From Candidatus Curtissbacteria bacterium (GTDB lineage: Bacteria > Patescibacteriota > Microgenomatia > Curtissbacterales > GWA2-41-24): a stretch of 64,000 nucleotides of DNA. How positions within the stretch are numbered: position 1 is the stretch's first letter; each line of letters starts with the position of its first letter. The position numbers and the translations under genes are program-made. Below, in pieces: positions 1 through 64,000 of the stretch. The stretch lies in the NCBI GenBank assembly GCA_030647775.1, contig JAUSJC010000007.1, forward strand, positions 50,038 to 114,037. Direction: 5' to 3'. A model generated the notes under the pieces. The model searched no databases and was not told the DNA's origin. It saw only the letters and a list, made by a program, of their open reading frames with translations.

Positions 1-180
1 TTTGTTGCTTTATCCGTTTTAAATTGGTACAATAACCCCTGCTTAAGTTAGAAGTGTTTAAAAGTTTTTGATTCTCCGGAAGCTATGTTTAAGTTCCTAA
101 ACTTCTCGACTCGAATCTTATTTAAGAAAAATCTGTTTGATATTTTTAATTAATTAAAAGGAGGTGAATTTAAAAACAAT

Positions 181-477
181 ATGGCAAAAAGATTATTTGT
201 AGGAAACCTTGCATATAGCGTAACTAGCGCTCAATTGGAAGAACTGTTTTCCCAAGTTGGAAAGATTTCGAGTTTAAACCTAATCACGGATAAGTTTTCC
301 GGTCAAAGCAAAGGTTTTGCTTTTCTGGAAATGACAACCGACGATGAAGCAAACGAAGCTATCAAGAAATTTAACGGTCACGAAATAGACGGCCGCAAGA
401 TGGTAGTTAACGAAGCCCGTCCGCAGGAAAATAGAGATAACAGAGACAGAAATTACAACAAATCCAAAAGTTGGTAA
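181..477 (+). CDS. RNA-binding protein with a single RRM domain, followed by an Arg/Asp/Asn-rich tail
   Basis: RNP-2 'LFVGNL' and RNP-1 'KGFAFLEM' motifs; strong RBS 'AAAGGAGGTGA' about 10 nt upstream of the ATG. Confidence 0.85.
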   Translation: MAKRLFVGNLAYSVTSAQLEELFSQVGKISSLNLITDKFSGQSKGFAFLEMTTDDEANEAIKKFNGHEIDGRKMVVNEARPQENRDNRDRNYNKSKSW

Positions 478-493
478 GCGAGGTTTTTAGTTA

Positions 494-778
494 ATGCTTA
501 TACAAAACCAGGCAAACTCGACCTGTATCCGTTGCGGGAAGATCCGTATCTTTTCTAAGAAATGGAAGGATAAAGAAAACGGTAAGGGGTCTATGGTAAC
601 TCACGAGGAAACCATATGCCCGGATCATGAATGCCAAAAAATCGTTGATGAAAAATTCAAGGAGATCCGTGACCGCAGAGAGCTTGCCGAAGAGCGAAAA
701 AGATATATAGTTCTAGCAAGGAGTGCCAAATCGAAAACGGGTATTAAGTTTGAAGGGAAAAATTTGGCTTCGTCATAA
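494..778 (+). CDS. hypothetical small Cys-containing (zinc-ribbon-like) protein
   Basis: 94-aa ORF with a GAGG upstream; 'CIRCGK...CPDHEC' cysteine pairs; no recognised family. Confidence 0.35.
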   Translation: MLIQNQANSTCIRCGKIRIFSKKWKDKENGKGSMVTHEETICPDHECQKIVDEKFKEIRDRRELAEERKRYIVLARSAKSKTGIKFEGKNLASS

Positions 779-820
779 AATTCACCTTTTTAGATACAGG
801 GAAGAGAGCTTGTAAATCCC

Positions 821-1843
821 TCATTTGAGGTATTTAGCGAAAAAGTCGAGTGATCTTTGGATGGCTGTTTCAAATGACGAGCCGGAGATGTTGTGGCCGG
901 CGCCCGGATAAGTGTAAAGTTCGACAGTTTTACCGGCAGATTTTAGGGCCGTTTCGAGCCTTTGGGAAAAAGATAAAGGAACTTCTTCGTCAGCTTCGCC
1001 ATGGTGGAGCTGAATCGGGGCCGAAATGTATTTGAGGTTATGAAAAGGGTCAATAGCGCTCCAAAATACTGGATTATCTTTTGGAGTCCCATATTTTTGG
1101 GTAAGGTTTGCCCTGTTGGCATTCCTTAGTGCTAACTGTCTCGGTGACGGTTGAAAGGGAACACGTCTTTGCCAGTTATTCATCAGATCGTTGTAAGATC
1201 CGGTAACGCCGGCCCAAATCACGGCCGCTTTTATATCTGTGGACACTTCTATGTTGCGAAGTGTTATGTTTCCCCCTAATGAATGGCCCCACATGCCAAT
1301 TTTGTTTGGGTTTGCGTCTGCAAACTTTTTGATTGACGAGACGGCATTTAAAATATCGACAGTATAAGCCGGTGAATAATAAGCACCTTCGGGCTCCCCT
1401 TCTGATTTGTCATTTCCCCGGTAATCTGATTTGAAAACTATGTAGCCGCTTGTGGCAAATGTCTCGACATAGGCAATGTAGCGCTCGGTTGTTACATATT
1501 GTTCTGGTGGAATATATCCATGGTTAAAAATAATTACCGGCCAGCCGTCTTTCGGCTTGTCCCCCATCGGAACCGTGAGAAGGGCGTAGATTTTAAGGTC
1601 CTGGGATTTGTAAGAAACTATATATTGTTTGTAATTTACGCCGTCTGGTAGGCTTTGCTCAATTGTAATATTACTGCCGGGGTAAGTCTGGCTTCGCATG
1701 TAATCAATTGCCAAAGGGTTGGAGACTGTGGTTTTAGAAGCTGGCGTTTGGCCGCTATTTGCGGCCGGTGGAGTTTTTTTAGAGAAAATTGCCAAGATAA
1801 CAAATATGAAAAGGAGAAATATTGGTATCAGATATTTTTTCAT
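821..1843 (-). CDS. secreted or membrane-anchored alpha/beta hydrolase (S9 peptidase / dienelactone-hydrolase-like)
   Basis: N-terminal hydrophobic segment; nucleophile-elbow motif 'GHSLGG'; 'GAGH' near the C-terminus. Confidence 0.7.
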   Translation of the reverse strand: MKKYLIPIFLLFIFVILAIFSKKTPPAANSGQTPASKTTVSNPLAIDYMRSQTYPGSNITIEQSLPDGVNYKQYIVSYKSQDLKIYALLTVPMGDKPKDGWPVIIFNHGYIPPEQYVTTERYIAYVETFATSGYIVFKSDYRGNDKSEGEPEGAYYSPAYTVDILNAVSSIKKFADANPNKIGMWGHSLGGNITLRNIEVSTDIKAAVIWAGVTGSYNDLMNNWQRRVPFQPSPRQLALRNANRANLTQKYGTPKDNPVFWSAIDPFHNLKYISAPIQLHHGEADEEVPLSFSQRLETALKSAGKTVELYTYPGAGHNISGSSFETAIQRSLDFFAKYLK

Positions 1844-1958
1844 GGAACTTTGGATTTTCGTCCGATCAATCCATATCCGCTACATACTTAGCGGCGATAG
1901 ACTGACTTTTATCAAGTCGGTTTAGAACCTGCTTATTTTGTGTGGGGTAATTTTATAA

Positions 1959-2144
1959 TTACCACTTGTGCGTAGCACCTACATAAACTGCCGAAGCACC
2001 TACCAATATATAGGCGGTTTTTTCGAGTGTTGGCCACGAACCCAAAAGAAGGGTTACGAGATTAAGGTTTAAGAGTGCGACTAGGCCCCAATTAAGGGCG
2101 CCAACGACAACGAGCGCGAAAGCAACCGTGCTGAGAGCTTTCAT
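1959..2144 (-). CDS. small two-helix membrane protein (DUF378-like)
   Basis: 61 aa, two hydrophobic helices, 'ALNWGLVALL' motif typical of DUF378. Confidence 0.5.
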   Translation of the reverse strand: MKALSTVAFALVVVGALNWGLVALLNLNLVTLLLGSWPTLEKTAYILVGASAVYVGATHKW

Positions 2145-2424
2145 AATTTGTTAATCACCTCCTTCCATTTACCTAATTCCAGATTACAAGTAAATGGGGA
2201 TTTAGTCAAAAGCGAAGTTTTTTGAGATAAAAAATTGGGACTAGTTAATGGTTCCTTATTTTATTGCCGCTTGGCCAGGGACGGCGCAAATATTTGGTGG
2301 GGATTCCAGTTCTTGCTTTATTCACTTTTCTTCTGGCTATTTCCAGCCATTTTTTTCCTTTTTCCCAAGAAGCTTTTATCATTACTTAAATATAACACCA
2401 AATCGCTTTGAGGCCAAATTAGAG

Positions 2425-2495
2425 CTGGGAGACCAGGATTCGAACCTGAATAAACAGCTCCAAAGGCTGTTGTCCTACCATTAGACGATCTCCCA
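2425..2495 (-). tRNA. tRNA-Gln(TTG)
   Basis: Cloverleaf folded by eye on the minus strand: acceptor UGGGAGA/UCUCCCA, D-loop 'AAUGGUAGGAC', anticodon loop CUUUGGA (anticodon UUG), T-loop GGTTCGAATCC; CCA not encoded. Confidence 0.8.
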
Positions 2496-2669
2496 ATGTC
2501 CTTCGTATTTTAGCAAATTGGTGATTGAAAACGAAATGGTTTATGTAATAAGTTCCCACCCTCACCAGGATTTTCGACTTCGTCTCCACATAGTCAACTC
2601 CGCTGGGCGGAGCAAGCCAGTGCCAGCGAAGTTCTTGTTTTTTAAAGACTTGATGTTTATTATTGAAAA

Positions 2670-2954
2670 GTGACTGACGAAAATTTAAAAAAGATAACTA
2701 AGATTGTTAGGGTTGAGATTGGTGATGCACTTAAGCCTGTCAATAAGAAACTTGACGGACACGATAGCCAGTTTAAGTCTATTACAAAGAAACTTGATGA
2801 ACATTCCCAAAGGTTAGAATCTCTCTATTTGGATATGACAGATGTCCAGAAAAAAACGGATTTATTGCCAGATATATATGATATTGTTAAGGGCACTAAA
2901 GAAAAGGTCGATGACCACGAAGAAAGACTCCAAGTTTTGGAAAACGCCGCTTAA
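2670..2954 (+). CDS. coiled-coil repeat protein, paralog 1 (unknown function)
   Basis: GTG start; repeated 'KKLDxHxxxL' heptad-like units; C-terminal 60 aa about 85% identical at DNA level to the ORF at 4984..5289. Confidence 0.5.
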   Translation: MTDENLKKITKIVRVEIGDALKPVNKKLDGHDSQFKSITKKLDEHSQRLESLYLDMTDVQKKTDLLPDIYDIVKGTKEKVDDHEERLQVLENAA

Positions 2955-3110
2955 ATATTAATAGCTTCCATAATCCGCAAGGATTATTTATAATCCTGGT
3001 CTCCCAGCCCTTCTTCGTTCCACTCATCAGGGTCTCCGACAGAATAAAATCGAAGAAGGCACTGAGGAGTCATGACATTAGGAAGGACGACGAAGTGATA
3101 AAATTCATCC

Positions 3111-3356
3111 ATGTCTTTTTTTATTTATATTCTTGAATGTGCTGACAAGACTTACTATGTCGGTTGCACCAATGACCTAGAACGAAGGCTAAAACAACAC
3201 AACGAATCCAAGTGGGGCGCCCACTATACAAAAATTCGAAGACCTGCAACCTTAAAATATTCAGAAGAATTTAAAACTCTTTTAGAAGCGCGTAGAAGAG
3301 AAGCGGAAATCAAAGGCTGGCGTAGACAGAAAAAAGAATTACTTTGGAAGTCTTAA
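3111..3356 (+). CDS. stand-alone GIY-YIG nuclease-domain protein (UPF0213/YhbQ-like)
   Basis: 'FIYILEC...YYVGCTNDLERRLKQHN' GIY-YIG core; 81 aa. Confidence 0.7.
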   Translation: MSFFIYILECADKTYYVGCTNDLERRLKQHNESKWGAHYTKIRRPATLKYSEEFKTLLEARRREAEIKGWRRQKKELLWKS

Positions 3357-3452
3357 AATTTTAAGATCGCAAATCCTAATGGCATCCTAGTCCCGTAGCT
3401 TCTTGAGGTAGTCTCAGTGTACGATGTTAGAACTTCTTGATATACTTCTGAT

Positions 3453-4031
3453 GTGAAAGTGAAAGAATATACGTCATGTTTTATAGGAATCCCTCTCCCT
3501 GAAGAATATCAACAAGATTTTGAAAGCTTACTGGTAGATGTTTCACAAATAGAACCCTTATTAGAAACAACTTATCCAAAAACTCCGCATATTACTGGAT
3601 ATTATTTGGATAAACAGTCTCAGTTTAAAATTCTAAACATCGCCGAGAATGTTAAATCCAAAATCGGTTTACTAAAAGGTGTTAAGTTAACCGTAGGAGG
3701 TTTTGGTTACTTTGGAGGTGATGATCCGAAGGTTATATTTTTGAATGTCCGATATACTGAAGCCTTAAAAGAGTTTAATGATGCAATGACAGGAAGTTTG
3801 TCAGAATATTGTGCCCCTGATAATAACTTACCCTCTCATCCACATATGACAGTCGGAAGAATGAGGATACCCAAGGTCCAGCAGTCATTTAAAAAATCAG
3901 TGTCCATTCTTAAAAATAGACTAAATAAGTTGAGCTGGACGTTTCCAGTGACTGAAGTTGTATTATATGGAGTTGATTCTACTCAAAGTCCTCAGTATCA
4001 GGAAAAGTTAATCTCCATTTCAGTTAGATAA
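3453..4031 (+). CDS. 2H phosphoesterase superfamily protein (LigT-like 2'-5' RNA ligase / cyclic phosphodiesterase)
   Basis: Two H-x-T-x motifs ('HITG' and 'HMTV') at positions typical of the 2H fold. Confidence 0.6.
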   Translation: MKVKEYTSCFIGIPLPEEYQQDFESLLVDVSQIEPLLETTYPKTPHITGYYLDKQSQFKILNIAENVKSKIGLLKGVKLTVGGFGYFGGDDPKVIFLNVRYTEALKEFNDAMTGSLSEYCAPDNNLPSHPHMTVGRMRIPKVQQSFKKSVSILKNRLNKLSWTFPVTEVVLYGVDSTQSPQYQEKLISISVR

Positions 4032-4057
4032 TAAGTTTCGATATAGTCAACTCTTCG

Positions 4058-4172
4058 ACAAATTATAATAGTGAGCGTAGTCGAACTACTCAGTGCTATA
4101 GCCCTTCGATAAGCTCAGGGTCATGACGCTTCGGTGAACTCAGTACTATAGCCAGTGCCAGTTTTATTTAGA
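4058..4172. repeat. repeat family A copy 1 (about 110 nt, internally sub-repeated 'CTTCG...ACTCAGT(A/G)CTATAGCC' units)
   Basis: Shares 'TTATAATNGTGAGCGNAGTCGAACTACTCAG' with the inverted copy at 63860..63960 and 'ACTCAGTACTATAGCCAGTGCC' with 5360..5392. Confidence 0.6.
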
Positions 4173-4282
4173 CCTAGTTTGATATAATCTGCCCAGTAAG
4201 GCTGGTATTGTAAACGCAAGAAATTGTTGGAAGAAGAGAATTTCTAACTAAGTGCCTAAGGTGGGGTATTGGCATACCGGCC

Positions 4283-4861
4283 TTGGCGGCATTGCGTCCA
4301 CTTTCAACACTTGCTGAAGGCGTAACAAATCAGGAATATCAGTTTCCCTGGTCTAGAGATGAAATTCTTTTTGGGCCAAACGCCGGATTTATAGAAGCGA
4401 AAAAAGGAATTCCTCTTGGTGTTTATGCCGCCAGCGGCATACGACCGGACCTTGTTAATTTAAGTATGGCACCCTGGAATAATTTAGCAAACAGTATGGG
4501 GAGAACTGATCTTTTTTACTTCGAAGAAAATCCATCTAGGGCAAAAATAATTATTGGTCAAAGTACGAAAGACTATAGCTATACTGTAGCAAATCCTGAT
4601 TTTAAAAGTCCCTATTTAAGATGCGATATTTACTTGGTGAATCAATGGATAGGAGTTATAACACATGAACTGGGCCATACACTTGGATTTGTTGATTTTA
4701 TTTATAAGGATACTGATCCCCGGGATTATTTCAATCCTAAACGTTGTGATCTTCCGGACAAACCTATTCACAGTATAATGGCACAAAATTTTATTGTTAC
4801 ACCAACAGTGTTGATTGGACCAGACGATGGAATCATGCTTAGGCTCGCGGGGTACGTTTAA
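4283..4861 (+). CDS. putative zinc metallopeptidase (HExxH, metzincin-like)
   Basis: 'HELGHTLGF' HExxHxxG motif followed by 'SIM' (possible Met-turn); start codon uncertain (TTG at 4283). Confidence 0.5.
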   Translation: MAALRPLSTLAEGVTNQEYQFPWSRDEILFGPNAGFIEAKKGIPLGVYAASGIRPDLVNLSMAPWNNLANSMGRTDLFYFEENPSRAKIIIGQSTKDYSYTVANPDFKSPYLRCDIYLVNQWIGVITHELGHTLGFVDFIYKDTDPRDYFNPKRCDLPDKPIHSIMAQNFIVTPTVLIGPDDGIMLRLAGYV

Positions 4862-4983
4862 ACATCACTGAACACATAGCAGGTTAAACTATTCCGAACA
4901 TAATCTAGTGTGGCCAGCTAAAATTTAGCCTCAATTTCTTAGTTATTGACATTAATTAAAGATGTACCGATAATAAAATTCCG

Positions 4984-5289
4984 ATGGCTGACTTGACAAT
5001 AAAGGAAATAGAAGAAGTGTTGGATAAAAAGCTCGATCAAAAACTCGAGCCTATTAAGAAGACACTTGATGAACATTCTAAGAAGCTTAATGAACACGAT
5101 GGTCAGTTTAGATCAATAAAAAAAACTCTTGACGAACATTCCCAAAGGTTAGAATCCATTTTCCCGGATATGGTAGATGTTCAGAAAAAGACAGATATAC
5201 TACCAGACATATATGACATTGTTAAGGGCACTAAAGAAAAGGTCGATGACCATGAAGAAAGACTAGGAGTTCTAGAACACGCTGCTTAA
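4984..5289 (+). CDS. coiled-coil repeat protein, paralog 2
   Basis: Shares the 'LDEHSQRLES...DVQKKTD(I/L)LPDIYDIVKGTKEKVDDHEERL' C-terminus with the ORF at 2670..2954. Confidence 0.5.
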   Translation: MADLTIKEIEEVLDKKLDQKLEPIKKTLDEHSKKLNEHDGQFRSIKKTLDEHSQRLESIFPDMVDVQKKTDILPDIYDIVKGTKEKVDDHEERLGVLEHAA

Positions 5290-5339
5290 TCTATCCAATT
5301 TAAATAATACATTCACACACAATTGTCCTGAGCGGGATC

Positions 5340-5392
5340 GAAGGATAGTCAACCCTTCGAAGTACTCAGTACTATAGCCAGTGCCGGCTCTA
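5340..5392. repeat. repeat family A copy 2 (partial)
   Basis: 'CCCTTCGAAGTACTCAGTACTATAGCCAGTGCCGG' matches the 3' half of copy 1. Confidence 0.55.
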
Positions 5393-5427
5393 TTTGACAA
5401 AGACTTCAAGTTTGTTAAACTCACCTG

Positions 5428-5838
5428 ATGGTAAGTAAACAAAAACGGATCAGCATTATTGCAACCAGCTTTCACAAAAAACACGTGGAGGTGATGCTTG
5501 AGGAGGCAAGAAAAACGTGCGGAGAAGTAAGGCTTGCCGTCGCCAATGAAGTATGGGTTCCGGGATCACTTGAAACCCCCTTGGCATTGCAAAGGGAACT
5601 TATGTCAGAAAAAGTAGATGGGGCCGTAGTTCTGGGTATCATCGAACGCGGAGAAACAAAGCATGGGCTGGTGATGGGCATGGCGGTAATATCTGCTATT
5701 ATCGAAATTCAGCTTCAGGCGGGGAAACCGATTGGTGTCGGGATTCTCGGGCCGGAAATTACCCCTGACCAAATTAAGCCACGCCTGAAACCATACGCAA
5801 AAGATGCTGTTTTAGCCGCTTGGGCAATGTTAAAATAG
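5428..5838 (+). CDS. ribH: 6,7-dimethyl-8-ribityllumazine synthase
   Basis: 'ISIIATSFHKKHVEVMLEEA...VWVPGSLETPLA...VVLGIIERGETKH' aligns with the lumazine synthase family. Confidence 0.8.
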   Translation: MVSKQKRISIIATSFHKKHVEVMLEEARKTCGEVRLAVANEVWVPGSLETPLALQRELMSEKVDGAVVLGIIERGETKHGLVMGMAVISAIIEIQLQAGKPIGVGILGPEITPDQIKPRLKPYAKDAVLAAWAMLK

Positions 5839-6224
5839 TGAACTTAAAACATATAGGAATTTTTTGGGGGAAAGTTGTTAAAGGTAAAAAGAGAGGCAAG
5901 TCTCTCGGTTTCCCTACTGCCAATGTTAAGCTGCACAGGGATATTGCCGACGGGATTTATATATCACTGGCGACAATTGATAAACACCAGTACCCGGCAT
6001 TAACGTTTATCGGCGCGGCTAAAACTTTTCGGGAAAAGGATGTAAAAGCGGAAACGCATCTACTTTCTTTTAGAGAAAACATTTATGGTAAACGGATTTC
6101 AGTCAGGCTTTTGGTAAAAATCCGGGGAAACCAAAATTTCAAGTCAGCAAAGATGCTTGTTTTGCAAATGAAAAGAGATAAACAGATTGCGGAAGAATAC
6201 TTTAAAACCACCAAATATGTTTAG
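5820..6224 (+). CDS. riboflavin kinase domain protein
   Basis: 'GKVVKGKKRGKSLGFPTANV' matches the riboflavin kinase signature (GxVxxGxxxGRxLGFPTANL). Confidence 0.6.
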   Translation: MGNVKIVNLKHIGIFWGKVVKGKKRGKSLGFPTANVKLHRDIADGIYISLATIDKHQYPALTFIGAAKTFREKDVKAETHLLSFRENIYGKRISVRLLVKIRGNQNFKSAKMLVLQMKRDKQIAEEYFKTTKYV

Positions 6225-6795
6225 CGGGATTATCAAGGCCAAAGCAAGCGCCAATAAGACCGAAAAGACGGGAAACGCCATGAGAATAGAGTTTACGGCG
6301 CCAAAAGGGTTTAGGGTGAGCTTGGGAGAGAGTGTAAGTATTGACGGTATATGCTCAACCGTTGAGAAAAAAGCCGGGAACAAGTTCTCTTTTTACTACA
6401 TGGCCGAAACGCTTAAAAAAACTACGCTTGCCCAAATTTCGGGTTCCCATGAGTTTAACATTGAGCGGTGCCTGACACTGCAAAGCTTGATTGGCGGACA
6501 CTTGGTAAGCGGGCATATTGATACCGTTGCCCTGTTAAAATCTATCGCCACGCAAGATGATTCAAAACTTATGGAATTTGTAGTTGACCCGAAATTCACG
6601 AGATACATTATTTATAAAGGGTCCATTGCCGTTAACGGCGTTAGCCTGACTGTTGTTTCCGTTTCCAAAAATTCTTTTCGCGTCTCTCTTATCCCATACA
6701 CACTCGCCCATACAAATCTGGGCAAGTTGAAAGCCGGAGATAAGGTGAATATTGAACTCGACCTGATTGCTAAATATCTTGAGAAACTACGGTGA
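6217..6795 (+). CDS. ribE: riboflavin synthase alpha subunit
   Basis: Begins 'MFSGIIKAK' (canonical MFTGI[IV]); two lumazine-binding repeats; ORF-track start at 6187 is probably an N-terminal over-extension. Confidence 0.75.
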   Translation: MFSGIIKAKASANKTEKTGNAMRIEFTAPKGFRVSLGESVSIDGICSTVEKKAGNKFSFYYMAETLKKTTLAQISGSHEFNIERCLTLQSLIGGHLVSGHIDTVALLKSIATQDDSKLMEFVVDPKFTRYIIYKGSIAVNGVSLTVVSVSKNSFRVSLIPYTLAHTNLGKLKAGDKVNIELDLIAKYLEKLR

Positions 6796-6825
6796 AGAAA
6801 AAATTTGAAGCAGTTTTTGTGACGA

Positions 6826-7479
6826 TTAAATTGATTGAAGTTTTTCAAAGCTAATTTCTTTAAAATCCCTAATGATGATATCTGCTTTTTCTAGGTCTTG
6901 TTTGTTGTAAGGAAGTCCTGCAAAACCAATACATTTCATGCCGGCTGCTTTGGCAGCATTTATTCCATGAGTTGAATCTTCTATCACTAAACAGTGGACT
7001 GGGGCTGTATTTAATTTTTGGGCAGCTCTTAGGAATATGTCGGGGGCTGGTTTGCCATTTTTGACATCGTCGGAGGACACAATTATAGGAAAGTGCTTGT
7101 GAAGCTTAATTATCTTAATTAAAGTAGATACTCTTTTTTGGGAGGCTGATGAGGCGACTGCTAGTTTTAATTTTAGTCGTGATAGTTCTTTAACTAATTC
7201 GACGGCACCGGGTACAGCTTTAAGATCTTTGCTTGTTTTCAAAAAATTAATGTAGCTTTCCCTTCCATCTGTAATTAATTCCTCCAATGTCTTTTCTAAT
7301 TGGTATTCCTCCTTTAGCGTTTCCCAGATTACTTTACTGGATGAGCCTCTGAATCGCTCACCGATAGTCTCGGGAGCTTTAATTCCTAATCTTTCCAGGT
7401 ATTTGACTAAATGAATATCGTTTAGGGGTTCTGTATCGACAAGAACTCCATCCATGTCGAAGATTATGGCTTTAATCAT
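6826..7479 (-). CDS. HAD-IA family hydrolase (beta-phosphoglucomutase-like phosphatase)
   Basis: 'IIFDMDGVLVDTE' motif I, 'ASSA' motif II, and 'GIKAGKAAG...IE DS' motifs III/IV. Confidence 0.75.
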   Translation of the reverse strand: MIKAIIFDMDGVLVDTEPLNDIHLVKYLERLGIKAPETIGERFRGSSSKVIWETLKEEYQLEKTLEELITDGRESYINFLKTSKDLKAVPGAVELVKELSRLKLKLAVASSASQKRVSTLIKIIKLHKHFPIIVSSDDVKNGKPAPDIFLRAAQKLNTAPVHCLVIEDSTHGINAAKAAGMKCIGFAGLPYNKQDLEKADIIIRDFKEISFEKLQSI

Positions 7480-7593
7480 ATAGAGATTATATCAACTTCT
7501 TAAAAATACTACCGTTCTCACTCCAAGCCAAATCCTGATTATGGAATTGATGATATCTCCGAAGTGCTTCCTTTGATACTTAAATAACGCTTT

Positions 7594-8277
7594 CTACACC
7601 AGGGGTTTTTGGCCGCTTTCCTTGAAATCGTCAAGGAATTTTTTGAGGCCGATATCGGTTAGCGGATGCTTTACCAATTTCTCCAGTACATCGTAAGGGC
7701 AGGTGGCAATGTCGGCACTGGCAAGGGCCGCTTGTTTTACATGAAGCGGAGAGCGCACGGACGCAAAAAGGATTTTGGTTTTGAAGCCGTAATTATCGTA
7801 GATTTGGCGGATTTCATCTATCAGGTCAATTCCGGTTTGGCCGATATCATCAAGCCTGCCGATAAAGGGGCTGACAATATAGGCGCCAAGTTTGGCAACA
7901 AGAAGTGCCTGGTTGGCGCTAAACACAAGGGTCATGTTAACTCGGATGCCAGTCTTGGTCAAAACCTTTAGCGCTTTTAGGCCTTCTTCTGTTGTCGGTA
8001 ATTTGATGACTACGTTTTTACCCATTTTTGTCAAGGCTCTCCCCTCTCGGATCATGCCCGGGGCGTCGGTTGATAAAACTTCGAGGCTGATATTATCGGG
8101 AACAATTTTGAGGATTTTGGCGACAGCTTCTTTGTAGGTCATCCCGGCTTTTGCCGCTAAGGATGGGTTTGTAGTCACGCCGTCGATTATTCCAAGAGCC
8201 ATCATCTTTTCAACTTCTTGGGGTACGGCGCTATCAATGTAAAGCTGCATGAGAGGATTTATTGTATCAAGTATCAT
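7594..8277 (-). CDS. transaldolase / fructose-6-phosphate aldolase family
   Basis: 'IDGVTTNPSL' and 'IKLP' lysine region typical of the short TalC/FSA family; -35 TTGACA on the minus strand about 25 nt upstream of the ATG. Confidence 0.8.
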   Translation of the reverse strand: MILDTINPLMQLYIDSAVPQEVEKMMALGIIDGVTTNPSLAAKAGMTYKEAVAKILKIVPDNISLEVLSTDAPGMIREGRALTKMGKNVVIKLPTTEEGLKALKVLTKTGIRVNMTLVFSANQALLVAKLGAYIVSPFIGRLDDIGQTGIDLIDEIRQIYDNYGFKTKILFASVRSPLHVKQAALASADIATCPYDVLEKLVKHPLTDIGLKKFLDDFKESGQKPLV

Positions 8278-8433
8278 GTATCACTTGCTAAGTGTCAAGG
8301 AATTAAAGTTTCCAACTCTATATGTGATAAAATTATTCGAAACTAAAGCAGGGTATATCAGCAGGTCGCTTTGGCACAGCCCTTCGGGCTTCATGCCAAT
8401 AGCGCTCCTCTGATATTCCTCCTCACTACGTTC

Positions 8434-8505
8434 GGGGGTATAGCTCAATGGTAGAGCACTCGCCTCTTAAGCGAATGGTTCAGGGTTCAAATCCCTGTGC
8501 CCCCA
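8434..8505 (+). tRNA. tRNA-Lys(CTT)
   Basis: GGGGGTA acceptor, D-loop AATGGTA, anticodon loop CUCUUAA, T-loop TTCAAAT; CCA not encoded. Confidence 0.8.
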
Positions 8506-8506
8506 C

Positions 8507-9988
8507 TTATTCTCTGACAAGGAGCTGAAAATGGCCGATATTTACTTCGTAGCTTATTGGTTTTCTTAAATTGTCTTCCTCCGTGGTTTTTTGAATCCAA
8601 TGGGGCCACTGGCGGTCGAGACTTGGCTCGATAATTGTGAATTCTGTTTTCGTAATTTCACCGGATCTTGGGAAAACCTCGATTCCCGGGAATGTTGATG
8701 CCGTATTGCCGTGGAAATGAGGCAGGAGAAGGTTATTTTGCTTGGCATACAGCTGGTATAGGTACGCCCAAGTCGTCGGGATATAAAGCGGGTTGGTAAC
8801 AGCATTGATGCTGAACCTTTGGACTGGAGAAATCTCGTAGGTTTTTTTAACGAGCGCCATTTCGTCTTTAAAAATCATGCCGTCCTGAATTCTGAATAGG
8901 ACACTGCCTTTTTGGTTCTTCTCAAAAACGGTAAGGGAGTTAGTAAGAATAATAGCGCCGATTATCAGGACAAAAGCGTATTTTGAAAATAGGCTGACCC
9001 TATGTAAAAAATAGGCGGTCAATACCAAAAGAGGGATGAGACTGCCGAGAGTTATGTAATACGAGCTGAAAGAAGACACGATAAAGATTGGTATATTGGC
9101 AAATAGAAGTATGAGCAGGAAGAGTAATGGCTTCCTTATTTTTTTATCGGTTTTGGCAAGGTAGATAGCAAAGGAAATTATGGCTAGGCCAAGAATGACA
9201 GAGATTGGCCCTGATTGAGGAAATAAATTATTACTGAGCTGCTCTTGCCATTTTTTTAAATATTCCATTAGTTGAGTGTCCAGTGCCGTTTTGGCGCCGA
9301 TGTTGCCGGCGAAAAAATCTGCCGCGCCTTTTATCCCCTGGAACTTAAATTTAAGTTCGGCAACTGCGAAGCTTGAAATAAGAAAGAGGAACCCGGATGC
9401 CCCTAAAAGCATCTCTTTTCTTGGGAAGTACCTGACATTTGCGATTGCCAGTGTCACCAATGCTGATAATATGAGATAGACTAAGAAAATCTGCGTCTGG
9501 ATGGCCAGACCGAGGGCAAGAAAAGTCATGACCCAGCCCCCTTTTTGTTTATGGACGATTTGCCAAAGGCCAAGGTAGAAAAAAGCAATTGCCGGTACTG
9601 CCAGAGATGGGTTGGAAATCCATCTGGCATAAGAAACGGCCTCGAAGGAAACGGCGTAAAGGATGAGGGCGACGATTGAAATAGAAGTGTTTTTGAAGAG
9701 TTTTTGCGTCAATTGCCAAAGAGGAATGAGGACTAAAAGATTGATTAATATCATTTCGATTAAAACTACTTGGGGATCGCCACTGCCCAAAAAGTAAAAT
9801 GGGGAGATAACGTAATAGAAAAGCGGGCCGTGGAAAAACCCCGGGATATCGCTTGGCGGGCCGACAATTTTCAGGTGGCCTTTTGTAATGCTTTGGGCGA
9901 AAAAAGCGTCCCTTGCCTGGTCATAAGTGAAAAGTAAAGTGGAGAGACCCGGCGTAAGCCGCAGGATAAAAGCAAGGGTAACAATCAA
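8507..9988 (-). CDS. polytopic integral membrane protein, possibly a GT-C-type glycosyltransferase
   Basis: 493 aa with more than 10 predicted TM helices and large loops; family not identified with certainty. Confidence 0.4.
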   Translation of the reverse strand: MIVTLAFILRLTPGLSTLLFTYDQARDAFFAQSITKGHLKIVGPPSDIPGFFHGPLFYYVISPFYFLGSGDPQVVLIEMILINLLVLIPLWQLTQKLFKNTSISIVALILYAVSFEAVSYARWISNPSLAVPAIAFFYLGLWQIVHKQKGGWVMTFLALGLAIQTQIFLVYLILSALVTLAIANVRYFPRKEMLLGASGFLFLISSFAVAELKFKFQGIKGAADFFAGNIGAKTALDTQLMEYLKKWQEQLSNNLFPQSGPISVILGLAIISFAIYLAKTDKKIRKPLLFLLILLFANIPIFIVSSFSSYYITLGSLIPLLVLTAYFLHRVSLFSKYAFVLIIGAIILTNSLTVFEKNQKGSVLFRIQDGMIFKDEMALVKKTYEISPVQRFSINAVTNPLYIPTTWAYLYQLYAKQNNLLLPHFHGNTASTFPGIEVFPRSGEITKTEFTIIEPSLDRQWPHWIQKTTEEDNLRKPISYEVNIGHFQLLVRE

Positions 9989-10013
9989 AAGAATAATAAT
10001 GAGTTTTATGCCC

Positions 10014-10265
10014 CTACCCTACTTCTTCTTGCAGTTCTTCGTCAACGTTTAGGGGACCCGGACCATGGGCTTCGTCGCCGTGCAAACCGACCTTTTTGAG
10101 TTCTTCGTCAATGTCCGGGGACTCGGAAGTTGTGGCGTCGCCGGAAAAAACATCTTCCTCGCCGGTTACAGAAGGAGGCGCAACCGGGTCTTGAAATTGG
10201 TTTTCCTCTGTCCCGGTGTCATTGATATTCGGAGCGTTTGGAATTGTGTGGTCGTCCGGAGCCAT
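10014..10265 (-). CDS. hypothetical acidic low-complexity protein
   Basis: 83-aa ORF rich in D/E/P/T; may not be coding. Confidence 0.25.
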   Translation of the reverse strand: MAPDDHTIPNAPNINDTGTEENQFQDPVAPPSVTGEEDVFSGDATTSESPDIDEELKKVGLHGDEAHGPGPLNVDEELQEEVG

Positions 10266-10294
10266 AATTATATTTTAGCAGAAATTGTGCGGTG

Positions 10295-10377
10295 TGCCGA
10301 GAGAGGGGATCGAACCCTCACGCCATTGCTGGCACAAGATTTTAAGTCTTGCGTGTCTGCCATTCCACCACCTCGGC
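10295..10377 (-). tRNA. tRNA-Leu(TAA)
   Basis: Class II tRNA with long variable arm; anticodon loop CUUAAAA; acceptor GCCGAGG; T-loop GGTTCGATCC. Confidence 0.8.
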
Positions 10378-10488
10378 CCGTTAGAAGTACGGTGATCGAT
10401 TTTTATTTTAAATAGTATATCAAAAATTTAAGAACGAATTGTGCCTTATTATAATAACCAAACTTCTAACGGGCCTCGGCTGGGTTTG

Positions 10489-10562
10489 GGGAGGCCGAGG
10501 GGAATTGAACCCCCAACCCGCAGCTCCACAAGCTGCTGCTCTACCATTGAGCTACGACCTCC
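10489..10562 (-). tRNA. tRNA-His(GTG) with G-1 and genomically encoded CCA
   Basis: Anticodon loop UUGUGGA; extra 5' G opposite discriminator C73; the only tRNA in the window followed by an encoded CCA. Confidence 0.8.
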
Positions 10563-10609
10563 ACGAATGGCCATATTATATCAGTTTTACGAGTTACGAT
10601 CAGAGTAAA

Positions 10610-11305
10610 TTAACTGGCGAAGCGATATTTTAATAAGATATATATTGCCCTAAAGCCATCCTTGATGCCGATTTTTTTCCCTTCCTGATAACTGCGGCTT
10701 TTATATGCGATTGGGATTTCCACGATTTTTAAGCCTTTTTTAAGAAGCTTACAGGTAATTTCCGGCTCAAAACCAAACCTGTCTTCACGCAGCTTGATTC
10801 CCTTTAAAACTTCACTCTTAAAGCATTTATAACAGGTTTCCATGTCTGTAATCTGGGCCCGGTAGAGGATCTTTGTCAGAAACGAAAGGAAAAGGTTACC
10901 GGCATAAAAAAGCAAATATTTTGGTTTGTGGTTGGGGTTCAGGAATCTTGAGCCGTAAATGACGTCGGTGCCGCTATTTTTTATTTCTGAAATTAATTTC
11001 AAATGATCGTTTGGGTCATACTCCAAATCGGCGTCCTGGATAAGGATTATCTCCCCTTTTGCTTTTGAAAACCCCGAGCGGAGGCAGTACCCTTTTCCCC
11101 TATTTTTGTTATTCCAGATTTTGGTAATGCCGGCGATTTTATCTATTTTCTCCTGCGTGCTGTCCTTTGAGCAATCGTTAATAACGATAATTTCAAACGT
11201 GCCCGGGTATTTGACTTTTTTAACGGCCGCGACGATTTGCCCGATTGTTTTTTCTTCGTTATAGGCGGGTATGATAATAGAGAAATCGATTTTTCTGCTT
11301 TTCAT
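10610..11305 (-). CDS. family-2 glycosyltransferase (dolichol-phosphate mannosyltransferase-like)
   Basis: 'FSIIIPAYNEE' plus 'INDCSKD' plus 'IQDADLEYDP' (DxD) GT2 motifs. Confidence 0.8.
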   Translation of the reverse strand: MKSRKIDFSIIIPAYNEEKTIGQIVAAVKKVKYPGTFEIIVINDCSKDSTQEKIDKIAGITKIWNNKNRGKGYCLRSGFSKAKGEIILIQDADLEYDPNDHLKLISEIKNSGTDVIYGSRFLNPNHKPKYLLFYAGNLFLSFLTKILYRAQITDMETCYKCFKSEVLKGIKLREDRFGFEPEITCKLLKKGLKIVEIPIAYKSRSYQEGKKIGIKDGFRAIYILLKYRFAS

Positions 11306-11510
11306 GTTTTAGGTTTGTATTATATTCGAAGAATACAAATTTTTCTCATTAATTCCTTGAGAGAATTATAATCGCAACAGCGTGGCGTCGACAATTGTCT
11401 AATTCTCGGGTACAATTAGAATCTGCAAAAGGGTTTGCGCCCGTAGCTTTAGATAGTTATTACACGCGTAGCGTGGAACTATAGCAAGCTACACAGCAAA
11501 TTGAAAATTT

Positions 11511-11584
11511 GCGCCCGTAGCTTAATGGATAGAGCAGACGGCTTCGGACCGTAAGGTTGGGGGTTCGACTCCCTCCGGGCGCAC
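11511..11584 (+). tRNA. tRNA-Arg(TCG)
   Basis: Acceptor GCGCCCG/CGGGCGC, anticodon loop CUUCGGA, T-loop GGTTCGACTCC. Confidence 0.75.
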
Positions 11585-11607
11585 TTCTGCAGAGCAGAAT
11601 TGCTAGG

Positions 11608-11868
11608 ATGTATCAGGTGTACATTTTAAGAAGTTTAAGCAATGGATCTCGGTCATATGTCGGCTTGACCTTGAAGGGGATAAAAAATAGATTAAAAGAG
11701 CACAATGCCGGGGAATCTAGATACACGAAAACCTATATTCCATGGGAGCTAGTGTACTTTGAAAACTTTTATTGTAGGTTATGTGCAGAGAAAAGAGAAA
11801 AATTTCTAAAATCGGGTTTTGGGTATCGGTTTAGAAAGTTGATTTTAGAGAAGTTTAAAGCAGGATAA
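11608..11868 (+). CDS. stand-alone GIY-YIG nuclease-domain protein
   Basis: 'YQVYILRS...YVGLT...RLKEHN' motif; ORF-track start at 11557 lies inside the tRNA-Arg gene, so the Met at 11608 is the likely start. Confidence 0.65.
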   Translation: MYQVYILRSLSNGSRSYVGLTLKGIKNRLKEHNAGESRYTKTYIPWELVYFENFYCRLCAEKREKFLKSGFGYRFRKLILEKFKAG

Positions 11869-11890
11869 TTTTACGTTCTGCTTTGCAGAA

Positions 11891-11964
11891 CGGGGAGTAG
11901 CTCAGTTGGCTAGAGCGCTGCTTTTGGGAAGCAGAGGCCGGAGGTTCAAGTCCTCTCTCCCCGA
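11891..11964 (+). tRNA. tRNA-Pro(TGG)
   Basis: C1-G72 acceptor (CGGGGAG), anticodon loop UUUGGGA, T-loop GGTTCAAGTCC. Confidence 0.8.
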
Positions 11965-12279
11965 CACTATTGGCATTTTTTAAATTTAGCTTGTTTGTAC
12001 AATCCGAAAGGGGTTCGAAGATTAAATATCACAAAAAGGCATAGCTTCGAGACGGGTTCGAAGATAGGACTACAGTATAATTTGATCTAAGTTAACCTAA
12101 TTCTAACCAAAAGATAACCTAATTCAAGTCAACCAGATACGCACAAACTTGACGCAGTTTGATCTAAATGGATACAATACTTGACGTAGTTTGTGCTATT
12201 GCCATTTTTTGCCGGGGGCATTTAAGATATCTATAGATATCTGCACTTTAATTAATTACGGGTAGGGTAAAAGAAACAG

Positions 12280-12368
12280 TCCTGCCGACGAGATTCGAAC
12301 TCGCAAAAACCGTGTCACGGGTTAGTAGCTTGATAGGCCACCGCGTCTACCAGTTGCGCCACAGCAGG
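12280..12368 (-). tRNA. class II (long variable arm) tRNA of uncertain identity, embedded in a 13-bp leader/trailer inverted repeat
   Basis: Acceptor CCUGCUG/CGGCAGG, 3-bp D-stem with GG D-loop, variable stem-loop CCGU-GAC-ACGG, T-loop GAGTTCGAATCTC. The best fold gives anticodon loop CUAUCAA (formal anticodon AUC), which matches no Leu/Ser/Tyr/Sec isoacceptor. Confidence 0.5.
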
Positions 12369-12827
12369 GCAACGTCTTTTACCCTATCCTCAATTAATTT
12401 TTAAGGTTCTCCTACAAAAAGGCACCTTGCCTTCCGGCTTAGGTGCTCGATTCTTCTCTATTTAGTCTGCACCCACAACTTTTATTTTCAGGGCTATCTC
12501 GCACCTCCTCGATAGCTCACCGTTTACCTATTAATTTATACTGCCCTTATTATGAAAATGTGGCATTTGGCATGCAGACTGAATTTCACGAATATGCCAA
12601 AAGCACAATATATTGTGGTCTAATCTTAGTATATACACAACTGAAAATAATAATCAAGCGCTTTTATCATTTCCGGCCGCCACAGACCCGGTAGCGGGTC
12701 TAGTTTCGCTTTACCTTGCCAAAAAGCCTATTTAATTCTGCTCAGTTTAATTTTTGGAGTAAATCGTTAATATATTGGATTTCAATAGCTGTAAGGGTTC
12801 GAATATCGCTCCATAGACCCGACCAAG

Positions 12828-14075
12828 TTAGTTCATATGTTTTTGGAGTGCAGGTCGAAGAACTAGGCCGATTACCGTTAGTATTAACCCTAAAATTATA
12901 AATATTGTTGTAACATCTAGCCTTTCGGTAAGCAGGGCTACCAGCAAGACCGGTATAGGGGTTATGGCAGATGCGGAAATTGTAACCAGCGAAAAAACTC
13001 TCCCCATCATTGTTTCGGGTGTATTTTGCTGCAAGACGGTTCTGGCATGAACCGCTACAAATACTGCGGCCACGCCAATTATGGTCGCCGACGCCATTGT
13101 CACCAGTCGAAGTATTGTAACGCCTGTTGGTTGACCTGCTAGAAGTTGTGCGCTCAACCCTAAGCTGAGCAATACCAAACCAAAAGTAATGACCCCTAAG
13201 AAGATGGAGTGACCCCTTTTCCACCACTTTTCGATATAACCCATTATTGCTACGCCAAGTCCCAGGCCGGCAATAAGCGGAATCACCAAGAAATAACTAG
13301 TGGAAGTTGCCGGCAGGTCTAGATATTGTTTGACGTAACCAATAAACAGAATCGCCAGCATGCCAATGTTGAATTCCATAATTGTTAGCAAAATGATTGG
13401 GATGGAAATGCCATGATTTTTCTTGGTGACGGAAAGGACGTCGCGGGTTAGGATTAAAGTGCGCATAAATATCTGTTTCCTAATCACCCCGGGACGTGCC
13501 GACTCGATAGTGTGGAGACTAAGTCTCAGGAAAAAGCCGATAGCGGTTAGTATTCCCGCGATTATGAAAGCTGCTTTAAACCCTTCGTTTCCGCCGCCGA
13601 ACAATTGGATGACAGGCCCGGCCGCCGCGTAACCTAGCATGACAGAACCAAGTTGAGTAAAGAGAAATAAGGAATTGGCCTGTGCCAATTTTTCTCCTTT
13701 TACCAGTAGTGGAATCGTTGCGGCTTCGGCAGGTGTAAAAAATTGCGAAACCGAGGCGGTTACAAAGGCAATTGCCAGTAAGCCCCAAACGCTGTGAATG
13801 CTAAACGCGTAAAGAATGAATAGCAAACTTAAGGCAAGGTCTGTTACAAGCATAAGCTTCTTGCGATTTGTCATATCGACTATCGAGCCGGCAAAAAAGC
13901 CTACAAAGAATGCCGGGAGCGTCATTGCCGCATAAAACTGCGCCAGTGCAAAGCGGGAATTTGTCAGTTGGCTGATAAGCAGCAGCGCCGTGAAGTTACA
14001 CATGTTAAAGGCAATTTGGAGAAGAACCTGGTTACCCCAAAGTTTTAAAAATTGGCTGTTTTTAAGTATTTCCAT
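12828..14075 (-). CDS. MFS transporter
   Basis: 415 aa, 12 predicted TM helices, MFS-type 'G...R...R' motif between TM2 and TM3. Confidence 0.75.
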   Translation of the reverse strand: MEILKNSQFLKLWGNQVLLQIAFNMCNFTALLLISQLTNSRFALAQFYAAMTLPAFFVGFFAGSIVDMTNRKKLMLVTDLALSLLFILYAFSIHSVWGLLAIAFVTASVSQFFTPAEAATIPLLVKGEKLAQANSLFLFTQLGSVMLGYAAAGPVIQLFGGGNEGFKAAFIIAGILTAIGFFLRLSLHTIESARPGVIRKQIFMRTLILTRDVLSVTKKNHGISIPIILLTIMEFNIGMLAILFIGYVKQYLDLPATSTSYFLVIPLIAGLGLGVAIMGYIEKWWKRGHSIFLGVITFGLVLLSLGLSAQLLAGQPTGVTILRLVTMASATIIGVAAVFVAVHARTVLQQNTPETMMGRVFSLVTISASAITPIPVLLVALLTERLDVTTIFIILGLILTVIGLVLRPALQKHMN

Positions 14076-14107
14076 AAACTAAGAATAGAATAGCGTGAGT
14101 AAATTGT

Positions 14108-14314
14108 CTAGAATCGCGCCTGTTGGATTACGAACCTCAATTTTTGTTCGTAAAGATCAAGATAACTGCGGTACTCACAGATTTGTTTTAGCGCTTGGAT
14201 ATCGTCGGCAGTTGGAGTCTTTGCTGATTTGTATAAGCTAAAGATGGGGGACAAATTGTACATTGAGGATAACACAGGGACAACTACTACCTTCATAGTT
14301 CGTGAAAGTCGCAT
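14108..14314 (-). pseudogene. 3' fragment of a matrixin-like metalloprotease gene (partial duplicate of 17865..18785)
   Basis: 'TPTADDIQALKQICEYRSYLDLYEQKLRFVIQQ' matches the C-terminus 'IPTADDIQALETICQNRSYFDLYMQRLNFVISQ' of the full-length gene. Confidence 0.55.
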
Positions 14315-14420
14315 CTATGATCCTGGGCTTGCAGGTGATGTTTTCAGTCGCAGCGATGGGACTTATTTAAACCTTATTACTTGCGATGGAGTATGGGACG
14401 GAGTTAAAAAAAAGCTATAA
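14229..14420 (+). pseudogene. 3' fragment of a sortase gene (partial duplicate of 17222..17956)
   Basis: 'GDKLYIEDNTGTTTTFIVRESRIYDPG...DVFSRSDGTYLNLITCDGVWDG' matches the sortase C-terminus including the TLxTC catalytic Cys; no N-terminal half is present. Confidence 0.55.
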
Positions 14421-14469
14421 CAAACGTTTGGTGGTATTTGCTAGGACCCTTTAGGGGTATAATAAATAT

Positions 14470-14811
14470 ATGGCAACTCTAATTTTTACTGTTTTATTTG
14501 GACTCATTATTGCCTTTTTTGCTACTCAAAACACAGCTGTTATCTCACTTAAATTCTTAAACTACCAAATACCTGGTATTCCTACCTATATTGTAGTAGT
14601 TGGTGCGCTTCTTGTTGGACTGTTTCTTTCCTGGATTATTAGTTTTGTAAACGATATAGCAACTGGTTTTACTATGCGGGGGAAAGACAGCAAAATTAAA
14701 GACTACAAAAAAGAGAATGCCGAATTACTCAAGTTAAACCATCAATTAGAACTTGAAAATACCAGACTTAAGGCAGAAACAGATGCCCCTTCAGATGATA
14801 AATCCTTGTGA
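14470..14811 (+). CDS. LapA/DUF1049-like single-pass membrane protein with C-terminal coiled coil
   Basis: Two N-terminal TM helices followed by a 'KLNHQLELENTRLK' coiled-coil tail. Confidence 0.5.
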   Translation: MATLIFTVLFGLIIAFFATQNTAVISLKFLNYQIPGIPTYIVVVGALLVGLFLSWIISFVNDIATGFTMRGKDSKIKDYKKENAELLKLNHQLELENTRLKAETDAPSDDKSL

Positions 14812-15281
14812 AAACTATTCTTGCTAAAGCCTGGCGTGTTCTGTCTCTTACTAAAGGTATTCAGCTTTCGCTTATGCGTGTTTTTCAAGACCAATTTCTA
14901 ATTGGGGTAACAGGTATTATTTTTAACAAAAATCAGGAGGTTTTACTCTTTAAACATACCTACCGCCAAACTGCTTGGAGTTTACCTGGCGGATACATTA
15001 AGTCAAAAGAGCATCCTTTTGAGGCACTAGAGCGGGAGATAAAAGAGGAGTCAGGGCTTGTCGTGAGTGCGGAAGAACAACTCAAAATTAGAACTGATAG
15101 AGAAACTTCACGTTTGGATGTAACTGTAGTTGGTCAGTATATTGGAGGAGAATTTAAGAAGTCACATGAAGTTTTGGAATTTGGCTTTTTCTCTTTTGAA
15201 AACCTCCCTTTTATTTCAAAAAATCAACTATTATTGATTGAGTATACCTTGCACAATAAAACTCCGCAGGTTGCAACTTAA
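14808..15281 (+). CDS. NUDIX hydrolase
   Basis: Nudix box 'GGYIKSKEHPFEALEREIKEESGL' (Gx5Ex7REUxEExGU). Confidence 0.8.
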   Translation: MKTILAKAWRVLSLTKGIQLSLMRVFQDQFLIGVTGIIFNKNQEVLLFKHTYRQTAWSLPGGYIKSKEHPFEALEREIKEESGLVVSAEEQLKIRTDRETSRLDVTVVGQYIGGEFKKSHEVLEFGFFSFENLPFISKNQLLLIEYTLHNKTPQVAT

Positions 15282-15514
15282 GCTGTTTAGATAATTTATT
15301 GGTATAATCTCACCTAGTTTCTTTTCTTGCTCAGGATTTGGTTCTGGCGGTGGAGTTTGATCTGCTGGTTAGTTTGGATCGTCTGGCATGATTCCAGTCT
15401 AGCACAGAATCGGCCAGAATGATGGAAATTAGCCGACTGCCATCATCCTCTCTAAATTTTCTGTTGCGTACGGAATTGAGTTCGAATTTTTCGATAAAGG
15501 TCGACTGGTTATGT

Positions 15515-15841
15515 TTATTCTTTACGTGATGCTCCCTGAAAAATATAGAAAGCAAGGCTCAAAATAATGGCAATAATAAAAATATTTGAAAGCCCGGCAA
15601 TTTGAAGAATGCCAATTGTTGAAAGTATCCAAAATAGCAATAGTATCGACGCAATTTCTCGAAACGGTTTAGGTAATATACCAATTGCCCAACCAACGGC
15701 AAGAAGAATCAGCACATTCCAAAGTGTAATTTGATAATTGTTTATGGAGATCAATTCAATATTTGGAATATGGATTACACCGTTTGGGACGTAGCCTAAA
15801 AACCAAAGAATAATAATTATTGCTAAAATTGCGGATAACAT
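15515..15841 (-). CDS. hypothetical small membrane protein
   Basis: 108 aa, three hydrophobic helices. Confidence 0.4.
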   Translation of the reverse strand: MLSAILAIIIILWFLGYVPNGVIHIPNIELISINNYQITLWNVLILLAVGWAIGILPKPFREIASILLLFWILSTIGILQIAGLSNIFIIAIILSLAFYIFQGASRKE

Positions 15842-16028
15842 ATGTGTACTACTTTATGTGAGTTAGCGGTAATTATATAACTTAAATTTAATATACGTCA
15901 AAATAACCTCTGATTTCGTTTTTCTTGACAAAATTAAGCAGGTAGTGTACCCTATAACATCTACTGCCTCATTTCTGTTTTTCTGCCTCAAAGTTAGAAA
16001 TTTTGCAAAACTAAAAAATTTTAAAAGG

Positions 16029-17225
16029 ATGAAGCCTATTTTAGTATCGCTATTTATTATTTTAATGGGGTTTGTTTTTATGCCTTTGCCGAAAGCATAT
16101 GCATACTCAAATCCGGCTGCTGTTCCACTGGGAACTGTTTCTAATTTTGCCGCTCTGGCTAAGACCTCGATTACCTCCCCGACAGGCCCGACTGTACTCA
16201 ATAATGGAGATTTAGGCATAGACAGCCCCGGTACGTGTACCGATTTTGCAACTCCCTGTTCTGCGCCGAATGCTAACGGAACGATAAACAGCGGTGCGAT
16301 TCAATTCCAAAATGCGGTTGCACTGCAGGGCCAGACGGATGCAACTGCGGCTATTACCAATATTGGTTTAAGAGTAGCCGATGACACACTTCTAGCTCAA
16401 CTTGGCGGTTAAACCTTAAATCAAGGCGTTTACGATGTGCCGGCTGCTGCGACTAATTTGACCGGGGATCTCACTTTAAATGGTGATGCCAGTTCCGTCT
16501 TTATCTTCCATTTGACATCCACTCTTATTACAGATAACGGAAGTAGAGTACTTCTTACCGGAGGGGCGCAAGCTTGCAATGTATTCTGGAAAGTTGATTC
16601 ATCGGCTACATTTAATGGAACCACAACGATGGTCGGAACCGTTTTGGCTTTGGCGGATATTACTTTTCCTGGAGGCGGAGCAACTTTAGATGGAAGAGTA
16701 GTTGCCCAAACGGGAGCGATCACTTTTAACAACACGACTATAAATAACTCCTCATGTGCTTCTACCAGCTCCAGTACTAGTTCCAGTTCCGGCGGATCAT
16801 CTACTTCAGTTTTTACTCCACTCAATAGCGGAATAATTGCCCCAACTATAATAGAATCAAAAAGAATCAGCCCAACGAGTGTTTTTATCAGCTGGGGACC
16901 ATATTCGGGAATAGATACTTTTATCATTCAGTATGGTCTTGAAAACGGGAATTGGTTATACAGCACCAACGTCACGGGGTTCTCAACCACCATCAATGCT
17001 CTACCTTCGAATCAACCCATCTGGTTTAGGATCGCAGCTAGAAACAGTCAATCAATAGGAAAGTACGGTGAGGCAAAACTTGTCGGAGGGCCGAGTCTGC
17101 CAAGTGCAGGATTTGCTCCCCGCGAGAATAATATTCCATGGTATATTCCGGTTGGTGTCGGCACCGCGTTTTTGGCCTCTTTACTTGTAATTCAAAGAAA
17201 ACGCAAACTGTCATTGGGAAGTTGA
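16029..17225 (+). pseudogene. DUF3494 (ice-binding-like) surface protein with C-terminal FN3-like region and sorting-signal-like tail, interrupted by an in-frame TAA at 16410..16412
   Basis: Signal peptide 'MKPILVSLFIILMGFVFMPLPKAYA'; 'LGTVSNFAALA...TGPTVLNNGDLG' and 'GAQACNVFWKVDSSATF' IBP beta-helix motifs continue in the same frame on both sides of the TAA; the C-terminus is 'LPSAG', a hydrophobic stretch, then 'QRKRK'. Confidence 0.7.
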
Positions 17226-17956
17226 AGGATTACGTCCAGCGGCCACTTCTAATAATTACGTTTACCGTATTTTCTCTATTTCTTCTTTTTCATATTGCCC
17301 CTGGCAGTAGCACAAAATCGGTACCTCAAAGCAAAGTAGCAAATAGTGTTTTTTTTAGCAAGGATTCTGCGGGATTGCCGATGCGTCTTTTGATACCTGC
17401 AATTAATGTTAATGCCGCTATTTTGCATCTGGGTGTTACTTCCGGTGGACAGATGGAAGTTCCGGATAATGCTGTCGATGTCGGTTGGTTTAAGTTGGGA
17501 CCGCGACCTGGAGAGATAGGCAGTGCTGTTATTTCTGGGCACTTTGACGGGAAAAATGGTGAAGAGGGAGTGTTTACTAATTTGAATAAGTTGACAGAAG
17601 GTGACAAATTATATGTTGAAGACGGTAGAGGAACATATAAAGCTTTCGTAGTCAGTGGGAGCCGCGCTTATGACCCCGGATATGCTGACGATGTTTTTAG
17701 TCGAAATGATGGTGCTCACCTAAATTTTATTACCTGTGGCGGAGTTTGGGATAATAATAAAAAAAGCTATACGGAAAGATTAGTAATATTTACAGATGCA
17801 AGCATTTATGAAAGTTGGGGTTATAAGATGAAAAGTACCCTGCAAAATACACGGTTGACCGGTTCTACCTTATCCCAAGATTCTTTTGGAGCTGGCTTAT
17901 TACAAAGTTTAGCCTTTGCATATAAAGGTCAAAATAGCTTCTATTTTGGCAAATAG
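17222..17956 (+). CDS. sortase family transpeptidase
   Basis: N-terminal TM anchor, conserved His in 'ISGHFDG', 'LNFITCGG' (TLxTC) catalytic Cys, downstream Arg. Probable TTG start at 17222 overlapping the upstream stop; the ORF-track start at 17138 is likely an over-extension. Confidence 0.7.
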   Translation: MKDYVQRPLLIITFTVFSLFLLFHIAPGSSTKSVPQSKVANSVFFSKDSAGLPMRLLIPAINVNAAILHLGVTSGGQMEVPDNAVDVGWFKLGPRPGEIGSAVISGHFDGKNGEEGVFTNLNKLTEGDKLYVEDGRGTYKAFVVSGSRAYDPGYADDVFSRNDGAHLNFITCGGVWDNNKKSYTERLVIFTDASIYESWGYKMKSTLQNTRLTGSTLSQDSFGAGLLQSLAFAYKGQNSFYFGK

Positions 17957-18785
17957 TTTCGAGCGCTTGGATATCGTCGGCAGTTGGAATGATTTGCTGA
18001 TTGGTATTGGCGTGCATGATGGACTTTTTGTTTTGCAGGTGGCCGAGACCAATAGCATGGCCAAGTTCATGGGCGATGGTGTGCACCAGCTCCTTTTTGT
18101 TGACGTTGAAGTAAATTTCGATTTTACTAGTGTTTGGGTCGTAGATTCCCTCTTCCGGTTTGACGGCAAGTTCTTGGTTAAAAGTATTAATAGTCCGGTT
18201 TAATTGGTTAACATTGGTGTTAAAGAGCTGGGCTGATTGGTTTAGAGACTCCGCCATTTTATTTAAGCGGTCGGCATCAGCTTTTAGGTCTTCCTGCTGT
18301 TTTAATAATTTTTCGTATTCGTCTTTCGGCGCCCCGCCTTTAGAATTCCAATAGTCTATTTGATAATTCAGGTCGGCAAGTTTTACCTTAAAGTCGGCCG
18401 ATTCTTTTTCATACTGGGTAAGACTGGGTTTAAGAGTGCTTTCCTGGCTCTGGACTTGGCCTTGAAGGTTCGTTATTTGTTTATTTAAAGATTGCCTCTG
18501 GTCATAAACAAGGCTGATCGTCAGTTTACCCCGGGGGTCATAGGCAAAAAGGTCTTTACCCTGCACACTCTCCCAAATTTCTGCGGCTTCTTCAACATTC
18601 CGGGTGAATTCGTCACGGCTTAAATTAAACCTGTTATCTACGGCATCAATCCGGAATTGGATAGGTTTGTCGCAGGGCGAAAAATATAGGAATTTTGTCC
18701 TGTCGGAATACGGAAGGCTGACTACTCTTAAGAAAATGGCGGCAATGGCAACTAAAATTGTCAGCTGCAACAGGACTTTTTTCAT
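17865..18785 (-). CDS. matrixin-like (M10) zinc metalloprotease with N-terminal TM anchor and coiled-coil region
   Basis: 'HELGHAIGLGH' HExxHxxGxxH plus 'SIMH' Met-turn; convergent with the sortase gene and overlapping its 3' end by about 90 nt. Confidence 0.7.
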   Translation of the reverse strand: MKKVLLQLTILVAIAAIFLRVVSLPYSDRTKFLYFSPCDKPIQFRIDAVDNRFNLSRDEFTRNVEEAAEIWESVQGKDLFAYDPRGKLTISLVYDQRQSLNKQITNLQGQVQSQESTLKPSLTQYEKESADFKVKLADLNYQIDYWNSKGGAPKDEYEKLLKQQEDLKADADRLNKMAESLNQSAQLFNTNVNQLNRTINTFNQELAVKPEEGIYDPNTSKIEIYFNVNKKELVHTIAHELGHAIGLGHLQNKKSIMHANTNQQIIPTADDIQALETICQNRSYFDLYMQRLNFVISQLQKNLGIR

Positions 18786-18851
18786 CTGTAAGAATTTTAA
18801 AGGAATAGTTTGTACTTGGCAATTGGTTAGCCGCTCATTTAAACTTGAAGA

Positions 18852-19622
18852 ATGAGACTCAAGTTTCTGCAGGTCAATATTTTCAGGGGAAAGTTTTTAG
18901 GCTCGCTTTTAGATTTTATAGAAAAGGTAGACCCGGATATTATTACGATGCAGGAGGTTTCTTGCGGGGAGATAAATTTATATGAGGACAAAAAAGCTGA
19001 CCTTTTCGAACTTATAAAGGGAAAAACAGGATATGACGGAGTTTTCCATTCGGATACAAGCCTTTCAGGCAGTCCTTTTTCGCGATTTGGAAATGGGGTT
19101 TTTAGCAAATGGCCTATTAACAGTTCAGCAGTTGTACCTCTAGCAACTTATGGATCTTTGACTTTAGATGAGTTTAATAATAACAAGGGTGACGTTTGGG
19201 CAAGACTATCCCGCCATATGTTGGACGCGGAAATTGAAATAGAAGGGAAGGCTGTGCATGCAATTTCGATCCATGGTAGAAGAATTGCGCCGCCGCTAGA
19301 TGACCCGGAGAATATTCGTCAGGCGCATGTGATGGCAAACCATTTAAAATCCTTTGGTGATAAGCCGTTTATTGTCGGAGGGGATTTTAATATGCCTCCG
19401 GGAACTGAAGTTATAAAAATTGTTTCGTCTGTTGCTAGTAACTTAATGGCCGACTGCGGGGTAAAACAGACCTTAAACCCGCAGGAACATGAGCTCGGGG
19501 AAAAAGGTTACTTGGTTGATTTTATCTTTACCTCGAAGCATTTTAAGAAGATTTCTTTGGAGGTACCGCAAGTGACGGTTTCGGACCATTTGCCGGTTGT
19601 GGCAGAGTTGGAAATGCTTTGA
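18852..19622 (+). CDS. endonuclease/exonuclease/phosphatase (EEP) family protein
   Basis: 'LQVNIF...DPDIITMQEV' N-terminal motif and C-terminal 'SDHLPV' His. Confidence 0.75.
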   Translation: MRLKFLQVNIFRGKFLGSLLDFIEKVDPDIITMQEVSCGEINLYEDKKADLFELIKGKTGYDGVFHSDTSLSGSPFSRFGNGVFSKWPINSSAVVPLATYGSLTLDEFNNNKGDVWARLSRHMLDAEIEIEGKAVHAISIHGRRIAPPLDDPENIRQAHVMANHLKSFGDKPFIVGGDFNMPPGTEVIKIVSSVASNLMADCGVKQTLNPQEHELGEKGYLVDFIFTSKHFKKISLEVPQVTVSDHLPVVAELEML

Positions 19623-19778
19623 TAAAATACTCTCCTGATTTATAATTGTTTTGCGGGGTGTGGTTCAATATACAGTGCCATGCGGTTCTCGTTCTGCAAT
19701 GCAGAACTGTGGGCCTAGGTAGAATGCGGGATTAGTTGATCGGCTCAACATTCGCTTTCCCCGCCTGCCAGAGCCTAT

Positions 19779-19849
19779 GCGGGTGTAGTTCAATGGTAGA
19801 ACACCAGTTTTCCAAACTGGATACGGCAGTTCGATTCTGCTCACCCGCT
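19779..19849 (+). tRNA. tRNA-Gly(TCC)
   Basis: Acceptor GCGGGTG, anticodon loop UUUCCAA, T-loop GTTCGATTC. Confidence 0.8.
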
Positions 19850-19905
19850 CAGCATTGGCGGGCAGGCAAGCGAAAAAGAGGGGTTCGACTCCCCTATCCC
19901 GCTCC
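19850..19905 (+). other. tRNA-like 3' fragment (T-arm plus acceptor-like end) immediately after tRNA-Gly
   Basis: 'GAGGGGTTCGACTCCCCTATCCCGCTCC' resembles a T-arm and acceptor 3' strand with no D or anticodon arm; it carries the motif 'GGCAGGCAAGCG', also found at 22917 and 23588. Confidence 0.25.
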
Positions 19906-19958
19906 CGTCTTTCGCCGTCCGTCGCCTTTGGCTAAGGACGGCTACAGACGGTAGCTTA

Positions 19959-20201
19959 TTGATGTACTACGTTTATATACTTCAGAGTTCAAAATCTGGA
20001 ATTTTTTACTACGGTTATACGACCGATTTAAAGAAGAGATTTAAAGAACATAACGAAAGCAAGTCTAAATTCACGAGCGGTCATATACCCTGGAAGCTTG
20101 TTTTCTACTGTGCATTTATTGATAAGAAAAAGGCAAAAGATTTTGAACTTTATCTAAAATCAGGATCTGGCAAGGCGTTTGCCTATAAGAGATTAGTTTA
20201 A
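19959..20201 (+). CDS. stand-alone GIY-YIG nuclease-domain protein
   Basis: 'YYVYILQS...YYGYTTDLKKRFKEHN'; paralogous to the gene at 11608..11868. Confidence 0.65.
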   Translation: MMYYVYILQSSKSGIFYYGYTTDLKKRFKEHNESKSKFTSGHIPWKLVFYCAFIDKKKAKDFELYLKSGSGKAFAYKRLV

Positions 20202-20305
20202 GTAGCTTTAGTGAAAGACGTAAGTGGTGATGAAAAAGGTGTTCCGAAACTGTCCGACGCTTAAGCTATGGACAGTGAAGGACACCCTTCACCCGCTCCA
20301 AACGC

Positions 20306-21526
20306 TTATTTATTTCTAAGAGGTAGTTCAACAGTAAAACTTGCGCCCTTAACTGGGACGCTAGAGACTTTAATTCTCCCGCCGTGTATTTTAACTATTT
20401 GTGAGGTAATGAAAAGACCCACACCCAAACCCTTTTTATATTCACCTGGCCCCGATGCTCTTTTAAAAAGATCAAAAATTACCTTCTGTTCAGAAGTTGG
20501 AATTCCTATACCCTGATCTTTAATAATAAATTTGGCCTGATTTCCACTTTTGAAAATACTAATCTCAATTGGTTTACCGTTTCCATATTTTGTGGCATTG
20601 GAGACAAGATTGGTAATTGCTTGTTCTATTCTTACTTTATCCCATTTCCCAACAACAGGAGTACTAGCATTAATTTTTATTTTGTATTTTTTCCTCTTTA
20701 GCATCTCGGAAAAACTCTGGGTTACTTGGTTGGTAATAGTTACCAGGTCGGTATCTTCAGGCTGTAAATTCATCCTCCCTGTTGTAATAAGTGAAACATC
20801 AAGCAAATCGTTAATCATTGATTTCAGCCATTCTATTTGCTGCTCCGAATTTTTTAGAACTTTCATTAATTTGGAAACTGAAAAATTCGCCAAAGAGGCG
20901 CTTCGTATGTTATTTAACTCGCCGTGAAGCTTTAAAAGCATTACAGTAAGGGGCGTTTTTAACTCGTGTGAAACTATAGAAAGAAATTCGTCTCTTGCTT
21001 GAATGTTCTGGAGGGCTATTGTGTGTTCATCGTGTAACTTTATAAAAGTACGTGCATACATTTTTTCTCGCTCCTTCAATTTTTTTACTTCACCGTCTTC
21101 TTTAATCAGATATACCAAAATACTGATAATAATTGCTCCAGCAATAAAAGAAGCAAGTTGGATATACAACGTTATATCCAAGCTGGTATTGTAAAAACCT
21201 CTAAAAAGAAGGTAGGCTTCAAGCGAAATAATTCCTGTAGTAAAGAGAGCGGATTTTAAACCACCCAAAATTGCACTGAAGGCTACGATTATTAGGAAAA
21301 GAAGGTAAAAAGGTGTTTTGTCTGGATACGCCTTTAATAAATCAACTGAAAAAAATATAAGTATTCCAAAAAGTATGTTAAGCCCCAAGGCAGTAATGTA
21401 CTCTAAGAGTTTTTGTGGAGATAATGGAATCGCTACTTTACCCAGTAATTTGTATGAGCGGTGTTTTTTTGAGTAATTATAAACTCGTTTATATAGTTTC
21501 TTTTTAGAATACTGAGTATTTGCCAT
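20306..21526 (-). CDS. membrane sensor histidine kinase
   Basis: N-terminal TM helices, H-box 'SIVSHELKTPLT', N/G1/G2 boxes 'NATKYG', 'DQGIGIP', 'GLGVGL'. Confidence 0.8.
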   Translation of the reverse strand: MANTQYSKKKLYKRVYNYSKKHRSYKLLGKVAIPLSPQKLLEYITALGLNILFGILIFFSVDLLKAYPDKTPFYLLFLIIVAFSAILGGLKSALFTTGIISLEAYLLFRGFYNTSLDITLYIQLASFIAGAIIISILVYLIKEDGEVKKLKEREKMYARTFIKLHDEHTIALQNIQARDEFLSIVSHELKTPLTVMLLKLHGELNNIRSASLANFSVSKLMKVLKNSEQQIEWLKSMINDLLDVSLITTGRMNLQPEDTDLVTITNQVTQSFSEMLKRKKYKIKINASTPVVGKWDKVRIEQAITNLVSNATKYGNGKPIEISIFKSGNQAKFIIKDQGIGIPTSEQKVIFDLFKRASGPGEYKKGLGVGLFITSQIVKIHGGRIKVSSVPVKGASFTVELPLRNK

Positions 21527-21608
21527 TTATGTATGACGAATATATCATGCCTTGTTTTAATAATACAAAGTATTAAGACGCTTACTTCAAATAGGTAGTA
21601 TAATTTCG

Positions 21609-22559
21609 GTGGTGCAAAAAACTATCCTTATTGTTGAAGATGATGATGACATCCGCGACTTTCTAAAAAAAGTCCTGGTAGCTAATAACTACAAAGTAGC
21701 AGAGGCAGCTGATGGGGCTGAGGCCCTGGAGGCTGTAGAAAAATACTTTCCAGATTTAGTACTTCTTGATTTTGGGCTACCCAAAGTTTCAGGAGAAACG
21801 GTTTGTGTAAAAATCAAAAAGGACCACCCGGAGATTATTGTTATTGCTCTAACTGAAAAAGCCAAAAGCGCTGATGTTGTGCACGGCTTACAAATAGGTG
21901 CGGATGATTATATTAGTAAGCCTTTTGTTGCCGAGGAAGTGGTAGCAAGGATAGATGCGAGGTTTAAAGCAGTTGTAAATGGGCAGGCGATACCTAAGGA
22001 AAAACCTGACCGCAATGCTTCGACAAGCGTGCCGGGCGGGAAAGAGCCGAAGATAGGGAAAATAATAATTAGAGAAAGTATTGTCCTAGTTATTATCCGG
22101 CTAATTTTTACAGAGGCTGTTTTCGGATTGTCGCTTTTTCTTCTTAGCATTTTATATTCTTACCTGAGTACATATTTAAATACTACTTACCTCTCAGGCC
22201 TGTACTCTCTAGTTTTAGCAGTAGGGGTTTTAATAAATATTGCAATAGTAATCTTAATTACTTTAAAACGGAACTCGGAATATACTGAAGTCTCTAAAGA
22301 TGGAGTTACAAAGCATAGCGGAATCCTGCAGAGGAAAGAGCAAACATACGCCTGTAATTTTGTTGAGGGAGCTAAACTTAGACAGTCTTTTTTGGGTTTA
22401 CTTTTTAATTACGGGACAATTGAATTATATGATCCAGCGTTGAAAGAGCAAGTTTACTTATTAAGTATAGCAAACCCCAAAAAATATAGTAAAACTATAC
22501 AAAATATTCTTTCAAAAGAAAAAGATCAACCCATACCGTTTATAGCCCCGGCGGGGTAA
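21609..22559 (+). CDS. response-regulator receiver domain fused to a membrane bPH_2/DUF304-like C-terminal domain
   Basis: REC motifs 'ILIVEDDDD', 'VLLDFGLP', 'LTEKAKS'; the C-terminus has two TM helices then 'GILQRKEQTYACNFVEGAKLRQSFLGLLFNYGTIELYD'; no DNA-binding domain. Confidence 0.65.
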   Translation: MVQKTILIVEDDDDIRDFLKKVLVANNYKVAEAADGAEALEAVEKYFPDLVLLDFGLPKVSGETVCVKIKKDHPEIIVIALTEKAKSADVVHGLQIGADDYISKPFVAEEVVARIDARFKAVVNGQAIPKEKPDRNASTSVPGGKEPKIGKIIIRESIVLVIIRLIFTEAVFGLSLFLLSILYSYLSTYLNTTYLSGLYSLVLAVGVLINIAIVILITLKRNSEYTEVSKDGVTKHSGILQRKEQTYACNFVEGAKLRQSFLGLLFNYGTIELYDPALKEQVYLLSIANPKKYSKTIQNILSKEKDQPIPFIAPAG

Positions 22560-22731
22560 GGGGGAATGACAACATTGGCGGTGGCTATCGGACGGTTTAT
22601 TTTGCCTCTCCTGGGCTTGATAAGCCCCCATTAATTTTCTAAAATGGGCTATAATCTGCATGAAGAAGCGGGGTTCGGAATAAGCATATCTTGCGATTCT
22701 AAGAATCTAAATTTGCGTCTCCCGCTCCAGC

Positions 22732-22834
22732 GCCCGCGTAGCTCAACGGATAGAGCAGTCGCGTTCTAAGCGATTGTGGGGGTACGCTTTTTCGCGTAGC
22801 GAAAAACTCGAGAAGTCAGATCCCTCCGCGGGCA
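22732..22834 (+). tRNA. tRNA-Arg(TCT)-like gene carrying a roughly 35-nt hairpin insertion in the T-loop
   Basis: Collinear with the canonical tRNA-Arg(TCT) at 29913..29985 through the acceptor, D-arm and anticodon arm (loop GUUCUAA). The T-loop TTCGAAT is replaced by 'T-ACGCTTTTTCGCGTAGCGAAAAACTCGAGAAGTCAG-AT'; the T-stem (GGGGG/CCCTC) and acceptor are preserved. Confidence 0.5.
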
Positions 22835-22914
22835 CAGGAAATTATGGCGTGTAGCGGAAGGATTGGGCTCTGCCCGATGCCTACCCACCCCGACTTTTCG
22901 CGCGCTAAATTCCA

Positions 22915-23000
22915 AAAGTACCGGGTGCAGGCAAGCGGAGCTGTACCAAAAAAATCCGAAGTGCTATTGCCCTGAGTTTATCGAATGGGCTAAAATTAGC
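22915..23000. repeat. 87-bp direct repeat, copy 1 (promoter/5'UTR-like), upstream of the DUF4258 toxin gene
   Basis: Shares 'ATCCGAAGTGCTATTGCCCTGAGTTTATCGAATGGGCTAAAATTAGC' (47/47) with 23583..23667, and the upstream 40 nt at about 80% identity. Confidence 0.7.
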
Positions 23001-23011
23001 CAACTTAGACG

Positions 23012-23266
23012 ATGAAAATTATTTATACACAACATTCGGAAGAAAAACTTAAACGGAGAGATATTAAGAAGTTCAAAATTAATAAAAAACTAATTAAATC
23101 AATTTTAAAAGATCCTCAAATTAAATCCAAAACAAAGTATGGTGATAGCTGCGCCCTGTCAGCTATCAATGGTGACCACGACATAAGAATTATCTATGAT
23201 ATAATAAGTAAAGATAATTCTAAGGTTATAACCTTTCATATCTCTAAAAGAGGCAGGTACGGATGA
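23012..23266 (+). CDS. DUF4258-family toxin (toxin of a DUF4258/DUF2283 TA pair)
   Basis: 'IIYTQHSEEKLKRRDI...IRIIYD...KVITFHISK' matches the DUF4258 pattern; 4-nt overlap (ATGA) with the downstream partner. Confidence 0.55.
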   Translation: MKIIYTQHSEEKLKRRDIKKFKINKKLIKSILKDPQIKSKTKYGDSCALSAINGDHDIRIIYDIISKDNSKVITFHISKRGRYG

Positions 23267-23475
23267 AATTAAAATATTACAAAAAAGACGACATTTTGGT
23301 TATGAATTTTTCCTCAAAAGCTGTTGAGGATTCGTATGAAGTGGAAAGCGCGATTTTAGAAGTCGATAAAGAGAACAATCCTGTATCACTAGAAATTCTG
23401 CATGCTTCCAACTTTTTTAATACAGCCTCCAAAGAACTTCCAATCGGAATCAAGCAAAAATTTTTCTCAGCCTAA
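23263..23475 (+). CDS. DUF2283-family antitoxin
   Basis: 'MKLKYYKKDDILVMNF...VSLEILHASN' matches DUF2283 (consensus 'MKIEYDKEADALYI...GIEILNAS'). Confidence 0.55.
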   Translation: MKLKYYKKDDILVMNFSSKAVEDSYEVESAILEVDKENNPVSLEILHASNFFNTASKELPIGIKQKFFSA

Positions 23476-23582
23476 CTCCTTGCGCTTTCGCACATATCAT
23501 CACAAACTGTGATGATATGGATTAAATACAATCGTAAAAGGTCACCATATATTTTTGCGCTGAGGATTCCCAAAACGCGCCA

Positions 23583-23667
23583 AAGTACCGGGCGCAGGCA
23601 AGCGGCCCTATCCCCAAAAAATCCGAAGTGCTATTGCCCTGAGTTTATCGAATGGGCTAAAATTAGC
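23583..23667. repeat. 87-bp direct repeat, copy 2, upstream of the 732-aa ORF
   Basis: See copy 1. Confidence 0.7.
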
Positions 23668-23687
23668 TCGTTTAAATTTATATGTAA

Positions 23688-25886
23688 ATGGCACAACAAT
23701 ACCTTGAATTAAAAACAAGCGAAGGCTCTGTAAGAAAATATCCAAACGTCATGTGGTTTCCTCGTTCCAAGACTGACCCCCAAGAAATAAGAGAGGTGCT
23801 TAAACTTGCCTTAAAAATACAAGACGAAAATTCTGATAAATATTTCAATGATAAATTATTGGGTGAACACATGGCACGAATAGGATCAATTAATGTCCTG
23901 GGGATGAAAGGGGAAGATTATATAAAATCGTACCAAGGAAAAAGTATTGGAGACGTTTCTTATATAACCAATGCTCGCATGTTGATGCGACTTTTTAGAT
24001 TCCTTGGTCTTGCCACTAGACTTGAAAGGGGGAAATACGCAATTACTGTACTTGGTAGAACCTATGTAAAATTTAATGGGGACTTCCCTTCTCAGCTAAA
24101 TGGGGAAAATGAAGAACAGATACTGCTACAATTACTCGCAAACTTTGCATTTTACTGCGTTAACGACGACAGCAAGTACAGAGATTCGTCTTTTCAAGTT
24201 AGGCCTTTCATTTGGCTACTCAACACATTAGCTATTGAGCCGCAATGCATTATTCAACTTATCGTAACCGCTTATGCTTCCAAAAGTGAAGGTTTTAATG
24301 AAATTAAAAGGATTAAAAATATTTTAAGTAATCTCAAATCAGGGAAAAGCACCCTTAAAGACGAGTTCACAAATCTAGGGCTGAATCCTAACGACTATAG
24401 CTGCGTTCATAATTTTTACGATAGTGCAAAGATATTAGTTTACTTGGGAATAAGCTTGGGGCTAGTAAAAAAAACCAAAAGCCCTACATATGGAAGAAAA
24501 ATTGCGGGAAACGCTAAGTATCTTAAAAACGCGTCTGCTTTTTACAATCTTACCGTAAAGGGCGAGAAGTATTTAGAAGAAAATATTCAGAAAAAACTCA
24601 TTTATTACTCCGACTTATACAAGGTACTAGGAAACAAAGACGTCCTTCAGTGCTCCTTTATATTAGCGGTGCTCAACACTTCAATCGGCGCTAAGAAAAT
24701 TGAGTCCATAAATATTAATTTTTTCAAAAAAATCTTGGGAAACAAATGGGAAAAATATACAAACTCTCTTAGAAAAAACCTGCAAATTGAAATAGAAATA
24801 AAAGATGGAAAAGTTGCTCTAAAAGATCGGATTTCATTCAACTTTTTCCAAAGCATGCCCCCCGAGTTTTTATACGATGAACCTATGAAAAATTGGTACA
24901 CTGTATTCATGGAGGAATTTAGTGACAAAAAATCTAAGTTATTAAATACAACCACATCAAAAATGGAAGAGCAATTTTCGGGAGAAATAACATCCAAATT
25001 TATACTAGACAAAGATAAAAATCTTGCATACGAAGTTCCTTCACTCACTCTCAAAGAAGCACAAGATTACATAAAGTACGAATACATGGACAATATTTTT
25101 GGGGGTCAAGATAGATATGCTAGTAGGATTTCTCCAACAAATTCAGTAATTCTAGTGGGTGATAAGGTTCATGTAGACAATGTCATTGACGCTCTTGACT
25201 TATTAATTCCGCTTAGACATCCAGACGAAAGGTTAAGAAAATTTATCGATGCCAACATTTCTCAGTTGCTAAAAACCTTTTTGTCCAGATCTGATACATG
25301 GGCAAAGGATCAACATTACGCATGGGTAAGAAACTGCTTTAGACTTTTTGGGGCTACGGCAATTTACTCCGGTTCTAGCGGCATGCTTTCTAGAGCAGAC
25401 ATTAGCATCATTGATCCATTTCTTGGTGGCGTTGAAGCAAAAAGCCCTAGTGAGAACAGGGGCAGTATAAACACAAAAGCAATTAGACAAGCACTCGATG
25501 CTAAAGTTCAGGTTGTAGATTTATATCCCGAAAAGAAAGGCATTCCAAAAATTGCGATAGCAATCGGAAGAAGAATTACTCCATTAGCAATTGCAGAAGA
25601 AAAGAAATGGCGATCAGGAGAAAATCAACCAGTACTTCTAATAACTGATGTAGTTCTTTACTATTTAACACTTAAGTCACTTGATATTCCCTTTGACGAC
25701 AAAGATTTAATTAGACTTTTTACCCAAAATGTAGGACTGCTCGATACGAAATCTTTGAGTGTATCCCTTGAAGAAATAATGAATAACAAAAAAATAGATA
25801 GTCAGGTTAAAGAGAAAATTAGAGAGGAGCTCAATAACTTAGGGGGATTGGTAAGTGGCTCGATTGAGGGAGCAATCGAGGAGTAA
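23688..25886 (+). CDS. large hypothetical protein (732 aa); candidate restriction endonuclease or defense effector partnered with two DNA methyltransferases
   Basis: No recognised family. A possible PD-(D/E)xK-like 'IIDPFLGGVEAK' lies near residue 570. Convergent with, and overlapping by 56 nt, the first MTase gene. Confidence 0.35.
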   Translation: MAQQYLELKTSEGSVRKYPNVMWFPRSKTDPQEIREVLKLALKIQDENSDKYFNDKLLGEHMARIGSINVLGMKGEDYIKSYQGKSIGDVSYITNARMLMRLFRFLGLATRLERGKYAITVLGRTYVKFNGDFPSQLNGENEEQILLQLLANFAFYCVNDDSKYRDSSFQVRPFIWLLNTLAIEPQCIIQLIVTAYASKSEGFNEIKRIKNILSNLKSGKSTLKDEFTNLGLNPNDYSCVHNFYDSAKILVYLGISLGLVKKTKSPTYGRKIAGNAKYLKNASAFYNLTVKGEKYLEENIQKKLIYYSDLYKVLGNKDVLQCSFILAVLNTSIGAKKIESININFFKKILGNKWEKYTNSLRKNLQIEIEIKDGKVALKDRISFNFFQSMPPEFLYDEPMKNWYTVFMEEFSDKKSKLLNTTTSKMEEQFSGEITSKFILDKDKNLAYEVPSLTLKEAQDYIKYEYMDNIFGGQDRYASRISPTNSVILVGDKVHVDNVIDALDLLIPLRHPDERLRKFIDANISQLLKTFLSRSDTWAKDQHYAWVRNCFRLFGATAIYSGSSGMLSRADISIIDPFLGGVEAKSPSENRGSINTKAIRQALDAKVQVVDLYPEKKGIPKIAIAIGRRITPLAIAEEKKWRSGENQPVLLITDVVLYYLTLKSLDIPFDDKDLIRLFTQNVGLLDTKSLSVSLEEIMNNKKIDSQVKEKIREELNNLGGLVSGSIEGAIEE

Positions 25887-26640
25887 TTTCATTTAATCTT
25901 TTCTCCGCCATTTCTACATATTTAGGATTTAATTCAAAACCAATATATTTTCGATCATTCATTCTTGCACTTACGCATTCACTCCCTGACCCCACGAATG
26001 GCATCAACAATGTGTCTCCCTGATTTGAAAAATGGTTGATGATTTTATGACATATGGCTAACGGTTTTTGCGTAGGATGATCAACTTTCTCGTTAGCAAA
26101 TCTTTTACCCGCTAACGTAGGAATTTCCCATATATCTCCACCATGCTTTCCTTCAGGATGTGGCGTCCAGACCTTACCATTTTTTATAATTTTATTCCTT
26201 AATCTCTCCGTACTTTTATAAGGTTCCCTAATCGTATGGTAAGTGTAATCTTTACCTTTATAAAACCATAATAGAGGTTCGTAAGCGGCTGCAGGCGCGC
26301 GTCTATACATTGAAAAGTTATTTTCATAATGCCAAATAAATAATCTCCCATAGAATAACCCTATATCGTATAAGTATGCCTGAATGTACCCAATATTATG
26401 ATGAATACCATATACAAAAAGAGAACCATTTGGCTTTAGGACTCGCTTTGATTCCTTTAGCCATTTTTTCATCCACTTAAACCATTCTTCATGATTCTTG
26501 AGATTCCATTTTTCACCATTTCCAAAATCTTTTTCTATTCCATATGGAGGATCTGCAATAATTAGGTTAATTGATTCATTGTCAATTTTTTTATATAAAT
26601 CAAGACAATCACCGGTATAAATTTTATTTAAATTAAACAT
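25831..26640 (-). CDS. DNA methyltransferase, beta-class N6A/N4C family (DPPY)
   Basis: Motif IV 'ADPPYG' near the N-terminus, motif I 'MPFVGSGSE' near the C-terminus (beta-class order). Confidence 0.8.
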   Translation of the reverse strand: MFNLNKIYTGDCLDLYKKIDNESINLIIADPPYGIEKDFGNGEKWNLKNHEEWFKWMKKWLKESKRVLKPNGSLFVYGIHHNIGYIQAYLYDIGLFYGRLFIWHYENNFSMYRRAPAAAYEPLLWFYKGKDYTYHTIREPYKSTERLRNKIIKNGKVWTPHPEGKHGGDIWEIPTLAGKRFANEKVDHPTQKPLAICHKIINHFSNQGDTLLMPFVGSGSECVSARMNDRKYIGFELNPKYVEMAEKRLNEITPRLLPQSSHLPIPLSY

Positions 26641-26641
26641 G

Positions 26642-27499
26642 CTACTTATTGTTCTGCAAGATTAGTATATATTGATTGTGAATATTGGGAACATAAGAAA
26701 AAGGATATCCATAGGGAAAGATTTTTTTGCGGCTTTGATAGAGTATAGTTATTCCTTTCAATTTATAATTCTTTTGTTCTAATTTGTTAGCAAGATCTGC
26801 ATGGAACATATAATATCTATCTTTGTGTCTAAAATCGCTAACTACTATACATAAATATTTCTTTGGTTTTAAAATCCGACTACAATCATTGAAAAAACCG
26901 GACAAAATTTCAAGAAACTGATCATAATCAGTAATATTTCCTAAATCTTCTTTAAGTTCACTATATTTTGTGTCTAGACCATTTGAAATCCGAGTGGAAA
27001 TGACTTTATGGTCAGCCTTTTTATTTAAAATACTCCAGTACGGAGGACTCGTTACAATAAAATCAAAATGGTCATCTTTAAAATCTTCGACCACTTTCAG
27101 CGCATCTCCTTGAATAACAGACTGGTCTTTATTGTCAAATAAACCATTGAGTTCAGTCTCAAGTCTCTTTTTCGTTAACTCCACATATTTAGGAACTAAC
27201 TCAATACCGACACCCCTTCGATTTAATATAGCGCAGGCCTTAAGAGTAGATCCTACTCCAACAAAAGGGTCTAATACTTTCTGCCCTGATTTCGTAAAGA
27301 ACCTGATTAGCCTTCCCACGTCTTGGAAAGAATATGGAGCGGGATGTTGTTTCTCAATTTGAGCTTCTTTATGGCCTGCCCCTAATCCTTTTTGAACATA
27401 CACCGAGATTGTTTCGGGAATCCATTCTGAGGCTGAAAGATCATTAAGATTATTTACAAGTTTCCTCTTCAACTGCCCATCGTTTATATTTAAACCCAT
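26642..27499 (-). CDS. DNA methyltransferase (SPPY motif, probable N4-cytosine type)
   Basis: Motif I 'DPFVGVGST' then motif IV 'TSPPYW'; SPPY/SPPF is characteristic of m4C methyltransferases. Confidence 0.7.
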   Translation of the reverse strand: MGLNINDGQLKRKLVNNLNDLSASEWIPETISVYVQKGLGAGHKEAQIEKQHPAPYSFQDVGRLIRFFTKSGQKVLDPFVGVGSTLKACAILNRRGVGIELVPKYVELTKKRLETELNGLFDNKDQSVIQGDALKVVEDFKDDHFDFIVTSPPYWSILNKKADHKVISTRISNGLDTKYSELKEDLGNITDYDQFLEILSGFFNDCSRILKPKKYLCIVVSDFRHKDRYYMFHADLANKLEQKNYKLKGITILYQSRKKIFPYGYPFSYVPNIHNQYILILQNNK

Positions 27500-27671
27500 T
27501 GTTATTATTAAATTTATTCTACACAGTATCTAACCACAATTAACACACAACATTAAATATACGAATAAAACCCGAAGATGTCAAGCGTGGACTTGACCCT
27601 AATTAAACCTAGTTGGGTTGTGTAACAACAAAAAACCAAGTAAGATCTATCACAAATCTTAAAATAATTAG

Positions 27672-27938
27672 ATGAACCCACTAGAACACATAGAAAAAAT
27701 TCAACAAGTAACAGACATCAACGAAAAAATAAGGTTGCGAACAGAATTTAAAGAAAAATATCCAAACGAATTTGAAGAATACATGAAGGCAATACCCAAA
27801 CAAAAACAGAGACCGCCACTTTGCTATGGTTGCAAGCATTTTATAAAAAGCGGTGATTGCGAATTAAATCTATTCCCGATTGGGAATGTTTTTAAGGATG
27901 TTATTAATTACACATGTCCCTCTTTTGAGAAAAAATAA
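27672..27938 (+). CDS. hypothetical small Cys-containing protein
   Basis: 88-aa ORF containing 'CYGCKHF...C...C'. Confidence 0.3.
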   Translation: MNPLEHIEKIQQVTDINEKIRLRTEFKEKYPNEFEEYMKAIPKQKQRPPLCYGCKHFIKSGDCELNLFPIGNVFKDVINYTCPSFEKK

Positions 27939-28051
27939 ACGGAAATTGACACCTTTCCTCCCAAATAATAATCTATACTTGTGTTAAAAACCCTGGAAAA
28001 AGAAAAAGCATATAAGGTTGGCCGGAAGAAATTGCAATTGTGGATGGGAAA

Positions 28052-28639
28052 TTAGGAATTATTCTTTAAGATTCCTTCCTTTTGCAGTCTTCTTAAAATA
28101 ACAGCGTCTGAAACTTGAAAAATTTCAGGTAGATCCTGCACAGCTGGAGCAATGATTTCCGGTAATTCCATGGATGGAATTTTTCCGAGCCGCTTTTTTA
28201 ATTCTTCAAGCAATTGCTCAGTTGGAACCAAAACCAATCCCGCAAAAGTATGTGCTTGTATTTCAGTAAACTTGTAAACTTGCTCATCTATTCGATCATG
28301 AGATGTAAGATATTCTTCAAAATTATTCGGTCCGTACTTTTCGTACCATTCCTTGTGCAATATTAAATGACCAACTTCATGGGCGATGGAAAATCTCGTT
28401 CTTTCGGGAAAACGCGTGAAATAATTTTCATCAACCGTTATTTGGGTAAAGTCCGAACTTATAAATGCATCTACTCCAATTAATGATCTAATGCCTGGTA
28501 CCGCGAACAGAGCAATTCCCATTTTGCTTTCAACTATATTTTCAATTGGAATTGGTAGGGTTAGCGAGGAATGATATGTCTGTAAAAATTTATCTGCTGC
28601 TCGTGCTACATCTACTAATCTTAAATTCGGTCCTTGCAT
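28052..28639 (-). CDS. ImmA/IrrE-family metallo-endopeptidase (DUF955)
   Basis: 'SIAHEVGHLILH' HExxH motif in the DUF955 context; immediately downstream of an XRE HTH gene. Confidence 0.7.
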   Translation of the reverse strand: MQGPNLRLVDVARAADKFLQTYHSSLTLPIPIENIVESKMGIALFAVPGIRSLIGVDAFISSDFTQITVDENYFTRFPERTRFSIAHEVGHLILHKEWYEKYGPNNFEEYLTSHDRIDEQVYKFTEIQAHTFAGLVLVPTEQLLEELKKRLGKIPSMELPEIIAPAVQDLPEIFQVSDAVILRRLQKEGILKNNS

Positions 28640-28642
28640 CCA

Positions 28643-29038
28643 TTATTCCTTCTTACCGACATCATTGAGAAGCTTGATTAATTGGATAATTTTCTTTTTA
28701 TCCAACTTTTCACCTCTAGCAGTTCTGTAAAAGGCAGGCAAAATAGAAAGAATGTGTGGACTTTTAAGCAAATCCTCTGGGAGTTTTCCTTTTGCTGCAT
28801 GAGCAAGATCAAAGAATATTGTCCATTCTTCGCTGTCGCGCGGAATTTTTAAGGCTAATGCGTATCCTTCAAGTTTTTGTTTATCTATGCTTGGAGGAAG
28901 AATATTTCTTTCAAGTCTGCTGATGTTACCCGGGTCGTAGCTATACCTTTCACAAAAAGATCTCAAGGTAAACCCTAAGGTTATTCTTTTTAATCTGAAA
29001 AATTCTCCGAAGGTTTGAGCAGTGTCTTGACTTTTCAC
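28643..29038 (-). CDS. XRE-family helix-turn-helix transcriptional regulator
   Basis: N-terminal 'FGEFFRLKRITLGFTLRSFCERYSYDPGNISRLERN' HTH_3-like segment; 4-nt gap before the ImmA partner. Confidence 0.6.
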   Translation of the reverse strand: MKSQDTAQTFGEFFRLKRITLGFTLRSFCERYSYDPGNISRLERNILPPSIDKQKLEGYALALKIPRDSEEWTIFFDLAHAAKGKLPEDLLKSPHILSILPAFYRTARGEKLDKKKIIQLIKLLNDVGKKE

Positions 29039-29129
29039 AGGAAGTGTTGTAAAAATATTACAACGTTATTTTAACGCAGCACTTGACTATTGTCAAGTCG
29101 ACAAAAAATTAGAAAGGCGGTGAATAAAA

Positions 29130-29339
29130 ATGGCAGTATTTAAGATCTACAAAGACGTTCAAGGCTATTACCGATGGCGATTCCGAGCAGCTAACAATAA
29201 AATCATCGCCGACAGCGGTGAAGGATACGTAAAGTGGCAAGATGCGAAAGCAGGAATAGATTTTATTAAGAAATATGCACCTGATGCCGAAGTTAAAGAC
29301 TTAACCGCACAAAAAACTGCTCGAGGACTCTTTAGTTAA
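29130..29339 (+). CDS. DUF1508 (YegP-like) protein
   Basis: 'FKIYKDVQGYYRWRFRAANNKIIADSGEGY' matches the DUF1508 repeat. Confidence 0.55.
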   Translation: MAVFKIYKDVQGYYRWRFRAANNKIIADSGEGYVKWQDAKAGIDFIKKYAPDAEVKDLTAQKTARGLFS

Positions 29340-29391
29340 AGGAGGTGAAGTCGATGAAATTTATACAAATTGCGGTTACCCGCGCAGGGGA

Positions 29392-29553
29392 AATGTATTT
29401 AGTATTTAGGATTGTGGTTTAGTCCCAGTACTAGATTCCGGGCTTGGAGTCGGCGAGGGAATTACTGTTGGATTAAATACGGGTTCGACAAGCTCACTGC
29501 TATAACTTGTACCTCCGCGATATCTGTCACCTTAAGCACGTTGGGATTTTAGC
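29392..29553. repeat. repeat family C copy 1 (about 160 nt)
   Basis: About 80% identical to 31528..31667. It contains the hairpin ACAAGCT-N9-AGCTTGT and the conserved 'CCGCGATATCTGTCACCTTA'. Confidence 0.65.
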
Positions 29554-29831
29554 TTCGTTTCTTGAGCAGCTAATTAATTTTGGCTTGGATGGTAAAAAAC
29601 TAAAACTGTCCGAACTTAAAAAACACTTTAGTAGGTTGCAGATAGATCCGGCGAAAAAAAGGTATTTGAAGTTTTTGCTCTCCTCGCCCCAATGAGCCAA
29701 ACACACATTCTAACTGAGAGGCAAAAGCTTCTTTGAATGAGCGCGATTGGCAGGATTTTTTTCTGATCTGGAATGTTATAATCCCCAAAGCAGCAGACCG
29801 GTTAGAATTTCGTCCAACCAGCCGCTCCCAT

Positions 29832-29877
29832 GCGCCTGTAGCTCAACGGATATCAGCAGCGCTTCGCGCTCTGATAT
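29832..29877 (+). other. tRNA 5' fragment (acceptor plus D-arm of the tRNA-Arg family) fused to an unrelated hairpin
   Basis: 'GCGCCTGTAGCTCAACGGATA' is identical to the 5' 21 nt of the tRNA-Arg-like genes, then 'TCAGCAGCGCTTCGCGCTCTGATA'. Confidence 0.4.
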
Positions 29878-29912
29878 TTTTAAGTTACACTTAAAAAGAG
29901 AGCAAATTTTAT

Positions 29913-29985
29913 GCGCCTGTAGCTCAATGGATAGAGCACTCGCGTTCTAAGCGATTGGTTGGGGGTTCGAATCCCTCCAGGCGCA
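29913..29985 (+). tRNA. tRNA-Arg(TCT), canonical copy
   Basis: Acceptor GCGCCTG/CAGGCGC, anticodon loop GUUCUAA, T-loop GGTTCGAATCC. Confidence 0.75.
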
Positions 29986-29995
29986 CATAAAATTA

Positions 29996-30075
29996 ATCGC
30001 GTTCTAAGCGAATGATTGGGGGTTCGCTTTTTTCGCGCAGCGAAAAACTCGAGAAGTCAGATCCCTCCAGGCGCA
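29996..30075 (+). other. tRNA-Arg(TCT) 3'-half fragment (anticodon stem to 3' end) carrying the T-loop hairpin insertion; att-like
   Basis: 'TCGCGTTCTAAGCGAATGATTGGGGGTTCG-CTTTTTTCGCGCAGCGAAAAACTCGAGAAGTCAG-ATCCCTCCAGGCGCA'; the same insertion as at 22732..22834 with compensatory changes in its stem. Confidence 0.5.
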
Positions 30076-30244
30076 CACACGTCTTGCTCCGACGTAAACG
30101 CTTCAGTTTCTCTCATGTATAATATTTTTAGTGAAGATTTCCGGCGGGCTTGTTGTTAATCTTATTGCAGGTTTAAAAGGACTTATGTCAAAAACATATA
30201 CCAAAAATTAAGAAAGATGTTTGTGGAGATGAATAAAAATTACT

Positions 30245-30772
30245 ATGGCTAAAAAACAGGCAATAAAAAAATTACCGGATAATCAAATCGCTTTCTATCA
30301 ATCACCTGATGGATCAGTGAATATTGAAGTGCTGTTTGCCGAAGAAAATATCTGGCTCACCCAAAAGAAAATGGCAGAGCTTTTTGATTGCTCAACAGAT
30401 AATATCTCGCTTCATCTAAAAAACATCTTTGGGGAAAAAGAATTGGATAAAGATTCAGTTACCGAGGAATACTCGACAACCATGACAAGCGGTTTAATGA
30501 GAGGGTCAAATATAGTTGCCTCGGTGCCAAAATATCTAGTGATGCCAGAAGAGAGAGAAGAGCAATTCAACAGAAAAATAAAGTCGCCTTTATTCGCAGA
30601 AAGATTCAAAGATGATAATTGGCAAATCCTTTATTTTGATTCAATCAGAAATAATTGGAAAAAACTTAAACAGAAAAATATAAAACTTGGCTCATTAGTG
30701 GGTAAAAAAGGCCCAGAAGCACTCCGCCCTAATTCTAATGAAAATGATAATGGACAAATAGGACTTTTATAA
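30245..30772 (+). CDS. RhuM-like (virulence protein RhuM family) DNA-binding protein
   Basis: 'IAFYQSPDGSVNIEVLFAEENIWLTQKKMAELFDCSTDNISLHLKNIF' matches the RhuM N-terminal signature. Confidence 0.55.
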   Translation: MAKKQAIKKLPDNQIAFYQSPDGSVNIEVLFAEENIWLTQKKMAELFDCSTDNISLHLKNIFGEKELDKDSVTEEYSTTMTSGLMRGSNIVASVPKYLVMPEEREEQFNRKIKSPLFAERFKDDNWQILYFDSIRNNWKKLKQKNIKLGSLVGKKGPEALRPNSNENDNGQIGLL

Positions 30773-30815
30773 TAAATGGGGCTTATTGATCACAAAAATC
30801 TAAAAATTATTAAGA

Positions 30816-31313
30816 TTATTTTAAATACCTATAAATTCCGAAAACATGAATAGCTTTTCTCTTTATCACGTTTATATGTGTTTCTAGCTTATAAATATTT
30901 GCCGGAAAGTCCTTGATATCTTTTGTCATAAGATAAATGTTTTTACCATATTTAACTAATGTTCCACCTAATAAAAGGTCTACGATTGAGATATCTTTAC
31001 CTTCTATTCCGTAAAGTTTTAATAACCCGATTGCATTGTCAAATACACCCTTTTCCAGAGGTATAATTGCATCAATGATTTCATCAAGGAATTTTTTCTT
31101 TTCTTCAAAAATCTTCAATTCAAAAGAACCTTTAGTAAACTCAATTAACACGGCATTGACGGTAACTAAAGTCACGCCATTTCCTTTCAATTCATTGAAG
31201 AATTTGCCATATTCACCCGGATTATGGAACGCGTCTATAAAGACATTTGTATCAAGAAGCAAATGAGAATTTTTAAGAGTTTGGAAAAATCCCTGAGGTG
31301 TTACTATTTGCAT
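30816..31313 (-). CDS. PIN-domain toxin (VapC-like)
   Basis: 'LLLDTNVFIDA' N-terminal acidic motif; further conserved acidic residues downstream. Confidence 0.65.
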   Translation of the reverse strand: MQIVTPQGFFQTLKNSHLLLDTNVFIDAFHNPGEYGKFFNELKGNGVTLVTVNAVLIEFTKGSFELKIFEEKKKFLDEIIDAIIPLEKGVFDNAIGLLKLYGIEGKDISIVDLLLGGTLVKYGKNIYLMTKDIKDFPANIYKLETHINVIKRKAIHVFGIYRYLK

Positions 31314-31449
31314 CGCTTCTAGTTTTTTCGAGATACCTTTCCTCTTCGTCGAAATATTTCTTTATTTTAGCTGCAAGTTTTTCAAACTTATTAATATCAA
31401 TCTTTTTGCCCTTTTTAGTTTTGGGAAGAGTTTCACTTTTTGTTTTCAT
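31273..31449 (-). CDS. putative antitoxin partner of the PIN toxin
   Basis: Small basic ORF 'MKTKSETLPKTKKGKKIDINKFEKLAAKIKKYF...' overlapping the PIN gene start. The ORF-track start at 31509 would run into repeat C2, so the internal Met is preferred. Confidence 0.4.
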   Translation of the reverse strand: MKTKSETLPKTKKGKKIDINKFEKLAAKIKKYFDEEERYLEKTRSDANSNTSGIFPNS

Positions 31450-31527
31450 TTTGATGACCTCTAAATATAGTATACCATTTGTCGTAAATACTCTAAGTAC
31501 CCAAAACAATTCCCGTCGCGCCTTGGA

Positions 31528-31667
31528 GATGTATTTAGTTTAGGGCCTGGAAGCGCCAGATGTTGACTCTACCGGGCTGGGAGTCGGTGAGGAGATTACG
31601 GTGGCGTTAAATACGGGTTCGACAAGCTCACTGCTATAGCTTGTACCTCCGCGATATCTGTCACCTT
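31528..31667. repeat. repeat family C copy 2
   Basis: See copy 1. Confidence 0.65.
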
Positions 31668-31904
31668 ATTTCAATAGACTTTCTTTGGAAGTTCAAAATA
31701 GAAATCTTATGAGGTGTGTTTATAGCTCTTGGAGCAAAGATTAAAACGACTCTTGTGGTGCTAATCTGTCGTATTCCGTAGATAATTTTTTTTGCAACTT
31801 ATTCGAACCACGTACCGCTTCTTTAATTATTCGTTTCTTTTCTTTAGCGGGTAATTCGAAGAAGTTTGTACCTTTGTCTTTTTTGATCAAGAAATTGAGT
31901 ACTT

Positions 31905-32633
31905 TCATTTAATTAATCTCTCCAGATCTTGTTCATTGTACCCTATTTTAAGGTGGTTATCAATCATATCGATATTAAACTTAGTATTCTCTTGCTCATT
32001 TGTATAATTCTTCTCAACTAAATGAAGCTCAATTTTATCACCAAGAATCTTTTTCACTTTATTCACGTTCGCTTTAGCTAAAAAGAACGAATTTATAAAC
32101 ATATCTTTTGAAACATGTCTTCCTTCAACCTTTTCTCTCTTCTTTGTAAAATCCCATGCAATAAGAGGATCCTGGTATAGGTAGAAAATACCAACCTTCC
32201 GACCTCTATTTAAGGCTCTCTTAACATCTTGAAACCCTTTACCAAAGTCAGAAAACGTTCCATCAACAATAACATTCTGACTTCTTTTTTGAACTTCATC
32301 GTAAAGTTTCTCAACGCCTAATGCGGCCGCCCCTTGAAACTTGTAAGCATTGCCGCCCGTGTAGCCTGGAATAATATCCCTAATTTCGTCAGCGTCTATC
32401 CTAATAATTTTTGTATTGGGATCGTAGTTTTTTATAAACGACTTAGAATATTCTGTTTTGCCTGCACCAGGGGAACCGGCCATAAAAATTGTGAAAGGGT
32501 TGGATACGCCAGGAAATTTAGTAGGGTCAGCAAATTTTTCAATAAGCAAATTCTTATTATCTCTAACCCATTTCTTTGCTTTTTCTTCTAGATCATTATT
32601 ATTCATCGACTGATTATAGCAATTAAGGATCAC
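31905..32633 (-). CDS. zeta-toxin family P-loop kinase
   Basis: Walker A 'GSPGAGKT' in a zeta-toxin-like context ('IFMAGSPGAGKTEYS...RIDADE'). Confidence 0.7.
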   Translation of the reverse strand: MILNCYNQSMNNNDLEEKAKKWVRDNKNLLIEKFADPTKFPGVSNPFTIFMAGSPGAGKTEYSKSFIKNYDPNTKIIRIDADEIRDIIPGYTGGNAYKFQGAAALGVEKLYDEVQKRSQNVIVDGTFSDFGKGFQDVKRALNRGRKVGIFYLYQDPLIAWDFTKKREKVEGRHVSKDMFINSFFLAKANVNKVKKILGDKIELHLVEKNYTNEQENTKFNIDMIDNHLKIGYNEQDLERLIK

Positions 32634-32659
32634 ACCTTACTGCGCCGAAGAAGTAGACT

Positions 32660-32742
32660 GAGGGACAGGAGAAGAAATCATTGTTGCATTGAATACTTGA
32701 ACCTCGGCGATATCTGTCACCTTAAGCACGTTGGTATTTTAC
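32660..32742. repeat. repeat family C copy 3 (internally deleted)
   Basis: 'ACCTCGGCGATATCTGTCACCTTAAGCACGTTGGTATTTTA' matches the 3' 45 nt of copy 1 (including the 'AAGCACGTTGG' tail); the central hairpin is missing. Confidence 0.55.
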
Positions 32743-32798
32743 CAAAATTGACCTAATTTAGTTTTGGTGAGTACGTTTGCGGTTGTCTAATATATAAT

Positions 32799-33344
32799 TT
32801 GCTTGTGGGACTGATTGTAAATGTCTTAATAAGACTCGGAATCTTTTATTTTCTGGGGGAGGTTTTGCTTTTTGCCGACGACCCGAGGTTTGCCGGCAAA
32901 GCCATCCCGATCAGGAACTTGGTGATTGTAATTTCGCTTAGCCTGCTTTTTCCGCTTCTCTATTTTTTAAAGAAGAAGTCAAGAAAATATCCTTTGTGGT
33001 TCGACAACCTTTACCTTTCAATTTTTCTTTTGGATATGGCCGGCAACTCCTTTAATTTATACGACCGCTATTTTTATTTTGATTTAATCCCCCATTTCCA
33101 CGGGACCGGCGCCATCAGCGCGGTTATGGCCGGGGCTTTTGGGCTTGGCGGTTTGGCGGCAGTCGGGCTTGCCAATATTATCCATATGGTTTTAGAGGCG
33201 CAGGAATATTACACGGATGTTTTCTTTAAAACCCATAACGTGCGGGGTATTGGCGATACGGTCAATGACCTTAGCGTCGGGCTGATCGGTTCGGCTGTCT
33301 ACATTGGGTTTTTGATTTTGGTGAAGAGACTGGCGAAAAAGTGA
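32799..33344 (+). CDS. hypothetical polytopic membrane protein
   Basis: 181 aa, about five TM helices. Confidence 0.4.
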   Translation: MLVGLIVNVLIRLGIFYFLGEVLLFADDPRFAGKAIPIRNLVIVISLSLLFPLLYFLKKKSRKYPLWFDNLYLSIFLLDMAGNSFNLYDRYFYFDLIPHFHGTGAISAVMAGAFGLGGLAAVGLANIIHMVLEAQEYYTDVFFKTHNVRGIGDTVNDLSVGLIGSAVYIGFLILVKRLAKK

Positions 33345-33355
33345 CGCTAATTTTT

Positions 33356-34732
33356 TTACTTTGGGAGTTTGGCAATGAGGGGTAGGATATTTTTGTAAGT
33401 GACCTGGTATTTATAAGGGTGATAGAGAAACGCGGCGGGAGCATCATCGACTAGAAACCTCTGGAAGTCGAAGTAGAGATTTTTTCTGTCATCTTCGTTT
33501 TCCGTACTTCTAGCATCCTCTAATAGTTTATCAATTTTGACATTTTTATAGTTGGTGATATTGGTTGTATTTATCTGGGAAGAATGCCAAAGGCCGTATT
33601 GGTCGGGGTCCGGTGAGAGTCTGTTTGTTGTAAGGAAAGCCTGAAAGTTTTTAGGCACTCCCTTTTCCTGTTTGAGGGCAACTTCGAAACCGACCGCTTC
33701 CCAATCCTTCTTAATGGATTTGGCCGTTTCTTCTAAAGATTGCATGTAACTTAAGGTGATTTTTAGGCTCGCTGAATTTACTTTGGATATCAGTTCTTTG
33801 GCGCGGGAGGTATTGTAATCGTACCTTTTGACCTGCTCACTGTAAGCCCAGTTTTTTGGTGATATCGGGCCGGTTGCTCCAACCCCATCAAATTCCGACT
33901 TGTTAACTGCAAAATTGAGGGCTTGGCGCAGGTCTTTTGAAGACAGCACCGGATCGTTATTATTGAAAAAGACGGTGACAACTTCATCCAGGGCAGCTTT
34001 TTTTTGGACTTCTAAATTGGGCCAGTTTTCAAATTCCTTAGCATTGGCAACAGAGGCCGTTTTAATTTCCCCAATTTTTACGGCTTCCAGCGCTTGGGTT
34101 TCGGTCTGATAAAATTTAATGTCGACATTTGGGAGGTTCTTATCCTTAGGAACAAGGCTAATTTTTTTAACAACGCTGGCGATCTGGTCTATACCAACGA
34201 TTCTAAACTCCCCTACACCATAAAAACTTTTGGCCTTAAAAACCGGTTTATTGAGAGCAAGGGGAAAGGAATAGATCGGATTCGGAAGTTTAAACTGGAT
34301 GGATTTGTTGTTGAGAGCTGTGATTTGGACGTTTTTAATGGCGATTGAAATATCGTTGGCATTCACCTGTGTGCCGTCATGCCACTTAAGATTATCCTTT
34401 AAAAATACCGTGTATGTTTTGCCGCCATCTGTGACTTGCCAATGCGAAGCAAGAGAAGGAACGGGTCTATCTTTCTCGTCAACCGTGGTTAGGGATTGGG
34501 TTGCCAAAAGGAGTGTTTGTGTCGAAATAGTTTCAAGGGTGTAAGAACCGACGTAGCCCATGCTTATGTAGTTTGTTTGGGAAAGCCGGGGAATAATTTT
34601 GTAAGCGCCAAAAACGACCGCTCCCAAAACCAGCATTGAAATTAGAATTCTTAATCTGTATCTAGATACGTAAGCGGAGCCAAGATGCCACCAAAAACGA
34701 ATGCGTCGGAGTTTAACTTTCAGAGACAGCAT
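33356..34732 (-). CDS. membrane-anchored extracellular solute-binding protein (family 5 / peptide-nickel-type SBP-like)
   Basis: N-terminal TM helix, 458 aa, overall resemblance to SBP_bac_5; weakly supported. Confidence 0.45.
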   Translation of the reverse strand: MLSLKVKLRRIRFWWHLGSAYVSRYRLRILISMLVLGAVVFGAYKIIPRLSQTNYISMGYVGSYTLETISTQTLLLATQSLTTVDEKDRPVPSLASHWQVTDGGKTYTVFLKDNLKWHDGTQVNANDISIAIKNVQITALNNKSIQFKLPNPIYSFPLALNKPVFKAKSFYGVGEFRIVGIDQIASVVKKISLVPKDKNLPNVDIKFYQTETQALEAVKIGEIKTASVANAKEFENWPNLEVQKKAALDEVVTVFFNNNDPVLSSKDLRQALNFAVNKSEFDGVGATGPISPKNWAYSEQVKRYDYNTSRAKELISKVNSASLKITLSYMQSLEETAKSIKKDWEAVGFEVALKQEKGVPKNFQAFLTTNRLSPDPDQYGLWHSSQINTTNITNYKNVKIDKLLEDARSTENEDDRKNLYFDFQRFLVDDAPAAFLYHPYKYQVTYKNILPLIAKLPK

Positions 34733-34948
34733 TTAGATAATTACCTGAACAATAGAAAGAACCAAAAATAAAAACGCGAGAATTACGGTGAAAGCGACAA
34801 AAAGTTTTTCGATTCCCCTTTTGGACCTGTAAAATCCCCCTTGGCCGCCGAATACTGTTGAGATACCCGAGCCTTTGGCCTGCATGAGAATGATGAGGAT
34901 GAGAAGAGCAGAAATTATTATTTGGACTATGAGTAAAATAGTTTTCAT
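34733..34948 (-). CDS. secG: preprotein translocase subunit SecG
   Basis: 71 aa, two TM helices, 'LMQAKGSGISTVFGG' signature. Confidence 0.7.
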   Translation of the reverse strand: MKTILLIVQIIISALLILIILMQAKGSGISTVFGGQGGFYRSKRGIEKLFVAFTVILAFLFLVLSIVQVII

Positions 34949-34984
34949 TTTTTAATACTTGTTTTAAAAAACAAGCTCTCTTAT

Positions 34985-35989
34985 TTATCGAGCCAGGTTC
35001 TCTATGACTGCGGCCATTTTTTGGCTGTTATGGTAAATGGCAAAACTTTCGTCGACATAATTACCTTCAATGATTTTACCGCTCAACTTATCCAGGTTTT
35101 TCGTGTCGACGTTAACGTATTTGTAATTAAAGCCTTGAGGTATTTTAGCATCTTGGTTTGAGTTAACCAAAATTTTATCAAAAGGGTTTGTGCCAAGATG
35201 GGCTTCGAGCGTATTTATGTGATCGGAGACTTTAAAACCTGCCGTTTCAAACGGTTTATTGGCGATATTAACGATAAAGATCTTTTTGGCTTTGGATGAT
35301 AGAAGCAGGTTTTTAATTTGGGGGACGATTATAACCGGCAGGATTGTGGAAAAAAGATCGCCGGGACCGACAATAATTATATCGGCTGTCTTTATGGCAT
35401 CGGCGGCCGCTTTGTAAGTTTTGACTTTGGGCGGATCAAGATGAACTTCTTTTAACGATTTGGCGCGGTTTTTATATTTTCCAAGGTCAATATTTTGTTC
35501 GCCGTAGACCTTTTTACCGTCCGCGGTTTTTGCCCAAATGTTGACGTCACCCAAAGTTGCCGGCAGGACTCTTCCCCTTGGGGAAATAATTCTGGAAAAT
35601 TCTTCGAGCGCTTTCCCGGTATCGCCTTTATAGATATCCACAAGGGCGACAAAAATTAAGTTGCCCAATTTTTGCCCGCCCAGATCCGTATCTTTTCCGT
35701 AGCGCTGGCCGGCGAAGCGGTAGAGGAAGAGTTCTTTGATAACAGACTCTTCGTCGGAAAGCGCTGCCAGGCAATTGACGAGATCACCAGGAGGCGGGAC
35801 TGAGAATGCGCGCCTAAGCCTGCCGGCGGAACCTCCATCGTCCGCCATCGAAACTATAGCAGTCAGGTTATAAGGCATATGCCTTAGGCCTTTAAGGATT
35901 TGGGCAGTGCCGACCCCACCACCAAGGCAGACAATGCTTTGAGCTTTTTCCGGCAGTTCGAAGTAATGCCGAAAGAACGTTTTGAACAT
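34985..35989 (-). CDS. YvcK/CofD-like gluconeogenesis-factor family protein (UPF0052)
   Basis: 'VCLGGGVGTAQILKGL' N-terminal Rossmann-like motif and 'IIVGPGDLFSTILP' segment. Confidence 0.75.
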   Translation of the reverse strand: MFKTFFRHYFELPEKAQSIVCLGGGVGTAQILKGLRHMPYNLTAIVSMADDGGSAGRLRRAFSVPPPGDLVNCLAALSDEESVIKELFLYRFAGQRYGKDTDLGGQKLGNLIFVALVDIYKGDTGKALEEFSRIISPRGRVLPATLGDVNIWAKTADGKKVYGEQNIDLGKYKNRAKSLKEVHLDPPKVKTYKAAADAIKTADIIIVGPGDLFSTILPVIIVPQIKNLLLSSKAKKIFIVNIANKPFETAGFKVSDHINTLEAHLGTNPFDKILVNSNQDAKIPQGFNYKYVNVDTKNLDKLSGKIIEGNYVDESFAIYHNSQKMAAVIENLAR

Positions 35990-36108
35990 TAAGGGTAATG
36001 ATAACGGTTAAGGCATTGAGGCGTCAATCAAATTGTCGATTGTTGATGGTTGATAGTTGATTGGGATTATTGTTCGAACGAAGTGAGAACTTTCCTTAAC
36101 AATTCCCG

Positions 36109-36540
36109 CTACTCGAAAATTATGTGAAGGACTTTTTGGATGAAAGTTATAATTAGCGCGACAAGAATAATGGTAGCCAGTTGATTAAAGTGGTACGCGG
36201 GAAGGATAAGCCCGCCCACGTCGGCACCTTTAAAGTCAAAAGCTTTAATGGTGAAACCAGGGAGATAGATAGTTAGGCCATAAACGAGAATTGCATTCAA
36301 AATAAACGAGACAGACCCGAGAGTTAAAAAGTTAATTGGAAGCAGAATCAGGGAGAAGATCGGCTTTATAAAAAGCGAGAAAGCAAGAAGGGCGCCGATA
36401 ATAACAGCGATGTTTTTAGGGTCATTGCCGATAACAATTGTAGGAATAAGCTTGTAAGCACCAAAGAAGGCTGTTGAGGAAATAATTAATGCTTTTAGGT
36501 AGTGGCGCATGGCAGGTGTATTTAGCGTATCAGGTAACAA
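36109..36540 (-). CDS. YvlD/DUF360-like membrane protein (phage-holin_4_2 family)
   Basis: 143 aa, four TM helices, pattern similar to pfam04020. Confidence 0.45.
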   Translation of the reverse strand: MLPDTLNTPAMRHYLKALIISSTAFFGAYKLIPTIVIGNDPKNIAVIIGALLAFSLFIKPIFSLILLPINFLTLGSVSFILNAILVYGLTIYLPGFTIKAFDFKGADVGGLILPAYHFNQLATIILVALIITFIQKVLHIIFE

Positions 36541-36564
36541 GTATCATGTGTCAAGTATTGAGTG

Positions 36565-37824
36565 TCAAGTCTTTATGAAAGCCTTTGAGCGGAGTTTGCG
36601 GTGATAGGTGATGGCAAAGCGGTGGGCTTCATCACGGATTTCCTGCGCCAGCTGACGCGCCGGGCTTTCTTTGGGGAGGGAGATAGGTCGGATTTTACCC
36701 GATGTATAAATTTCTTCTAAGCGCTTAGCAAGGGAAATGACGGTTGTTTGGTATTTATATTTGTTGAGGATTGATAATACGGCATTTAATTGTCCGCGGC
36801 CGCCGTCGATTATCATCACATCCGGTTTAGGCCAGTTATTTTTAATGCGGCGGGCTAAGACTTCGCGCATCATTTCGTAATCGTTTGGTGTGCTGGAGAA
36901 TTTAATTTTGAAGCGGCGGTACTCTCCTTTGTCGATTTTTCCATTGGTCATAACGACCATCGATCCCGTCGCGTCTGTACCGGAGATATTAGAAATGTCG
37001 TAGCACTCAATCCTTTTAGGAAGTTTCGGGAGATTGAGCGCTCTTTGAAAATCTTTAAGCCTGGTTAACGTGAGATCGTCAACCAGGGTTGGCTGTTCCA
37101 TGAATTCGCGGGGTGTATGGTAGGTTGTCATTAAATACTGCAGGTTTTCTATTTGTTTTTTGGCGGCGGCGGCATCTTCGTATTTTTGAAGCTTTGACAG
37201 GTCTTTCATTCCGTGAACCAGGTCACGAAGCAGAGATTTGGATTTGCCGGACAGGAGCTTTTTTATCTTGACGATTGTCGAAACGTATTCTTGTTTTGTT
37301 TGGCCGTCCCTGTAAGGATAAGGGCACAAACCAAGATGGACATAAAGGCAAGGCTTCCCGGGGTTTTTGTGGACACAGTAGGGGAAAATGCGTCTTGTCA
37401 TTTTTAGAATTTCCCTCGTAGTTTTCGTGTTTGGAAAAGGACCTTTGAGAAAAATCCCCCGTACTGGTTTTTCTTTTCTGGTCGTTTGGATAAGAGGAAT
37501 TTCGTCACTAGTGATTTTTATGTAGAGAGGGCTTTTATCATCTTTGGCAATTACGTTATAAAATGGTTTATTTTCGCGAATTAGCTCGGATTCCAGAAGC
37601 AACGCTTCGAATTCTGAAAAAACTTTGATGTAGTCGATGCTTGTGATGTTTTGTACCAGCTTATTGGTTTTGGGGCCAAGATCTTTGCCGACAAAGTACG
37701 ACTGGGCGCGTTTTTTGATAGAGACGGATTTGCCGACGTAAATTAATTTGCCGTTTTTGTCAAAGAATTTATAAACCCCCGGCTCCTCAGGGAGTTTGGC
37801 GATTTGCCGCTTGAGACTTCCCAC
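36565..37824 (-). CDS. uvrC: excinuclease ABC subunit C, short form lacking the C-terminal (HhH)2 domain
   Basis: N-terminal GIY-YIG 'EEPGVYKFFDKNGKLIYVGKS...KRAQSYF', UvrBC-interaction region, 'ECYDISNISGTDATGSMVV' RNase-H-like endonuclease core; ends at 419 aa. Confidence 0.75.
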   Translation of the reverse strand: MGSLKRQIAKLPEEPGVYKFFDKNGKLIYVGKSVSIKKRAQSYFVGKDLGPKTNKLVQNITSIDYIKVFSEFEALLLESELIRENKPFYNVIAKDDKSPLYIKITSDEIPLIQTTRKEKPVRGIFLKGPFPNTKTTREILKMTRRIFPYCVHKNPGKPCLYVHLGLCPYPYRDGQTKQEYVSTIVKIKKLLSGKSKSLLRDLVHGMKDLSKLQKYEDAAAAKKQIENLQYLMTTYHTPREFMEQPTLVDDLTLTRLKDFQRALNLPKLPKRIECYDISNISGTDATGSMVVMTNGKIDKGEYRRFKIKFSSTPNDYEMMREVLARRIKNNWPKPDVMIIDGGRGQLNAVLSILNKYKYQTTVISLAKRLEEIYTSGKIRPISLPKESPARQLAQEIRDEAHRFAITYHRKLRSKAFIKT

Positions 37825-37836
37825 GGGGGAATTTTA

Positions 37837-39753
37837 CTACAAGTGGTACTTTTTTCTGCTCCTCGCGGTTTTTTTGTAAAGAATAAGCCCGGCGGCGATG
37901 ATTAAAACCGTTATGAGCATGCTCACTAAAAAGCTTTTTAGGAAAATAAGGTTATAGATGGGAAAAGCAGAAACCGGAAGAGCAATTTGGGTACCAGCAT
38001 AGCTTAAAGTGAGCGTATCATTTGAGGAGCCAAAAATGGCCGGGTTTGTAAGTCTGAACTGGAAGCTTCTTTTGGCATAGGGCGGCAAAAGGGCTATTTC
38101 AACAGAATTATCTGTCGGTTGCGGTTTTGCAATATCGGTAATCCTGCGCAGAGTATATGACGTTAGCGTAAGGGATTTTCCAAAAATTGAGGTATTGCCG
38201 GCATTTTCCAGCCTGGCTATAACAGAAACGGGAATGCCGGAAATTATTTTTTGGGGAGCACTTAGGGAAAGCTCGGGTATGACACTTGGCGTCGGAAGGT
38301 CCTGGGCAAATTCGATGGCAATATCTTTGCCAAGATCACCGCTTCTTTTATAGCTTCCGGCAGGGTAAGGGGTTTGGGATGATACTCCCCTTTGAACGAA
38401 AGTAATATGGTTAAAATCCAGTTTTTTAAAATAATCGAGGCCGCCGGAGGTTGAACCCCACGTCGGGTCAACTTGAACCCAGCCCAGCTTATCGTCCCAA
38501 TATTCGGGCCAAGCGTGCAGAACGTCACCCGGAAAAAGAGCCAGCGAAAGAGGCCTTAGGCGCTCGTTTTGCGTATAGGCATAACCTTCAACTTCGCGGG
38601 CGGGAATACCTGCCGCCCTGGCGATAGCGATGAAAAGGTCCGTAAATTCTGTACAGATGGCATCATTAGGACTGGCGGCCGCCGCGGCAGCCCCTTTTCT
38701 TTCAACCCTTGTTTGCTTCAGGCGGTCCTCATTGTAGCTTAAGTATGTTGTGACGAAGTTATAAATTGCCTGCGGGTTTTTGAGCTCTTGAGCCTTTTTT
38801 TTAATGAATGCTGAATCTGTTTCCCAGTATTTTTGTTTTGTTGTATAAAGTTCCCTGTCGCTTTGGCCCAGAGGAGAGTAGATATTCCTGAAGGGCCTGC
38901 TAAAAACTTCTACGAAGCCCGTAGCCGTGACATCAATCTTTTGGTGCGATGAAAGTTTGTAAAGAGCCAGGAAGTTATTATCTTTGTCGACAATGACATC
39001 ACGCGGTGCGGGGTCCAGTTTCTGGATGACAATTTTTTGATAATTGTTATCCGGCGGCAGGGCGATTTCCCGCATTTGGCTTGTCAAATTATTATTTTCA
39101 AGGTGGTAGTTCAGGGTAAAGGAAAAAACCTGTTTTTCGCCGAAAGATATGGCAATGCCTGATTCAACCAGTTGATCTTTGCCAAAGGTGAAGGATTGAC
39201 GAATCCCAACCTTCTCGCTTGTAAGCGGTGACGGGACCGCAAAAGCAATTTGCCCAAAGGATATGGGGGTCGAAACCGCAGCGCTGTAATCGGTTATATC
39301 GGCCGAGCGGGCGAGGCGCGGAATTGAAACTTCCCAAATCTGGCCGGATTTGGAGGCAAGTTCACCCGAGGTATACGTAAGGGTCCAGGGGAGGGTTTTT
39401 TCGATACCAATGACCTTTTGGTTAAATTTAACGCTGATTGTGGTCAAGTTGTTTTCGAATTTCGCCTCTGTTTCCAATGGACCCGTTGCATCCTGGGCTT
39501 TGACGTTTTCTACTTTGGTCGAGCCGATTTTCAGTTCAAATTTATCGGCGTAATAATTGGAAGTTTTATTTTTTAAGACTATTTGTTGGGTAACTTGGGT
39601 TTTGCCCGTTTCGTCGACATCGTACTCGACCTTGTAAGTTGTTCCAAATTCGCCGGCGGCGTGAGTGACGGGAGTGAATAGTGCGTAGTGCACAGTGATT
39701 AGTGAGAGGAGGACGAAAGCGGCAAGACAAAAGCGAACAAGAAAACGCATCAA
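37837..39753 (-). CDS. transglutaminase-like domain protein, membrane anchored at both ends
   Basis: 'CTEFTDLFIAIARAAGIPAREVEGY' catalytic Cys region, 'HAWPEYW' His, N- and C-terminal TM segments. Confidence 0.7.
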   Translation of the reverse strand: MMRFLVRFCLAAFVLLSLITVHYALFTPVTHAAGEFGTTYKVEYDVDETGKTQVTQQIVLKNKTSNYYADKFELKIGSTKVENVKAQDATGPLETEAKFENNLTTISVKFNQKVIGIEKTLPWTLTYTSGELASKSGQIWEVSIPRLARSADITDYSAAVSTPISFGQIAFAVPSPLTSEKVGIRQSFTFGKDQLVESGIAISFGEKQVFSFTLNYHLENNNLTSQMREIALPPDNNYQKIVIQKLDPAPRDVIVDKDNNFLALYKLSSHQKIDVTATGFVEVFSRPFRNIYSPLGQSDRELYTTKQKYWETDSAFIKKKAQELKNPQAIYNFVTTYLSYNEDRLKQTRVERKGAAAAAASPNDAICTEFTDLFIAIARAAGIPAREVEGYAYTQNERLRPLSLALFPGDVLHAWPEYWDDKLGWVQVDPTWGSTSGGLDYFKKLDFNHITFVQRGVSSQTPYPAGSYKRSGDLGKDIAIEFAQDLPTPSVIPELSLSAPQKIISGIPVSVIARLENAGNTSIFGKSLTLTSYTLRRITDIAKPQPTDNSVEIALLPPYAKRSFQFRLTNPAIFGSSNDTLTLSYAGTQIALPVSAFPIYNLIFLKSFLVSMLITVLIIAAGLILYKKTARSRKKYHL

Positions 39754-39832
39754 GAACTAGTGTCAGGTATAAGAGAGCTTATTGTCAACTCCGTTGATAA
39801 GCACGTATCAGGTGTCAAGTCCGCCCACTATT

Positions 39833-39926
39833 GTCATCCTGAATTTATTTCAGGATCTTGGTGAAGATGCTGAAATATACAGTGCCATGCGCCCTCGCTT
39901 CGCTCGGGGCTAGAGTTCAGCATGAC
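39833..39926. repeat. repeat family B copy 1 (about 95-nt double-hairpin element with 11-bp terminal inverted repeats)
   Basis: 'GTCATCCTGAA-TTTAT-TTCAGGATC...GATGCTGAA-ATATACAGTGCCATGCGCCC...-TTCAGCATGAC'; about 85% identical to 42888..42985. Confidence 0.7.
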
Positions 39927-39936
39927 ATTTATGGTT

Positions 39937-42876
39937 TTATAATTCCCTTGCTAAAAATTGTCCGGTGTAGGAGGTTTTGATTTTACTAACTTCTTTAGGT
40001 GTACCGACAGCGATGACCTGACCGCCGCCATCGCCGCCTTCGGGGCCAAGGTCGATTATCCAATCGGTGTTTTTAATGACATCCAAGTTGTGCTCTATGA
40101 TTACCACCGTGTTCCCCTGCCCGACCAAACGTTTGAGGATTAAAAGTAAGCGTTCGATATCGGCAAAGTGCAAACCCGTTGTCGGTTCATCCAGAATATA
40201 CATTGTGCGGCCTGTGGCGCGTTTAGAAAGCTCTGTTGCCAGCTTTACCCTTTGGGCTTCACCGCCGGATAAAGTCGGGGCCGGCTGACCAAGGTGGATA
40301 TATCCCAGACCGACGTCATAAATTGTTTCCAGTTTTATTTTAATTTGTGGAATGTTTTCGAAAAAACGTAAGGATTCCTCGACGGTCATATCCAAAACTT
40401 CAGAAATATTCTTGTTTTTATAATGGATTTCTAATGCCTCTTCGTTGTACCTTTTACCGCTGCAAACTTCACAGTCGACATAGACGTCGGGGAGAAACTG
40501 CATTTCAATTTTAACCTGGCCTTCTCCCTCGCAGGCTTCACAGCGGCCGCCCTTAACGTTGAAAGAGAATCGGCCGGGTTTATAACCCCTAATTCTTGCG
40601 TCCGTTGTTTGGGCAAAAAGCTCGCGGATATGGGTAAAGGCGCCGGTATAAGTTGCCGGGTTAGAACGGGGTGTCCTGCCGATTGGAGACTGGTCGATTA
40701 AGATAACTTTGTCCAGGTTTTCGGCGCCCCTTATTAAATCGTGCTGTCCGGCTTTTTGGCGGGAGCGAAAGATTTCCGTGGCAAGGGCATTATAAAGGAT
40801 GTCGTGAATCAGGGTTGATTTGCCGGAGCCGGAGACACCGGTGATACAAATAAACTTGCCCAGCGGAAATTCGACGTCTATATTTTTCAAATTATGTTCG
40901 GTAGCACCAATGATTGTTAAGGTCTGATCAGCGCCTATATTGTTCGAGCGATAGCGAGAACTAAAAGTAGGTAGTTCTCGATTCGCTCCGCTCCCTCGAA
41001 CAATATCGGCAGATGTAACTTCTACTTTTTTCTTCCCCGAAAGGTATTTGCCGGTAATCGATGCCGGGTTTTTCATAATTTGTGCCGGAGTGCCCTGGGC
41101 AATAATTTTACCGCCGTGTTCCCCCGCCGCGGGTCCAAAATCCAGGATCTCATCCGACTCCATCATCATTTCCCTATCATGCTCAACAACTATAACGGTG
41201 TTCTGGAGGTCCCTTAAGCGTTTTAAAGTGTTAATAAGCCGGATATTGTCCCTTTGGTGGAGACCGATAGACGGCTCGTCCAGAACATAGAGAACGCCGG
41301 AAAGGCCCGAACCGATTTGGGAAGCAAGACGAATCCTCTGGGCTTCACCGCCGGCTAAGGTATTGGCAGTTCTGGAAATGGTTAGGTAATCTAAGCCGAC
41401 ATCAACCAGAAACTGCACCCTGGCGATTAATTCTTTAAAAATGGGTTTGGCGACAATTTTTTCCCTTTCGGATAATTTGTCTTCGCTAGTGGATAAGTCT
41501 TTTAGCCAGATGCTTAAATTGGTGATGGAAAGATCCGTAACTTGGGCAATGGAATTTTTGTCAATGCTGACGGAAAGCGCTTCCGGTTTAAGCCGCGCGC
41601 CGCGACAGGCATCGCAAATATCAATCCTCATAAACTTTTCCGATTCTTTGCGCACAAAATCGGATTCTGTTTCACCGTATTTTCGCTCGAGTTGCGGGAT
41701 TACACCTTCATACTGGGTATCCCAGGTAACGACTTTGCCAAAACGGTTGGGGCCTTTAACACGATAAACTTGATCTTTGTCCCCATAAAGAATTAACTTC
41801 CTTTCGTCATCTGAAAGTTCGCCGACAGATTTATTGATATCGATTGCGTTTTCGCGGCAGACAGTTTCCAGAACGCGCCACGACCACGAATCGCTTTGGA
41901 CCAGACGGGCCCATGGCAGGATGGCGCCTTCGGCGATTGTTAGGTTTTTGTTAAAGACAAGATCCGGATCAACTTTGCGCAGAGTTCCAAGACCACTACA
42001 AAGCTCACAGGCGCCGTGAGGAGAATTGAAAGAGAAAAATCGCGGTTCGATTTCAGGAAGAGATATGTTGTCAACCGGGCAAGCAAATTTTTCGGAAAAA
42101 AGGTGGTCTTTTAATTCCTTTGGATAAGCGGGTATATCAAAAGATTTATCCAGGATTTCGGAAATAATGAGGCTGCCTTCACCGAGCTTTAGGGCCTGTT
42201 CGACAGACTGGGAGAGACGGCTTTTGTCACTGGGTAAAACCAGTCTATCGATGACTGCTTCTATTGAATGCTTATTGGTTTTAATAAGAACAAAGTCCTC
42301 GTCGTTATCCTTAACCTGGCCATCGACTCTGCTATAGGTGTAACCTTTTTTCACCAGATCGCGGAAAAGATCTTTGAACTCCCCTTTCCTGTCTTTAACT
42401 ACCGGTGCCAGAATTAAAACACGGGTACCCGGGCCTTTTTTATCGGTAGCGAGTTTTTGGATTTCATCGACTATTTGTTCTTTAGATCTATGAGAAATTT
42501 CGCGGCCGCAGGTTGGACAATGCGGATGGCCGACTCTGGCAAAAAGTAAACGCAAGTAATCGTAAATTTCAGTAACCGTACCAACTGTGGAGCGCGGGTT
42601 GTGGGAAGCGGCTTTTTGGTCAATGGAAATGGCAGGTGATAAGCCTTCTATAGAATCGACGTCCGGTTTATCCATGACTCCGAGGAACTGGCGGGCGTAA
42701 GATGCCAGTGATTCGACATAACGGCGCTGGCCTTCGGCGTAAATTGTGTCAAACGCCAGAGATGATTTGCCTGAACCGGAAATACCGGTAAAAACCACTA
42801 ACTTATTCTTGGGAATCTCAACCGAGACGTTTTTTAAATTATGCTCGCGGGCACCTTTGATAATGAGTTTATCCAT
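39937..42876 (-). CDS. uvrA: excinuclease ABC subunit A
   Basis: Two ABC ATPase modules ('GISGSGKSS', 'GVSGSGKST'), zinc-finger CxxC pairs, signature 'LSGGE' motifs; 979 aa. Confidence 0.95.
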
Positions 42877-42887
42877 GATTGATTTGT

Positions 42888-42985
42888 GTCATCCTGAACT
42901 CGTTTCAGGATCTCTTTTGCGTTAGATGCCGAAATATACAGTGCCATGCGCCCTTGCTTCGCTCGGAGCTAAAGTTCGGCATGAC
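42888..42985. repeat. repeat family B copy 2
   Basis: See copy 1; located immediately upstream of the uvrA start. Confidence 0.7.
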
Positions 42986-43069
42986 GAAGTGCAAAGCGAA
43001 TCTACAATTCTAGCACCAAATACAATATTTGGGCAAGAGTTATTGCTGTGAATTTACTTTGACCGCTTG

Positions 43070-43899
43070 GATTTGGTCGCGGAGGATGGCTGCCTGGCTA
43101 ATGCAGTGGCTAATGCAGGTCCGACCTGTTTAGCTTTTGTTTGCTCTCCTTCTCTTCAAATTCCAAAGTTAATTCTGCCAGAACTTCTGCGGAATTAATC
43201 TGGTAATCTTCCACAAAACTCTTGTACGATGAATTGTTTTGCAAGAAGGCTGTTTTTGCAATATTGAAGAAAGCAAGTATTTCTTCCGGGTGGATCCATG
43301 TAGTGTTTCTGGATCCTAAATATTCACCATAGCTAGAATAAGGATATGACAACAGGTCGGACCTGTTTTGATCGTCTAATGTGGCAATACCAGCCGGGTT
43401 TAAATGAATATACCGAGTTAGGTGAAGTAAGTAGGAATCTTCGGTTACAAGAACTCCTTTATATTTTCCTTGAAAAAGTGGCCCTACTCTTTCGTGACGT
43501 TCGTTAAAGTACTTTGTGTAAGCATTACCAATTCTTCTCATAAAACCGACTATCCCGTACTTAGTATTCTGTTTAAGCAATAAATGAAAATGGTTCGGCA
43601 TTAAGGCATAGCAAATAAGTTGTACTTCTTCGAAGATCTTCGATTGTCTTACAGGTCGGACCTGTTTGGGCGTAGGTGGTAGTAAATAGCTTTTAAGGTA
43701 TGAGAGGAAAATTTTGTAATCCATTTCGTCGTCAAAAACTATTCGTTTATCTACTCCACGGTTGTACACGTGATAAAAACCACCCTCTAAGTATTGTTTG
43801 ACGGAGTTTTTCGAAGGCATGCAGAATATAATAATACACCAAAGCAGGTCGGACCTGTTATGGGGATTTGAGTGACATGATTTGGTCGCGGAGGATGGC
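43070..43899. mobile_element. IS200/IS605-family (RAYT-like Y1 transposase) element bounded by perfect 21-bp direct repeats and carrying four 17-bp palindromes
   Basis: Direct repeat 'GATTTGGTCGCGGAGGATGGC' at 43070..43090 and 43879..43899. Palindrome 'AACAGGTC(G/C)GACCTGTT' at 43115..43130, 43351..43367, 43651..43666 and 43844..43860. The insertion truncates the uvrB 3' end. Confidence 0.65.
43110..43820 (-). CDS. IS200-like Y1 (HuH) tyrosine transposase / RAYT
   Basis: HuH motif 'MPNHFHLLL' and catalytic Tyr region 'RYIHLNP'; likely start at the Met of 'MPSKNSVKQYLEGGF'. Two of the palindromes lie inside the reading frame, translated as 'NRSDL' and 'VRPV'. Confidence 0.65.
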   Translation of the reverse strand: MPSKNSVKQYLEGGFYHVYNRGVDKRIVFDDEMDYKIFLSYLKSYLLPPTPKQVRPVRQSKIFEEVQLICYALMPNHFHLLLKQNTKYGIVGFMRRIGNAYTKYFNERHERVGPLFQGKYKGVLVTEDSYLLHLTRYIHLNPAGIATLDDQNRSDLLSYPYSSYGEYLGSRNTTWIHPEEILAFFNIAKTAFLQNNSSYKSFVEDYQINSAEVLAELTLEFEEKESKQKLNRSDLH

Positions 43900-45855
43900 G
43901 GCGCGTTCAAAGTCGAGGACGCGGGCGGCATCTTTCATCTCGCGGGTGAGAACCCTGACCAATTTTTGTTTGTCGTCAGCAAGTAGTGAACCCTCTTTGG
44001 CACGGTCGAGAGCGGATTGGATAACCGCATCCTGGTAGGACTTTTTCTTTTCTTCGAACATCTGTTCGCGATTGACCAGTTTTTCGCGGATAGGTTTGGC
44101 GATAGATTCGGGGGTGATACCATGTTCTTTGTTGTAATCGGTCTGGATTTTGCGTCTGCGGTTGACCTCGTCAATGGCCCTTTGCATGGAACCGGTAATG
44201 TTGTCTGCATACAAAACGACCAAACCCTCGAGGTGGCGGGCGGCGCGGCCCATTGTTTGCACAAGGGACGTTTCGGAACGCAAAAATCCTTCTTTGTCGG
44301 CGTCTAAGATGGCGACAAGAGAGACTTCAGGCAGGTCTAGACCCTCTCTGAGTAAATTTATACCTACAAGAACATCATAATTACCCAACCGAAGGTCGTC
44401 GAGGATATCGCTTCTATCTAAAGTTAGGACTTCCGAATGTAAATACTGGACTTTTAAGCCTTTTTCTTCTAAATATTTGGACAGTTCCTCTGCCATACGT
44501 TTTGTAAGCGTAGTAACCAATGCCCTTTGTTTTTTGGCGGTGCGCTTCTTAATTTCGGCCATTAAATCTTCTATTTGGCCTTCGGATGGCCGGATTTCTA
44601 TCTGCGGATCGATTAAACCCGTTGGCCTAATCAATTGTTCGACGACTTGGCTGGAAATATTCAGCTCGTACTGTGCCGGTGTGGCGGATGTGTAAACAAC
44701 TTGCTTGATTTTGCGTGAAAATTCGTCAAATCTCAACGGCCGGTTGTCAAACGCGCTTGGCAGGCGAAACCCAAAATCAACAAGCATTTGTTTCCTAGCA
44801 CGGTCACCATTATACATGCCGTTTATTTGGGGTACAGTCATATGGGATTCGTCGAGTATTAATAGATAATCTTTAGGAAAATGGTCCAGTAAACTAAATG
44901 GGGGATCTCCGGGATTCCTGCCGTCAAAGTACCTCGAATAGTTTTCAATCCCCTTGCAGTATCCAAAAGTTTGAATCATTTCCAGGTCGTATAGTGTTCT
45001 TTGCTTTAGCCTGTGAGCTTCCAATTCTTTGCCGGCGGCTTTAAGTTCCTTTAGCCGAGCTTCTAGTTCCAGCCGGATTGATTGCATCGCCCCGAAGGCG
45101 CTTTCGTCCGAGGCTACATGATGTTTGGCGGGGTAAATAAAAGCGAAGTCGAGTTTTTCGATTGTTTGGCCCGTTATTGGAGAAATTGATTCAATTTTAG
45201 ATAATGTTTCGCCCGAGAAAGTAAGTTTGAGGGCATCGTTTTCGTACGAAGGAAGGATTTGGACTGATTCGCCGCGGATCCTGTAAGTTCCCCTGGCAAA
45301 ATCAACGTCGTTCCTTTCATATTGAAGCTTGGCAAATGCCGTCAAAAGGTCGTTCCTGGCCCAATCTTTTCCTATTTCCAGGGTAACTCTGGAGTTTTGG
45401 TATTCTGTGGGAGAACCCAAGTTGTAGATAGCGGAAACAGAAGCAATGACTATGACGTCTTTTCTAGTAGCCAGAGCGGTGGTAGCAGCCAGCCGCAGCC
45501 TGTCGATTTCTTCATTAATTTCGGTTTCTTTTTCGATGTAAGTGTCTGTAGCCGGCATATAGGCTTCCGGCTGGTAATAGTCGTAATAAGAAACAAAGTA
45601 GCAGACGGCGTTTTGGGGGAAAAATTCGCGGAATTCCTGGTAAAGCTGGGCGGCGAGTGTTTTGTTGTGGGAAATAACCAAAGTTGGTTTTTGGGTTTTT
45701 TGGATAACGTTGGCCATGGTAAAAGTTTTACCGGAGCCTGTTACGCCAAGCAGGGTTTGGTATTTAAATCCTTTTTCGATGCCCTTAACTAACTTATCAA
45801 TGGCTTGCGGCTGGTCACCGGTAGGTTTATAAGCTGATGTAAGTTCGAATTTCAT
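43858..45855 (-). CDS. uvrB: excinuclease ABC subunit B, with its C-terminal codons replaced by the insertion
   Basis: 'GVTGSGKTFTMA' Walker A, helicase motifs, beta-hairpin region, C-terminal UVR domain '...ERAAILRDQI'. The original terminus 'QAVKVNSQQ*' can be read beyond the downstream direct repeat at 43041..43069. Confidence 0.9.
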   Translation of the reverse strand: MKFELTSAYKPTGDQPQAIDKLVKGIEKGFKYQTLLGVTGSGKTFTMANVIQKTQKPTLVISHNKTLAAQLYQEFREFFPQNAVCYFVSYYDYYQPEAYMPATDTYIEKETEINEEIDRLRLAATTALATRKDVIVIASVSAIYNLGSPTEYQNSRVTLEIGKDWARNDLLTAFAKLQYERNDVDFARGTYRIRGESVQILPSYENDALKLTFSGETLSKIESISPITGQTIEKLDFAFIYPAKHHVASDESAFGAMQSIRLELEARLKELKAAGKELEAHRLKQRTLYDLEMIQTFGYCKGIENYSRYFDGRNPGDPPFSLLDHFPKDYLLILDESHMTVPQINGMYNGDRARKQMLVDFGFRLPSAFDNRPLRFDEFSRKIKQVVYTSATPAQYELNISSQVVEQLIRPTGLIDPQIEIRPSEGQIEDLMAEIKKRTAKKQRALVTTLTKRMAEELSKYLEEKGLKVQYLHSEVLTLDRSDILDDLRLGNYDVLVGINLLREGLDLPEVSLVAILDADKEGFLRSETSLVQTMGRAARHLEGLVVLYADNITGSMQRAIDEVNRRRKIQTDYNKEHGITPESIAKPIREKLVNREQMFEEKKKSYQDAVIQSALDRAKEGSLLADDKQKLVRVLTREMKDAARVLDFERAAILRDQIMSLKSP

Positions 45856-45900
45856 TGAACCTACATTATACCTTACATATCCAGTAGAGTGCGGAAGAAT

Positions 45901-46752
45901 TTAGTTTCCTATAACCAACGTGCTTGCTGCCGGTTCAGTTTTACTTATATCTCGATACACTCCCTGATATTCGTCCGGCAAGAGCTTTGCAATTTCGATC
46001 ATGACGTAGTCAACAAGTGTACCTCTTTTTTCTTCTCTGGGAATCAAGTGATTAAAATCAGCCTTAACAGCCGGAATATCAATAGGTTTGCCCACATTCA
46101 TTGCCACATAGCTTTTTTTTCTAGGAATCAGTGCACCAATGGGAAGCACTGTTTCTGTTCCGTATAGGCCAATAGGTACGACCCAGTTACCTTCAAGGTA
46201 GTGTGAGATGGCAGGATAACCTTCTATCAACTGACTCGTTCTACTTCTGCCTCCTTCTGGAAATAGCGCTATAATTCCGCCCTGCTTTATAACCGAGCGT
46301 GTTGCTCTTATAGATTTGTATGTAAAAGACATCGCCATCTTTTCTTGTTCGGCGTTTTTGGGTTTTAGATTTGGGGGCCAAACAGGTATGAAAGAATAAC
46401 CACCAACGAATTTTGATGTAAGCTTGTTGAGAAGCAGTTTGGCGCCTAGAATAAAGACCGTTCTTTGCGCTATATCCTGAAATCCATGCCTTCGTAAAGC
46501 AGAGATGATCGCGGGAGCATCGAAATTGCTAAGATGGTTAAAAGCAAAAACGACTTTTTCTCCTGCCGCTATCAACTGTCTAACTTCTTCTAGGTTTTCT
46601 TGGCCAGACAATAAGATATTCTCTATATATATGCGTGTTAGACACTCGTTGAGTAACAATTGCAGGGGATTTGCCTTTTTGACATCTTTGACAGCACCGT
46701 GATTATACCTTTCGGACATTTGGCGAATTATAATGAATTTTGATGGTTTCAT
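45901..46752 (-). CDS. 1-acyl-sn-glycerol-3-phosphate acyltransferase family (LPLAT/PlsC-like)
   Basis: 'FNHLSNFD' (HX4D) and 'FPEGGRS' motifs; the N-terminus of the ORF-track version (to 46800) is probably over-extended. Confidence 0.65.
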   Translation of the reverse strand: MKPSKFIIIRQMSERYNHGAVKDVKKANPLQLLLNECLTRIYIENILLSGQENLEEVRQLIAAGEKVVFAFNHLSNFDAPAIISALRRHGFQDIAQRTVFILGAKLLLNKLTSKFVGGYSFIPVWPPNLKPKNAEQEKMAMSFTYKSIRATRSVIKQGGIIALFPEGGRSRTSQLIEGYPAISHYLEGNWVVPIGLYGTETVLPIGALIPRKKSYVAMNVGKPIDIPAVKADFNHLIPREEKRGTLVDYVMIEIAKLLPDEYQGVYRDISKTEPAASTLVIGN

Positions 46753-46761
46753 CAAAGCCTC

Positions 46762-46790
46762 TTGACAACTTCGGGTTTTATTTGGTAGTA
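46762..46790 (+). promoter_or_regulatory. sigma70-like promoter of lexA (TTGACA-N17-TAGTAT)
   Basis: -35 TTGACA at 46762..46767 and -10 TAGTAT at 46785..46790; the -10 overlaps the first ATG, so the second Met (46802) is the likely start. Confidence 0.5.
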
Positions 46791-46801
46791 TGGTTTTCAA
46801 T

Positions 46802-47419
46802 ATGGCTACAGTAATTTACCGCAGACAGAAACAAATTTTGGATTTTCTCAACGATTACATTGAAGAGCATGGTCATGCGCCGACATTAGTAGAGATTGCT
46901 AAAAATTTAGGGGTTCGGTCTTTGGCGACAGTCCATGAACACCTAGCGACTCTTGAAAAGAAAGGCTTAATTAAAAAATCGGGAGGAATTGCCCGCGGGA
47001 TTGAGCTGATTGAGAAAAGGATAGGCAGAATTGTCAAAGGGATAGAACTGCCGGTAATGGGGTTTATTGCGGCCGGTGCCCCGATAGAACCATATACAGA
47101 CCCTAATGCTACATTTCCTGTTTCTCCAAATCTTGTAACACCGAACAAAAAATCATATGTTCTTCAGGTTAAAGGTGAATCAATGATTGATGACGGAATC
47201 TTAGATGGTGACTTTGTGGTTGTTGAAGAAACGAACCACGCTAATAATGGCGATATTGTGGTGGCGATGATCGAAAATGGTGTTGTAACTCTGAAGAGAT
47301 TTTTCAAAGAATCAGATAGGGTCAGACTCCAGCCGGCCAATTCCACCATGCAGCCGATTTATGCCAAAAACGTGACGATACAGGGTAAAGTTACTTCCGT
47401 AATCCGCAAGTACAACTGA
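46802..47419 (+). CDS. lexA: LexA repressor (S24 peptidase)
   Basis: N-terminal winged-helix 'LTKRQKQILDFL'-type segment, cleavage-site region, 'VKGESMIDDGI' Ser and 'VVAMIENGVVTLKR' Lys. Confidence 0.85.
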   Translation: MATVIYRRQKQILDFLNDYIEEHGHAPTLVEIAKNLGVRSLATVHEHLATLEKKGLIKKSGGIARGIELIEKRIGRIVKGIELPVMGFIAAGAPIEPYTDPNATFPVSPNLVTPNKKSYVLQVKGESMIDDGILDGDFVVVEETNHANNGDIVVAMIENGVVTLKRFFKESDRVRLQPANSTMQPIYAKNVTIQGKVTSVIRKYN

Positions 47420-47422
47420 TTA

Positions 47423-48691
47423 TCACTTACTAAAAAAGCTTAGGAGAAGGGCAAAGGCGGCGAAGGTCATCACAAGCGTGATTGCCCAACCGGCGATATT
47501 GGAGAAAGTGTTGCTTTTATATTTCCCCATGATTTTAGAATTATTTGATATTAAAAGAATTAAAACCATGAGTGGCGGGGCAACAATCCCATTTAAAACT
47601 GCCGTGTAGTAGAGGATTTTAAAAGGCGGGATACCGGTAAAGTTAACTAGGAGACCCAAGACAGTTGCTATCGTGATAATGCCGTAAAAACCGTGAGCTT
47701 GTTTGAACTTGCGGTATAAACCTTCTTTCCAGCCGAAAGCTTCGGAAATTGCATAAGAGGCGGAACCGGCAAGAACCGGTACAGCCAAAAGACCGGTGCC
47801 GATCACCCCCACCCCAAAAAGGAAAAAGGTAAAATTTCCGGCAATCGGCCTTAGAGCTTCAGCTGCGTCTGTAGCGGTGTTGATATTATTTATACCTTTT
47901 GCCGCTAAAGTTGAAGCTGTTGTGACAATAATAAAGAACATAACCAGTTGAGAGAAAAACATGCCTACTAGGGTATCGATTCTCATTTTCTTAATATCAA
48001 TCGCGGTTATTTTCGGGACTCCCCTGCCCATTGCCCGGATTTTATGAAATTCGACTTCTTCTTCGACTTCTTCATCTGATTGCCAGAAAAATAAATACGG
48101 GGATATAGTGGTTCCGAGAATAGCGACGATATTGAGAAAATAATCCCGGTTAAAGGATATCGCCGGAATAAAAGTAGCTGTAAGAATTCTTGACCAATCT
48201 TGCTTAACGACAAAGGCAACTATAATGTATGAAAACAGGGAAAACGTGAGATATTTTAGAATTTTTGAATAAACTTTATAGGAGACGAAAACTTCCAAAA
48301 TTAAAGACAGCGCGGTGATTATCAGAAGTAAAACGACGAATGGCAATGGAATAAGGAGCTCGGCAGATGATGCCATGGCTCCAAGATCCGCACCGATATT
48401 GATGGTATTGGCAATAAGCAGTAAAAGTATTGAGAAATAGAGAATTTTTTTGGAGTAATGAATACGGATTACGCCGGATAAACCTTTACCAGTAACCATG
48501 CCGATGCGGCCGCACATTTCCTGAATAACAGTCATAAAAGGAAAGGAAAAGAGGGCGGTCCACAGTTGCGTATAGCCAAACTGGGCACCGGCTTGGGAGT
48601 ATGTAGCGATGCCCGAAGGATCATCATCGGCGGCTCCGGTTATAAACCCGGGCCCAAGGCGGGAAAGGATTTTTTTAAGTTTTTTGAGCAC
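47423..48691 (-). CDS. mntH: NRAMP-family divalent metal transporter
   Basis: 'GPGFITGAADDDPSGIATYSQAGAQFGY' consensus Nramp motif; 11 TM helices. Confidence 0.8.
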   Translation of the reverse strand: MLKKLKKILSRLGPGFITGAADDDPSGIATYSQAGAQFGYTQLWTALFSFPFMTVIQEMCGRIGMVTGKGLSGVIRIHYSKKILYFSILLLLIANTINIGADLGAMASSAELLIPLPFVVLLLIITALSLILEVFVSYKVYSKILKYLTFSLFSYIIVAFVVKQDWSRILTATFIPAISFNRDYFLNIVAILGTTISPYLFFWQSDEEVEEEVEFHKIRAMGRGVPKITAIDIKKMRIDTLVGMFFSQLVMFFIIVTTASTLAAKGINNINTATDAAEALRPIAGNFTFFLFGVGVIGTGLLAVPVLAGSASYAISEAFGWKEGLYRKFKQAHGFYGIITIATVLGLLVNFTGIPPFKILYYTAVLNGIVAPPLMVLILLISNNSKIMGKYKSNTFSNIAGWAITLVMTFAAFALLLSFFSK

Positions 48692-49319
48692 TTAGTTTTC
48701 GCTTGTGAAGCTTATGATAGACGTAAGCCGCAACTGCGATTATTGCAAGAATAATAATCAAAACGTCAAACTTGCGAAATAGCGGCCTGATACTTTCCCA
48801 GTTTTCACCGAGTTTGACTCCGATTAATGTGAGAAAAGCAGACCAGATTAAAGATCCAAAAAATGTGAGCGCAGAAAATTTCCAAAAAGGTAATTTAGCC
48901 ATACCGGCCGGAAGGGAGATGACTGTCCTTATGGCTGGTAGTATCCTGGAAACTGCGGCCGCCCACTGTCCGTATTTGTTGAACAGCTTTATGGAGCTAT
49001 CGAATTCCTCTTCCGTCAAAAGGATAAATTTCCCGTACTTTATGACCAGCTTTCTGATAAGCCTTTTTTCGCCCCAATATCCAAGGGCATAAGCTATCCA
49101 AGACCCGGCAAGATTCCCTAGAGCACCGACTAAGATAACCGCCAGCAAGTTAAACTTTCCCTGTGAAACCAGAAAGCCGGAAAAGGGCATGATCACTTCG
49201 GAAGGAATCGGGATTAAGGCTGATTCTATGGCCATGAGAACAAAAATCCCCGGGTAGCCTAATGTATCTATAACCGATATAACCCATAAGACTATGGTTT
49301 CCAAGATAGACTGATCCAT
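48675..49319 (-). CDS. DedA-family membrane protein
   Basis: 'GYPGIFVLMAIESALIPIPSE' re-entrant loop motif. Confidence 0.7.
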   Translation of the reverse strand: MDQSILETIVLWVISVIDTLGYPGIFVLMAIESALIPIPSEVIMPFSGFLVSQGKFNLLAVILVGALGNLAGSWIAYALGYWGEKRLIRKLVIKYGKFILLTEEEFDSSIKLFNKYGQWAAAVSRILPAIRTVISLPAGMAKLPFWKFSALTFFGSLIWSAFLTLIGVKLGENWESIRPLFRKFDVLIIILAIIAVAAYVYHKLHKRKLSAQKT

Positions 49320-49361
49320 CGGTCTATTGTAAAGGCAGGCAGTTAAAATTTAAAGTAGTAT

Positions 49362-50960
49362 TTAAGCTAGGAGACTTCTGCCGGTCATCGTGGATGGCTT
49401 GGGAATATTTAAAAGCGCAAGAATTGTGGGGGCAACATCGGCAAGCAAGCCTTCAGACTGATCGGTGCTGCTCCCTCCGAGTTCTTTAATGACAAAAATA
49501 CATGGCGCGGGGCCGGCATTATGTGCGGTATCTATTTGGCCTGTCTTGGCATTAACCATTACCTCGGCGTTTCCATGATCGGCGGTAATAATAAGTCCCC
49601 CGCCGGCTCCAAGCGTGGTTTCGGATATTTTTTTAAGGCAAGTATCGATTTCATTTACCGCCTTAACTGTTGCTTCGAAGTTTCCCGTATGGCCAACCAT
49701 ATCTGCATTGGCAAGATTGAGGACTATAAAATCGTAAATGCCGCTTTTGATTTTTGAGATTAGTTTTTCTGTTATTTGGGGCGCGGACATTCCCGGCGCC
49801 AGATCGTAAGACGCAACTTTTTGGGAATTAACAAGAACCCGGTCTTCGCCGGGGAACGGTTCTTCTCTGCCGCCGTTGAAAAAATAGGTGACATGGGCAT
49901 ATTTTTCTGTTTCTGCTATATGAAGTTGTCTCATGTTCCTTTCGGAAATGATTTGGGCAAGCGGAATTTCGACTTCTTCAGGCGGGAAAGCGACGGCGGA
50001 AACAGGTAAGCCTTTTTCATACCGGGTCATGGAAGCAAAGAACAGGTTTTCAATTTTTGGTTCCCTTTCGAAAGTCTTTACCTCGTCGCCGGACGGAGCT
50101 TTTTGGTGATCGAGCGAAGGGAGAACAAAAGCTTTGGTCAGCTGGCGTGCCCGATCCGGCCGAAAGTTGAAAAAAATTATGGCATCATTTTGCCTGATAC
50201 GACCAATAGGATTGCCCTCTTGGTCGGTAATGGCAAACGGCTCTATAAACTCATCGGTTTTACCGTCGGCGTACGAATCTACAATTGCTTTTTCTAAGTC
50301 GGTTTTAAAATTAAGAGTTTGGCCAAGCATTGCAAAATAGGCCTTGGCAGTTCTTTCCCAGCGGTTATCGCGATCCATAGAATAGTATCTGCCGGAAATG
50401 GAGGCAATTTGGCCGAGATTTTCTTTCTCAAGTTTTTCCTGAAGCTGGGAAATAACTGCTTTTGCGGAGGTCGGGGGGCTATCGCGGCCGTCAGTAAAAA
50501 GGTGCAATTTTATTTTCTCTTTGGGGACCAATTTTTTTTGCAGCAGGCTAAGAAGCGCAAATAGGTGGCTACTGGCGCTATGGACGAAGCCCAAACCCAC
50601 AAGACCCATCAAATGAATGTTGCCGCCGTTTTTTTGGTAGTGGTTAATTGCGCCGGTAAAAGCCTCATTAGTAAAAAAAGAACCATCTGTGATTGCGCTG
50701 TTAATTCGCAAAAGATCTTGAAAAACAATTCTGCCGGCGCCAAGATTCAAGTGGCCGACTTCGCTGTTGCCGACACACCCGCGGGGAAGACCAACGCCGG
50801 GTCCGGAAGTAACCAGTGTTGTGTGGGGATAGTTTAACCAAAGACTTGTAAAGTTTAAAGGGTTAGCGCAAGTTATGGCATTTCCCGGTGACGGCGGTGC
50901 CTGCCCCCAGCCATCAAGGATACAAAGAACTAAAGGTTTGGGGATTCGGGATGGTTTCAT
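49362..50960 (-). CDS. gpmI: 2,3-bisphosphoglycerate-independent phosphoglycerate mutase
   Basis: 'LCILDGWG', 'GNSEVGHLN', 'ITADHGNAE' iPGM motifs. Confidence 0.9.
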   Translation of the reverse strand: MKPSRIPKPLVLCILDGWGQAPPSPGNAITCANPLNFTSLWLNYPHTTLVTSGPGVGLPRGCVGNSEVGHLNLGAGRIVFQDLLRINSAITDGSFFTNEAFTGAINHYQKNGGNIHLMGLVGLGFVHSASSHLFALLSLLQKKLVPKEKIKLHLFTDGRDSPPTSAKAVISQLQEKLEKENLGQIASISGRYYSMDRDNRWERTAKAYFAMLGQTLNFKTDLEKAIVDSYADGKTDEFIEPFAITDQEGNPIGRIRQNDAIIFFNFRPDRARQLTKAFVLPSLDHQKAPSGDEVKTFEREPKIENLFFASMTRYEKGLPVSAVAFPPEEVEIPLAQIISERNMRQLHIAETEKYAHVTYFFNGGREEPFPGEDRVLVNSQKVASYDLAPGMSAPQITEKLISKIKSGIYDFIVLNLANADMVGHTGNFEATVKAVNEIDTCLKKISETTLGAGGGLIITADHGNAEVMVNAKTGQIDTAHNAGPAPCIFVIKELGGSSTDQSEGLLADVAPTILALLNIPKPSTMTGRSLLA

Positions 50961-52210
50961 GAGAGTTCATGTTCAATTTCCAGGAGCCTGTTATATTTAG
51001 CCACCCGCTCACCCCTGGCCGGAGCCCCAAATTTGGTGTAGTCCGCCCCGACGCCGACAGCAAAGTCAACAATAAAGTCATCGTTGGTTTCACCCGAACG
51101 ATGAGAGACGATGACTTTGAATTTTGCCTCTTTTGCTTTTTTGACAAACGCCAGAGTCTCGGAAATAGTGCCTATCTGGTTTGGTTTGACAATAACGGCA
51201 TTTAGGGCGTGCCCTTCTATTGCTTTATCTAAAAGTTTGGTATTCGTGGAGGTAAGATCGTCGCCAACGATCAGAGTTTCTGTGCCAAGTTTTCCTAGAA
51301 GATCTGACCAGTCACCCCAGTCATCATCCGAAAAAGGGTCTTCCAAGGAAAGCAGGTGATACCGCTCATTTGCCGAAATGTAAAATTCGATAAGGTCGCT
51401 TCCTGTTTGGGGAACGGGTTTATCCTTGATTCTGTAAGTATTTCCCTCTTTAAGATTCGAGGCCGCGACGTCGAGAGAGAAAAAGGCATCAAGGCCGGTT
51501 TTGTAACCGGCAATGGTGACTGCTTCTTCGAAAATCTTAAAAACTTCCATGTTGGAATAAAGCATGGGGGCGTACCCGCCCTCATCGCCGATCAAGGTGG
51601 CATAGTTTTGGGATTTAAGAACCTCTTTGAGGGCAAAGTAGACTTCGGCGCCAAATTTCAGGTTTTGGGAAAAAGTATTAGCCTTAGGGGGAACAATTAA
51701 AAATTCCTGGAAGTCGAGATTGAAGCCGCCATGGAGACCCCCGTTTAGGATGTTAAACATCGGCGTGGGGATGGAAAACTCGCGAGTACTTATACCGGCA
51801 ATTTGGGCAATATATTGGTATAGCGGCACTTTCTGGCTCATGCTTTGGGCTCTCGCAACTGCCCCGGACAGGGCAAGGATACTGTTTGCCCCCAGTTTGC
51901 TTTTATCATCAGTACCGTCCAGGGTAATCATTGCTTCGTCTACTTGCGCTTGGTTTTTGGCATCCATACCAATTATCTGGGGGGCAAGAATAGTCGCGAT
52001 ATTGCCAAGCGCTTTCAAAACCCCCTTGCCGCCAAACCTTGTTTTATCACCGTCACGAAGCTCTATCGCTTCGTGCTTTCCGACAGATGCGCCCGAAGGG
52101 ACAGAGTAAATGCCGATTGCGCCGTCCTCCAGTTCCAGGATTGCTTCAACGGTCGGCTGGCCGCGGCTGTCTAAAATTTCCCTGGCAACTATTTTTTTAA
52201 TTTTCGACAT
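50957..52210 (-). CDS. eno: enolase
   Basis: 'IVAREILDSRGQPTVE' N-terminus and 'SHRSGETED'-type motif 'SHRSGETND'. Confidence 0.95.
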   Translation of the reverse strand: MSKIKKIVAREILDSRGQPTVEAILELEDGAIGIYSVPSGASVGKHEAIELRDGDKTRFGGKGVLKALGNIATILAPQIIGMDAKNQAQVDEAMITLDGTDDKSKLGANSILALSGAVARAQSMSQKVPLYQYIAQIAGISTREFSIPTPMFNILNGGLHGGFNLDFQEFLIVPPKANTFSQNLKFGAEVYFALKEVLKSQNYATLIGDEGGYAPMLYSNMEVFKIFEEAVTIAGYKTGLDAFFSLDVAASNLKEGNTYRIKDKPVPQTGSDLIEFYISANERYHLLSLEDPFSDDDWGDWSDLLGKLGTETLIVGDDLTSTNTKLLDKAIEGHALNAVIVKPNQIGTISETLAFVKKAKEAKFKVIVSHRSGETNDDFIVDFAVGVGADYTKFGAPARGERVAKYNRLLEIEHELS

Positions 52211-52234
52211 AATTTAAGTATAAAGTATCTCGTG

Positions 52235-54505
52235 TCAAGATTTTGATACAAGTTTGTGTTCCGCGCCCGCGATTATCCGGCGGGTTGATTCGATGGCGTC
52301 CGGGTTAACAGAAACGGAAGTTATGCCCCAGGAAACCAGTTTTTGGGTAAGTTCGGGGTAAATTGAAGGCGCTTGCCCGCAGATTGACGAGGTAATGCCT
52401 TCTTTGACGCAGGTTTTAATAAGGTGCTCGAGTGCCCACAAGACAGACGGGTCGAGTTCGTTAAATTCGCTTGCCACCTCTTCGTTATCGCGGTCGGTGC
52501 CCAGAATCAGCATCGTTAAATCGTTTGAGCCGATGGAAATGCCGTCAATACCTATTTTAATAAATTCCGAAAGGCTGATGACATTTGTAGGAATCTCGGC
52601 CATCATCCAGAATTTGAAGTGCTTGTCTTCGAAAAGGCCGGACGCGCTAACTAGCTCTTTGACGTTTTGAAGCTCTTGCGGGCTCCTGACAAAGGGAATC
52701 ATCAGGTGAAGATTTTTGTGGAGCCGGCGCACTTTTTTTATCGCGTCAAGTTCCAGCTTGAATGTTTCGGGATCTTTTATATAACGGAAAGCGCCCCGGT
52801 AACCAAGCATCGGGTTTGATTCATTGGGCTCAAACATATCACCTCCGGCGAGGTTTCTGTATTCGTTGGATTTAAGGTCGGAGGCTCTATAGATAACCGG
52901 CCGGCTTCCGAAGGCTTTAGCAAAAACGGTAAGCTCGCCCGCCATTCTATCGACAAAAATATCCTCTTTACCGTCTTTTATAAATTTTTTGGGGTGGGTG
53001 CCAATTTGTGCCAAAATAAACTCGGCACGCAAAAGCCCCACGCCATCAACATTTCTGGCGGCGACTTTTGGAGCAAGGTCTGGTTCAGCCAGATTAACGT
53101 AGAGCTTTGTGGCGGTTTTTCTTGGCGGTACTTTGGCGCTTGCCGAAGCACTATTTTGATTTTTTTTATCAGGGTTTAACGCCCCGTTATAGACTATACC
53201 CTTGGCCCCGTCGACAGTGACAACTTGTCCGTTTTTAAGTTTTTTTGTTGCATTGCCGGTACCTACCACGCAGGCGATGCCAAGCTCTCTTGAAACAATG
53301 GCGGCGTGGGAAGTTCGGCCGCCGCGGTCGGTAACGATTGCGCTCGCCCGTTTCATGGCGGGCACAAAATCCGGGTTTGTCATTTCAGTTACCAGAACCA
53401 TGCCTTTTTGGACTTTTGAAAGTTCAGCCGCGGATTTAATAATCACTACCGGGCCGGATGCCAACGCCGGTGAGGCCGGAGCACCCTGGAGAATTATAAC
53501 TTTGGCGGCTTTTTCCAAATCTGCCGATTCTTTCTTTTCCAGCCGAGGTTCTTTGTTTCCGGTTGTTGTTACCGGCCTTGTCTGGACGATATAGAGTTTG
53601 CTATCTTTATAGGCCCATTCAATGTCTTGCGGCCAGAAATAGTGTTTTTCGATAATTGAACCGATTTTTGCCAGTTCGATAATTTTTTGATCCGACAGCT
53701 TCTGGGATTTTTTGTAGGCCTTGGCAATCTTGATTTCTTTGTTGCCGCCTGCGCCCCTTACTAATTGTTTATCCTGGGAGACAATATTTCTGGCGATTAT
53801 TTCAAAAGTGTCTTTGGCGACTTCATAATGGTCCGGGGTCACCTGGCCTGAGACAATCAGCTCACCAAGCCCGAAGATTGCCTCTATAACAATCTTTTTG
53901 GCGTTGGTGACGGGGTCGATTGTAAACATGACACCGGAAACGTCCGATTCCACCATTAGCTGGACCGGGAGAGCGATACCGACTTTGAAGTGATCAAACC
54001 CTTTTTGGACACGGTAGTAGATTGCCCTGGCTTCGAAGAGGGATGCCCAGCCATCAAGGACTGCTTTCTGAAGTTTGCCGGTACCGGATATATTAAGGAA
54101 TGTTTTTTGCTGGCCGGCAAAGGATGCTTCCGGTAAGTCTTCGGCCGTAGCCGAGGAGCGAACGGCAACCAGTTTATTTTTACTTTGAGTCAGTTTGTTA
54201 TAGTAGGAGTTAACTTGCGATTCGAGCTTTGGGTCAAGCTTTATGCCGCTAATGACCTTTTGGCAAGCAAGTGCTTTATCTGCTAAAAGCGCCGGGTTCT
54301 CGACGTCTAGGTTAAAGAGGATTCCTTTGATTTTGTCTATGGCACCTGAATCTTCCAGAGTACGAAAGTACGCTTGGGCAGTGATAATAAAACCGTTGGG
54401 TACCGGTGCGCCAATTTTATAAAGCTCGCCAAGGTTTGCACCTTTACCACCAACCAGGGCCGTATCGTTTTTATCAATTTCGGAAAACCAAACAAGATCT
54501 TTCAC
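52235..54505 (-). CDS. ppsA: phosphoenolpyruvate synthase / pyruvate, water dikinase family
   Basis: N-terminal ATP-grasp PEP-utilising region, central phospho-His domain 'GGRTSHAAIVSRELGIACVVG', C-terminal PEP-utilising TIM barrel. Confidence 0.85.
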   Translation of the reverse strand: MKDLVWFSEIDKNDTALVGGKGANLGELYKIGAPVPNGFIITAQAYFRTLEDSGAIDKIKGILFNLDVENPALLADKALACQKVISGIKLDPKLESQVNSYYNKLTQSKNKLVAVRSSATAEDLPEASFAGQQKTFLNISGTGKLQKAVLDGWASLFEARAIYYRVQKGFDHFKVGIALPVQLMVESDVSGVMFTIDPVTNAKKIVIEAIFGLGELIVSGQVTPDHYEVAKDTFEIIARNIVSQDKQLVRGAGGNKEIKIAKAYKKSQKLSDQKIIELAKIGSIIEKHYFWPQDIEWAYKDSKLYIVQTRPVTTTGNKEPRLEKKESADLEKAAKVIILQGAPASPALASGPVVIIKSAAELSKVQKGMVLVTEMTNPDFVPAMKRASAIVTDRGGRTSHAAIVSRELGIACVVGTGNATKKLKNGQVVTVDGAKGIVYNGALNPDKKNQNSASASAKVPPRKTATKLYVNLAEPDLAPKVAARNVDGVGLLRAEFILAQIGTHPKKFIKDGKEDIFVDRMAGELTVFAKAFGSRPVIYRASDLKSNEYRNLAGGDMFEPNESNPMLGYRGAFRYIKDPETFKLELDAIKKVRRLHKNLHLMIPFVRSPQELQNVKELVSASGLFEDKHFKFWMMAEIPTNVISLSEFIKIGIDGISIGSNDLTMLILGTDRDNEEVASEFNELDPSVLWALEHLIKTCVKEGITSSICGQAPSIYPELTQKLVSWGITSVSVNPDAIESTRRIIAGAEHKLVSKS

Positions 54506-54568
54506 GCAGACATAAACTTACCTTCCGATTTAAAATCGGTGTGGGTGAAGATAGCTTTATTGTAGCAT

Positions 54569-55288
54569 TTAACTTCTCAAATATTTAAGCATGAGAAAGG
54601 CGGTAAGTTCCGGTTCTTCTAAACCGGTCTTGCCTGTTTTTATTGCCAAGTCTGCCTTAAGACTTCCGGTAAGGAAATTTTTCAGAGTTTTCAATTCGAA
54701 TAAGTTTGCCTGGTTTTTGATCTTGTCCCACTGCCACGGGGCAAGATTCCTGCCGCTGATTTGACCGGCCTGGGAGGCGCTTGCGCCGAGTTTTGCGAGA
54801 GTAAGAAGGATTAGTCTCGCCGAAATATGCCAAATTAGAGGGTAGCTATAGGCTGCGGGATCAGGGTCTTGTTGATATTCGAGATCACGAAGAATCGACA
54901 AGGATCTTTTGGCATCCGGGGAAAGTGTGTCGAGAAACTGGAAAATAAAAGCCCGGGGTTTGAATGTTTCGACTCTTGCTAAGAGTGCGATAGATTTTAT
55001 TTGAGCAGGTGCAATCTCTGCCTGCTCCCAAAAAACTATGGTCGTATCTTTGGGAGTGTTTTTGAAAATTTCATCTTTTACAGTTAACTTTTTGTCTTTT
55101 AGGAAATTATGCGCAACTAGGATATTTTCGTCCTCCAGAAGCGTGGTGCCAAAAATTGCCATATAGAGATCGTCTCTGGTGTTTTCCTTTGAAAAGTGCA
55201 GGCGCTTTGCCTTGGGGTATGTTTTGATAATTTGCTCGAGACGGATATAGGCGGCAGTTTTATCTTCTCCGTGCAGTAAGTAAATCAT
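54569..55288 (-). CDS. holA: DNA polymerase III delta subunit-like protein
   Basis: 'IYLLHGEDK...IRLEQII' N-terminal pattern, 239 aa; weak. Confidence 0.45.
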   Translation of the reverse strand: MIYLLHGEDKTAAYIRLEQIIKTYPKAKRLHFSKENTRDDLYMAIFGTTLLEDENILVAHNFLKDKKLTVKDEIFKNTPKDTTIVFWEQAEIAPAQIKSIALLARVETFKPRAFIFQFLDTLSPDAKRSLSILRDLEYQQDPDPAAYSYPLIWHISARLILLTLAKLGASASQAGQISGRNLAPWQWDKIKNQANLFELKTLKNFLTGSLKADLAIKTGKTGLEEPELTAFLMLKYLRS

Positions 55289-55289
55289 C

Positions 55290-55565
55290 TCAAACCTTTG
55301 TTATTGGCGAAGGAGTCTTAACGGGTTTTTGGACTTTTATGCCGAATTCGTCTCCTTTTTTGGCAATATCAATATTGGCGTGTTCTATTTGCATTGAGGT
55401 TACGTCTTCCGTAAATTCCTGGCCGTCTTTACCAGCTAATTTAACCTGATCGCCAATTTTTAGATCTCCGCCGGTAAGCTTAACAACGGCGACACCAATT
55501 TTGTCGTAATAATGGGTAACAGTACCCAATTTTTTATCTGCTATTTTTATCACCCCCTGACTCAA
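55290..55565 (-). CDS. hypothetical small beta-barrel protein
   Basis: 91-aa ORF, translationally coupled (1-nt spacing) to the upstream gene; no family assigned. Confidence 0.35.
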   Translation of the reverse strand: MSQGVIKIADKKLGTVTHYYDKIGVAVVKLTGGDLKIGDQVKLAGKDGQEFTEDVTSMQIEHANIDIAKKGDEFGIKVQKPVKTPSPITKV

Positions 55566-55569
55566 ATTA

Positions 55570-55794
55570 TTATATCTCCTCTACTTCCGAACTCTCATCT
55601 TTAAGAATAGCCGAGATTTTGGTGCTTGCCTCCGTTAATTTATTTTTGCAAAGCTTGTGAAGTTTTACCCCTTCTTCGAGAAGTTTGAGGCCTTCTTCCA
55701 AATCGAGATCCGGTTCTTCGAGTTTTTGGACAATTTCCTCAAGTCTTTTTAGGGACCGGGTAAAATTAATGTCGTCCGCTGTCTTTTTTGTCAT
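55570..55794 (-). CDS. xseB: exodeoxyribonuclease VII small subunit
   Basis: 74 aa, 'LKRLEEIVQKLEEPDLDLEEGLKLLEEGVKLHKLC' matches the XseB helical hairpin consensus; 4-nt overlap with xseA. Confidence 0.7.
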   Translation of the reverse strand: MTKKTADDINFTRSLKRLEEIVQKLEEPDLDLEEGLKLLEEGVKLHKLCKNKLTEASTKISAILKDESSEVEEI

Positions 55795-56987
55795 TTATTT
55801 TTAGATTGAACTTGTGATGTTAAACTTCCGCGAGCCAATTTTACACCAATGATGTCGCCAAGGACAACGCCCTCAATGCTTTTGACGATCCGGCCACGGC
55901 TATCGGTGGTAATAGAATAGCCGCGGGAAAGAGTATTTTCGGGCGAGAGAATTCGCAGTGATTTGGCAAGGTTTTCCAATTTAGTGGAAGCGTCGGTAAT
56001 TAAATATTTTTGCTGATGGGCAAAAGCCTGGGCAATGATTGTCAGACGATGGGGCAGATCCTTAAAATAAGATTTTACTTGCAGAAGCTGGCGGAAATTA
56101 TAGTCAAGCTTTTGAAAATTGGCAGAGAAAAAATAGTCGGCACGGATTTTAAGGCGCGTGCCAATGCTTTCCAGTTTATCTATGATCAGCAAATAGCCGT
56201 TTGTGACGATATTGGCGGCGTCCGTTGGGGTTGAAGCGCGGCGGTCGGCCACCCATTCGGCGAGCGATTCATTGGCTTCATGGCCAATGGCAACAACGGT
56301 TGGAGTTTTCATCTTAAAAATTGCTCGGGCAACCGCCTCATCGTTGAAAGCCGCCAAATCCTCCAGCGATCCGCCGCCGCGGGTAATGACGACTACGTCG
56401 AACCCCTCCCGATCGACCTTTGGAAGAATCGCAAGAAGCTGTGGGATTGATTTTATTCCCTGCACGCGGACATCGGCAGTTGCTAGATCGATAATCGGAA
56501 ATTTATCAGTCGTGTGGCGTTTAAAATCATTCCAGGCGTCGGATCCGGCAGACGTTACGACGCAAACTTTTTTAGGGTAAAGTGGGATTTCTTTTTTGTG
56601 TTGCTGATCAAATAGACCTTCGCCTTTTAATTTTTTGATTAATTCCTCAAGTTTTTTAGCTAAAACGCCTTCACCGATGGCTTCCACTTTCTTAATTTTG
56701 AACTGGTACTGACCGCGGGGCTCGTAGAGCGACAAGAATCCGAAGGCTAGGATTTTTTGGCCAACGAGTTCCGATCCGCCAAAATCTTTAAAGATTGACC
56801 CGTCGGCAACACAGGGGAGGAGGGCATTATCGTCTTTTAAATCCAAATAAAAGAAGCGCCAGTTGGGGTTTTCTTTAAAGGTCGTAACTTCTCCTTCGAC
56901 CCAGAGCTCCATTTGCTCCAGGGTCTCTTTGGCGAAATAATTGACTTCGGAGACGGAGTAGATTTTGCGGTCTTTGTCGGTTTTCAT
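55791..56987 (-). CDS. xseA: exodeoxyribonuclease VII large subunit
   Basis: N-terminal OB fold 'YSVSEVNYFAKETLE...WVEGEV', central catalytic region. Confidence 0.85.
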   Translation of the reverse strand: MKTDKDRKIYSVSEVNYFAKETLEQMELWVEGEVTTFKENPNWRFFYLDLKDDNALLPCVADGSIFKDFGGSELVGQKILAFGFLSLYEPRGQYQFKIKKVEAIGEGVLAKKLEELIKKLKGEGLFDQQHKKEIPLYPKKVCVVTSAGSDAWNDFKRHTTDKFPIIDLATADVRVQGIKSIPQLLAILPKVDREGFDVVVITRGGGSLEDLAAFNDEAVARAIFKMKTPTVVAIGHEANESLAEWVADRRASTPTDAANIVTNGYLLIIDKLESIGTRLKIRADYFFSANFQKLDYNFRQLLQVKSYFKDLPHRLTIIAQAFAHQQKYLITDASTKLENLAKSLRILSPENTLSRGYSITTDSRGRIVKSIEGVVLGDIIGVKLARGSLTSQVQSKNK

Positions 56988-57101
56988 TTAGGAAAGTATA
57001 TCAGTTCGGAGATTCCGGCGAAATATTAAATTTTAAAATTACTATCATTTTAGCCTCATTTTGCCCCGTTGACAATGTTTTTTTCTTGTTATATTATATC
57101 C

Positions 57102-57165
57102 AAGCTTATCGCAAGATAGGCAATCTGAAAGGGCCCCTCGCAAGAAGGGCCTTTTCTTTTGGGAA
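57102..57165 (+). ncRNA. candidate small RNA 1 (promoter TTGACA-N17-TATTAT at 57070..57100; GNRA hairpins; intrinsic terminator)
   Basis: 'TATC-GCAA-GATA' and 'CCTC-GCAA-GAAGG' hairpins followed by GGCCC/GGGCC stem plus 'TTTTCTTTTGG'. Confidence 0.25.
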
Positions 57166-57175
57166 AAAATAAGAT

Positions 57176-57236
57176 GTCATGCTGAACTCGTTTCAGCATC
57201 TTAAATAGAAGAGATCCCGAAACAGGTCCGGGATGA
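57176..57236. repeat. repeat family B variant copy
   Basis: 'GTCATGCTGAA-CTCGT-TTCAGCATC' plus 'ATCCCG-AAACAGGTC-CGGGAT-GAC'; the loop shares 'AACAGGTC' with the RAYT-element palindrome arm. Confidence 0.5.
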
Positions 57237-57439
57237 CAAGAGTAACCATTTTGCCCCGTTGACCCCGCCAATCTTACTTCTCGCCTTTCCCGCCTGCAAC
57301 CCGCCCAGAACTGTGTAGCTGTTGGCGGGTAGCATTGCGGGCAGGTCACTATTATTCATACACGGCTCGAAGAGCGATTTTGGAGGGGCAAGCAAATTTT
57401 GATGTATTGACAAGTATTTTTACACGCTATATATTGCCT

Positions 57440-57523
57440 TTTGTAATTACAGCAATGTAGTTACACGGTTGCCGCAAGGTGACCAAAACTGAAGGGGCCT
57501 TACCAAAAGTGAGGCCTTTTCTT
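57440..57523 (+). ncRNA. candidate small RNA 2 (promoter TTGACA-N17-TATATT at 57411..57439; terminator GGCCT/AGGCC plus TTTTCTTTTGG)
   Basis: The promoter region 'ATTTTGCCCCGTTGAC' is duplicated at 57049 and 57244; a 'GCCGCAAGG' GNRA loop is present; the terminator is near-identical to that of candidate 1. Confidence 0.25.
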
Positions 57524-57604
57524 TTGGTTTTTAAGTCGCAAAAACATACCAATCGTGGCGTTGGTAATTATTCCTTAATTTTTTTAAAGGAAAGCGTTTT
57601 TAGA

Positions 57605-57886
57605 TTAACCCTGCGAGTTTTTCTTTTGCATGTAACAATCTCGGCAGTATACCGGCCTATCTCCTGATGGCTGAAAAGGTACTTGCGTATCTTTACCACA
57701 ATTGCTGCACTTTACGTTGTAAAGCGTACGGCCTTGTTGGTCTGTCCCCTCTGACTGGGCTGCGGGCGCATCTTTTGCAACTTCTTCTGCTTTTGGTTCT
57801 ACATCTGCGGCTGGCTGGGCAGCTGCTTCATCTGCTGCATCAGCGGCCGGTTCATCTGTTGTTGTTGTTTTATCGTCATCTAACAT
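57605..57886 (-). CDS. CxxC-x17-CxxC zinc-ribbon protein with acidic Ala/Asp-rich N-terminus
   Basis: 'CSNCGKDTQVPFQPSGDRPVYCRDC' gives exactly CxxC-x17-CxxC. Confidence 0.55.
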   Translation of the reverse strand: MLDDDKTTTTDEPAADAADEAAAQPAADVEPKAEEVAKDAPAAQSEGTDQQGRTLYNVKCSNCGKDTQVPFQPSGDRPVYCRDCYMQKKNSQG

Positions 57887-58016
57887 TATTTATCACCTCC
57901 TTTTTGTTTATTATGAGCGAATATCAAAACACCACGGCCTTTAGACCGTGTGTAATTTATTTTACCAAAAATTAGCGGAGAAAACATTTATGCTACAGAT
58001 CGCTACTTTCATATAT

Positions 58017-58727
58017 CTAGAAATAGGTGAGACTACGGGCCATGTCTTCGAGAACTTTCCCGCTTGAATCCGCATCTTCTTTGGCATCCTGCTGCTGGTA
58101 AATGATCACAATCGGATTTTGGGCATCGGGAATTAAAAAGGTTATTTGGGAAAAGCCTTTTGTCGTTGAACCTCTACCCGTAGTTTGCGCCTTTACTTTT
58201 TGGACGGACTTTCCATTAACTTCAATATTCTGGCTAGTGACGATGATTTGGAGGTCATTGGGATTTTGGTAGTAACCTACGGTTCCCTGCCAATCTTCGG
58301 GTTTGATGACCTCAAGATATATGGGGGTGAATTGGATATCGGTATCGGCCGGGACCGTAAAAGAGTAAGGGGCGAAGTAATTACATTTCTGACTGTCGTC
58401 GTTATAGGTAGTAAACCAGTCTTTGGGATAAGAGACGCTAAAGCCGTAAGTAGCGTTGGAGCAAAGCTTAACGTAGGAAGCAATGATTGAGTTTGATTGG
58501 GTGTCGGCGGCGGGAATCGGGCTGTCGATCGGCGCGATTGGCCCGGCTTTTGTGGTTGCGCCGCGAACGTTAAGGAGCGAAGCGACGTTTTGCCGAATGG
58601 ATGTTGACCCCAAAAGAAAAAACCCCAATCCGTACAAGGCCATAAAAGTAACTGCGAGTGTGATTTTGGAATGTTTTTTAAAAGAAGATAGAGTCAACTT
58701 TGATTCCTTAGCTTGATAGCCTAACAC
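58017..58727 (-). CDS. hypothetical secreted / membrane-anchored protein
   Basis: N-terminal TM/signal segment, 236 aa, no family. Confidence 0.4.
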   Translation of the reverse strand: MLGYQAKESKLTLSSFKKHSKITLAVTFMALYGLGFFLLGSTSIRQNVASLLNVRGATTKAGPIAPIDSPIPAADTQSNSIIASYVKLCSNATYGFSVSYPKDWFTTYNDDSQKCNYFAPYSFTVPADTDIQFTPIYLEVIKPEDWQGTVGYYQNPNDLQIIVTSQNIEVNGKSVQKVKAQTTGRGSTTKGFSQITFLIPDAQNPIVIIYQQQDAKEDADSSGKVLEDMARSLTYF

Positions 58728-59086
58728 TCTCTAGCATAGGGAACCAAAGTTGACTCTGTCAACCCCGTTAGAAGTGTGGTCTTTGACATTATCGAGTCGA
58801 TAAATATCAAAAATTTTCCGGACTTCTAACGGGGTCAATACGTTTTAATTACTTTTTAGATAATTAGGCCGCTTGAGAATCGTCTGCCGGTACTTCTCCT
58901 GCAGTCGGTTCTTCTGCGGGTGGAGGCGGAGCAATCTCGCCTTCTTCTGCCGGAGCAGCCGGCGCACCACCCTGGTCGTCAGCCGGAGCAACAGGCGCTT
59001 GGCCGTCATCGGTTACCGGTTGACCCGTAGGGTTTTGATTTTGGTCATCGTTCGGATCCATAATATTTTCCCTCCTTTTTTCAATT

Positions 59087-60172
59087 TTACCAAATTGCGA
59101 GTGGGGTTTGTAAAGCCTGTAAAAATTTTGTCCCGGCGGGGAGGTTACTAATAACTTTGATAACGGTTTGAGGTATCTGGTAGGTTTTCGGCTGGGGCTG
59201 GTTCTGGTAGAGATCCGTCAGCTTTGCCTGAAGCGCGTTTTGGGTAATATTAACCTGGGCAAATTTTTCTAAATTCCTCTTTTTATCAAAGACTTTAAGC
59301 TTTTGGGAAAGCAGCTGTCCCGACAAGCCTTCATTCTTAATTTTGGCCTGCTGGAGTATTTGGTAGGCTTTTTCAATTTGGGGGACGCTGTCTTTTTCGG
59401 TTTCGTTTGCTCCGGACAGGGTTTTGGTGATATCGCTTGCGACATTGACCAAAAGCTCGAGGTAAGCAATCTGGGTGTCGTAATAAGTTTTAAAACCGTC
59501 CGGAACGGTGAGACGGGACAGATCGGAAAGGGTAATATTGGCCTGACGTTTTTTGGCTTCATAATAATCGATGATCGGCTGCGGCTTTTGGTTGGGCCAG
59601 AGGGTTTCGTCGGTTAGAACAGGCAGATAAAATCCGGTACCGGAGGCGATAAGAATTTCCCGCTGAAAATTCTGGTCGGCCAAAAAGCCGTCTAAAAGAA
59701 TTGCGCTTCCATTGTAGTAGGCGAACAAATCTTTTCTAATTGCCTGGAATTTATCCGGCACTTCCAGCTTGGAAAGCTGGTTTTTTTGCTCCAGTAAACT
59801 TTTTTGAGTCGATTCTACCTGGGAAATTGCCTTTTCGATGTCGTTGAGGCTGACATAGTAACCTTGAGGTGTCGGTGTTGCTTCTTTTAGGATATCGACG
59901 GCTTTGACCTTAGCCCCGGCGACCTGAAACGAACCAATAATCTCCGAGAGCGAGTTTTTGGAAGAGGTAAAACCGCTTATAGCTACTTCCAAATAATGGT
60001 TTTCGGTTCTAAGAGGCGCCTCTTTGTAATATTGCCAAAATGAAAAGGCGCTAGCGGCACCGCCGGTAATAAGAACAAGAGCCAAAAATAAAAAAAGTGT
60101 TTTTTGGATAAGAGAAGCTTTAGGCTTTTTCTCCAAAACCGAAACGTAATACTTATAAGAGTGGATATGCAT
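59087..60172 (-). CDS. hypothetical membrane-anchored protein
   Basis: N-terminal TM helix, 361 aa, coiled-coil segments. Confidence 0.4.
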   Translation of the reverse strand: MHIHSYKYYVSVLEKKPKASLIQKTLFLFLALVLITGGAASAFSFWQYYKEAPLRTENHYLEVAISGFTSSKNSLSEIIGSFQVAGAKVKAVDILKEATPTPQGYYVSLNDIEKAISQVESTQKSLLEQKNQLSKLEVPDKFQAIRKDLFAYYNGSAILLDGFLADQNFQREILIASGTGFYLPVLTDETLWPNQKPQPIIDYYEAKKRQANITLSDLSRLTVPDGFKTYYDTQIAYLELLVNVASDITKTLSGANETEKDSVPQIEKAYQILQQAKIKNEGLSGQLLSQKLKVFDKKRNLEKFAQVNITQNALQAKLTDLYQNQPQPKTYQIPQTVIKVISNLPAGTKFLQALQTPLAIW

Positions 60173-60263
60173 GAATTTCTTACTACTAGATTATCACGGT
60201 CGGCAAAACAAACCAATTTTGACCATTGATATTCGGGTTTTCTTTGGTATATTTAGAGTTAAG

Positions 60264-61715
60264 ATGGACAACAATCAACGAGTCATTATCCATGCGGACT
60301 TGAATAGTTTCTTTGCAACGGCCGAACAGCAAACAAACCCTGCCCTACGCGGTAAACCGGTAGGAGTTATCAAAGCCCCGGGCAGAACTTGCATTATCGC
60401 CGCTTCCGTTGAAGCTAAAAAGTTTGGCGTCGGTACTGGCAGCCGCGTTTACGATGCCAAGAAACTCTGTCCCGAGATTATTCTGGTGCCGGCTAACTTT
60501 AGCAAATACGAGAAAATGACTTACCGTTTTATTGATATTTGCAAAACTTATTCACCGGCTTGCGAGGTCTTTTCACTGGACGAGTGTTTTATCGATGTAA
60601 CGGAAACGGAATTTATCTGGCCGCGCCCGCCACGCAATGCCAGTCTTGAACAACTCGCTTGGCTGGAAATGGGGAAAGCATTGCGAGGCAATGCGGGCGG
60701 GAAGAATGTTTTTAACATTGCCTTTGAAATTAAGGACAGGTTAAGGCGAGAAGTCGGCGATTATATGACTTGCTCCGTCGGTGTTTCCCACAACAGGTTT
60801 TTGGCCAAGCTTGCTTCTTCCCAAATTAAACCCGATGGGCTTTTTTGGATAACGGACGATAATAAACTTGAAGTTTTGGATAGAAGCAAACTGACGGATG
60901 TCTGCGGCCTTGGGGACGGACTGTATCAGCATCTGACCCGCGTCGGGATTGATAGTTTTCCAATACTTAGGGCAAAATCCATAACATTTTTGCAAGAACA
61001 TTTCGGGCCGCACTGGTCTTTACATCTTTATAACTTAGCGCGGGGAATTGATGATTCAGGGGTAGGATCGATTCTCGAAATTCCCGACGCCAAAAGCGTT
61101 GGGCGCACTTATACAACCCACCGCAATTTATATAGAAAAGAAGAAGTTTGGCGCTTAACCCGTAATCTATGTGAGGAGACGGCGGCCAAAGCCCGCAAGA
61201 TGCATTTGGCGGGCCGGTACGTAGGGTTTTGTCTTCGCGGCGGGCCTGCCCGCATCGCTACCCGCCAACAGCTACACAGTTCTGGGCGGGTTGCTGGCGG
61301 GGAAGTGTCAGAGTGGGGACATTTGACTTTAAAAAATTATATTAACGACGGCAAAATTCTTTTTGATCTATGCTTGCAAATTTCTAAGAACTGGAACTTC
61401 TTCCAACAGCCCTTCGACTTCGCTCAGGTCTTCGACTCCGAGGTCGCTCAGACTCGAGGAGGTCTTCGACCTTATGTGCGTTTTTGCGGAGTAACACTGG
61501 GGATGCTTACCAAATCGGCGTATCTCCCCTCTCCCCTTTTCGTTTCTGATAGCCGGCGGGTAGATCTAATAAAAACAATTGACAAGGTTAACGGCAAGTA
61601 CGGAGACTACACCATTTACCCGGGCCAACTGCTTGGAACGAGCTTAATTCGGCCGGAGGTAAACGGTTTTTTCGGCGACCGCAAATACCGGTTAGACTTT
61701 GCAAGCAAAAATTAA
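60264..61715 (+). CDS. dinB: Y-family DNA polymerase (DinB/Pol IV-like)
   Basis: 'VIIHADLNSFFATAEQ' catalytic Asp motif, 'SLDECFIDVT', 'SVGVSHNRFLAKLAS'; probable start at 'MDNNQRVII'. Confidence 0.8.
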   Translation: MDNNQRVIIHADLNSFFATAEQQTNPALRGKPVGVIKAPGRTCIIAASVEAKKFGVGTGSRVYDAKKLCPEIILVPANFSKYEKMTYRFIDICKTYSPACEVFSLDECFIDVTETEFIWPRPPRNASLEQLAWLEMGKALRGNAGGKNVFNIAFEIKDRLRREVGDYMTCSVGVSHNRFLAKLASSQIKPDGLFWITDDNKLEVLDRSKLTDVCGLGDGLYQHLTRVGIDSFPILRAKSITFLQEHFGPHWSLHLYNLARGIDDSGVGSILEIPDAKSVGRTYTTHRNLYRKEEVWRLTRNLCEETAAKARKMHLAGRYVGFCLRGGPARIATRQQLHSSGRVAGGEVSEWGHLTLKNYINDGKILFDLCLQISKNWNFFQQPFDFAQVFDSEVAQTRGGLRPYVRFCGVTLGMLTKSAYLPSPLFVSDSRRVDLIKTIDKVNGKYGDYTIYPGQLLGTSLIRPEVNGFFGDRKYRLDFASKN

Positions 61716-61948
61716 AAGCGGGTTAAACTAACTAAAAAGTTTTTTGGGAGGGGGAATTATTAATATATAACTAGAGGGCGGGCCATAGAGCATTACAACC
61801 CGCCACTTGCTAATTACCAGCGGTGTGCTTACTTAGCAACTTCCTCTGTTTTAACTTCTTCAACTGCCGGTTTTTCTTCAGCAGCGTCTTCTACTTTTTC
61901 TTCTGTTTTTGTGTCGTCCATATATTTCACCCCCTCTCAAAAATGTTG

Positions 61949-62377
61949 TTAATTTATACAAAGCTTGTGGTTAATCAAGTGAAGCAACTGGTCGGGATTT
62001 TTCATAAGGTTTACTTCTATCCAGGAATCGTAATTGTCATGTTTTTTCAAGGTATTGACCTCGGACGCGAAAAGTTCGTCATCGAGCAGGAAAAATCTGC
62101 GGTTAAAATCGATGGCCTCGGTTTTATCCAGCCGAAAAGTAGTCGGCTTAATTTTCTCAAGCAGGGCAACGGTCGTCGGCAAAAGAAACTGGGATAAGTA
62201 TTTAATTAAGGCTTTGCTGTCACCGTTGCACTTGGAAGTCAGCCAGAAAACAGAATAATTTTTCAAAATATATCCGAGAAATTTATCGAGATGTTGCGCG
62301 GGCGCGACACCCCTTGTCAGGATAACCCCATCGACATCGATATAAATATTTTTGGGCAAAACTTTGATCTTTTTCAT
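61949..62377 (-). CDS. HAD-like hydrolase (small)
   Basis: 'IYIDVDGVI' motif I; 142 aa. Confidence 0.4.
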   Translation of the reverse strand: MKKIKVLPKNIYIDVDGVILTRGVAPAQHLDKFLGYILKNYSVFWLTSKCNGDSKALIKYLSQFLLPTTVALLEKIKPTTFRLDKTEAIDFNRRFFLLDDELFASEVNTLKKHDNYDSWIEVNLMKNPDQLLHLINHKLCIN

Positions 62378-62382
62378 ATAAC

Positions 62383-63567
62383 TCAGACAAATGTTAACGC
62401 GGTACCTTTCTTCTGCATCCGGCCGGTCCTGCCAATCCTGTGGATGTAATCATCATAGGAAGCGGGCATATCGTAGTTTATCACATGGCTTACGTCTTCG
62501 ATATCGAGCCCGCGTGAGGCAACGTCGGTAGCCAGAAGTATATGAATTTGATTGGTACGGAATTGATCAAGTGTTTTTTGCCGTTGGCTTTGGCTTTTGT
62601 TGCCGTGAATTGCCCCCGCCTTAAAACCGCGCCCGGCAAGTTCATCGGAAAGCCTTTGGACTCCCCATTTAGTCCGGCCAAAAATTAATACCTTATTAAA
62701 GCCTTCCTGGATTAATAAGTCGTGGAGTTTGTCTACTTTTTGTTTGCTGTTTTCAACCTTAATAATTTCCTGGCTGATATTTTCAACCGTATCCCTAACT
62801 TTAACCGAAATGGTTACGGGGTCGGTGACAAATGTTTGGATAATTTCTTTGACCTTTGAAGAAACGGTTGCCGAAAAGAAAAGCGACTGACGCCTCCCGG
62901 GAAGAAGCGAAATTAAGTACTTGATGTCTTTGATAAAGCCGATATCGACCATGCGGTCCGTTTCGTCCAGTACCACACTAGCAAAGCCGCCAAGGTGCAG
63001 GCAGTTCTGGCGGACAAGGTCGATTATTCTTCCCGGTGTACCAATGACAAAATTAGGCCGATAGGCAATTTCCGTTCTCTGCCTTCTCATACTGGTCCCG
63101 CCAATACAAAGGGCCGATTTTATACCAAACCCCCTGGCGAATAGGACCAGTTCGTCCTGAATTTGTAAAGCCAGTTCGCGGGTTGGAGTGATAATCAGAA
63201 CATTTTGAGTCCTGTCCTTTATAACTTTATCGATAAGCGGAATTAAAAACGCGGCGGTTTTACCCGTGCCGGTGTTGGCAATGCCGATAACGTCCTTGCC
63301 TTCCAGAATTGCCTCAATAGCCTGATCCTGGATCGGGGTTGTTTCAGTGTAATTTTTGGCGGCAATATTTCTTTTAATGCCCTCATCGATAGCGAAATCC
63401 GCAAATTTATGTTTGGGGACATAGGCCTCGCGGATGGGCACATCGCTGGGCATATTTTTGCTTTGGCCGGCCGTAATTGCCCATAAAAGGCCCTGGTCGG
63501 TTCTGGCACTCGGCCTTGGAGAAAATCTTCTCCTGAAACCTCCTCTTGGTCTAAATCTTTGCGGCAT
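62383..63567 (-). CDS. DEAD-box ATP-dependent RNA helicase with Arg-rich N-terminal extension
   Basis: Q-motif, 'ANTGTGKTAAF' (motif I), 'DETD' (motif II variant), 'SAT', 'HRIGRTGR'. Confidence 0.85.
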   Translation of the reverse strand: MPQRFRPRGGFRRRFSPRPSARTDQGLLWAITAGQSKNMPSDVPIREAYVPKHKFADFAIDEGIKRNIAAKNYTETTPIQDQAIEAILEGKDVIGIANTGTGKTAAFLIPLIDKVIKDRTQNVLIITPTRELALQIQDELVLFARGFGIKSALCIGGTSMRRQRTEIAYRPNFVIGTPGRIIDLVRQNCLHLGGFASVVLDETDRMVDIGFIKDIKYLISLLPGRRQSLFFSATVSSKVKEIIQTFVTDPVTISVKVRDTVENISQEIIKVENSKQKVDKLHDLLIQEGFNKVLIFGRTKWGVQRLSDELAGRGFKAGAIHGNKSQSQRQKTLDQFRTNQIHILLATDVASRGLDIEDVSHVINYDMPASYDDYIHRIGRTGRMQKKGTALTFV

Positions 63568-63859
63568 GTTATTTTTGTTTGTTTTTAGAAAAAAGTTGAA
63601 GAAGTAAACCTACTTTAGGCCCGCAGACCACGTAGTGGACGAGGACCGCAAGCTCTGCTTAATTAAGAGTTGTATTTGTGAATAGGGAGAAAGATACTTT
63701 AGTAAAAATAAAACAATAGACTATCTTTATCTTGTCTAATCAAAAATTATTCGAAGTTAAGCAGAGTTACTGCTTCAATCTGCAAATCTAAAATACAGTA
63801 TAGCAGAAAACGCGAATTAATTCAACTATAAGCCCACTTCGTGAGCTTGCGTCCTTGGG

Positions 63860-63960
63860 GACTAAGGTTCAGTGACCCAAGGGTCTTGGAAATGCTATAA
63901 CCCTGAGTAGTTCGACTTCGCTCACCATTATAATCTATCGAAGGGGAACCAAGTCTTCTC
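63860..63960. repeat. repeat family A copy 3 (inverted orientation)
   Basis: Its reverse complement, 'ATTATAATGGTGAGCGAAGTCGAACTACTCAGGGTTATAGC', matches 4061..4101. Confidence 0.55.
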
Positions 63961-64000
63961 GGAACTTGGGTTATTATACTCGAGCCTGTCTGTTGAGAGC

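Follow-up and report, generated by a model that had tools for sequence, protein, structure and literature searches.

Gene organization of the locus

The 64,000-nt window, a continuous stretch of a Candidatus Curtissbacteria genome, contains three tightly packed genes. An ORF on the plus strand (23688-25886) encodes a 732-aa protein, hereafter the nuclease for its predicted type IIS architecture, and two methyltransferase genes lie on the minus strand. Methyltransferase A (25831-26640, 269 aa) is a beta-class N6_N4 enzyme with DPPY at residue 30 followed by FVGSG at residue 215. Methyltransferase B (26642-27499, 285 aa) belongs to the permuted N6_N4 type, in which motif I (DPFVGVG, residue 77) precedes motif IV (SPPY, residue 151). 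The stop of gene B and the start of gene A are 1 nt apart, whereas the nuclease gene and gene A converge and overlap by 56 nt at their 3′ ends (25831-25886); no terminator-like site was found between these two genes. Positions, lengths and orientation of the three ORFs, as well as the 56-nt overlap, are as given in an earlier note on this DNA.

Both methyltransferases match PF01555 (A, E 1.2e-49; B, in two stretches, E 1.7e-25). Methyltransferase A aligns over its full length with M.MboIIA (1G60; E 1.2e-39) and resembles the beta-class m6A methyltransferase M1.MboII, a similarity at the family level only. Methyltransferase B is covered over its full length by the PADLOC profile MTase_II PDLC03391 (E 4e-36). 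Judged by their DPPY and SPPY motifs, A probably produces m6A and B probably m4C.

Upstream of the methyltransferase operon we found a near-consensus promoter-like site (TTGACA-17-TATATT, 27556-27584, minus strand; 11/12, by consensus match only), from which A and B are probably cotranscribed on the strand opposite the nuclease gene. A weaker promoter-like site (TTGCCC-18-TAAAAT, 23634-23663, plus strand; 9/12) precedes the nuclease ATG by 25 nt. It sits inside the second copy of a direct repeat (23582-23667, plus strand), and the first copy (22915-23000), which lies upstream of a DUF4258/DUF2283 gene pair, carries the identical site (22967-22996). The upstream repeat reported before as 87 bp is real but measures 86 nt, its copies being 93% identical, and it is absent from all homologous loci. 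The GC content of the island surrounding the module is 0.32-0.37 compared to about 0.43 in the flanks, tRNA-derived direct repeats are present on both sides, and in three related loci (L001, L003, L007) serine recombinases adjoin the module. The module therefore probably rides on a horizontally acquired island.

Predicted fold and active site of the nuclease

Searches with the 732-aa protein yielded no match in Pfam (E<=0.1), NCBIfam, PADLOC or PHROGs, and no PDB sequence was matched by phmmer with the single sequence or by hmmsearch with the profile. The FokI recognition and cleavage profiles in Pfam did not match either, and the likeness to FokI is at the fold level only. As there is no sequence-level match to characterized restriction enzymes, assignment as a nuclease rests on predicted structure and context. 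Nevertheless, the protein is not the orphan it had been taken for: 54 other homologous clusters at 90% identity were retrieved, which are 47-67% identical to it and full-length in 53 cases, and a profile of the family is matched by 76 representatives at the 50% level. These clusters consist mostly of unnamed metagenome proteins, and none has a functional name. When a diverse alignment (A2) was used as profile against a database of 5.8 billion proteins, only the close clade was retrieved.

The AF2 model of the protein (pLDDT 86.8, pTM 0.74) was compared with the PDB using Foldseek, and the best matches were FokI (E 1.6e-10), N.BspD6I (E ~1e-6) and the recognition domain of BpuJI (E 3e-3). The same three proteins were again the best fold matches for the model of a 29%-identical relative. 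In the AF2 model, the N-terminal region resembles the recognition domains of BpuJI, FokI and BspD6I and the C-terminal region the BspD6I small subunit and the FokI cleavage domain; recognition-like and cleavage-like regions each occur separately in other proteins as well. The model points to an enzyme composed of separable domains for sequence recognition and non-specific cleavage, as in type IIS enzymes. Over the whole chain, TM-scores to FokI and BspD6I reach only 0.22-0.38, which counts against this assignment; they are low because the domains are oriented differently, and the support from the fold is at the level of single domains.

The chain begins with an arm (aa 1-30; 23688-23777, plus strand) which is without regular secondary structure according to DSSP of the model but strongly conserved, with R16, K17, Y18, W23, F24, P25, R26, S27, K28, T29 and D30 being invariant in alignment A1 (29 close sequences, 47-67% identical to the window protein). 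BpuJI has a DNA-contacting N-terminal arm, and by analogy the arm is predicted to contact DNA. The putative recognition region (aa ~31-400; 23778-24887, plus strand) is built from helix/beta-hairpin, winged-helix-like modules, and the PD-(D/E)XK cleavage domain occupies aa ~514-700 (25227-25787, plus strand). Its catalytic motif D571-x11-E583-A-K585 (25398-25442, plus strand) provides the three residues expected of a PD-(D/E)XK active site. These residues are invariant in A1 and also in the alignments A2 and A3, with 15 and 19 sequences, respectively, which include relatives of 15-29% identity. In the model, the triad is placed on core strands two and three, D571 directly preceding strand 572-576 and E583 ending strand 579-584, followed by K585. 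The stretch 'IDPFLGGVEAK', previously noted as weakly PD-(D/E)xK-like, indeed holds the invariant E583-x-K585, but the acidic partner is D571 and not the D of 'IDPF'.

Related loci and an iron-sulfur domain in distant relatives

Each of the six independent close loci that were examined (L001/L002, L003/L004, L005, L006, L007 and L009) has the arrangement of nuclease, A and B, with identities of 50-59% for the nuclease, 63-72% for A and 61-75% for B and a full-length nuclease gene. Two intact PF01555 enzymes of differing motif order are coinherited with the nuclease, as expected for adjacent methyltransferases of a type IIS system. A 3′ overlap of the same type (4-79 nt) is present in 7/7 related convergent loci, five close and two distant. 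At the distant loci L008, L015 and L016 a relative of the nuclease adjoins two N6_N4 methyltransferases each, and at L014 one complete N6_N4 gene is accompanied by a cut-off ORF matching methyltransferase B in tblastn. In the cultured Leptolinea sp. HRD-7 (AP024710.1, range 1282661-1295572), the nuclease is split into two proteins of 579 and 357 aa, and a pair of orthologous methyltransferases is encoded convergently to it. Among GTDB genomes, the A1 profile detected one full-length locus in Saccharibacteria (L009) and one short fragment in Cytophagales (L010), and no related locus was detected in IMG/VR. Two observations count against reading the three genes as a restriction-modification module: the flanking sequence recovered for P0106 of Planifilum fimeticola (L012), ~7 kb, contains no methyltransferase, and the family of methyltransferase B is very large (5524 matches at E<=1e-20), a handful of its contexts having been inspected. 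Close orthologues of methyltransferase B alone make up more than 100 clusters at >=63% identity.

Between the recognition and cleavage domains of the window protein lies a segment of about 100 residues (aa ~415-512; 24930-25223, plus strand), which MAFFT alignment with Fer4-bearing relatives identifies as a cysteine-less relic of a 2x[4Fe-4S] ferredoxin-like domain. The window segment 'DRYASRISPTNSV' is aligned with 'DRFADAVCPVDAI' of these relatives; the ligand positions of the CxxCxxCxxxCP motif correspond to D501, D504, I507 and H511, and the first Cys cluster is deleted. The window protein contains five Cys in total, no CxxCxxCxxxCP motif and no Pfam Fer4 match (PF00037 and relatives). The whole window clade is devoid of the eight cluster-ligand cysteines, and CxxCxxCxxxC is absent from P0001-P0059, which comprise this clade and five fragmentary relatives. 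In the window enzyme the relic is probably a structural linker only.

Many distant relatives, in contrast, carry the cysteine motif, and distant relatives match Pfam Fer4. In P0060, P0065, P0089 and P0094 the 2x[4Fe-4S] domain is inserted between recognition and cleavage domains. In the split relatives (L014, and L017 from Leptolinea sp. HRD-7), the only loci with a separate second-subunit gene, this subunit bears the 2x[4Fe-4S] domain and is without the catalytic lysine. As the AF2 model of P0060 is poorly resolved around the cluster (pLDDT 30-68), the ferredoxin fold in this protein rests on Pfam matches and cysteine motifs only. We tentatively suggest, at slightly less than even chances, that the window enzyme is a cysteine-less offshoot of an undescribed type IIS superfamily carrying the 2x[4Fe-4S] domain either in-chain or on a second subunit, there together with a nuclease-like domain devoid of the lysine. 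Relatives that share this gene context and bear a ferredoxin-type double [4Fe-4S] domain would surprise restriction-enzyme specialists. Provided that the clusters exist and have a function, the family would be the first among type II restriction enzymes to depend on iron-sulfur clusters; these might act structurally, gate cleavage in response to redox state or oxygen, or serve in DNA-mediated sensing, and the window clade would be evidence that the enzyme can do without them. Nothing relevant on iron-sulfur restriction enzymes or on methylomes of the Candidate Phyla Radiation was found in the open-access literature, which is not proof of novelty. Since Leptolinea sp. HRD-7, the source of one Fer4-bearing relative, is cultured and completely sequenced, the question is directly testable.

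A candidate type IIS restriction-modification module

Taken together, the three genes very probably constitute a mobile type IIS restriction-modification module, with the 732-aa protein as its FokI/BspD6I-style restriction enzyme. The earlier proposal of a type IIS-like system with two methyltransferases is supported by the fold matches to FokI, N.BspD6I and BpuJI, the invariant PD-(D/E)XK triad and the coinheritance of the three genes. In the module, the N-terminal arm and the winged-helix-type modules (aa ~1-400) would read an asymmetric DNA sequence, and the C-terminal FokI/BspD6I-type domain would cut DNA non-specifically, presumably at a constant distance from the site. Methyltransferases A and B would each protect one strand, that is, modify different strands of the asymmetric site. 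Double-strand cleavage probably needs two molecules pairing via their cleavage domains, as in FokI, which we propose because each chain has one catalytic centre and no second nuclease gene is nearby. Site avoidance was not apparent from k-mer depletion in the 64-kb window, where GAAGA occurs 200 times (199 expected) and CTCTTC, GGATG and GAGTC are also near expectation; these counts were not decisive as to the recognition site, and the lack of avoidance is a point against the type IIS reading.

The closest characterized systems each differ from the window locus. FokI (1FOK/2FOK) shares no detectable sequence similarity with the 732-aa protein, which is about 150 residues longer and contains the relic ferredoxin-like segment before the cleavage domain. 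The catalytic motif is D...ExK compared to D...DxK in FokI, and the partner of FokI is a single fused two-domain methyltransferase, whereas two separate enzymes are encoded here. The BspD6I/BstNBI enzyme is a heterodimer (N.BspD6I large subunit, 2EWF; small subunit, 2P14), but no small catalytic-subunit gene flanks the 732-aa ORF among the window ORFs; to our knowledge, BspD6I has neither a 2x[4Fe-4S] domain nor a lysine-less second subunit. The recognition domain of BpuJI (2VLA/5HLT) matches in fold without sequence similarity, and its nuclease domain is akin to Holliday-junction resolvases of archaea (PMC1874659), in contrast to the FokI-like domain of the window protein. The MboII/HpyAII system (GAAGA; M1 m6A, M2 m4C) likewise possesses two small separate methyltransferases of similar size (M1.HpyAII 260 aa, M2.HpyAII 287 aa, M1.MboII 264 aa; PMC10810934). 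R.MboII and its isoschizomer R.HpyAII, however, are HNH enzymes (PMC4081073; PMC7494987), and the window nuclease is FokI-like PD-(D/E)XK. The analogy to MboII drawn previously therefore holds for methyltransferase A and not for the system as a whole.

The 732-aa protein might instead nick DNA at specific sites, as Nt.BstNBI or a lone N.BspD6I does, making the module a nicking-modification system. We regard this explanation as unlikely. That the nuclease lost its activity together with its Fe-S domain, or took on another role such as that of a DNA-binding regulator, leaving an orphan methylation module, is very improbable. The loss of all eight ligand cysteines in the window clade speaks for it, but besides D571, E583 and K585 about 160 further positions do not vary among the 29 aligned clade members, a sign that purifying selection acts on the entire nuclease including the active site; furthermore, the gene has its full length at every locus and is always accompanied by methyltransferases. 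This constant pairing likewise led us to reject a modification-dependent type IV system, and a type IIG or type III enzyme was rejected for the lack of a methyltransferase domain in the nuclease and of a helicase.

It is extremely improbable that the locus encodes a defence system other than restriction, with the large protein as a novel effector that merely happens to lie beside methyltransferases. The lack of a match to this protein in Pfam, NCBIfam, PADLOC and PHROGs speaks for it, but fold and domain order match those of type IIS restriction enzymes, the protein has the canonical nuclease triad and neither an ATPase nor a helicase or sensor domain, and the genes are paired exactly as in restriction-modification systems. 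The suggestion of an undescribed nuclease family or a different defence effector is valid at the sequence level only, as both fold and overall layout agree with known type IIS enzymes: the protein family is unannotated, yet the system is of an ordinary kind.

The type IIS restriction-modification reading assigns a function to a family that is 'hypothetical' wherever it is named in databases (55 clusters at 90% identity and distant relatives). Type IIS enzymes are tools for Golden Gate cloning and a source of programmable nuclease domains, and the window locus would add one from the Candidate Phyla Radiation whose specificity may be new.

Predicted fold and active site of the 732-aa protein

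The ORF map reproduced the three-gene layout described in an earlier note. The gene for a 732-aa protein (23688-25886, + strand), here called the nuclease, converges on the genes for methyltransferase A (269 aa, 25831-26640) and methyltransferase B (285 aa, 26642-27499), which lie 1 nt apart on the - strand with B first, and the nuclease and A genes have 56 nt in common (25831-25886). Searches of Pfam, NCBIfam and PADLOC gave no family match for the nuclease, PHROGs gave no meaningful one, and the PDB gave none by sequence or by profile; its exact sequence is already deposited, annotated as hypothetical, from a Candidatus Curtissbacteria MAG. It can nevertheless no longer be called an orphan, as 54 other homologous clusters with 47-67% identity were found, 53 of them full-length (709-763 aa) and one a 415-aa fragment, all unnamed or annotated as hypothetical. 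Searching 1.8 billion representatives with a profile yielded 76 matches and demonstrated a modular protein, profile positions ~20-320 and ~520-705 each being found alone in other architectures.

An AlphaFold model built on an alignment of 29 close sequences was confident (mean pLDDT 86.8, pTM 0.74). Foldseek searches against the PDB returned FokI first (1FOK, E 1.6e-10), followed by the nickase N.BspD6I (E ~1e-6) and the recognition domain of BpuJI (E 3e-3), so that the specific top matches in this structure check were all type IIS restriction enzymes, with identical domain order. Whole-chain TM-scores were low (0.22-0.38) because the domain orientations differ, and the support lies at the domain level. 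The alignment contains ~160 invariant positions, including a run from R16 to D30 in the N-terminal part and, towards the C-terminus, D571, P577, G581, E583, K585, S586, P587, R600 and Q601. D571, E583 and K585 were still invariant once relatives of only 15-29% identity joined the alignment. In the model, a strand (572-576) directly follows D571, a second strand (579-584) ends with E583 and is followed by K585, and a helix (596-612) with R600 and Q601 comes next, before a strand at 621-627; as predicted, this order is the canonical PD-(D/E)XK core. The invariance of the triad and its placement in the model thus identify the PD-(D/E)XK-like motif previously regarded as weak as the actual active site, in which the first acidic residue is D571.

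A probable type IIS-like restriction-modification system

Both methyltransferases belong to the N6/N4 DNA methyltransferases (PF01555; E 1.2e-49 for A and 1.7e-25 for B). In A, DPPY at residue 30 precedes FVGSG at 215, and in B, DPFVGVG at 77 precedes SPPY at 151. DPPY is associated with m6A and SPPY with m4C formation, which suggests from the motifs that A is of the m6A and B of the m4C type. A aligned over its full length with M.MboIIA (1G60, E 1.2e-39), and M1 and M2 of HpyAII as well as M1 of MboII are comparable in size to A and B (PMC10810934). R.MboII and R.HpyAII, however, are HNH nucleases (PMC4081073; PMC7494987), and therefore the proposed analogy to MboII is limited to the modification half of the system. 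GAAGA and other candidate sites were not depleted in k-mer counts of the single 64-kb window.

The same trio, with the nuclease gene converging on A and then B, was found in six independent close loci (L001/L002, L003/L004, L005, L006, L007 and L009), with identities to the window genes of 50-59% for the nuclease, 63-72% for A and 61-75% for B. The three genes thus travel together. Fold, triad and gene context support the principal interpretation, a type IIS restriction-modification system with a FokI-like nuclease, which is a well-known kind; the 732-aa protein adds to it a sequence family that is new and lacks annotation. By analogy to this fold, the N-terminal arm and winged-helix modules would read an asymmetric site, the PD-(D/E)XK domain would cut at an offset, and double-strand cutting might rely on two cleavage domains that pair transiently, in the manner of FokI, with each methyltransferase presumably protecting one strand. 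N.BspD6I, second to FokI among the fold matches, is a nickase; that the window protein likewise nicks instead of cutting both strands appears quite improbable.

Gene arrangement, expression and mobility

An overlap of the convergent 3' ends, by 4-79 nt, recurs in all seven related convergent loci whose genes had been called, five of them close and two distant. No terminator-like site was found between the nuclease and A genes in the window, which makes antisense read-through transcription a plausible control mechanism. A near-consensus promoter-like site (TTGACA-17-TATATT) lies upstream of B, and a weaker one (TTGCCC-18-TAAAAT) within the repeat that precedes the nuclease gene. Restriction-modification systems usually need methylation established first, and the stronger methyltransferase site versus the weaker nuclease site would fit this need. 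No controller protein was found in the window; in relatives, B often has an HTH_17 neighbour or is fused to a LexA-type winged helix. Such fusions (PF01726) occur in the B orthologues P0189, P0200, P0209 and P0214, in L003 (10908-12053) and in L005 (8896-9978). Some fusions of ~497 aa also carry a LexA/S24 peptidase domain (PF00717), which suggests self-cleaving, SOS-like control of the methyltransferase.

The repeat ahead of the nuclease gene was confirmed, its length being 86 nt instead of 87 (22915-23000 and 23582-23667, 93% identical); it was absent in all homologous loci. The same repeat with its promoter-like site also precedes a toxin-antitoxin-like DUF4258/DUF2283 gene pair (23012-23475), which appears to be a small cassette inserted along with the duplicated promoter.

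The module looks mobile, as serine recombinases adjoin it in L001, L003 and L007 and the window copy lies within a low-GC stretch (0.32-0.37 versus about 0.43). This island of ~7.2 kb has tRNA-Arg(UCU)-derived direct repeats at both ends and contains no integrase. At the left boundary (22732-22836) lies a complete sequence resembling tRNA-Arg(UCU), whose T-loop contains a hairpin insertion of ~34 nt; it folds as a cloverleaf, yet was called neither by ARAGORN nor by Rfam. At the right boundary, an intact tRNA-Arg(tct) (29913-29986) is directly followed by a partial copy of the insertion-bearing version (29997-30077), comprising its 3' two-thirds. An HTH protein and M78 (IrrE/ImmA-like) peptidase pair adjoins the window module (28052-29038, - strand) and a comparable pair the homologous module in L001 (12495-13341); this could be a mobile-element regulatory pair common to the two. 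Small addiction- or defence-type genes follow downstream (29130-32741), including those for a DUF1508 protein (29130-29339), a PIN-domain protein (30816-31313) and a zeta toxin (31905-32633). Some are preceded by a 97-nt direct repeat (29438-29534 and 31572-31668, 91%; third partial copy 32695-32741). Elsewhere in the window, ARAGORN called a tRNA-Asp of 90 nt (12279-12368, - strand) whose anticodon, ATC, is unusual and whose Rfam tRNA score was only 42.5 bits.

Relatives of the nuclease with a predicted iron-sulfur domain

Many of the more distant nuclease-profile matches contain CxxCxxCxxxC and match Pfam 4Fe-4S families. In the full-length relatives P0060-P0065, P0089, P0093, P0094, P0097 and P0105, a segment with eight cysteines separates the recognition region from the cleavage region. 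The window clade (the close, 47-67% identical group) aligns across this segment with its ligands lost, S482, D501, D504, I507 and H511 replacing cysteines and the first CxxCxxxxC stretch being deleted; the relic ferredoxin segment would probably serve as a linker. For the P0060 model, FokI and BspD6I were again the top matches, the cluster region being poorly resolved. Overall, a 2x[4Fe-4S] ferredoxin-type domain was observed in-chain or on a separate subunit in P0060-P0065, P0089, P0093-P0097 and P0104-P0106 and in the loci L008, L014, L015, L016 and L017.

Fer4-bearing relatives share the gene context: in L008, L015 and L016 each stands beside two N6_N4 methyltransferases, and B of L008 is 56% identical to the window B. 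A split architecture was found in L014 and in L017, the latter belonging to Leptolinea sp. HRD-7, a cultured organism whose genome is complete. Here a B orthologue (65% identical in L017, only a cut-off piece in L014) and a second N6_N4 methyltransferase converge on two genes, the first encoding 572-579 aa with the recognition region and a putatively active PD-ExK domain, and the second 357-359 aa with a Fer4 domain and a nuclease-like domain lacking the lysine, an arrangement recalling the large and small subunits of BspD6I. For P0106 (Planifilum fimeticola), annotated as '4Fe-4S binding protein', no methyltransferase was present in the ~7 kb of recovered flanks. None of the open-access literature searched describes a type II restriction enzyme with an iron-sulfur cluster, and the 2014 reference review makes no mention of iron, Fe-S or ferredoxin. 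The double [4Fe-4S] domain usually present in this superfamily is the more surprising lead, lying outside the window and testable in a cultured host.

L015, from a Kapabacteria MAG, contains two restriction-modification modules among pieces of the dnaE region (88-390, 2938-3135 and 7310-10855), one comprising an m5C methyltransferase, a 301-aa partner and an HTH protein, the other the two methyltransferases and Fer4-bearing nuclease. They are flanked by short fragments with a PHP domain and by a full-length gene for DNA polymerase III alpha, as if they had been inserted into, or next to, a duplicated 5' end of dnaE.

Follow-up and report, generated by a model that had tools for sequence, protein, structure and literature searches.

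Direct repeats between toxin-antitoxin modules of a Candidatus Curtissbacteria genome may be copies of a small minus-strand gene

We analyzed a 64-kb window (the whole stretch of DNA under study, 64,000 nt) of one Candidatus Curtissbacteria (CPR) MAG, in which self-contained toxin-antitoxin (TA) modules are bracketed by three direct, same-strand copies of a repeat, family C (Table 1). The three copies, counted within these 64 kb, are real and far above chance, as originally predicted: the 18-mer GCGATATCTGTCACCTTA occurs three times versus 0.02 expected. Independent Logan contigs matching the window (sample SRR13727527) break within the repeat copies, as is expected of a true repeat.

Table 1. 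Features of the repeat-bracketed locus, in window coordinates.
Feature	Coordinates	Strand	Details
Truncated gene start	29341-29381	+	strong Shine-Dalgarno; ATG 29355; 9 codons
Copy 1	29381-29551	-	mini-gene with 17-nt R segment, frameshifted; N-terminal frame ends at stop 29462
Copy 1, R segment			-10 TAAAAT 29546-29551; GTG 29539-29537
Copy 1, inner parts			core 29506-29534; 26-nt insertion 29480-29505; C-terminal frame 29406-29480; 3' flank 29381-29405
Quasi-palindromic insertion, 26 nt	29480-29505 and 31614-31639		identical in copies 1 and 2
tRNA-Arg(TCT) region	29822-30077	+	gene 29913-29986
175-aa ORF	30245-30772	+	originally called RhuM-like; unconfirmed
PIN-domain toxin	30816-31449	-	PIN 30816-31313 and overlapping upstream 58-aa ORF 31273-31449; VapBC-like module
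Copy 2	31517-31668	-	mini-gene without promoter and first two codons
Copy 2, inner parts			core 31640-31668; 26-nt insertion 31614-31639; C-terminal frame 31540-31614; conserved 3' flank 31517-31539
Zeta-toxin module	31710-32630	-	zeta 31905-32606; 55-aa partner 31741-31908; own -10 element
Copy 3	32637-32741	-
Copy 3, mini-ORF	32637-32729	-	intact, 30 codons, VLKVTDIAEVQVFNATMISSPVPQSTSSAQ*; GTG start 32729-32727
Copy 3, core	32696-32724	-	mini-ORF codons 3-12
Copy 3, R segment	32725-32744	-	TGnTAAAAT 32744-32736, 6-nt spacer, first two codons

Both the PIN and the zeta toxin named in the original prediction were recovered, the latter by a Pfam Zeta_toxin match at 1.4e-33 and the former by PIN matches at E 3-4e-4, below Pfam's cut-off; gene calls for the PIN module were made on L012. 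The ORF thought to be RhuM-like had no match in Pfam, NCBIfam or PHROGs. The accompanying claim that all cassettes encode TA or defense functions holds insofar as TA modules are present, but the first interval also contains a tRNA-Arg(TCT) gene together with tRNA fragments. On one side of this gene lies a 5' tRNA fragment and on the other a 3' half with a 34-nt T-loop insertion, and the sequence is repeated at 22722-22836. At the left end of copy 1 (homology boundary 29381), the start of a plus-strand gene is cut, which points to a recombination joint. Elsewhere in the window, a second TA-like cassette (23012-23475) is bracketed by an 86-nt direct repeat, and several further local repeat pairs are present.

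The zeta module shares 87-90% nucleotide identity with loci of other CPR genomes (L018, L019 and L020), where it has sharp boundaries and different neighbors, and where neither of its ends carries repeat C. It is an independent portable unit, and this 920-nt module could serve as a marker for tracking exchange among CPR genomes.

A 154-nt alignment joins copies 1 and 2 (29381-29534 with 31517-31668), and copies 1 and 3 are 94% identical across 47 nt (29505-29551 with 32695-32741), while the body of copy 3, outside the core, is only ~64% identical. As had been noticed from the letters, AAGCACGTTGG is common to copies 1 and 3 and missing from copy 2, whose homology to the other two ends exactly at 31668. 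Copy 3 had been described as internally deleted, which is not simply so: its body has diverged, and the 26 nt absent from it make better sense as a segment gained by copies 1 and 2. These two copies are themselves mosaic, with 8 differences in the 35 nt left of 29472 versus 1 in the 62 nt to its right (best breakpoint, Fisher p 0.0011, uncorrected for the scan). Around the zeta module, the repeat is arranged as L+core on one side and core+R on the other, an asymmetry that suggests recombination within the repeat.

Read on the minus strand, the unit consists of a -10 promoter element, an ORF of 30-36 codons and about 25-30 nt of conserved 3' flank, and the encoded peptide begins MLKVTDIAEVQVFNAT. 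In copy 3, a TGnTAAAAT promoter element precedes the GTG by 7 nt (6-nt spacer; sequence TGGTAAAAT), a distance so short that the copy 3 mRNA is probably leaderless. The 'AAGCACGTTGG..ATTTTA' previously reported as shared is this minus-strand -10 element, and the 'invariant' core corresponds to the first 12 codons of the mini-ORF. Substitutions among the copies fall mostly at third codon positions (pS 0.38-0.81, pN 0.05-0.12, over 20 aligned codons). Between copies 2 and 3, 13 of the 16 nucleotide differences are third-position, and codons split into 11 synonymous versus 2 non-synonymous changes; the corresponding counts are 5 versus 2 for copies 1 and 2, and 6 versus 4 for copies 1 and 3. This synonymous excess is consistent with purifying selection on the mini-ORF, although the same measure taken alone fits the antisense frame too, the third-position bias across the body agreeing equally well with the plus frame. 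We chose the minus strand on the basis of the start codon, the promoter element and the only two differences that separate the copy 3 core from copies 1 and 2, both of which are synonymous in the minus frame. The repeat appears to be, in essence, a piece of a duplicated gene, an identity that the original prediction had itself listed as counting against its proposal. We assign a probability of about 0.5 to the reading in which it is a minus-strand small gene of ~170 nt, present in three copies, that was multiplied during module accretion at a hotspot.

An open frame with both start and stop is found in copy 3 only. Copies 1 and 2 are probably pseudogenes, since the 26-nt insertion frameshifts their ORF; once these 26 nt are removed, a single ORF is obtained in both, with an ...EVQVFN(A/P)T... 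junction as in copy 3. With two of three copies frameshifted, purifying selection must have acted before the insertion arose, unless the latter was spread by conversion. The inserted segment repeats the adjacent GGTACAAG in inverted orientation and provides the second arm of ACAAGCT-N9-AGCTTGT, the hairpin that had been put forward as conserved. This hairpin is present as a 7-bp stem in two of the three copies (1 and 2) but absent from copy 3, and its DNA fold is weak (-3.7 and -7.7 kcal/mol; z -0.2 and -1.65); the sole stem substitution, in copy 1, breaks a pair. Nor is the term 'structured' supported for the repeat as a whole, its folds on both strands being no better than those of shuffled sequences (z -0.9 to +0.65). 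We also considered translation across the insertion. A programmed -1 frameshift finds no slippery site, and a gene-60-type bypass has GUU versus GCU as candidate take-off codon (copies 1, 2) and mismatches the landing codon of copy 2; that the insertion is tolerated via ribosome bypass is, in our estimate, more doubtful even than the recombination-site reading weighed below.

We further investigated the ancestral state of the locus in relatives. The closest, L015, encodes a membrane protein with 84% identity and is syntenic over the right flank, and its positions 6824-6858 match 32726-32760 of the window (88.6% identity, E 4e-7). In L015, the R/promoter flank precedes a tRNA-Gly(TCC) on the same strand. 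The copy 3 R segment belongs to the chromosomal backbone and, given a tRNA-Gly at exactly this place in L015, we infer that the locus is a tRNA-type insertion hotspot. L015 is the only informative relative for this comparison; L016, L017 and L021-L025, which were retrieved through the membrane protein, show no upstream synteny. Homology of the unit itself to the tRNA-Gly 3' end was marginal (best p 0.016 of six tests) and we treat it as unproven.

On the proposed reading, self-contained TA modules would have been added successively by recombination in the conserved 5' part of the mini-gene, that is, the core. Each event would have had two products: on one side a displaced copy without promoter, as in copy 2 (body + core), and on the other a hybrid in which core + R links a divergent body to the chromosomal promoter, as in copy 3. 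The insertion-bearing core may later have spread between copies 1 and 2 by gene conversion. The repeats would thus be by-products of module accretion rather than dedicated recombination sites. Against this scenario, the window shows no recombinase able to perform site-specific events, and the 29-nt core is short for a RecA-dependent crossover. A Pfam scan covering one candidate ORF (110 aa or longer) per locus detected no integrase or recombinase domain anywhere in the 64-kb window, island ends included, and the sole transposase-type match is a Y1_Tnp in an IS200-like ORF (43110-43931).

Homologues of the unit were searched for widely. The exact core gave 11 matches in GTDB genomes, all attributable to chance and without flank similarity, and none in viral contigs or JGI metagenomes; the unit had no BLASTN match among phages and plasmids, and across all 25 fetched loci nhmmer and fuzzy matching returned only contigs of the same organism. 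The plus-frame peptide yielded nothing by word-index search, back-translated metagenome scan or tblastn against phages, the minus-frame peptide nothing in phage/plasmid tblastn, viral loci, Pfam or exact look-ups, and a profile HMM run against 1.84 billion proteins only a single low-complexity match. For homologues of the mini-protein, a query of 30 aa gives these searches little power. Other identities of the repeat were rejected. It is not a tRNA or tmRNA (ARAGORN and Rfam negative, no cloverleaf possible), a terminator, or a MITE or IS remnant, the unit ends having no inverted repeats and the flanks of the three copies no common duplication. A diversity-generating retroelement TR/VR pair is likewise discarded: differences are mixed (T/G, C/T, G/A, A/G, G/C) and not adenine-specific, and the window has no RT domain.

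When elements integrate into the end of a protein gene, they bring a substitute for that end with them, as do phage 21 and e14 at E. coli icd. The copies could similarly be 3'-end remnants of a plus-strand gene, left with a conserved att core by successive integrations, which we consider unlikely. The plus frame DCGLVPVLDSGLGVGEGITVGLNTGSTSSLL shows the same third-position bias, its stop (...GLGVGEEITVALNTGSTSSLL) is kept as TAA or TAG, a non-coding and highly conserved core just past that stop would fit an att core, and the beginning of a truncated gene is seen to the left of copy 1. Yet no copy has a start codon or upstream continuation, with stops preceding the fragment in all three, and copy 3 would span only 12 codons; the synonymous core changes on the minus strand and the intact ORF behind a promoter element would have to be coincidences, the profile and back-translated searches gave no homologue, and no integrase is present. 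Slightly more unlikely is that a small gene was simply duplicated as a local segment and then decayed, its position between TA modules being incidental in a fast-evolving island. Copy 1 does carry 17 nt of the copy 3 promoter flank, making at least one copy a straightforward duplicate of the chromosomal locus, and other local repeat pairs exist in the window. This scenario leaves unexplained, however, why the end of copy 2 and the start of high identity in copy 3 coincide with the core/R boundary, and why synonymous saturation between copy 3 and the others sits beside a near-identical core.

That a trans-acting recombinase uses the core, alone or together with R, as a dedicated site for shuffling integrase-less TA modules on a non-integron platform strikes us as improbable, and we give the same low weight to its narrower form, a 29-47-nt recombination site within an orphan mini-gene's 5' end, at what was once a tRNA locus. 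The core is conserved far above the adjacent body (94% vs about 64%), the L+core and core+R junctions surround the zeta module, the mosaic breakpoint lies beside the core, and the 23012-23475 cassette is bracketed by a direct repeat as well. Against this, the zeta module ends without such a site in L018-L020, the unit was found only in this organism among the collections searched, and neither a nearby recombinase nor attC features were seen; N-terminal coding and a promoter-proximal position already explain the conservation of the core. The least probable of these readings, with very long odds, makes the unit a small non-coding or dual-function RNA expressed on the minus strand from a former tRNA promoter. 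It would account for the unit standing where the relative has a tRNA gene, downstream of the same -10 element, and for the lack of protein homologues, but the repeat has no Rfam match even at E up to 10, folds no better than shuffles on either strand, and carries codon-periodic rather than pair-preserving substitutions, including the pair-breaking change in the stem. The structured non-coding RNA family envisaged originally fails on the same grounds, with three copies giving covariation no power.

Altogether, the small-gene reading removes a false lead: in this CPR genome, the locus appears to be neither an integron-like array nor a new RNA family. It also offers a worked example of how direct repeats between accessory modules can be duplicated copies of a target gene, recognizable by their codon-periodic divergence, and illustrates how TA and defense modules may be stacked without a resident integrase in ultra-small CPR genomes. 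If the mini-gene is real, it would represent an orphan small protein attached to what used to be a tRNA promoter; if instead the core were a true recombination site, a CPR bacterium would possess a non-integron cassette-capture platform.

The 26-nt insertion resembles quasi-palindrome (template-switch) mutations, in which an inverted copy of directly adjacent sequence creates a hairpin. It differs in that the identical insertion occurs in two diverged paralogues, which calls for gene conversion or two events. At a larger scale, the locus recalls integron arrays, whose attC sites are imperfect palindromes folding into long hairpins, and CALINs, the clusters of attC sites without an integrase (PMC4889954): short, often TA, modules are split by a recurring sequence of ~100-170 nt with no integrase nearby. 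The prediction of such an array is nevertheless not upheld. The repeat appears to be coding, has no attC fold and lacks R''/R' boxes (0 RYYYAAC...GTTRRRY pairs spaced 40-160 nt apart on either strand of 29000-33000, vs about 1.1 expected by chance), the same module occurs elsewhere without a repeat traveling with it, and the orientation of modules relative to the repeat breaks the ORF-then-attC rule. A closer parallel may be found in islands that accrete at tRNA, tmRNA or gene ends. While the target here would be an orphan 30-codon gene rather than a tRNA, the inserted units are only ~1-2 kb and no integrase lies within 64 kb, the site matches the position of tRNA-Gly in a relative, the cargo consists of TA and defense modules, and the direct repeats reproduce the target in whole or in part, with the backbone copy intact and the displaced copy promoterless.

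The conserved repeat proposed to lie between the modules (repeat C) is real. The 18-mer GCGATATCTGTCACCTTA occurs three times (0.02 expected) and a 29-mer from the left part of the repeat twice (0 expected). In local alignments, copy 1 (29381-29534) matched copy 2 (31517-31668) over 154 nt, and copy 1 (29505-29551) matched copy 3 (32695-32741) with 94% identity over 47 nt. Copy 1 therefore consists of a body (C-terminal coding part and 3' flank), a core (first codons) and R (promoter flank), copy 2 of body and core, and copy 3 of a divergent body, core and R; the 64-kb window holds no fourth copy. Window-matching contigs in the Logan assemblies of run SRR13727527 end inside copies 1 and 2, and until they break off they are identical to the window, giving independent support that the repeat and its sequence, including the frameshifts, are not an assembly slip.

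We read the repeat unit as an orphan mini-gene and its promoter, duplicated and, in two copies, disrupted (probability about 0.65). On the minus strand, copy 3 holds an unbroken ORF (32637-32729; VLKVTDIAEVQVFNATMISSPVPQSTSSAQ, then stop) whose GTG lies seven bases downstream of the extended -10 element TGGTAAAAT, a distance that suggests a leaderless transcript. Two motifs of the original prediction thus stood as conserved segments and changed in meaning: 'AAGCACGTTGG.ATTTTA' is shared by copies 1 and 3 and, given this placement of the GTG, takes in the -10 element and codons 1 and 2, while the 'invariant CCGCGATATCTGTCACCTTA' would encode a conserved N-terminus, (L)KVTDIAEVQ, the copy 3 core departing from copies 1 and 2 at two sites, both synonymous. 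Differences among the copies are codon-periodic: by hand count, 7 of 9 between copies 1 and 2 fall in a single phase, and 10 of 13 between copies 2 and 3 (32662-32697) fall in that phase too. Over 20 aligned codons, synonymous and non-synonymous changes number 5 and 2 between copies 1 and 2, 11 and 2 between copies 2 and 3, and 6 and 4 between copies 1 and 3 (pS 0.38-0.81 versus pN 0.05-0.12), and nucleotide differences between copies 2 and 3 number 2, 1 and 13 by codon position. The antisense frame on the plus strand (…GLGVGEEITVALNTGSTSSLL, then stop) is similarly biased across the body; complementary frames share such codon-position bias. We nevertheless prefer minus-strand coding, which appears probable, because the plus frame lacks a start codon in all three copies, spans just 12 codons in copy 3 and does not account for the core. 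Searches with the unit or either peptide, short queries with little power, returned no homologue in GTDB genomes, JGI metagenomes, IMG/VR, phage and plasmid collections, 1.84 billion protein representatives or the fetched loci.

The original prediction had instead suggested that the repeat could be the site of an integron-like cassette array or other cassette-shuffling system, or a structured RNA family; neither the integron-like nor the structured-RNA reading is supported. Rfam matched nothing in the repeat, whether hits were cut at the gathering thresholds or allowed up to E 10, and every copy, folded on either strand, had a minimum free energy like that of shuffled controls (z -0.9 to +0.65). 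The supposedly conserved hairpin ACAAGCT-N9-AGCTTGT is confined to copies 1 and 2, folds weakly as DNA (-3.7 and -7.7 kcal/mol; z -0.2 and -1.65), and its sole substitution, in copy 1, disrupts a base pair. By definition, an attC site has R and L boxes and folds as a palindrome (PMC4889954); no RYYYAAC...GTTRRRY pair occurs on either strand of 29000-33000. Among the scanned ORFs of at least 110 aa (one candidate per locus), none carries an integrase or recombinase domain, tyrosine recombinases included, and the sole mobile-element-type match is an IS200-like Y1_Tnp domain. A simple two-hexamer scan found no promoter or terminator consensus within the repeat. It is quite improbable that the core is the true site of some novel cassette-capture system.

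Within the mini-gene, the hairpin originates from a 26-nt segment. Copies 1 and 2 share the N-terminal frame of copy 3, but in them it ends after 22-25 codons, and their homologous C-terminal part lies in a different frame (VFNPTVIPSPTPSPESSTGTKPQS and VFNATVISSPTPSPVESTSGASRP, each then stop); without the 26-nt segment, each becomes one ORF with the EVQVFN junction of copy 3. Since both parts carry the coding signature and are in frame only in its absence, the segment must, on this evidence, be derived. It holds AGCTTGT(CGA)ACC, which repeats the neighbouring GGTACAAGCT in inverted orientation, and has the appearance of a quasi-palindromic insertion of the template-switch type. Copies 1 and 2 diverge in a mosaic pattern: the 35 nt left of 29472 differ at 8 sites, the 62 nt spanning insertion and core at 1 (Fisher p 0.0011 for the best breakpoint, uncorrected for the breakpoint scan). 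This points to two older alleles having recently exchanged the core together with its insertion, by conversion or crossover.

The gene to the right (32799-33344) encodes a membrane protein with 99% identity to NCBI protein Q7S45_01900. In L015 (GCA_016187105.1), the closest relative with sequence and the only one informative on the ancestral locus, the membrane protein shows 84% identity, and synteny extends along the right flank (SBP, SecG, CofD, UvrC, UvrA). R and the membrane-gene promoter region are kept (L015 6824-6858 versus window 32726-32760; 88.6%, E 4e-7), with homology extending to ...TAAAAT..GTGC. From there on, the place of the mini-gene is taken in L015 by a tRNA-Gly(TCC) on the minus strand, and the accessory genes farther left are unlike those of the window. 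From this one relative, the site would be a tRNA-type hotspot and R chromosomal backbone. The ...ISSPTPSP... codons of the mini-gene marginally resemble the tRNA-Gly 3' end (best p of six tests 0.016), and we give this resemblance no weight.

As for the predicted toxin-antitoxin cassettes, the zeta toxin was confirmed (Pfam Zeta_toxin, E 1.4e-33) and the PIN domain was found weakly, below Pfam's cut-off; the RhuM-like label (30245-30772) found no confirmation in domain or profile searches. The interval between copies 1 and 2 also holds tRNA-Arg(TCT) and tRNA fragments. The zeta toxin and its 55-aa partner have counterparts of 87-90% nucleotide identity on three further CPR contigs (L018, L019, L020), with sharp homology edges, unrelated neighbours (TIR/HEAT genes; an AAA_5 system) and neither repeat C nor direct or inverted repeats at the module ends, which argues that the module is portable by itself and that repeat C is not its recombination site. 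The module sits in differing defence-island neighbourhoods across several CPR genomes; L018 also encodes a large serine recombinase ~7 kb from it.

These modules may have been inserted serially at the hotspot, recombining in the conserved 5' part of the mini-gene, through crossovers that may have been either homologous or the work of a recombinase encoded elsewhere. Both zeta-module junctions resemble recombination products: copy 2, ending exactly at the core/R boundary, would be a displaced promoterless copy, and copy 3 a hybrid of chromosomal promoter, core and divergent incoming body. Copy 1 would be a duplicate shifted by an additional rearrangement, because it has 17 nt of the promoter flank also seen at copy 3, lies within a ~7-kb island flanked by tRNA-Arg-like repeats, and at its left end cuts a gene starting at 29355, the mark of a recombination joint. 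Such module-by-module accretion remains tentative, and for the overall picture, a duplicated mini-gene marking successive insertions at a former tRNA site, we see even odds.

Features of the window (coordinates in nt)
Feature	Position	Details
26-nt segment	29480-29505 (copy 1); 31614-31639 (copy 2)	deletion gives single ORF
Zeta toxin + 55-aa ORF	31710-32630	~920 nt; L018 4046-4951; L019 3878-4783; L020 6425-7345
Truncated gene start	29341-29381	plus strand; strong Shine-Dalgarno, ATG, 9 codons (MKFIQIAVT...); directly after DUF1508 gene
tRNA-Arg(TCT) cluster	22722-22836; 29822-30077	intact gene 29913-29986, 5' fragment, 3' half with 34-nt hairpin insertion in T-loop
Full-length tRNA-Arg-like copy	22730-22836	T-loop insertion as in 3' half; 89% over 81 nt
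86-nt direct repeat	22915-23000; 23582-23667	93% identity; encloses two-gene TA-like cassette
TA-like cassette genes	23012-23266; 23263-23475	second gene DUF2283
GIY-YIG nuclease ORF	19959-20201	80 aa; Pfam 1.4e-17
tRNA-Asp, unusual anticodon ATC	12279-12368	90 nt, ARAGORN; Rfam tRNA score 42.5 bits only
36-nt inverted repeat	12250-12285; 12364-12399	borders tRNA-Asp
211-nt direct repeat	2744-2954; 5079-5289	81% identity
61-nt inverted pair	57285-57345; 61245-61305	93%; around ~3.9 kb including DinB-like polymerase gene
Y1_Tnp ORF	43110-43931	IS200-like

Elsewhere, the island between the tRNA-Arg repeats holds an orphan 732-aa protein, two DNA methylases, an XRE/M78 pair and DUF1508, with no integrase, and at 19779-20305 two fragments resembling tRNA 3' ends come after a tRNA-Gly(TCC) and enclose the GIY-YIG ORF. 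The 86-nt repeat, both copies of which terminate in GCTAAAAT just upstream of ATG, provides a second example of a small module flanked by duplicated promoter-like sequence. A third family shares ATATACAGTGCCATGCG, with three exact copies (19668, 39875, 42934; 0.05 expected), two of them in 95-nt repeats either side of uvrA (39832-39926 / 42887-42985) and one adjoining the Y1_Tnp ORF; it may be a REP/RAYT-like system.

Follow-up and report, generated by a model that had tools for sequence, protein, structure and literature searches.

The CGTC-tagged REP superfamily was described by Di Nocera, De Gregorio and Rocco (2013, BMC Genomics 14:522; PMC3733652). Its units carry an unpaired terminal tag (CGTC, often TGTC or CCTC), a stem of 8 to 9 bp whose first two positions are complementary A and T, a loop of 4 to 5 nt, and a short, unpaired tail with the consensus CCA. 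They occur mostly as head-to-head dimers with the tags outside, CGTC-2 elements being heterodimers, and were listed in five phyla: Proteobacteria, Chlorobi, Bacteroidetes, Spirochaetes, and Thermotogae. The same study found CGTC units inside uvrA and uvrB of other phyla and equated RPE-4 and RPE-6 of Rickettsia with CGTC-4 and CGTC-1 (PMC3733652). REPs have been reported mostly downstream of ORFs, near stop codons. To our knowledge, there is no mobilizing enzyme known for CGTC-tagged REPs. For REPs of the GTAG type, REPINs and RAYTs were described by Bertels and Rainey (2011; PMC3116915).

We analyzed a 64-kb stretch (the window) of a Candidatus Curtissbacteria MAG, in which uvrA is flanked by two dimers on one strand, A and B; the window also contains a third, C. 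In window positions, the dimers and the enclosed gene are as follows.

39833..39926, plus strand: REP dimer A, 94 nt, at the uvrA 3' flank
39833-35: left unit of A, GTC (T before), then ATCCTGAA at 39836-43, loop TTTAT at 39844-48, and TTCAGGAT at 39849-56
39857-66: spacer of A
39867-74: right unit of A, ATGCTGAA, then a 41-nt loop at 39875-39915, TTCAGCAT at 39916-23, and tag GAC at 39924-26
39937..42876, minus strand: uvrA, 979 aa, the gene between A and B
42888..42985, plus strand: REP dimer B, 98 nt, between the putative uvrA promoter and the uvrA ATG
42888-90: left unit of B, GTC, then ATCCTGAA at 42891-98, loop CTCGT at 42899-42903, and TTCAGGAT at 42904-11
42912-25: spacer of B
42926-33: right unit of B, ATGCCGAA, then a 41-nt loop at 42934-74, TTCGGCAT at 42975-82, and GAC at 42983-85 (CGTC on the minus strand)
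57176..57237, plus strand: REP dimer C, short canonical form, 62 nt, 189 nt upstream of the xseA start, reading GTC-ATGCTGAA-CTCGT-TTCAGCAT, a 14-nt spacer, and ATCCCGAA-ACAGG-TCCGGGAT-GAC, with one stem mismatch (right unit)

Dimers A and B are direct repeats 3.06 kb apart. Aligned end to end, they have 84% column identity with one 4-nt indel, and their 3' 62 nt are 92% identical without gaps, which upholds a preliminary description of two copies, about 85% identical, that bracket uvrA. That description placed A 11 nt after the uvrA stop (39937-39939) and B 12 nt before the uvrA start (ends at 42876); the close flanking stands, and the actual distances are 10 and 11 nt. The similarity ends exactly at GTCAT...ATGAC, and the flanking sequence is unrelated. 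Each copy does contain the two hairpins attributed to it, with stems located in both A and B. Hairpin 1 is ATCCTGAA-N5-TTCAGGAT in either copy. The stem of hairpin 2 is 8 bp long, ATGCTGAA/TTCAGCAT in A against ATGCCGAA/TTCGGCAT in B (a compensatory double change), and encloses a 41-nt loop with a further small hairpin. The supposed 11-bp terminal inverted repeats are real insofar as both copies start with GTCATCCTGAA, but the ends match less than fully: the terminus of A, TTCAGCATGAC, is complementary to its own start at 10 of 11 positions and that of B, TTCGGCATGAC, at 9 of 11. They appear as inverted repeats because two unlike units face each other, tags outward. Allowing at most one mismatch, the 11-mer GTCATCCTGAA occurs five times in the window, against 0.83 expected. 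The related piece reported at 57176..57236 is indeed kin, a complete shorter dimer of the same kind, although its end is 57237. It was also said to have 'AACAGGTC' in common with the palindrome of the RAYT-like gene described below. The likeness is genuine, with AAACAGGTCCG of copy C matching that palindrome over 11 nt, but AAACAGGTCCG is also only two substitutions away from the canonical loop AAACAAGTTCG of other genomes.

We consider it likely that A, B, and C represent CGTC-tagged REPs paired head to head, closest to the CGTC-2 type, and that they spread within genomes. The tags of the six window units are TGTC in five and CGTC in one (the right unit of B, minus strand). The stems ATCCTGAA, ATGCTGAA, ATGCCGAA, and ATCCCGAA, with their complements, are all 8 bp long and begin with AT. 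Loops measure 5 nt in four of the six units (TTTAT, CTCGT, CTCGT, and ACAGG) and 41 nt in the right units of A and B. All three elements are tag-outward heterodimers with 3-nt unpaired tails, and, like the mostly intergenic CGTC-2 dimers, they lie between genes and near gene ends. The REP-like character proposed earlier is thus borne out by an anatomy that fits the published head-to-head dimers, as well as by insertion relative to the closest relatives (see below). The flanking of uvrA by A and B is largely ordinary, the class having already been described. The window dimers differ from CGTC-2 in their tails (CTT, CTC, and CTA, against the published CCA), in the 41-nt module nested in one unit of A and of B, and in their low density, with three dimers in the visible 64 kb, where 0.64 hairpins are expected in shuffles. 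They also differ from the published CGTC REPs in host, the Patescibacteria (CPR) lying beyond the paper's five phyla. CGTC-type REPs inside uvrA have a parallel here, in uvrA of a related Curtissbacteria locus (L129); this is also the parallel to RPE-4 and RPE-6, which belong to the same superfamily of tagged hairpins and sit in frame inside genes. The window dimers, in contrast, are all intergenic, and their stem and loop lengths are unlike those of RPE-4 and RPE-6. An Rfam scan of the window at the gathering threshold returned tRNAs only, and a scan of positions 39700-43200 with E values up to 10 gave nothing relevant; the Pedo-repair motif, considered as an identity, had no match in these scans. 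Literature searches by sequence words yielded only unrelated primers or nothing.

The hairpin itself is widespread. The 25-nt pattern GTCATSCTGAA-N5-TTCAGSATC was found at at least 120 genome loci, against about 4 by chance (18 fixed and 2 two-fold positions, 596 Gb, both strands). Among the loci listed were Sphingomonadaceae, Pedobacter, Treponema, Patescibacteria, Gastranaerophilales, Nitrospirota, Rickettsia endosymbionts (one of which, L078, has the exact hairpin), and others, far more phyla than the five of 2013. In most listed loci, the hairpin forms one end of a 55- to 130-nt element, and a related hairpin in inverted orientation forms the other. The pattern NNNNNGAA-N5-TTCNNNNNGAC occurs 227 times in these loci and 4 times in shuffles; at least four of the five free stem positions are complementary in 218 of the 227, and three stem positions show compensatory types (TA/CG, CG/GC/TA, and TA/CG). 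Tails are CCA in the alpha-proteobacterial loci listed and CTN in AT-rich genomes. Relative to the neighboring gene, the hairpin of the 120 listed loci lies 3' in 110 cases and 5' in 68, and this 3' excess fits the REP class. CGTC-tagged REPs, described but poorly understood, are now placed in the candidate phyla radiation, and the breadth of their distribution sharpens the question of how they spread or are maintained.

This conservation also bears on whether the hairpins could be ordinary intrinsic terminators that resemble each other by chance, a reading to which we attach practically no weight. A simple scan does list hairpin 1 of B, its one hit, as terminator-like on the plus strand (ATCCTGAACTCGTTTCAGGAT followed by CTCTTTTGCG), yet no plus-strand gene ends there, and no T run follows the hairpins in the uvrA sense. 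Terminator function cannot explain 92% identity over 62 nt, the shared tags, or conservation across phyla, and, as the preliminary description considered likely, these are not terminators of unrelated sequence.

Next, we compared the locus with its closest relatives (L126, L128, and L129), which have the same gene order and whose UvrA and UvrB are 87 to 91% and 90 to 93% identical to those of the window. Their uvrB-uvrA spacers measure 55 to 58 nt in L126 and L128 and 410 nt in L129, the last holding only a small unannotated ORF; the uvrA-transglutaminase spacers of all three are 57 to 72 nt. A CGTC hairpin, sought in both spacers of the three relatives, was absent, and the conserved flanks TAGAATTGTAGATTC and ACTTGACACCTGATACG align on either side of the insertions. 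Because the relatives' spacers lack the repeat, the comparison shows A and B, at the level of sequence, to be insertions into very short uvrA spacers, specific to this Curtissbacteria lineage. It is this presence/absence pattern that leads us to call the repeats putatively mobile. Searching A and B against the empty sites for a direct repeat of the target revealed none (flanks AACCATAAA / ATAGTGGGCGG at A and GCACTT / CAAATCAATC at B). The filled and empty sites are clean examples of recent insertion without target duplication, and the check for target-site duplications that had been suggested goes against the MITE-like label. MITEs of DDE insertion sequences are likewise short and noncoding with inverted ends, but A and B have no target-site duplication, their "inverted repeat" is itself a hairpin, and no related full-length IS was seen. 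A and B are probably sister copies of one subfamily that spread by the normal mode of the family, most likely the cutting and joining of single-stranded hairpin DNA, which would leave no target duplication.

The same comparison speaks to the proposal that the direct repeats serve as recombination substrates that delete or amplify uvrA, or that they mark uvrA as imported cargo. Their direct orientation, 3.06-kb distance, and 92% identity over 62 nt would suit such a role. However, the longest perfect match between A and B is 24 nt, and 24 nt of identity is at the lower limit for RecA-dependent exchange. uvrA loss was looked for in relatives and was not seen, the gene being kept in 8 of 8 related uvrB/uvrA loci that extend past the uvrA start. 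Identity to relatives is similar for UvrA, UvrB, UvrC, and the transglutaminase-like protein, and the gene order is unchanged, which indicates that uvrA is native; import as cargo is ruled out by synteny and this uniform identity. Deletion or amplification is conceivable in principle, and the recombination reading as a whole seems to us very improbable.

A transposase gene lies close to copy B, and the features of this region are listed below.

43070..43090, minus strand: downstream copy of a 21-nt exact direct repeat of the uvrB 3' end (partner at 43879-43899)
43110..43820, minus strand: RAYT-like Y1 (HUH) transposase gene encoding 236 aa, with HFH in PNHFHLL as the HUH motif and the catalytic Tyr in RYIHLNP
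43115..43129, no strand assigned: palindrome ACAGGTCSGACCTG, copy 1 of 4, overlapping the RAYT stop
43352-43366 and 43651-43665: palindrome copies 2 and 3, both in frame inside the RAYT ORF
43844-43858: palindrome copy 4, between the uvrB stop and the RAYT start

The protein matches Pfam Y1_Tnp (E = 8e-8), and HFH and YIHLNP are invariant in 12 homologues. The double hairpins might be non-autonomous partners of this adjacent RAYT, cut and pasted as single-stranded hairpins in the manner of REPINs, as the preliminary description had supposed. Several observations point that way. The enzyme gene is apparently intact and lies 125 nt from copy B. The dimers share the REPIN architecture (two inverted short palindromes and a spacer, foldable into one long hairpin), as well as the absence of target duplication at A and B, and, as in REPIN systems, there is a single nearby Y1 HUH transposase gene itself flanked by short palindromes. 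Moreover, in the Curtissbacteria loci examined, CGTC hairpins near uvrA occur only with a RAYT clade of 81 to 100% identity (window, L121, L124, and L125), and the RAYT-less L126, L128, and L129 are without a CGTC hairpin near uvrA.

Nevertheless, we regard mobilization by this enzyme as unlikely. The palindrome that flanks the RAYT on both sides and interrupts it is another one, AACAGGTCSGACCTG, and not the CGTC hairpin, whereas the partners of a RAYT should share its flanking REP. All four copies of AACAGGTCSGACCTG fall within 43115-43858 and none elsewhere in the 64 kb. The CGTC dimer stands on one side only, beyond a uvrB remnant and the promoter, and its tag is CGTC/TGTC rather than the GTAG of REPINs. 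The relatives L122 and L123 have this RAYT and no CGTC hairpin within 15 to 20 kb, and only 1 of the 120 listed CGTC-hairpin loci has a RAYT homologue, 1.3 kb away. With the NCBIfam RayT model, the protein scores 36 bits against a cut-off of 80, as a distant relative only. Di Nocera et al. likewise saw no tyrosine transposase gene flanked by CGTC units (PMC3733652). AACAGGTCSGACCTG looks like the RAYT-like gene's own REP. The palindrome is present at the RAYT stop in five of five relatives (and dispersed in L122), and more distant RAYT homologues have other palindromes there, each specific to its lineage, as would be expected if every RAYT has its own REP. Recent insertion of the internal palindromes was rejected, as homologues with as little as 53% identity still have the encoded peptides QVRP and NRSD(L). 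The 21-nt repeat pair brackets a 788-nt RAYT cassette. This cassette, set in a duplicated uvrB 3' end with palindromes conserved in its own frame, is a side product of the analysis that could matter more than the flanking repeats.

We then considered what the insertions might do to uvrA. Copy B lies just downstream of a promoter-like site.

43007..43036, minus strand: putative uvrA promoter, TTGCCC-18 nt-TAGAAT, -10 box preceded by TG

Relatives conserve the -10 box together with the TGTAGATTC next to it, and their ATG comes about 13 to 17 nt past the -10 box. As B is situated between this putative promoter and the ATG and A just after the stop, both are probably transcribed with uvrA, whose leader and trailer would then gain stable hairpins. 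If uvrA expression is affected at all, this would be a by-product and not the reason for the repeats. One could instead see A and B as dedicated cis-regulatory RNA that tunes mRNA stability or translation of uvrA in the LexA-linked uvrB-uvrA-uvrC cluster, and several features would fit: the position of B, the compensatory stem 2 change between the copies, and the placement of A 10 nt past the stop codon. In E. coli, REPs at such a short distance from a stop codon have been reported to affect translation. In addition, CGTC-type hairpins with different stems occupy the same leader position in L121, L124, and L125 (whose contigs break inside the hairpin, as expected of repeats), and this recurrence could reflect selection for a hairpin there and not neutral insertion. 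Yet the closest relatives have a leader of about 6 to 10 nt with no hairpin, and the same hairpins stand beside unrelated genes in many phyla among the listed loci. Folding of the putative leader predicts a structure whose stability does not exceed that of shuffles (z = -0.36) and in which the start codon stays unpaired, and the G.U-type pairs of the nested module form only on the strand antisense to uvrA. We therefore find dedicated regulation quite improbable. The practical consequence for uvrA appears small: a native, apparently intact gene has acquired structured untranslated regions. Within uvrA itself, an in-frame, near-perfect palindrome of about 70 nt is found at roughly 40935-41006.

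The right hairpins of A and B hold a 41-nt module, consisting of AATATACAGTGCCATGCG and a covarying hairpin, and relatives of the module occur elsewhere in the window.

39874..39915, plus strand: module in dimer A, AATATACAGTGCCATGCG, hairpin CCCTCG..CGGGG, CTAG; 46.4 bits
42933..42974, plus strand: module in the right hairpin of dimer B; 48.5 bits
19667..19719, plus strand: free-standing module, outside any REP; 57.5 bits
63614..63650, minus strand: hairpin-only relative, GCGGTCCTCG..CTGCGGGCCTAA, without the 5' 14 nt

In A and B, the nested module would have expanded one unit's loop, and it is to this module that the two owe their length of about 95 nt and their close likeness. A nested insertion is the probable origin of the 41-nt loops, supported by the same architecture in L136, L138, L139, L140, and L141. 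The piece at 19672..19720, previously taken for a relative of the element, is not a copy of it and has the loop module alone in common, at 19667-19719. This free-standing module lies 45 nt past the end of an Exo_endo_phos gene and 60 nt before tRNA-Gly. The module is also found alone in other metagenome contigs, mostly small. An Rfam scan of 15 module-bearing loci returned nothing, nor did a scan of viral contigs for the module 18-mer. We compared the module by eye with twister and HDV-like ribozymes, dif sites, sigma-54 promoters, and E. coli-type SOS boxes; none fits, and covariance models gave no support. With AAUAUACAGUGCCAUGCG followed by the covarying hairpin and CUAA, the module might act as a small structured RNA or as a site recognized in single-stranded DNA, able to ride inside REP loops. 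Like the RAYT cassette, this conserved module nested in repeats may prove more important than the dimers that carry it.

A broader idea joins the two lines: the module would be an undescribed, strand-specific functional element of these bacteria, and palindromes would lie preferentially in and around the SOS and excision-repair genes of this lineage. The examples are uvrA (both flanks and inside), the xseA leader, and the uvrB 3' end. Such a preference might arise if the HUH enzyme encoded in the uvrB-uvrA cluster is active when these genes are single-stranded during heavy transcription after DNA damage. We hold this idea to be unlikely. Across phyla, an excess of repair genes near the hairpins was suggested by tblastn of window proteins against the 120 listed loci and was dropped after a Pfam census showed none: the 178 genes flanking the listed hairpins, in about 260 families, include IMS once, UvrC once, XseA once, and SMC_N twice. 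Several aminoacyl-tRNA synthetases are also present among these flanking genes. In the window, the hairpin-only relative at 63614..63650 lies about 47 nt upstream of the ORF at 62383..63567.

The uvrA gene is flanked by two copies of a double-hairpin repeat, and a shorter third element lies farther along the window:

39833-39926, same strand as copy B: copy A, ending 10 nt past the uvrA stop codon
42888-42985, same strand as copy A: copy B, beginning 11 nt ahead of the uvrA start codon
39937..42876, minus strand: uvrA ORF (979 aa; product, UvrA), between copies A and B
43036-43007, minus strand: putative uvrA promoter, TTGCCC-18-TAGAAT, from a promoter scan independent of the comparison with relatives
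57176-57237: element C, the shorter third element

Copies A and B share 84% identity with a single 4-nt indel, rising to 92% without gaps over the final 62 nt, which confirms the preliminary description of two roughly 85% identical copies bracketing uvrA; the spacings to the gene are 10 and 11 nt instead of the 11 and 12 nt first reported. The similarity is bounded exactly by GTCAT...ATGAC, and the sequence outside is unrelated. The two hairpins per copy were also confirmed from stems and loops: the first is ATCCTGAA-N5-TTCAGGAT, and the second has an 8-bp stem and a 41-nt loop enclosing a smaller stem. The second stem carries a compensatory double change between the copies (ATGCTGAA/TTCAGCAT in A versus ATGCCGAA/TTCGGCAT in B). 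Two further related pieces had been noted: the one at 57 kb is element C, whereas that at about 19.67 kb has only the 41-nt loop content, without hairpin ends. The minus-strand order is an acyltransferase gene, uvrB, a Y1 transposase gene (IS200-like, RAYT-like; true start at 43820), copy B, uvrA, copy A, a transglutaminase-like gene, and uvrC; lexA is on the other strand, past the acyltransferase gene at the side of the uvrB start. Beyond these come xseA, with element C ahead of it, and the gene for a Y-family polymerase, an internal stretch of which (amino acids 359 to 378) has a 61-nt inverted duplicate (93%; 57286-57345 on the minus strand versus 61245-61305), located 50 nt from dimer C. 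UvrA and the RAYT-like protein each match a protein of a Candidatus Curtissbacteria MAG (candidate phyla radiation) at 100% identity.

We scanned one genome per species for the exact pattern GTCATSCTGAA-N5-TTCAGSATC and found the hairpin at at least 120 genome loci, against about 4 calculated by chance. Hosts among the matches listed include Sphingomonadaceae, Pedobacter, Treponema, several Patescibacteria lineages, Gastranaerophilales, Nitrospirota, Elusimicrobiota, Ignavibacteria, and Rickettsia endosymbionts. At most listed loci, the hairpin forms one end of a 55- to 130-nt unit, the opposite end being an inverted related hairpin that terminates in (A/G)TGAC. With five stem positions left free (NNNNNGAA-N5-TTCNNNNNGAC), the listed loci contain 227 matches versus 4 in shuffles; at least four of the five free positions are complementary in 218 of the 227, with alternative pair types at three positions. 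CGTC-tagged REPs have been defined by an unpaired CGTC (frequently TGTC) tag, stems of 8 to 9 bp starting with A and T, loops of 4 to 5 nt, and 3-nt tails, and they occur mainly as head-to-head dimers with the tags outside, type CGTC-2 being heterodimers (Di Nocera, De Gregorio and Rocco 2013, PMC3733652). The window elements share the tag (TGTC in five of six units, CGTC in one), the stem (8 bp and AT-initiated in all six), and the dimer anatomy (A, B, and C are all tag-outward heterodimers). They differ in the tail (CTN versus CCA) and in the long loops of two units, the other four having 5-nt loops. We read the elements as CGTC-tagged REP head-to-head dimers, a known kind in a phylum new for it, and the earlier assignment to a REP-like family is borne out by this anatomy; what had been called an 11-bp terminal inverted repeat is the tag plus stem of two facing units.

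The most unusual feature here is a module nested in A and B. In both copies the 41-nt loop of the right-hand unit starts with the 18-mer AATATACAGTGCCATGCG, also present at 19667. A metagenome scan for the 18-mer returned 44 loci, about 25 of which share the layout 18-mer, variable-length hairpin, CTAA. L136 to L141 and L144 resemble A and B in that the module occupies the loop of one CGTC-dimer unit; elsewhere it is free-standing. Because removal of about 38 nt (between GAAATA and AGTTC) restores a canonical REP loop, the sequences suggest that the module was inserted into that loop. Of the cells in the basal 5-bp helix, 98% are paired, and one pair of this helix varies among GC (13), AU (4), and CG (2). 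Another is U.G in 12 of 20 sequences, so the helix forms on a single strand only, in the window the one antisense to uvrA. With a covariance model, the three window copies scored 46 to 58 bits. The model also found a hairpin-only relative without the 18-mer, GCGGTCCTCGTCCACTACGTGGTCTGCGGGCCTAA (63614-63650, minus strand), about 47 nt upstream of ORF 62383..63567. The module matched no Rfam family in the window or in 15 module-bearing loci, no published account was found in the literature, and the 18-mer was absent from the viral contigs scanned.

For comparison we used the closest relatives available, L126/L127, L128, and L129/L130 (UvrA, 87 to 91% identity; UvrB, 90 to 93%; transglutaminase-like protein, 79 to 87%; UvrC, 74 to 84%). 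All keep the order lexA, uvrB, uvrA, transglutaminase-like gene, uvrC, and none has the repeats at its uvrA sites. The uvrB-uvrA gap is 55 to 58 nt in L126 and L128, and uvrA is followed by the next gene after 57 to 72 nt in all three groups. In the relatives, ATG comes about 13 to 17 nt after the conserved -10 region TAGAATTGTAGATTC, and in the window copy B lies between the two; likewise, the conserved ACTTGACACCTGATACG lies almost directly past the uvrA stop in L129 and past copy A in the window. By this comparison, copies A and B are lineage-specific insertions on both sides of a native uvrA. A MITE-like target-site duplication was sought against the relatives and found at neither site. 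A scan of their loci (10 to 23 kb) for CGTC hairpins was negative; the CGTC-type dimer inside uvrA of L129 is described below. As direct repeats 3.06 kb apart, A and B had been proposed to permit deletion or amplification of uvrA, or could mark it as cargo. These ideas are not supported: the longest perfect match between the copies is 24 nt, and the suggested check for uvrA loss found the gene in every related locus extending that far. The gene is clearly native to the locus.

Given the promoter-like TTGCCC-18-TAGAAT at 43036-43007, copy B most likely belongs to a roughly 125-nt uvrA leader. This leader has an unremarkable predicted fold (z = -0.36), with the start codon free. Both copies are probably cotranscribed with uvrA and probably of little consequence.

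The neighboring Y1 gene appears intact: its product matches Pfam Y1_Tnp, and 12 homologues show no variation in the HFH motif or the YIHLNP tyrosine, although it scores only 36 bits against the NCBI RayT model (cutoff, 80 bits). The gene is associated with a different palindrome, ACAGGTCSGACCTG, whose four copies all lie within 43115-43858 and nowhere else in the 64-kb window:

Between the uvrB stop and the RAYT start: one copy
43352-43366 and 43651-43665: two copies, in frame within the RAYT ORF
Over the RAYT stop: one copy

Five relatives have ACAGGTCSGACCTG at the RAYT stop; L121 has it at the same four positions, and in L122 it is dispersed to two further sites. QVRP and NRSDL, the peptides encoded by the two internal copies, are conserved in distant homologues, and at the same codons L122 (AACAGGTGAGACCTGTT), L175 (ACCTATCGATAGGT), and L178 (AACCTGGTACCAGGTT) have other palindromes. 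The L175 gene is also flanked by repeated palindromes of its own lineage. Such lineage-specific palindromes are the pattern expected if each enzyme lineage had its own cognate palindrome. Across the family, a short in-frame palindrome is kept at the QVRP and/or NRSDL codons, with a sequence that varies by lineage:

L122, 10173 and 10463
L123, 9676
L175, 10444
L178, 10458

In L175 and L178, the gene has a conserved place in a type IV pilus cluster, and L178 has a second copy adjoining gyrB.

Mobilization of the double hairpins by this enzyme, as previously suggested, is not supported and seems to us quite improbable. We do not put it at zero, because L121, L124, and L125, of the clade with 81 to 82% RAYT identity, each bear a CGTC-type hairpin at the copy B leader position, albeit with different stems. 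Against it, the gene is associated with a different palindrome, L122 and L123 carry the gene with no CGTC hairpin in their 15 to 20 kb, a homologue occurs in 1 of 120 hairpin loci among the matches listed, and CGTC units never flank tyrosine transposase genes in the 2013 survey (PMC3733652). The RAYT cassette (43091-43878) lies between two identical, directly repeated 21-nt stretches of the uvrB 3' end (43070-43090 and 43879-43899), and the native uvrB end (DQIQAVKV...) is now a remnant downstream of RAYT; L124 and L125 have longer remnants there. The closest relatives by UvrB (90 to 93%) lack RAYT, and the RAYT-bearing ones have 70 to 76% UvrB and 81 to 82% RAYT identity. This suggests that the cassette moved between lineages or was lost via recombination between the 21-nt repeats.

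REPs inside uvrA, uvrB, and other repair genes have been remarked in several phyla (PMC3733652), and three observations here recall this. The uvrA of L129 and L130 (UvrA 87% identical) has an in-frame 22-amino-acid insertion that is a CGTC-type REP dimer (L129 11393-11452; CCATCCTGAACTTGTTTCAGGATCCA...GATTTTTCGGCTTCGCCTCAGAATGACA). In the window uvrA, a near-perfect palindrome about 70 nt long (about 40935-41006; RNA fold, -31 kcal/mol) lies in frame within a length-variable UvrA linker and encodes 23 residues; an insert of this sort, SPLRSRFRAT, is also present in P0126. Each of the three window dimers neighbors a repair gene, but the 178 genes flanking the hairpin at the at least 120 genome loci show no repair-gene excess, and the window pattern is local, few in number, and post hoc. 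Among the matches listed, the hairpin is 3' of the neighboring gene in 110 cases and 5' in 68, and the flanking genes include aminoacyl-tRNA synthetases (tRNA-synt_1 three times, 1b twice, 1g, and 2c). Overall the finding is of modest interest, resting mainly on the nested module, the very wide spread of one and the same hairpin, and the unusual RAYT cassette.

Elsewhere, the region at about 19.7 to 32.8 kb is rearranged relative to L126 and L129 and resembles an element that integrated at a tRNA gene. Its tRNA-Gly(tcc) is inverted and lies 10 kb from tRNA-Arg(tct) (29913), its immediate neighbor in relatives; partial tRNA-Arg copies (22722-22836 and 29989-30077) and repeats (22915/23582 and 29438/31572/32695) are also present. 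ARAGORN reported a 90-nt tRNA-Asp (12279-12368) with the unusual anticodon atc and a low Rfam tRNA score (42.5 bits), embedded in a 36-nt inverted repeat (12250-12285 and 12364-12399). Direct-repeat pairs occur at 2744-2954/5079-5289 (211 nt, 81%) and 14127-14216/17899-17988 (90 nt, 70%).
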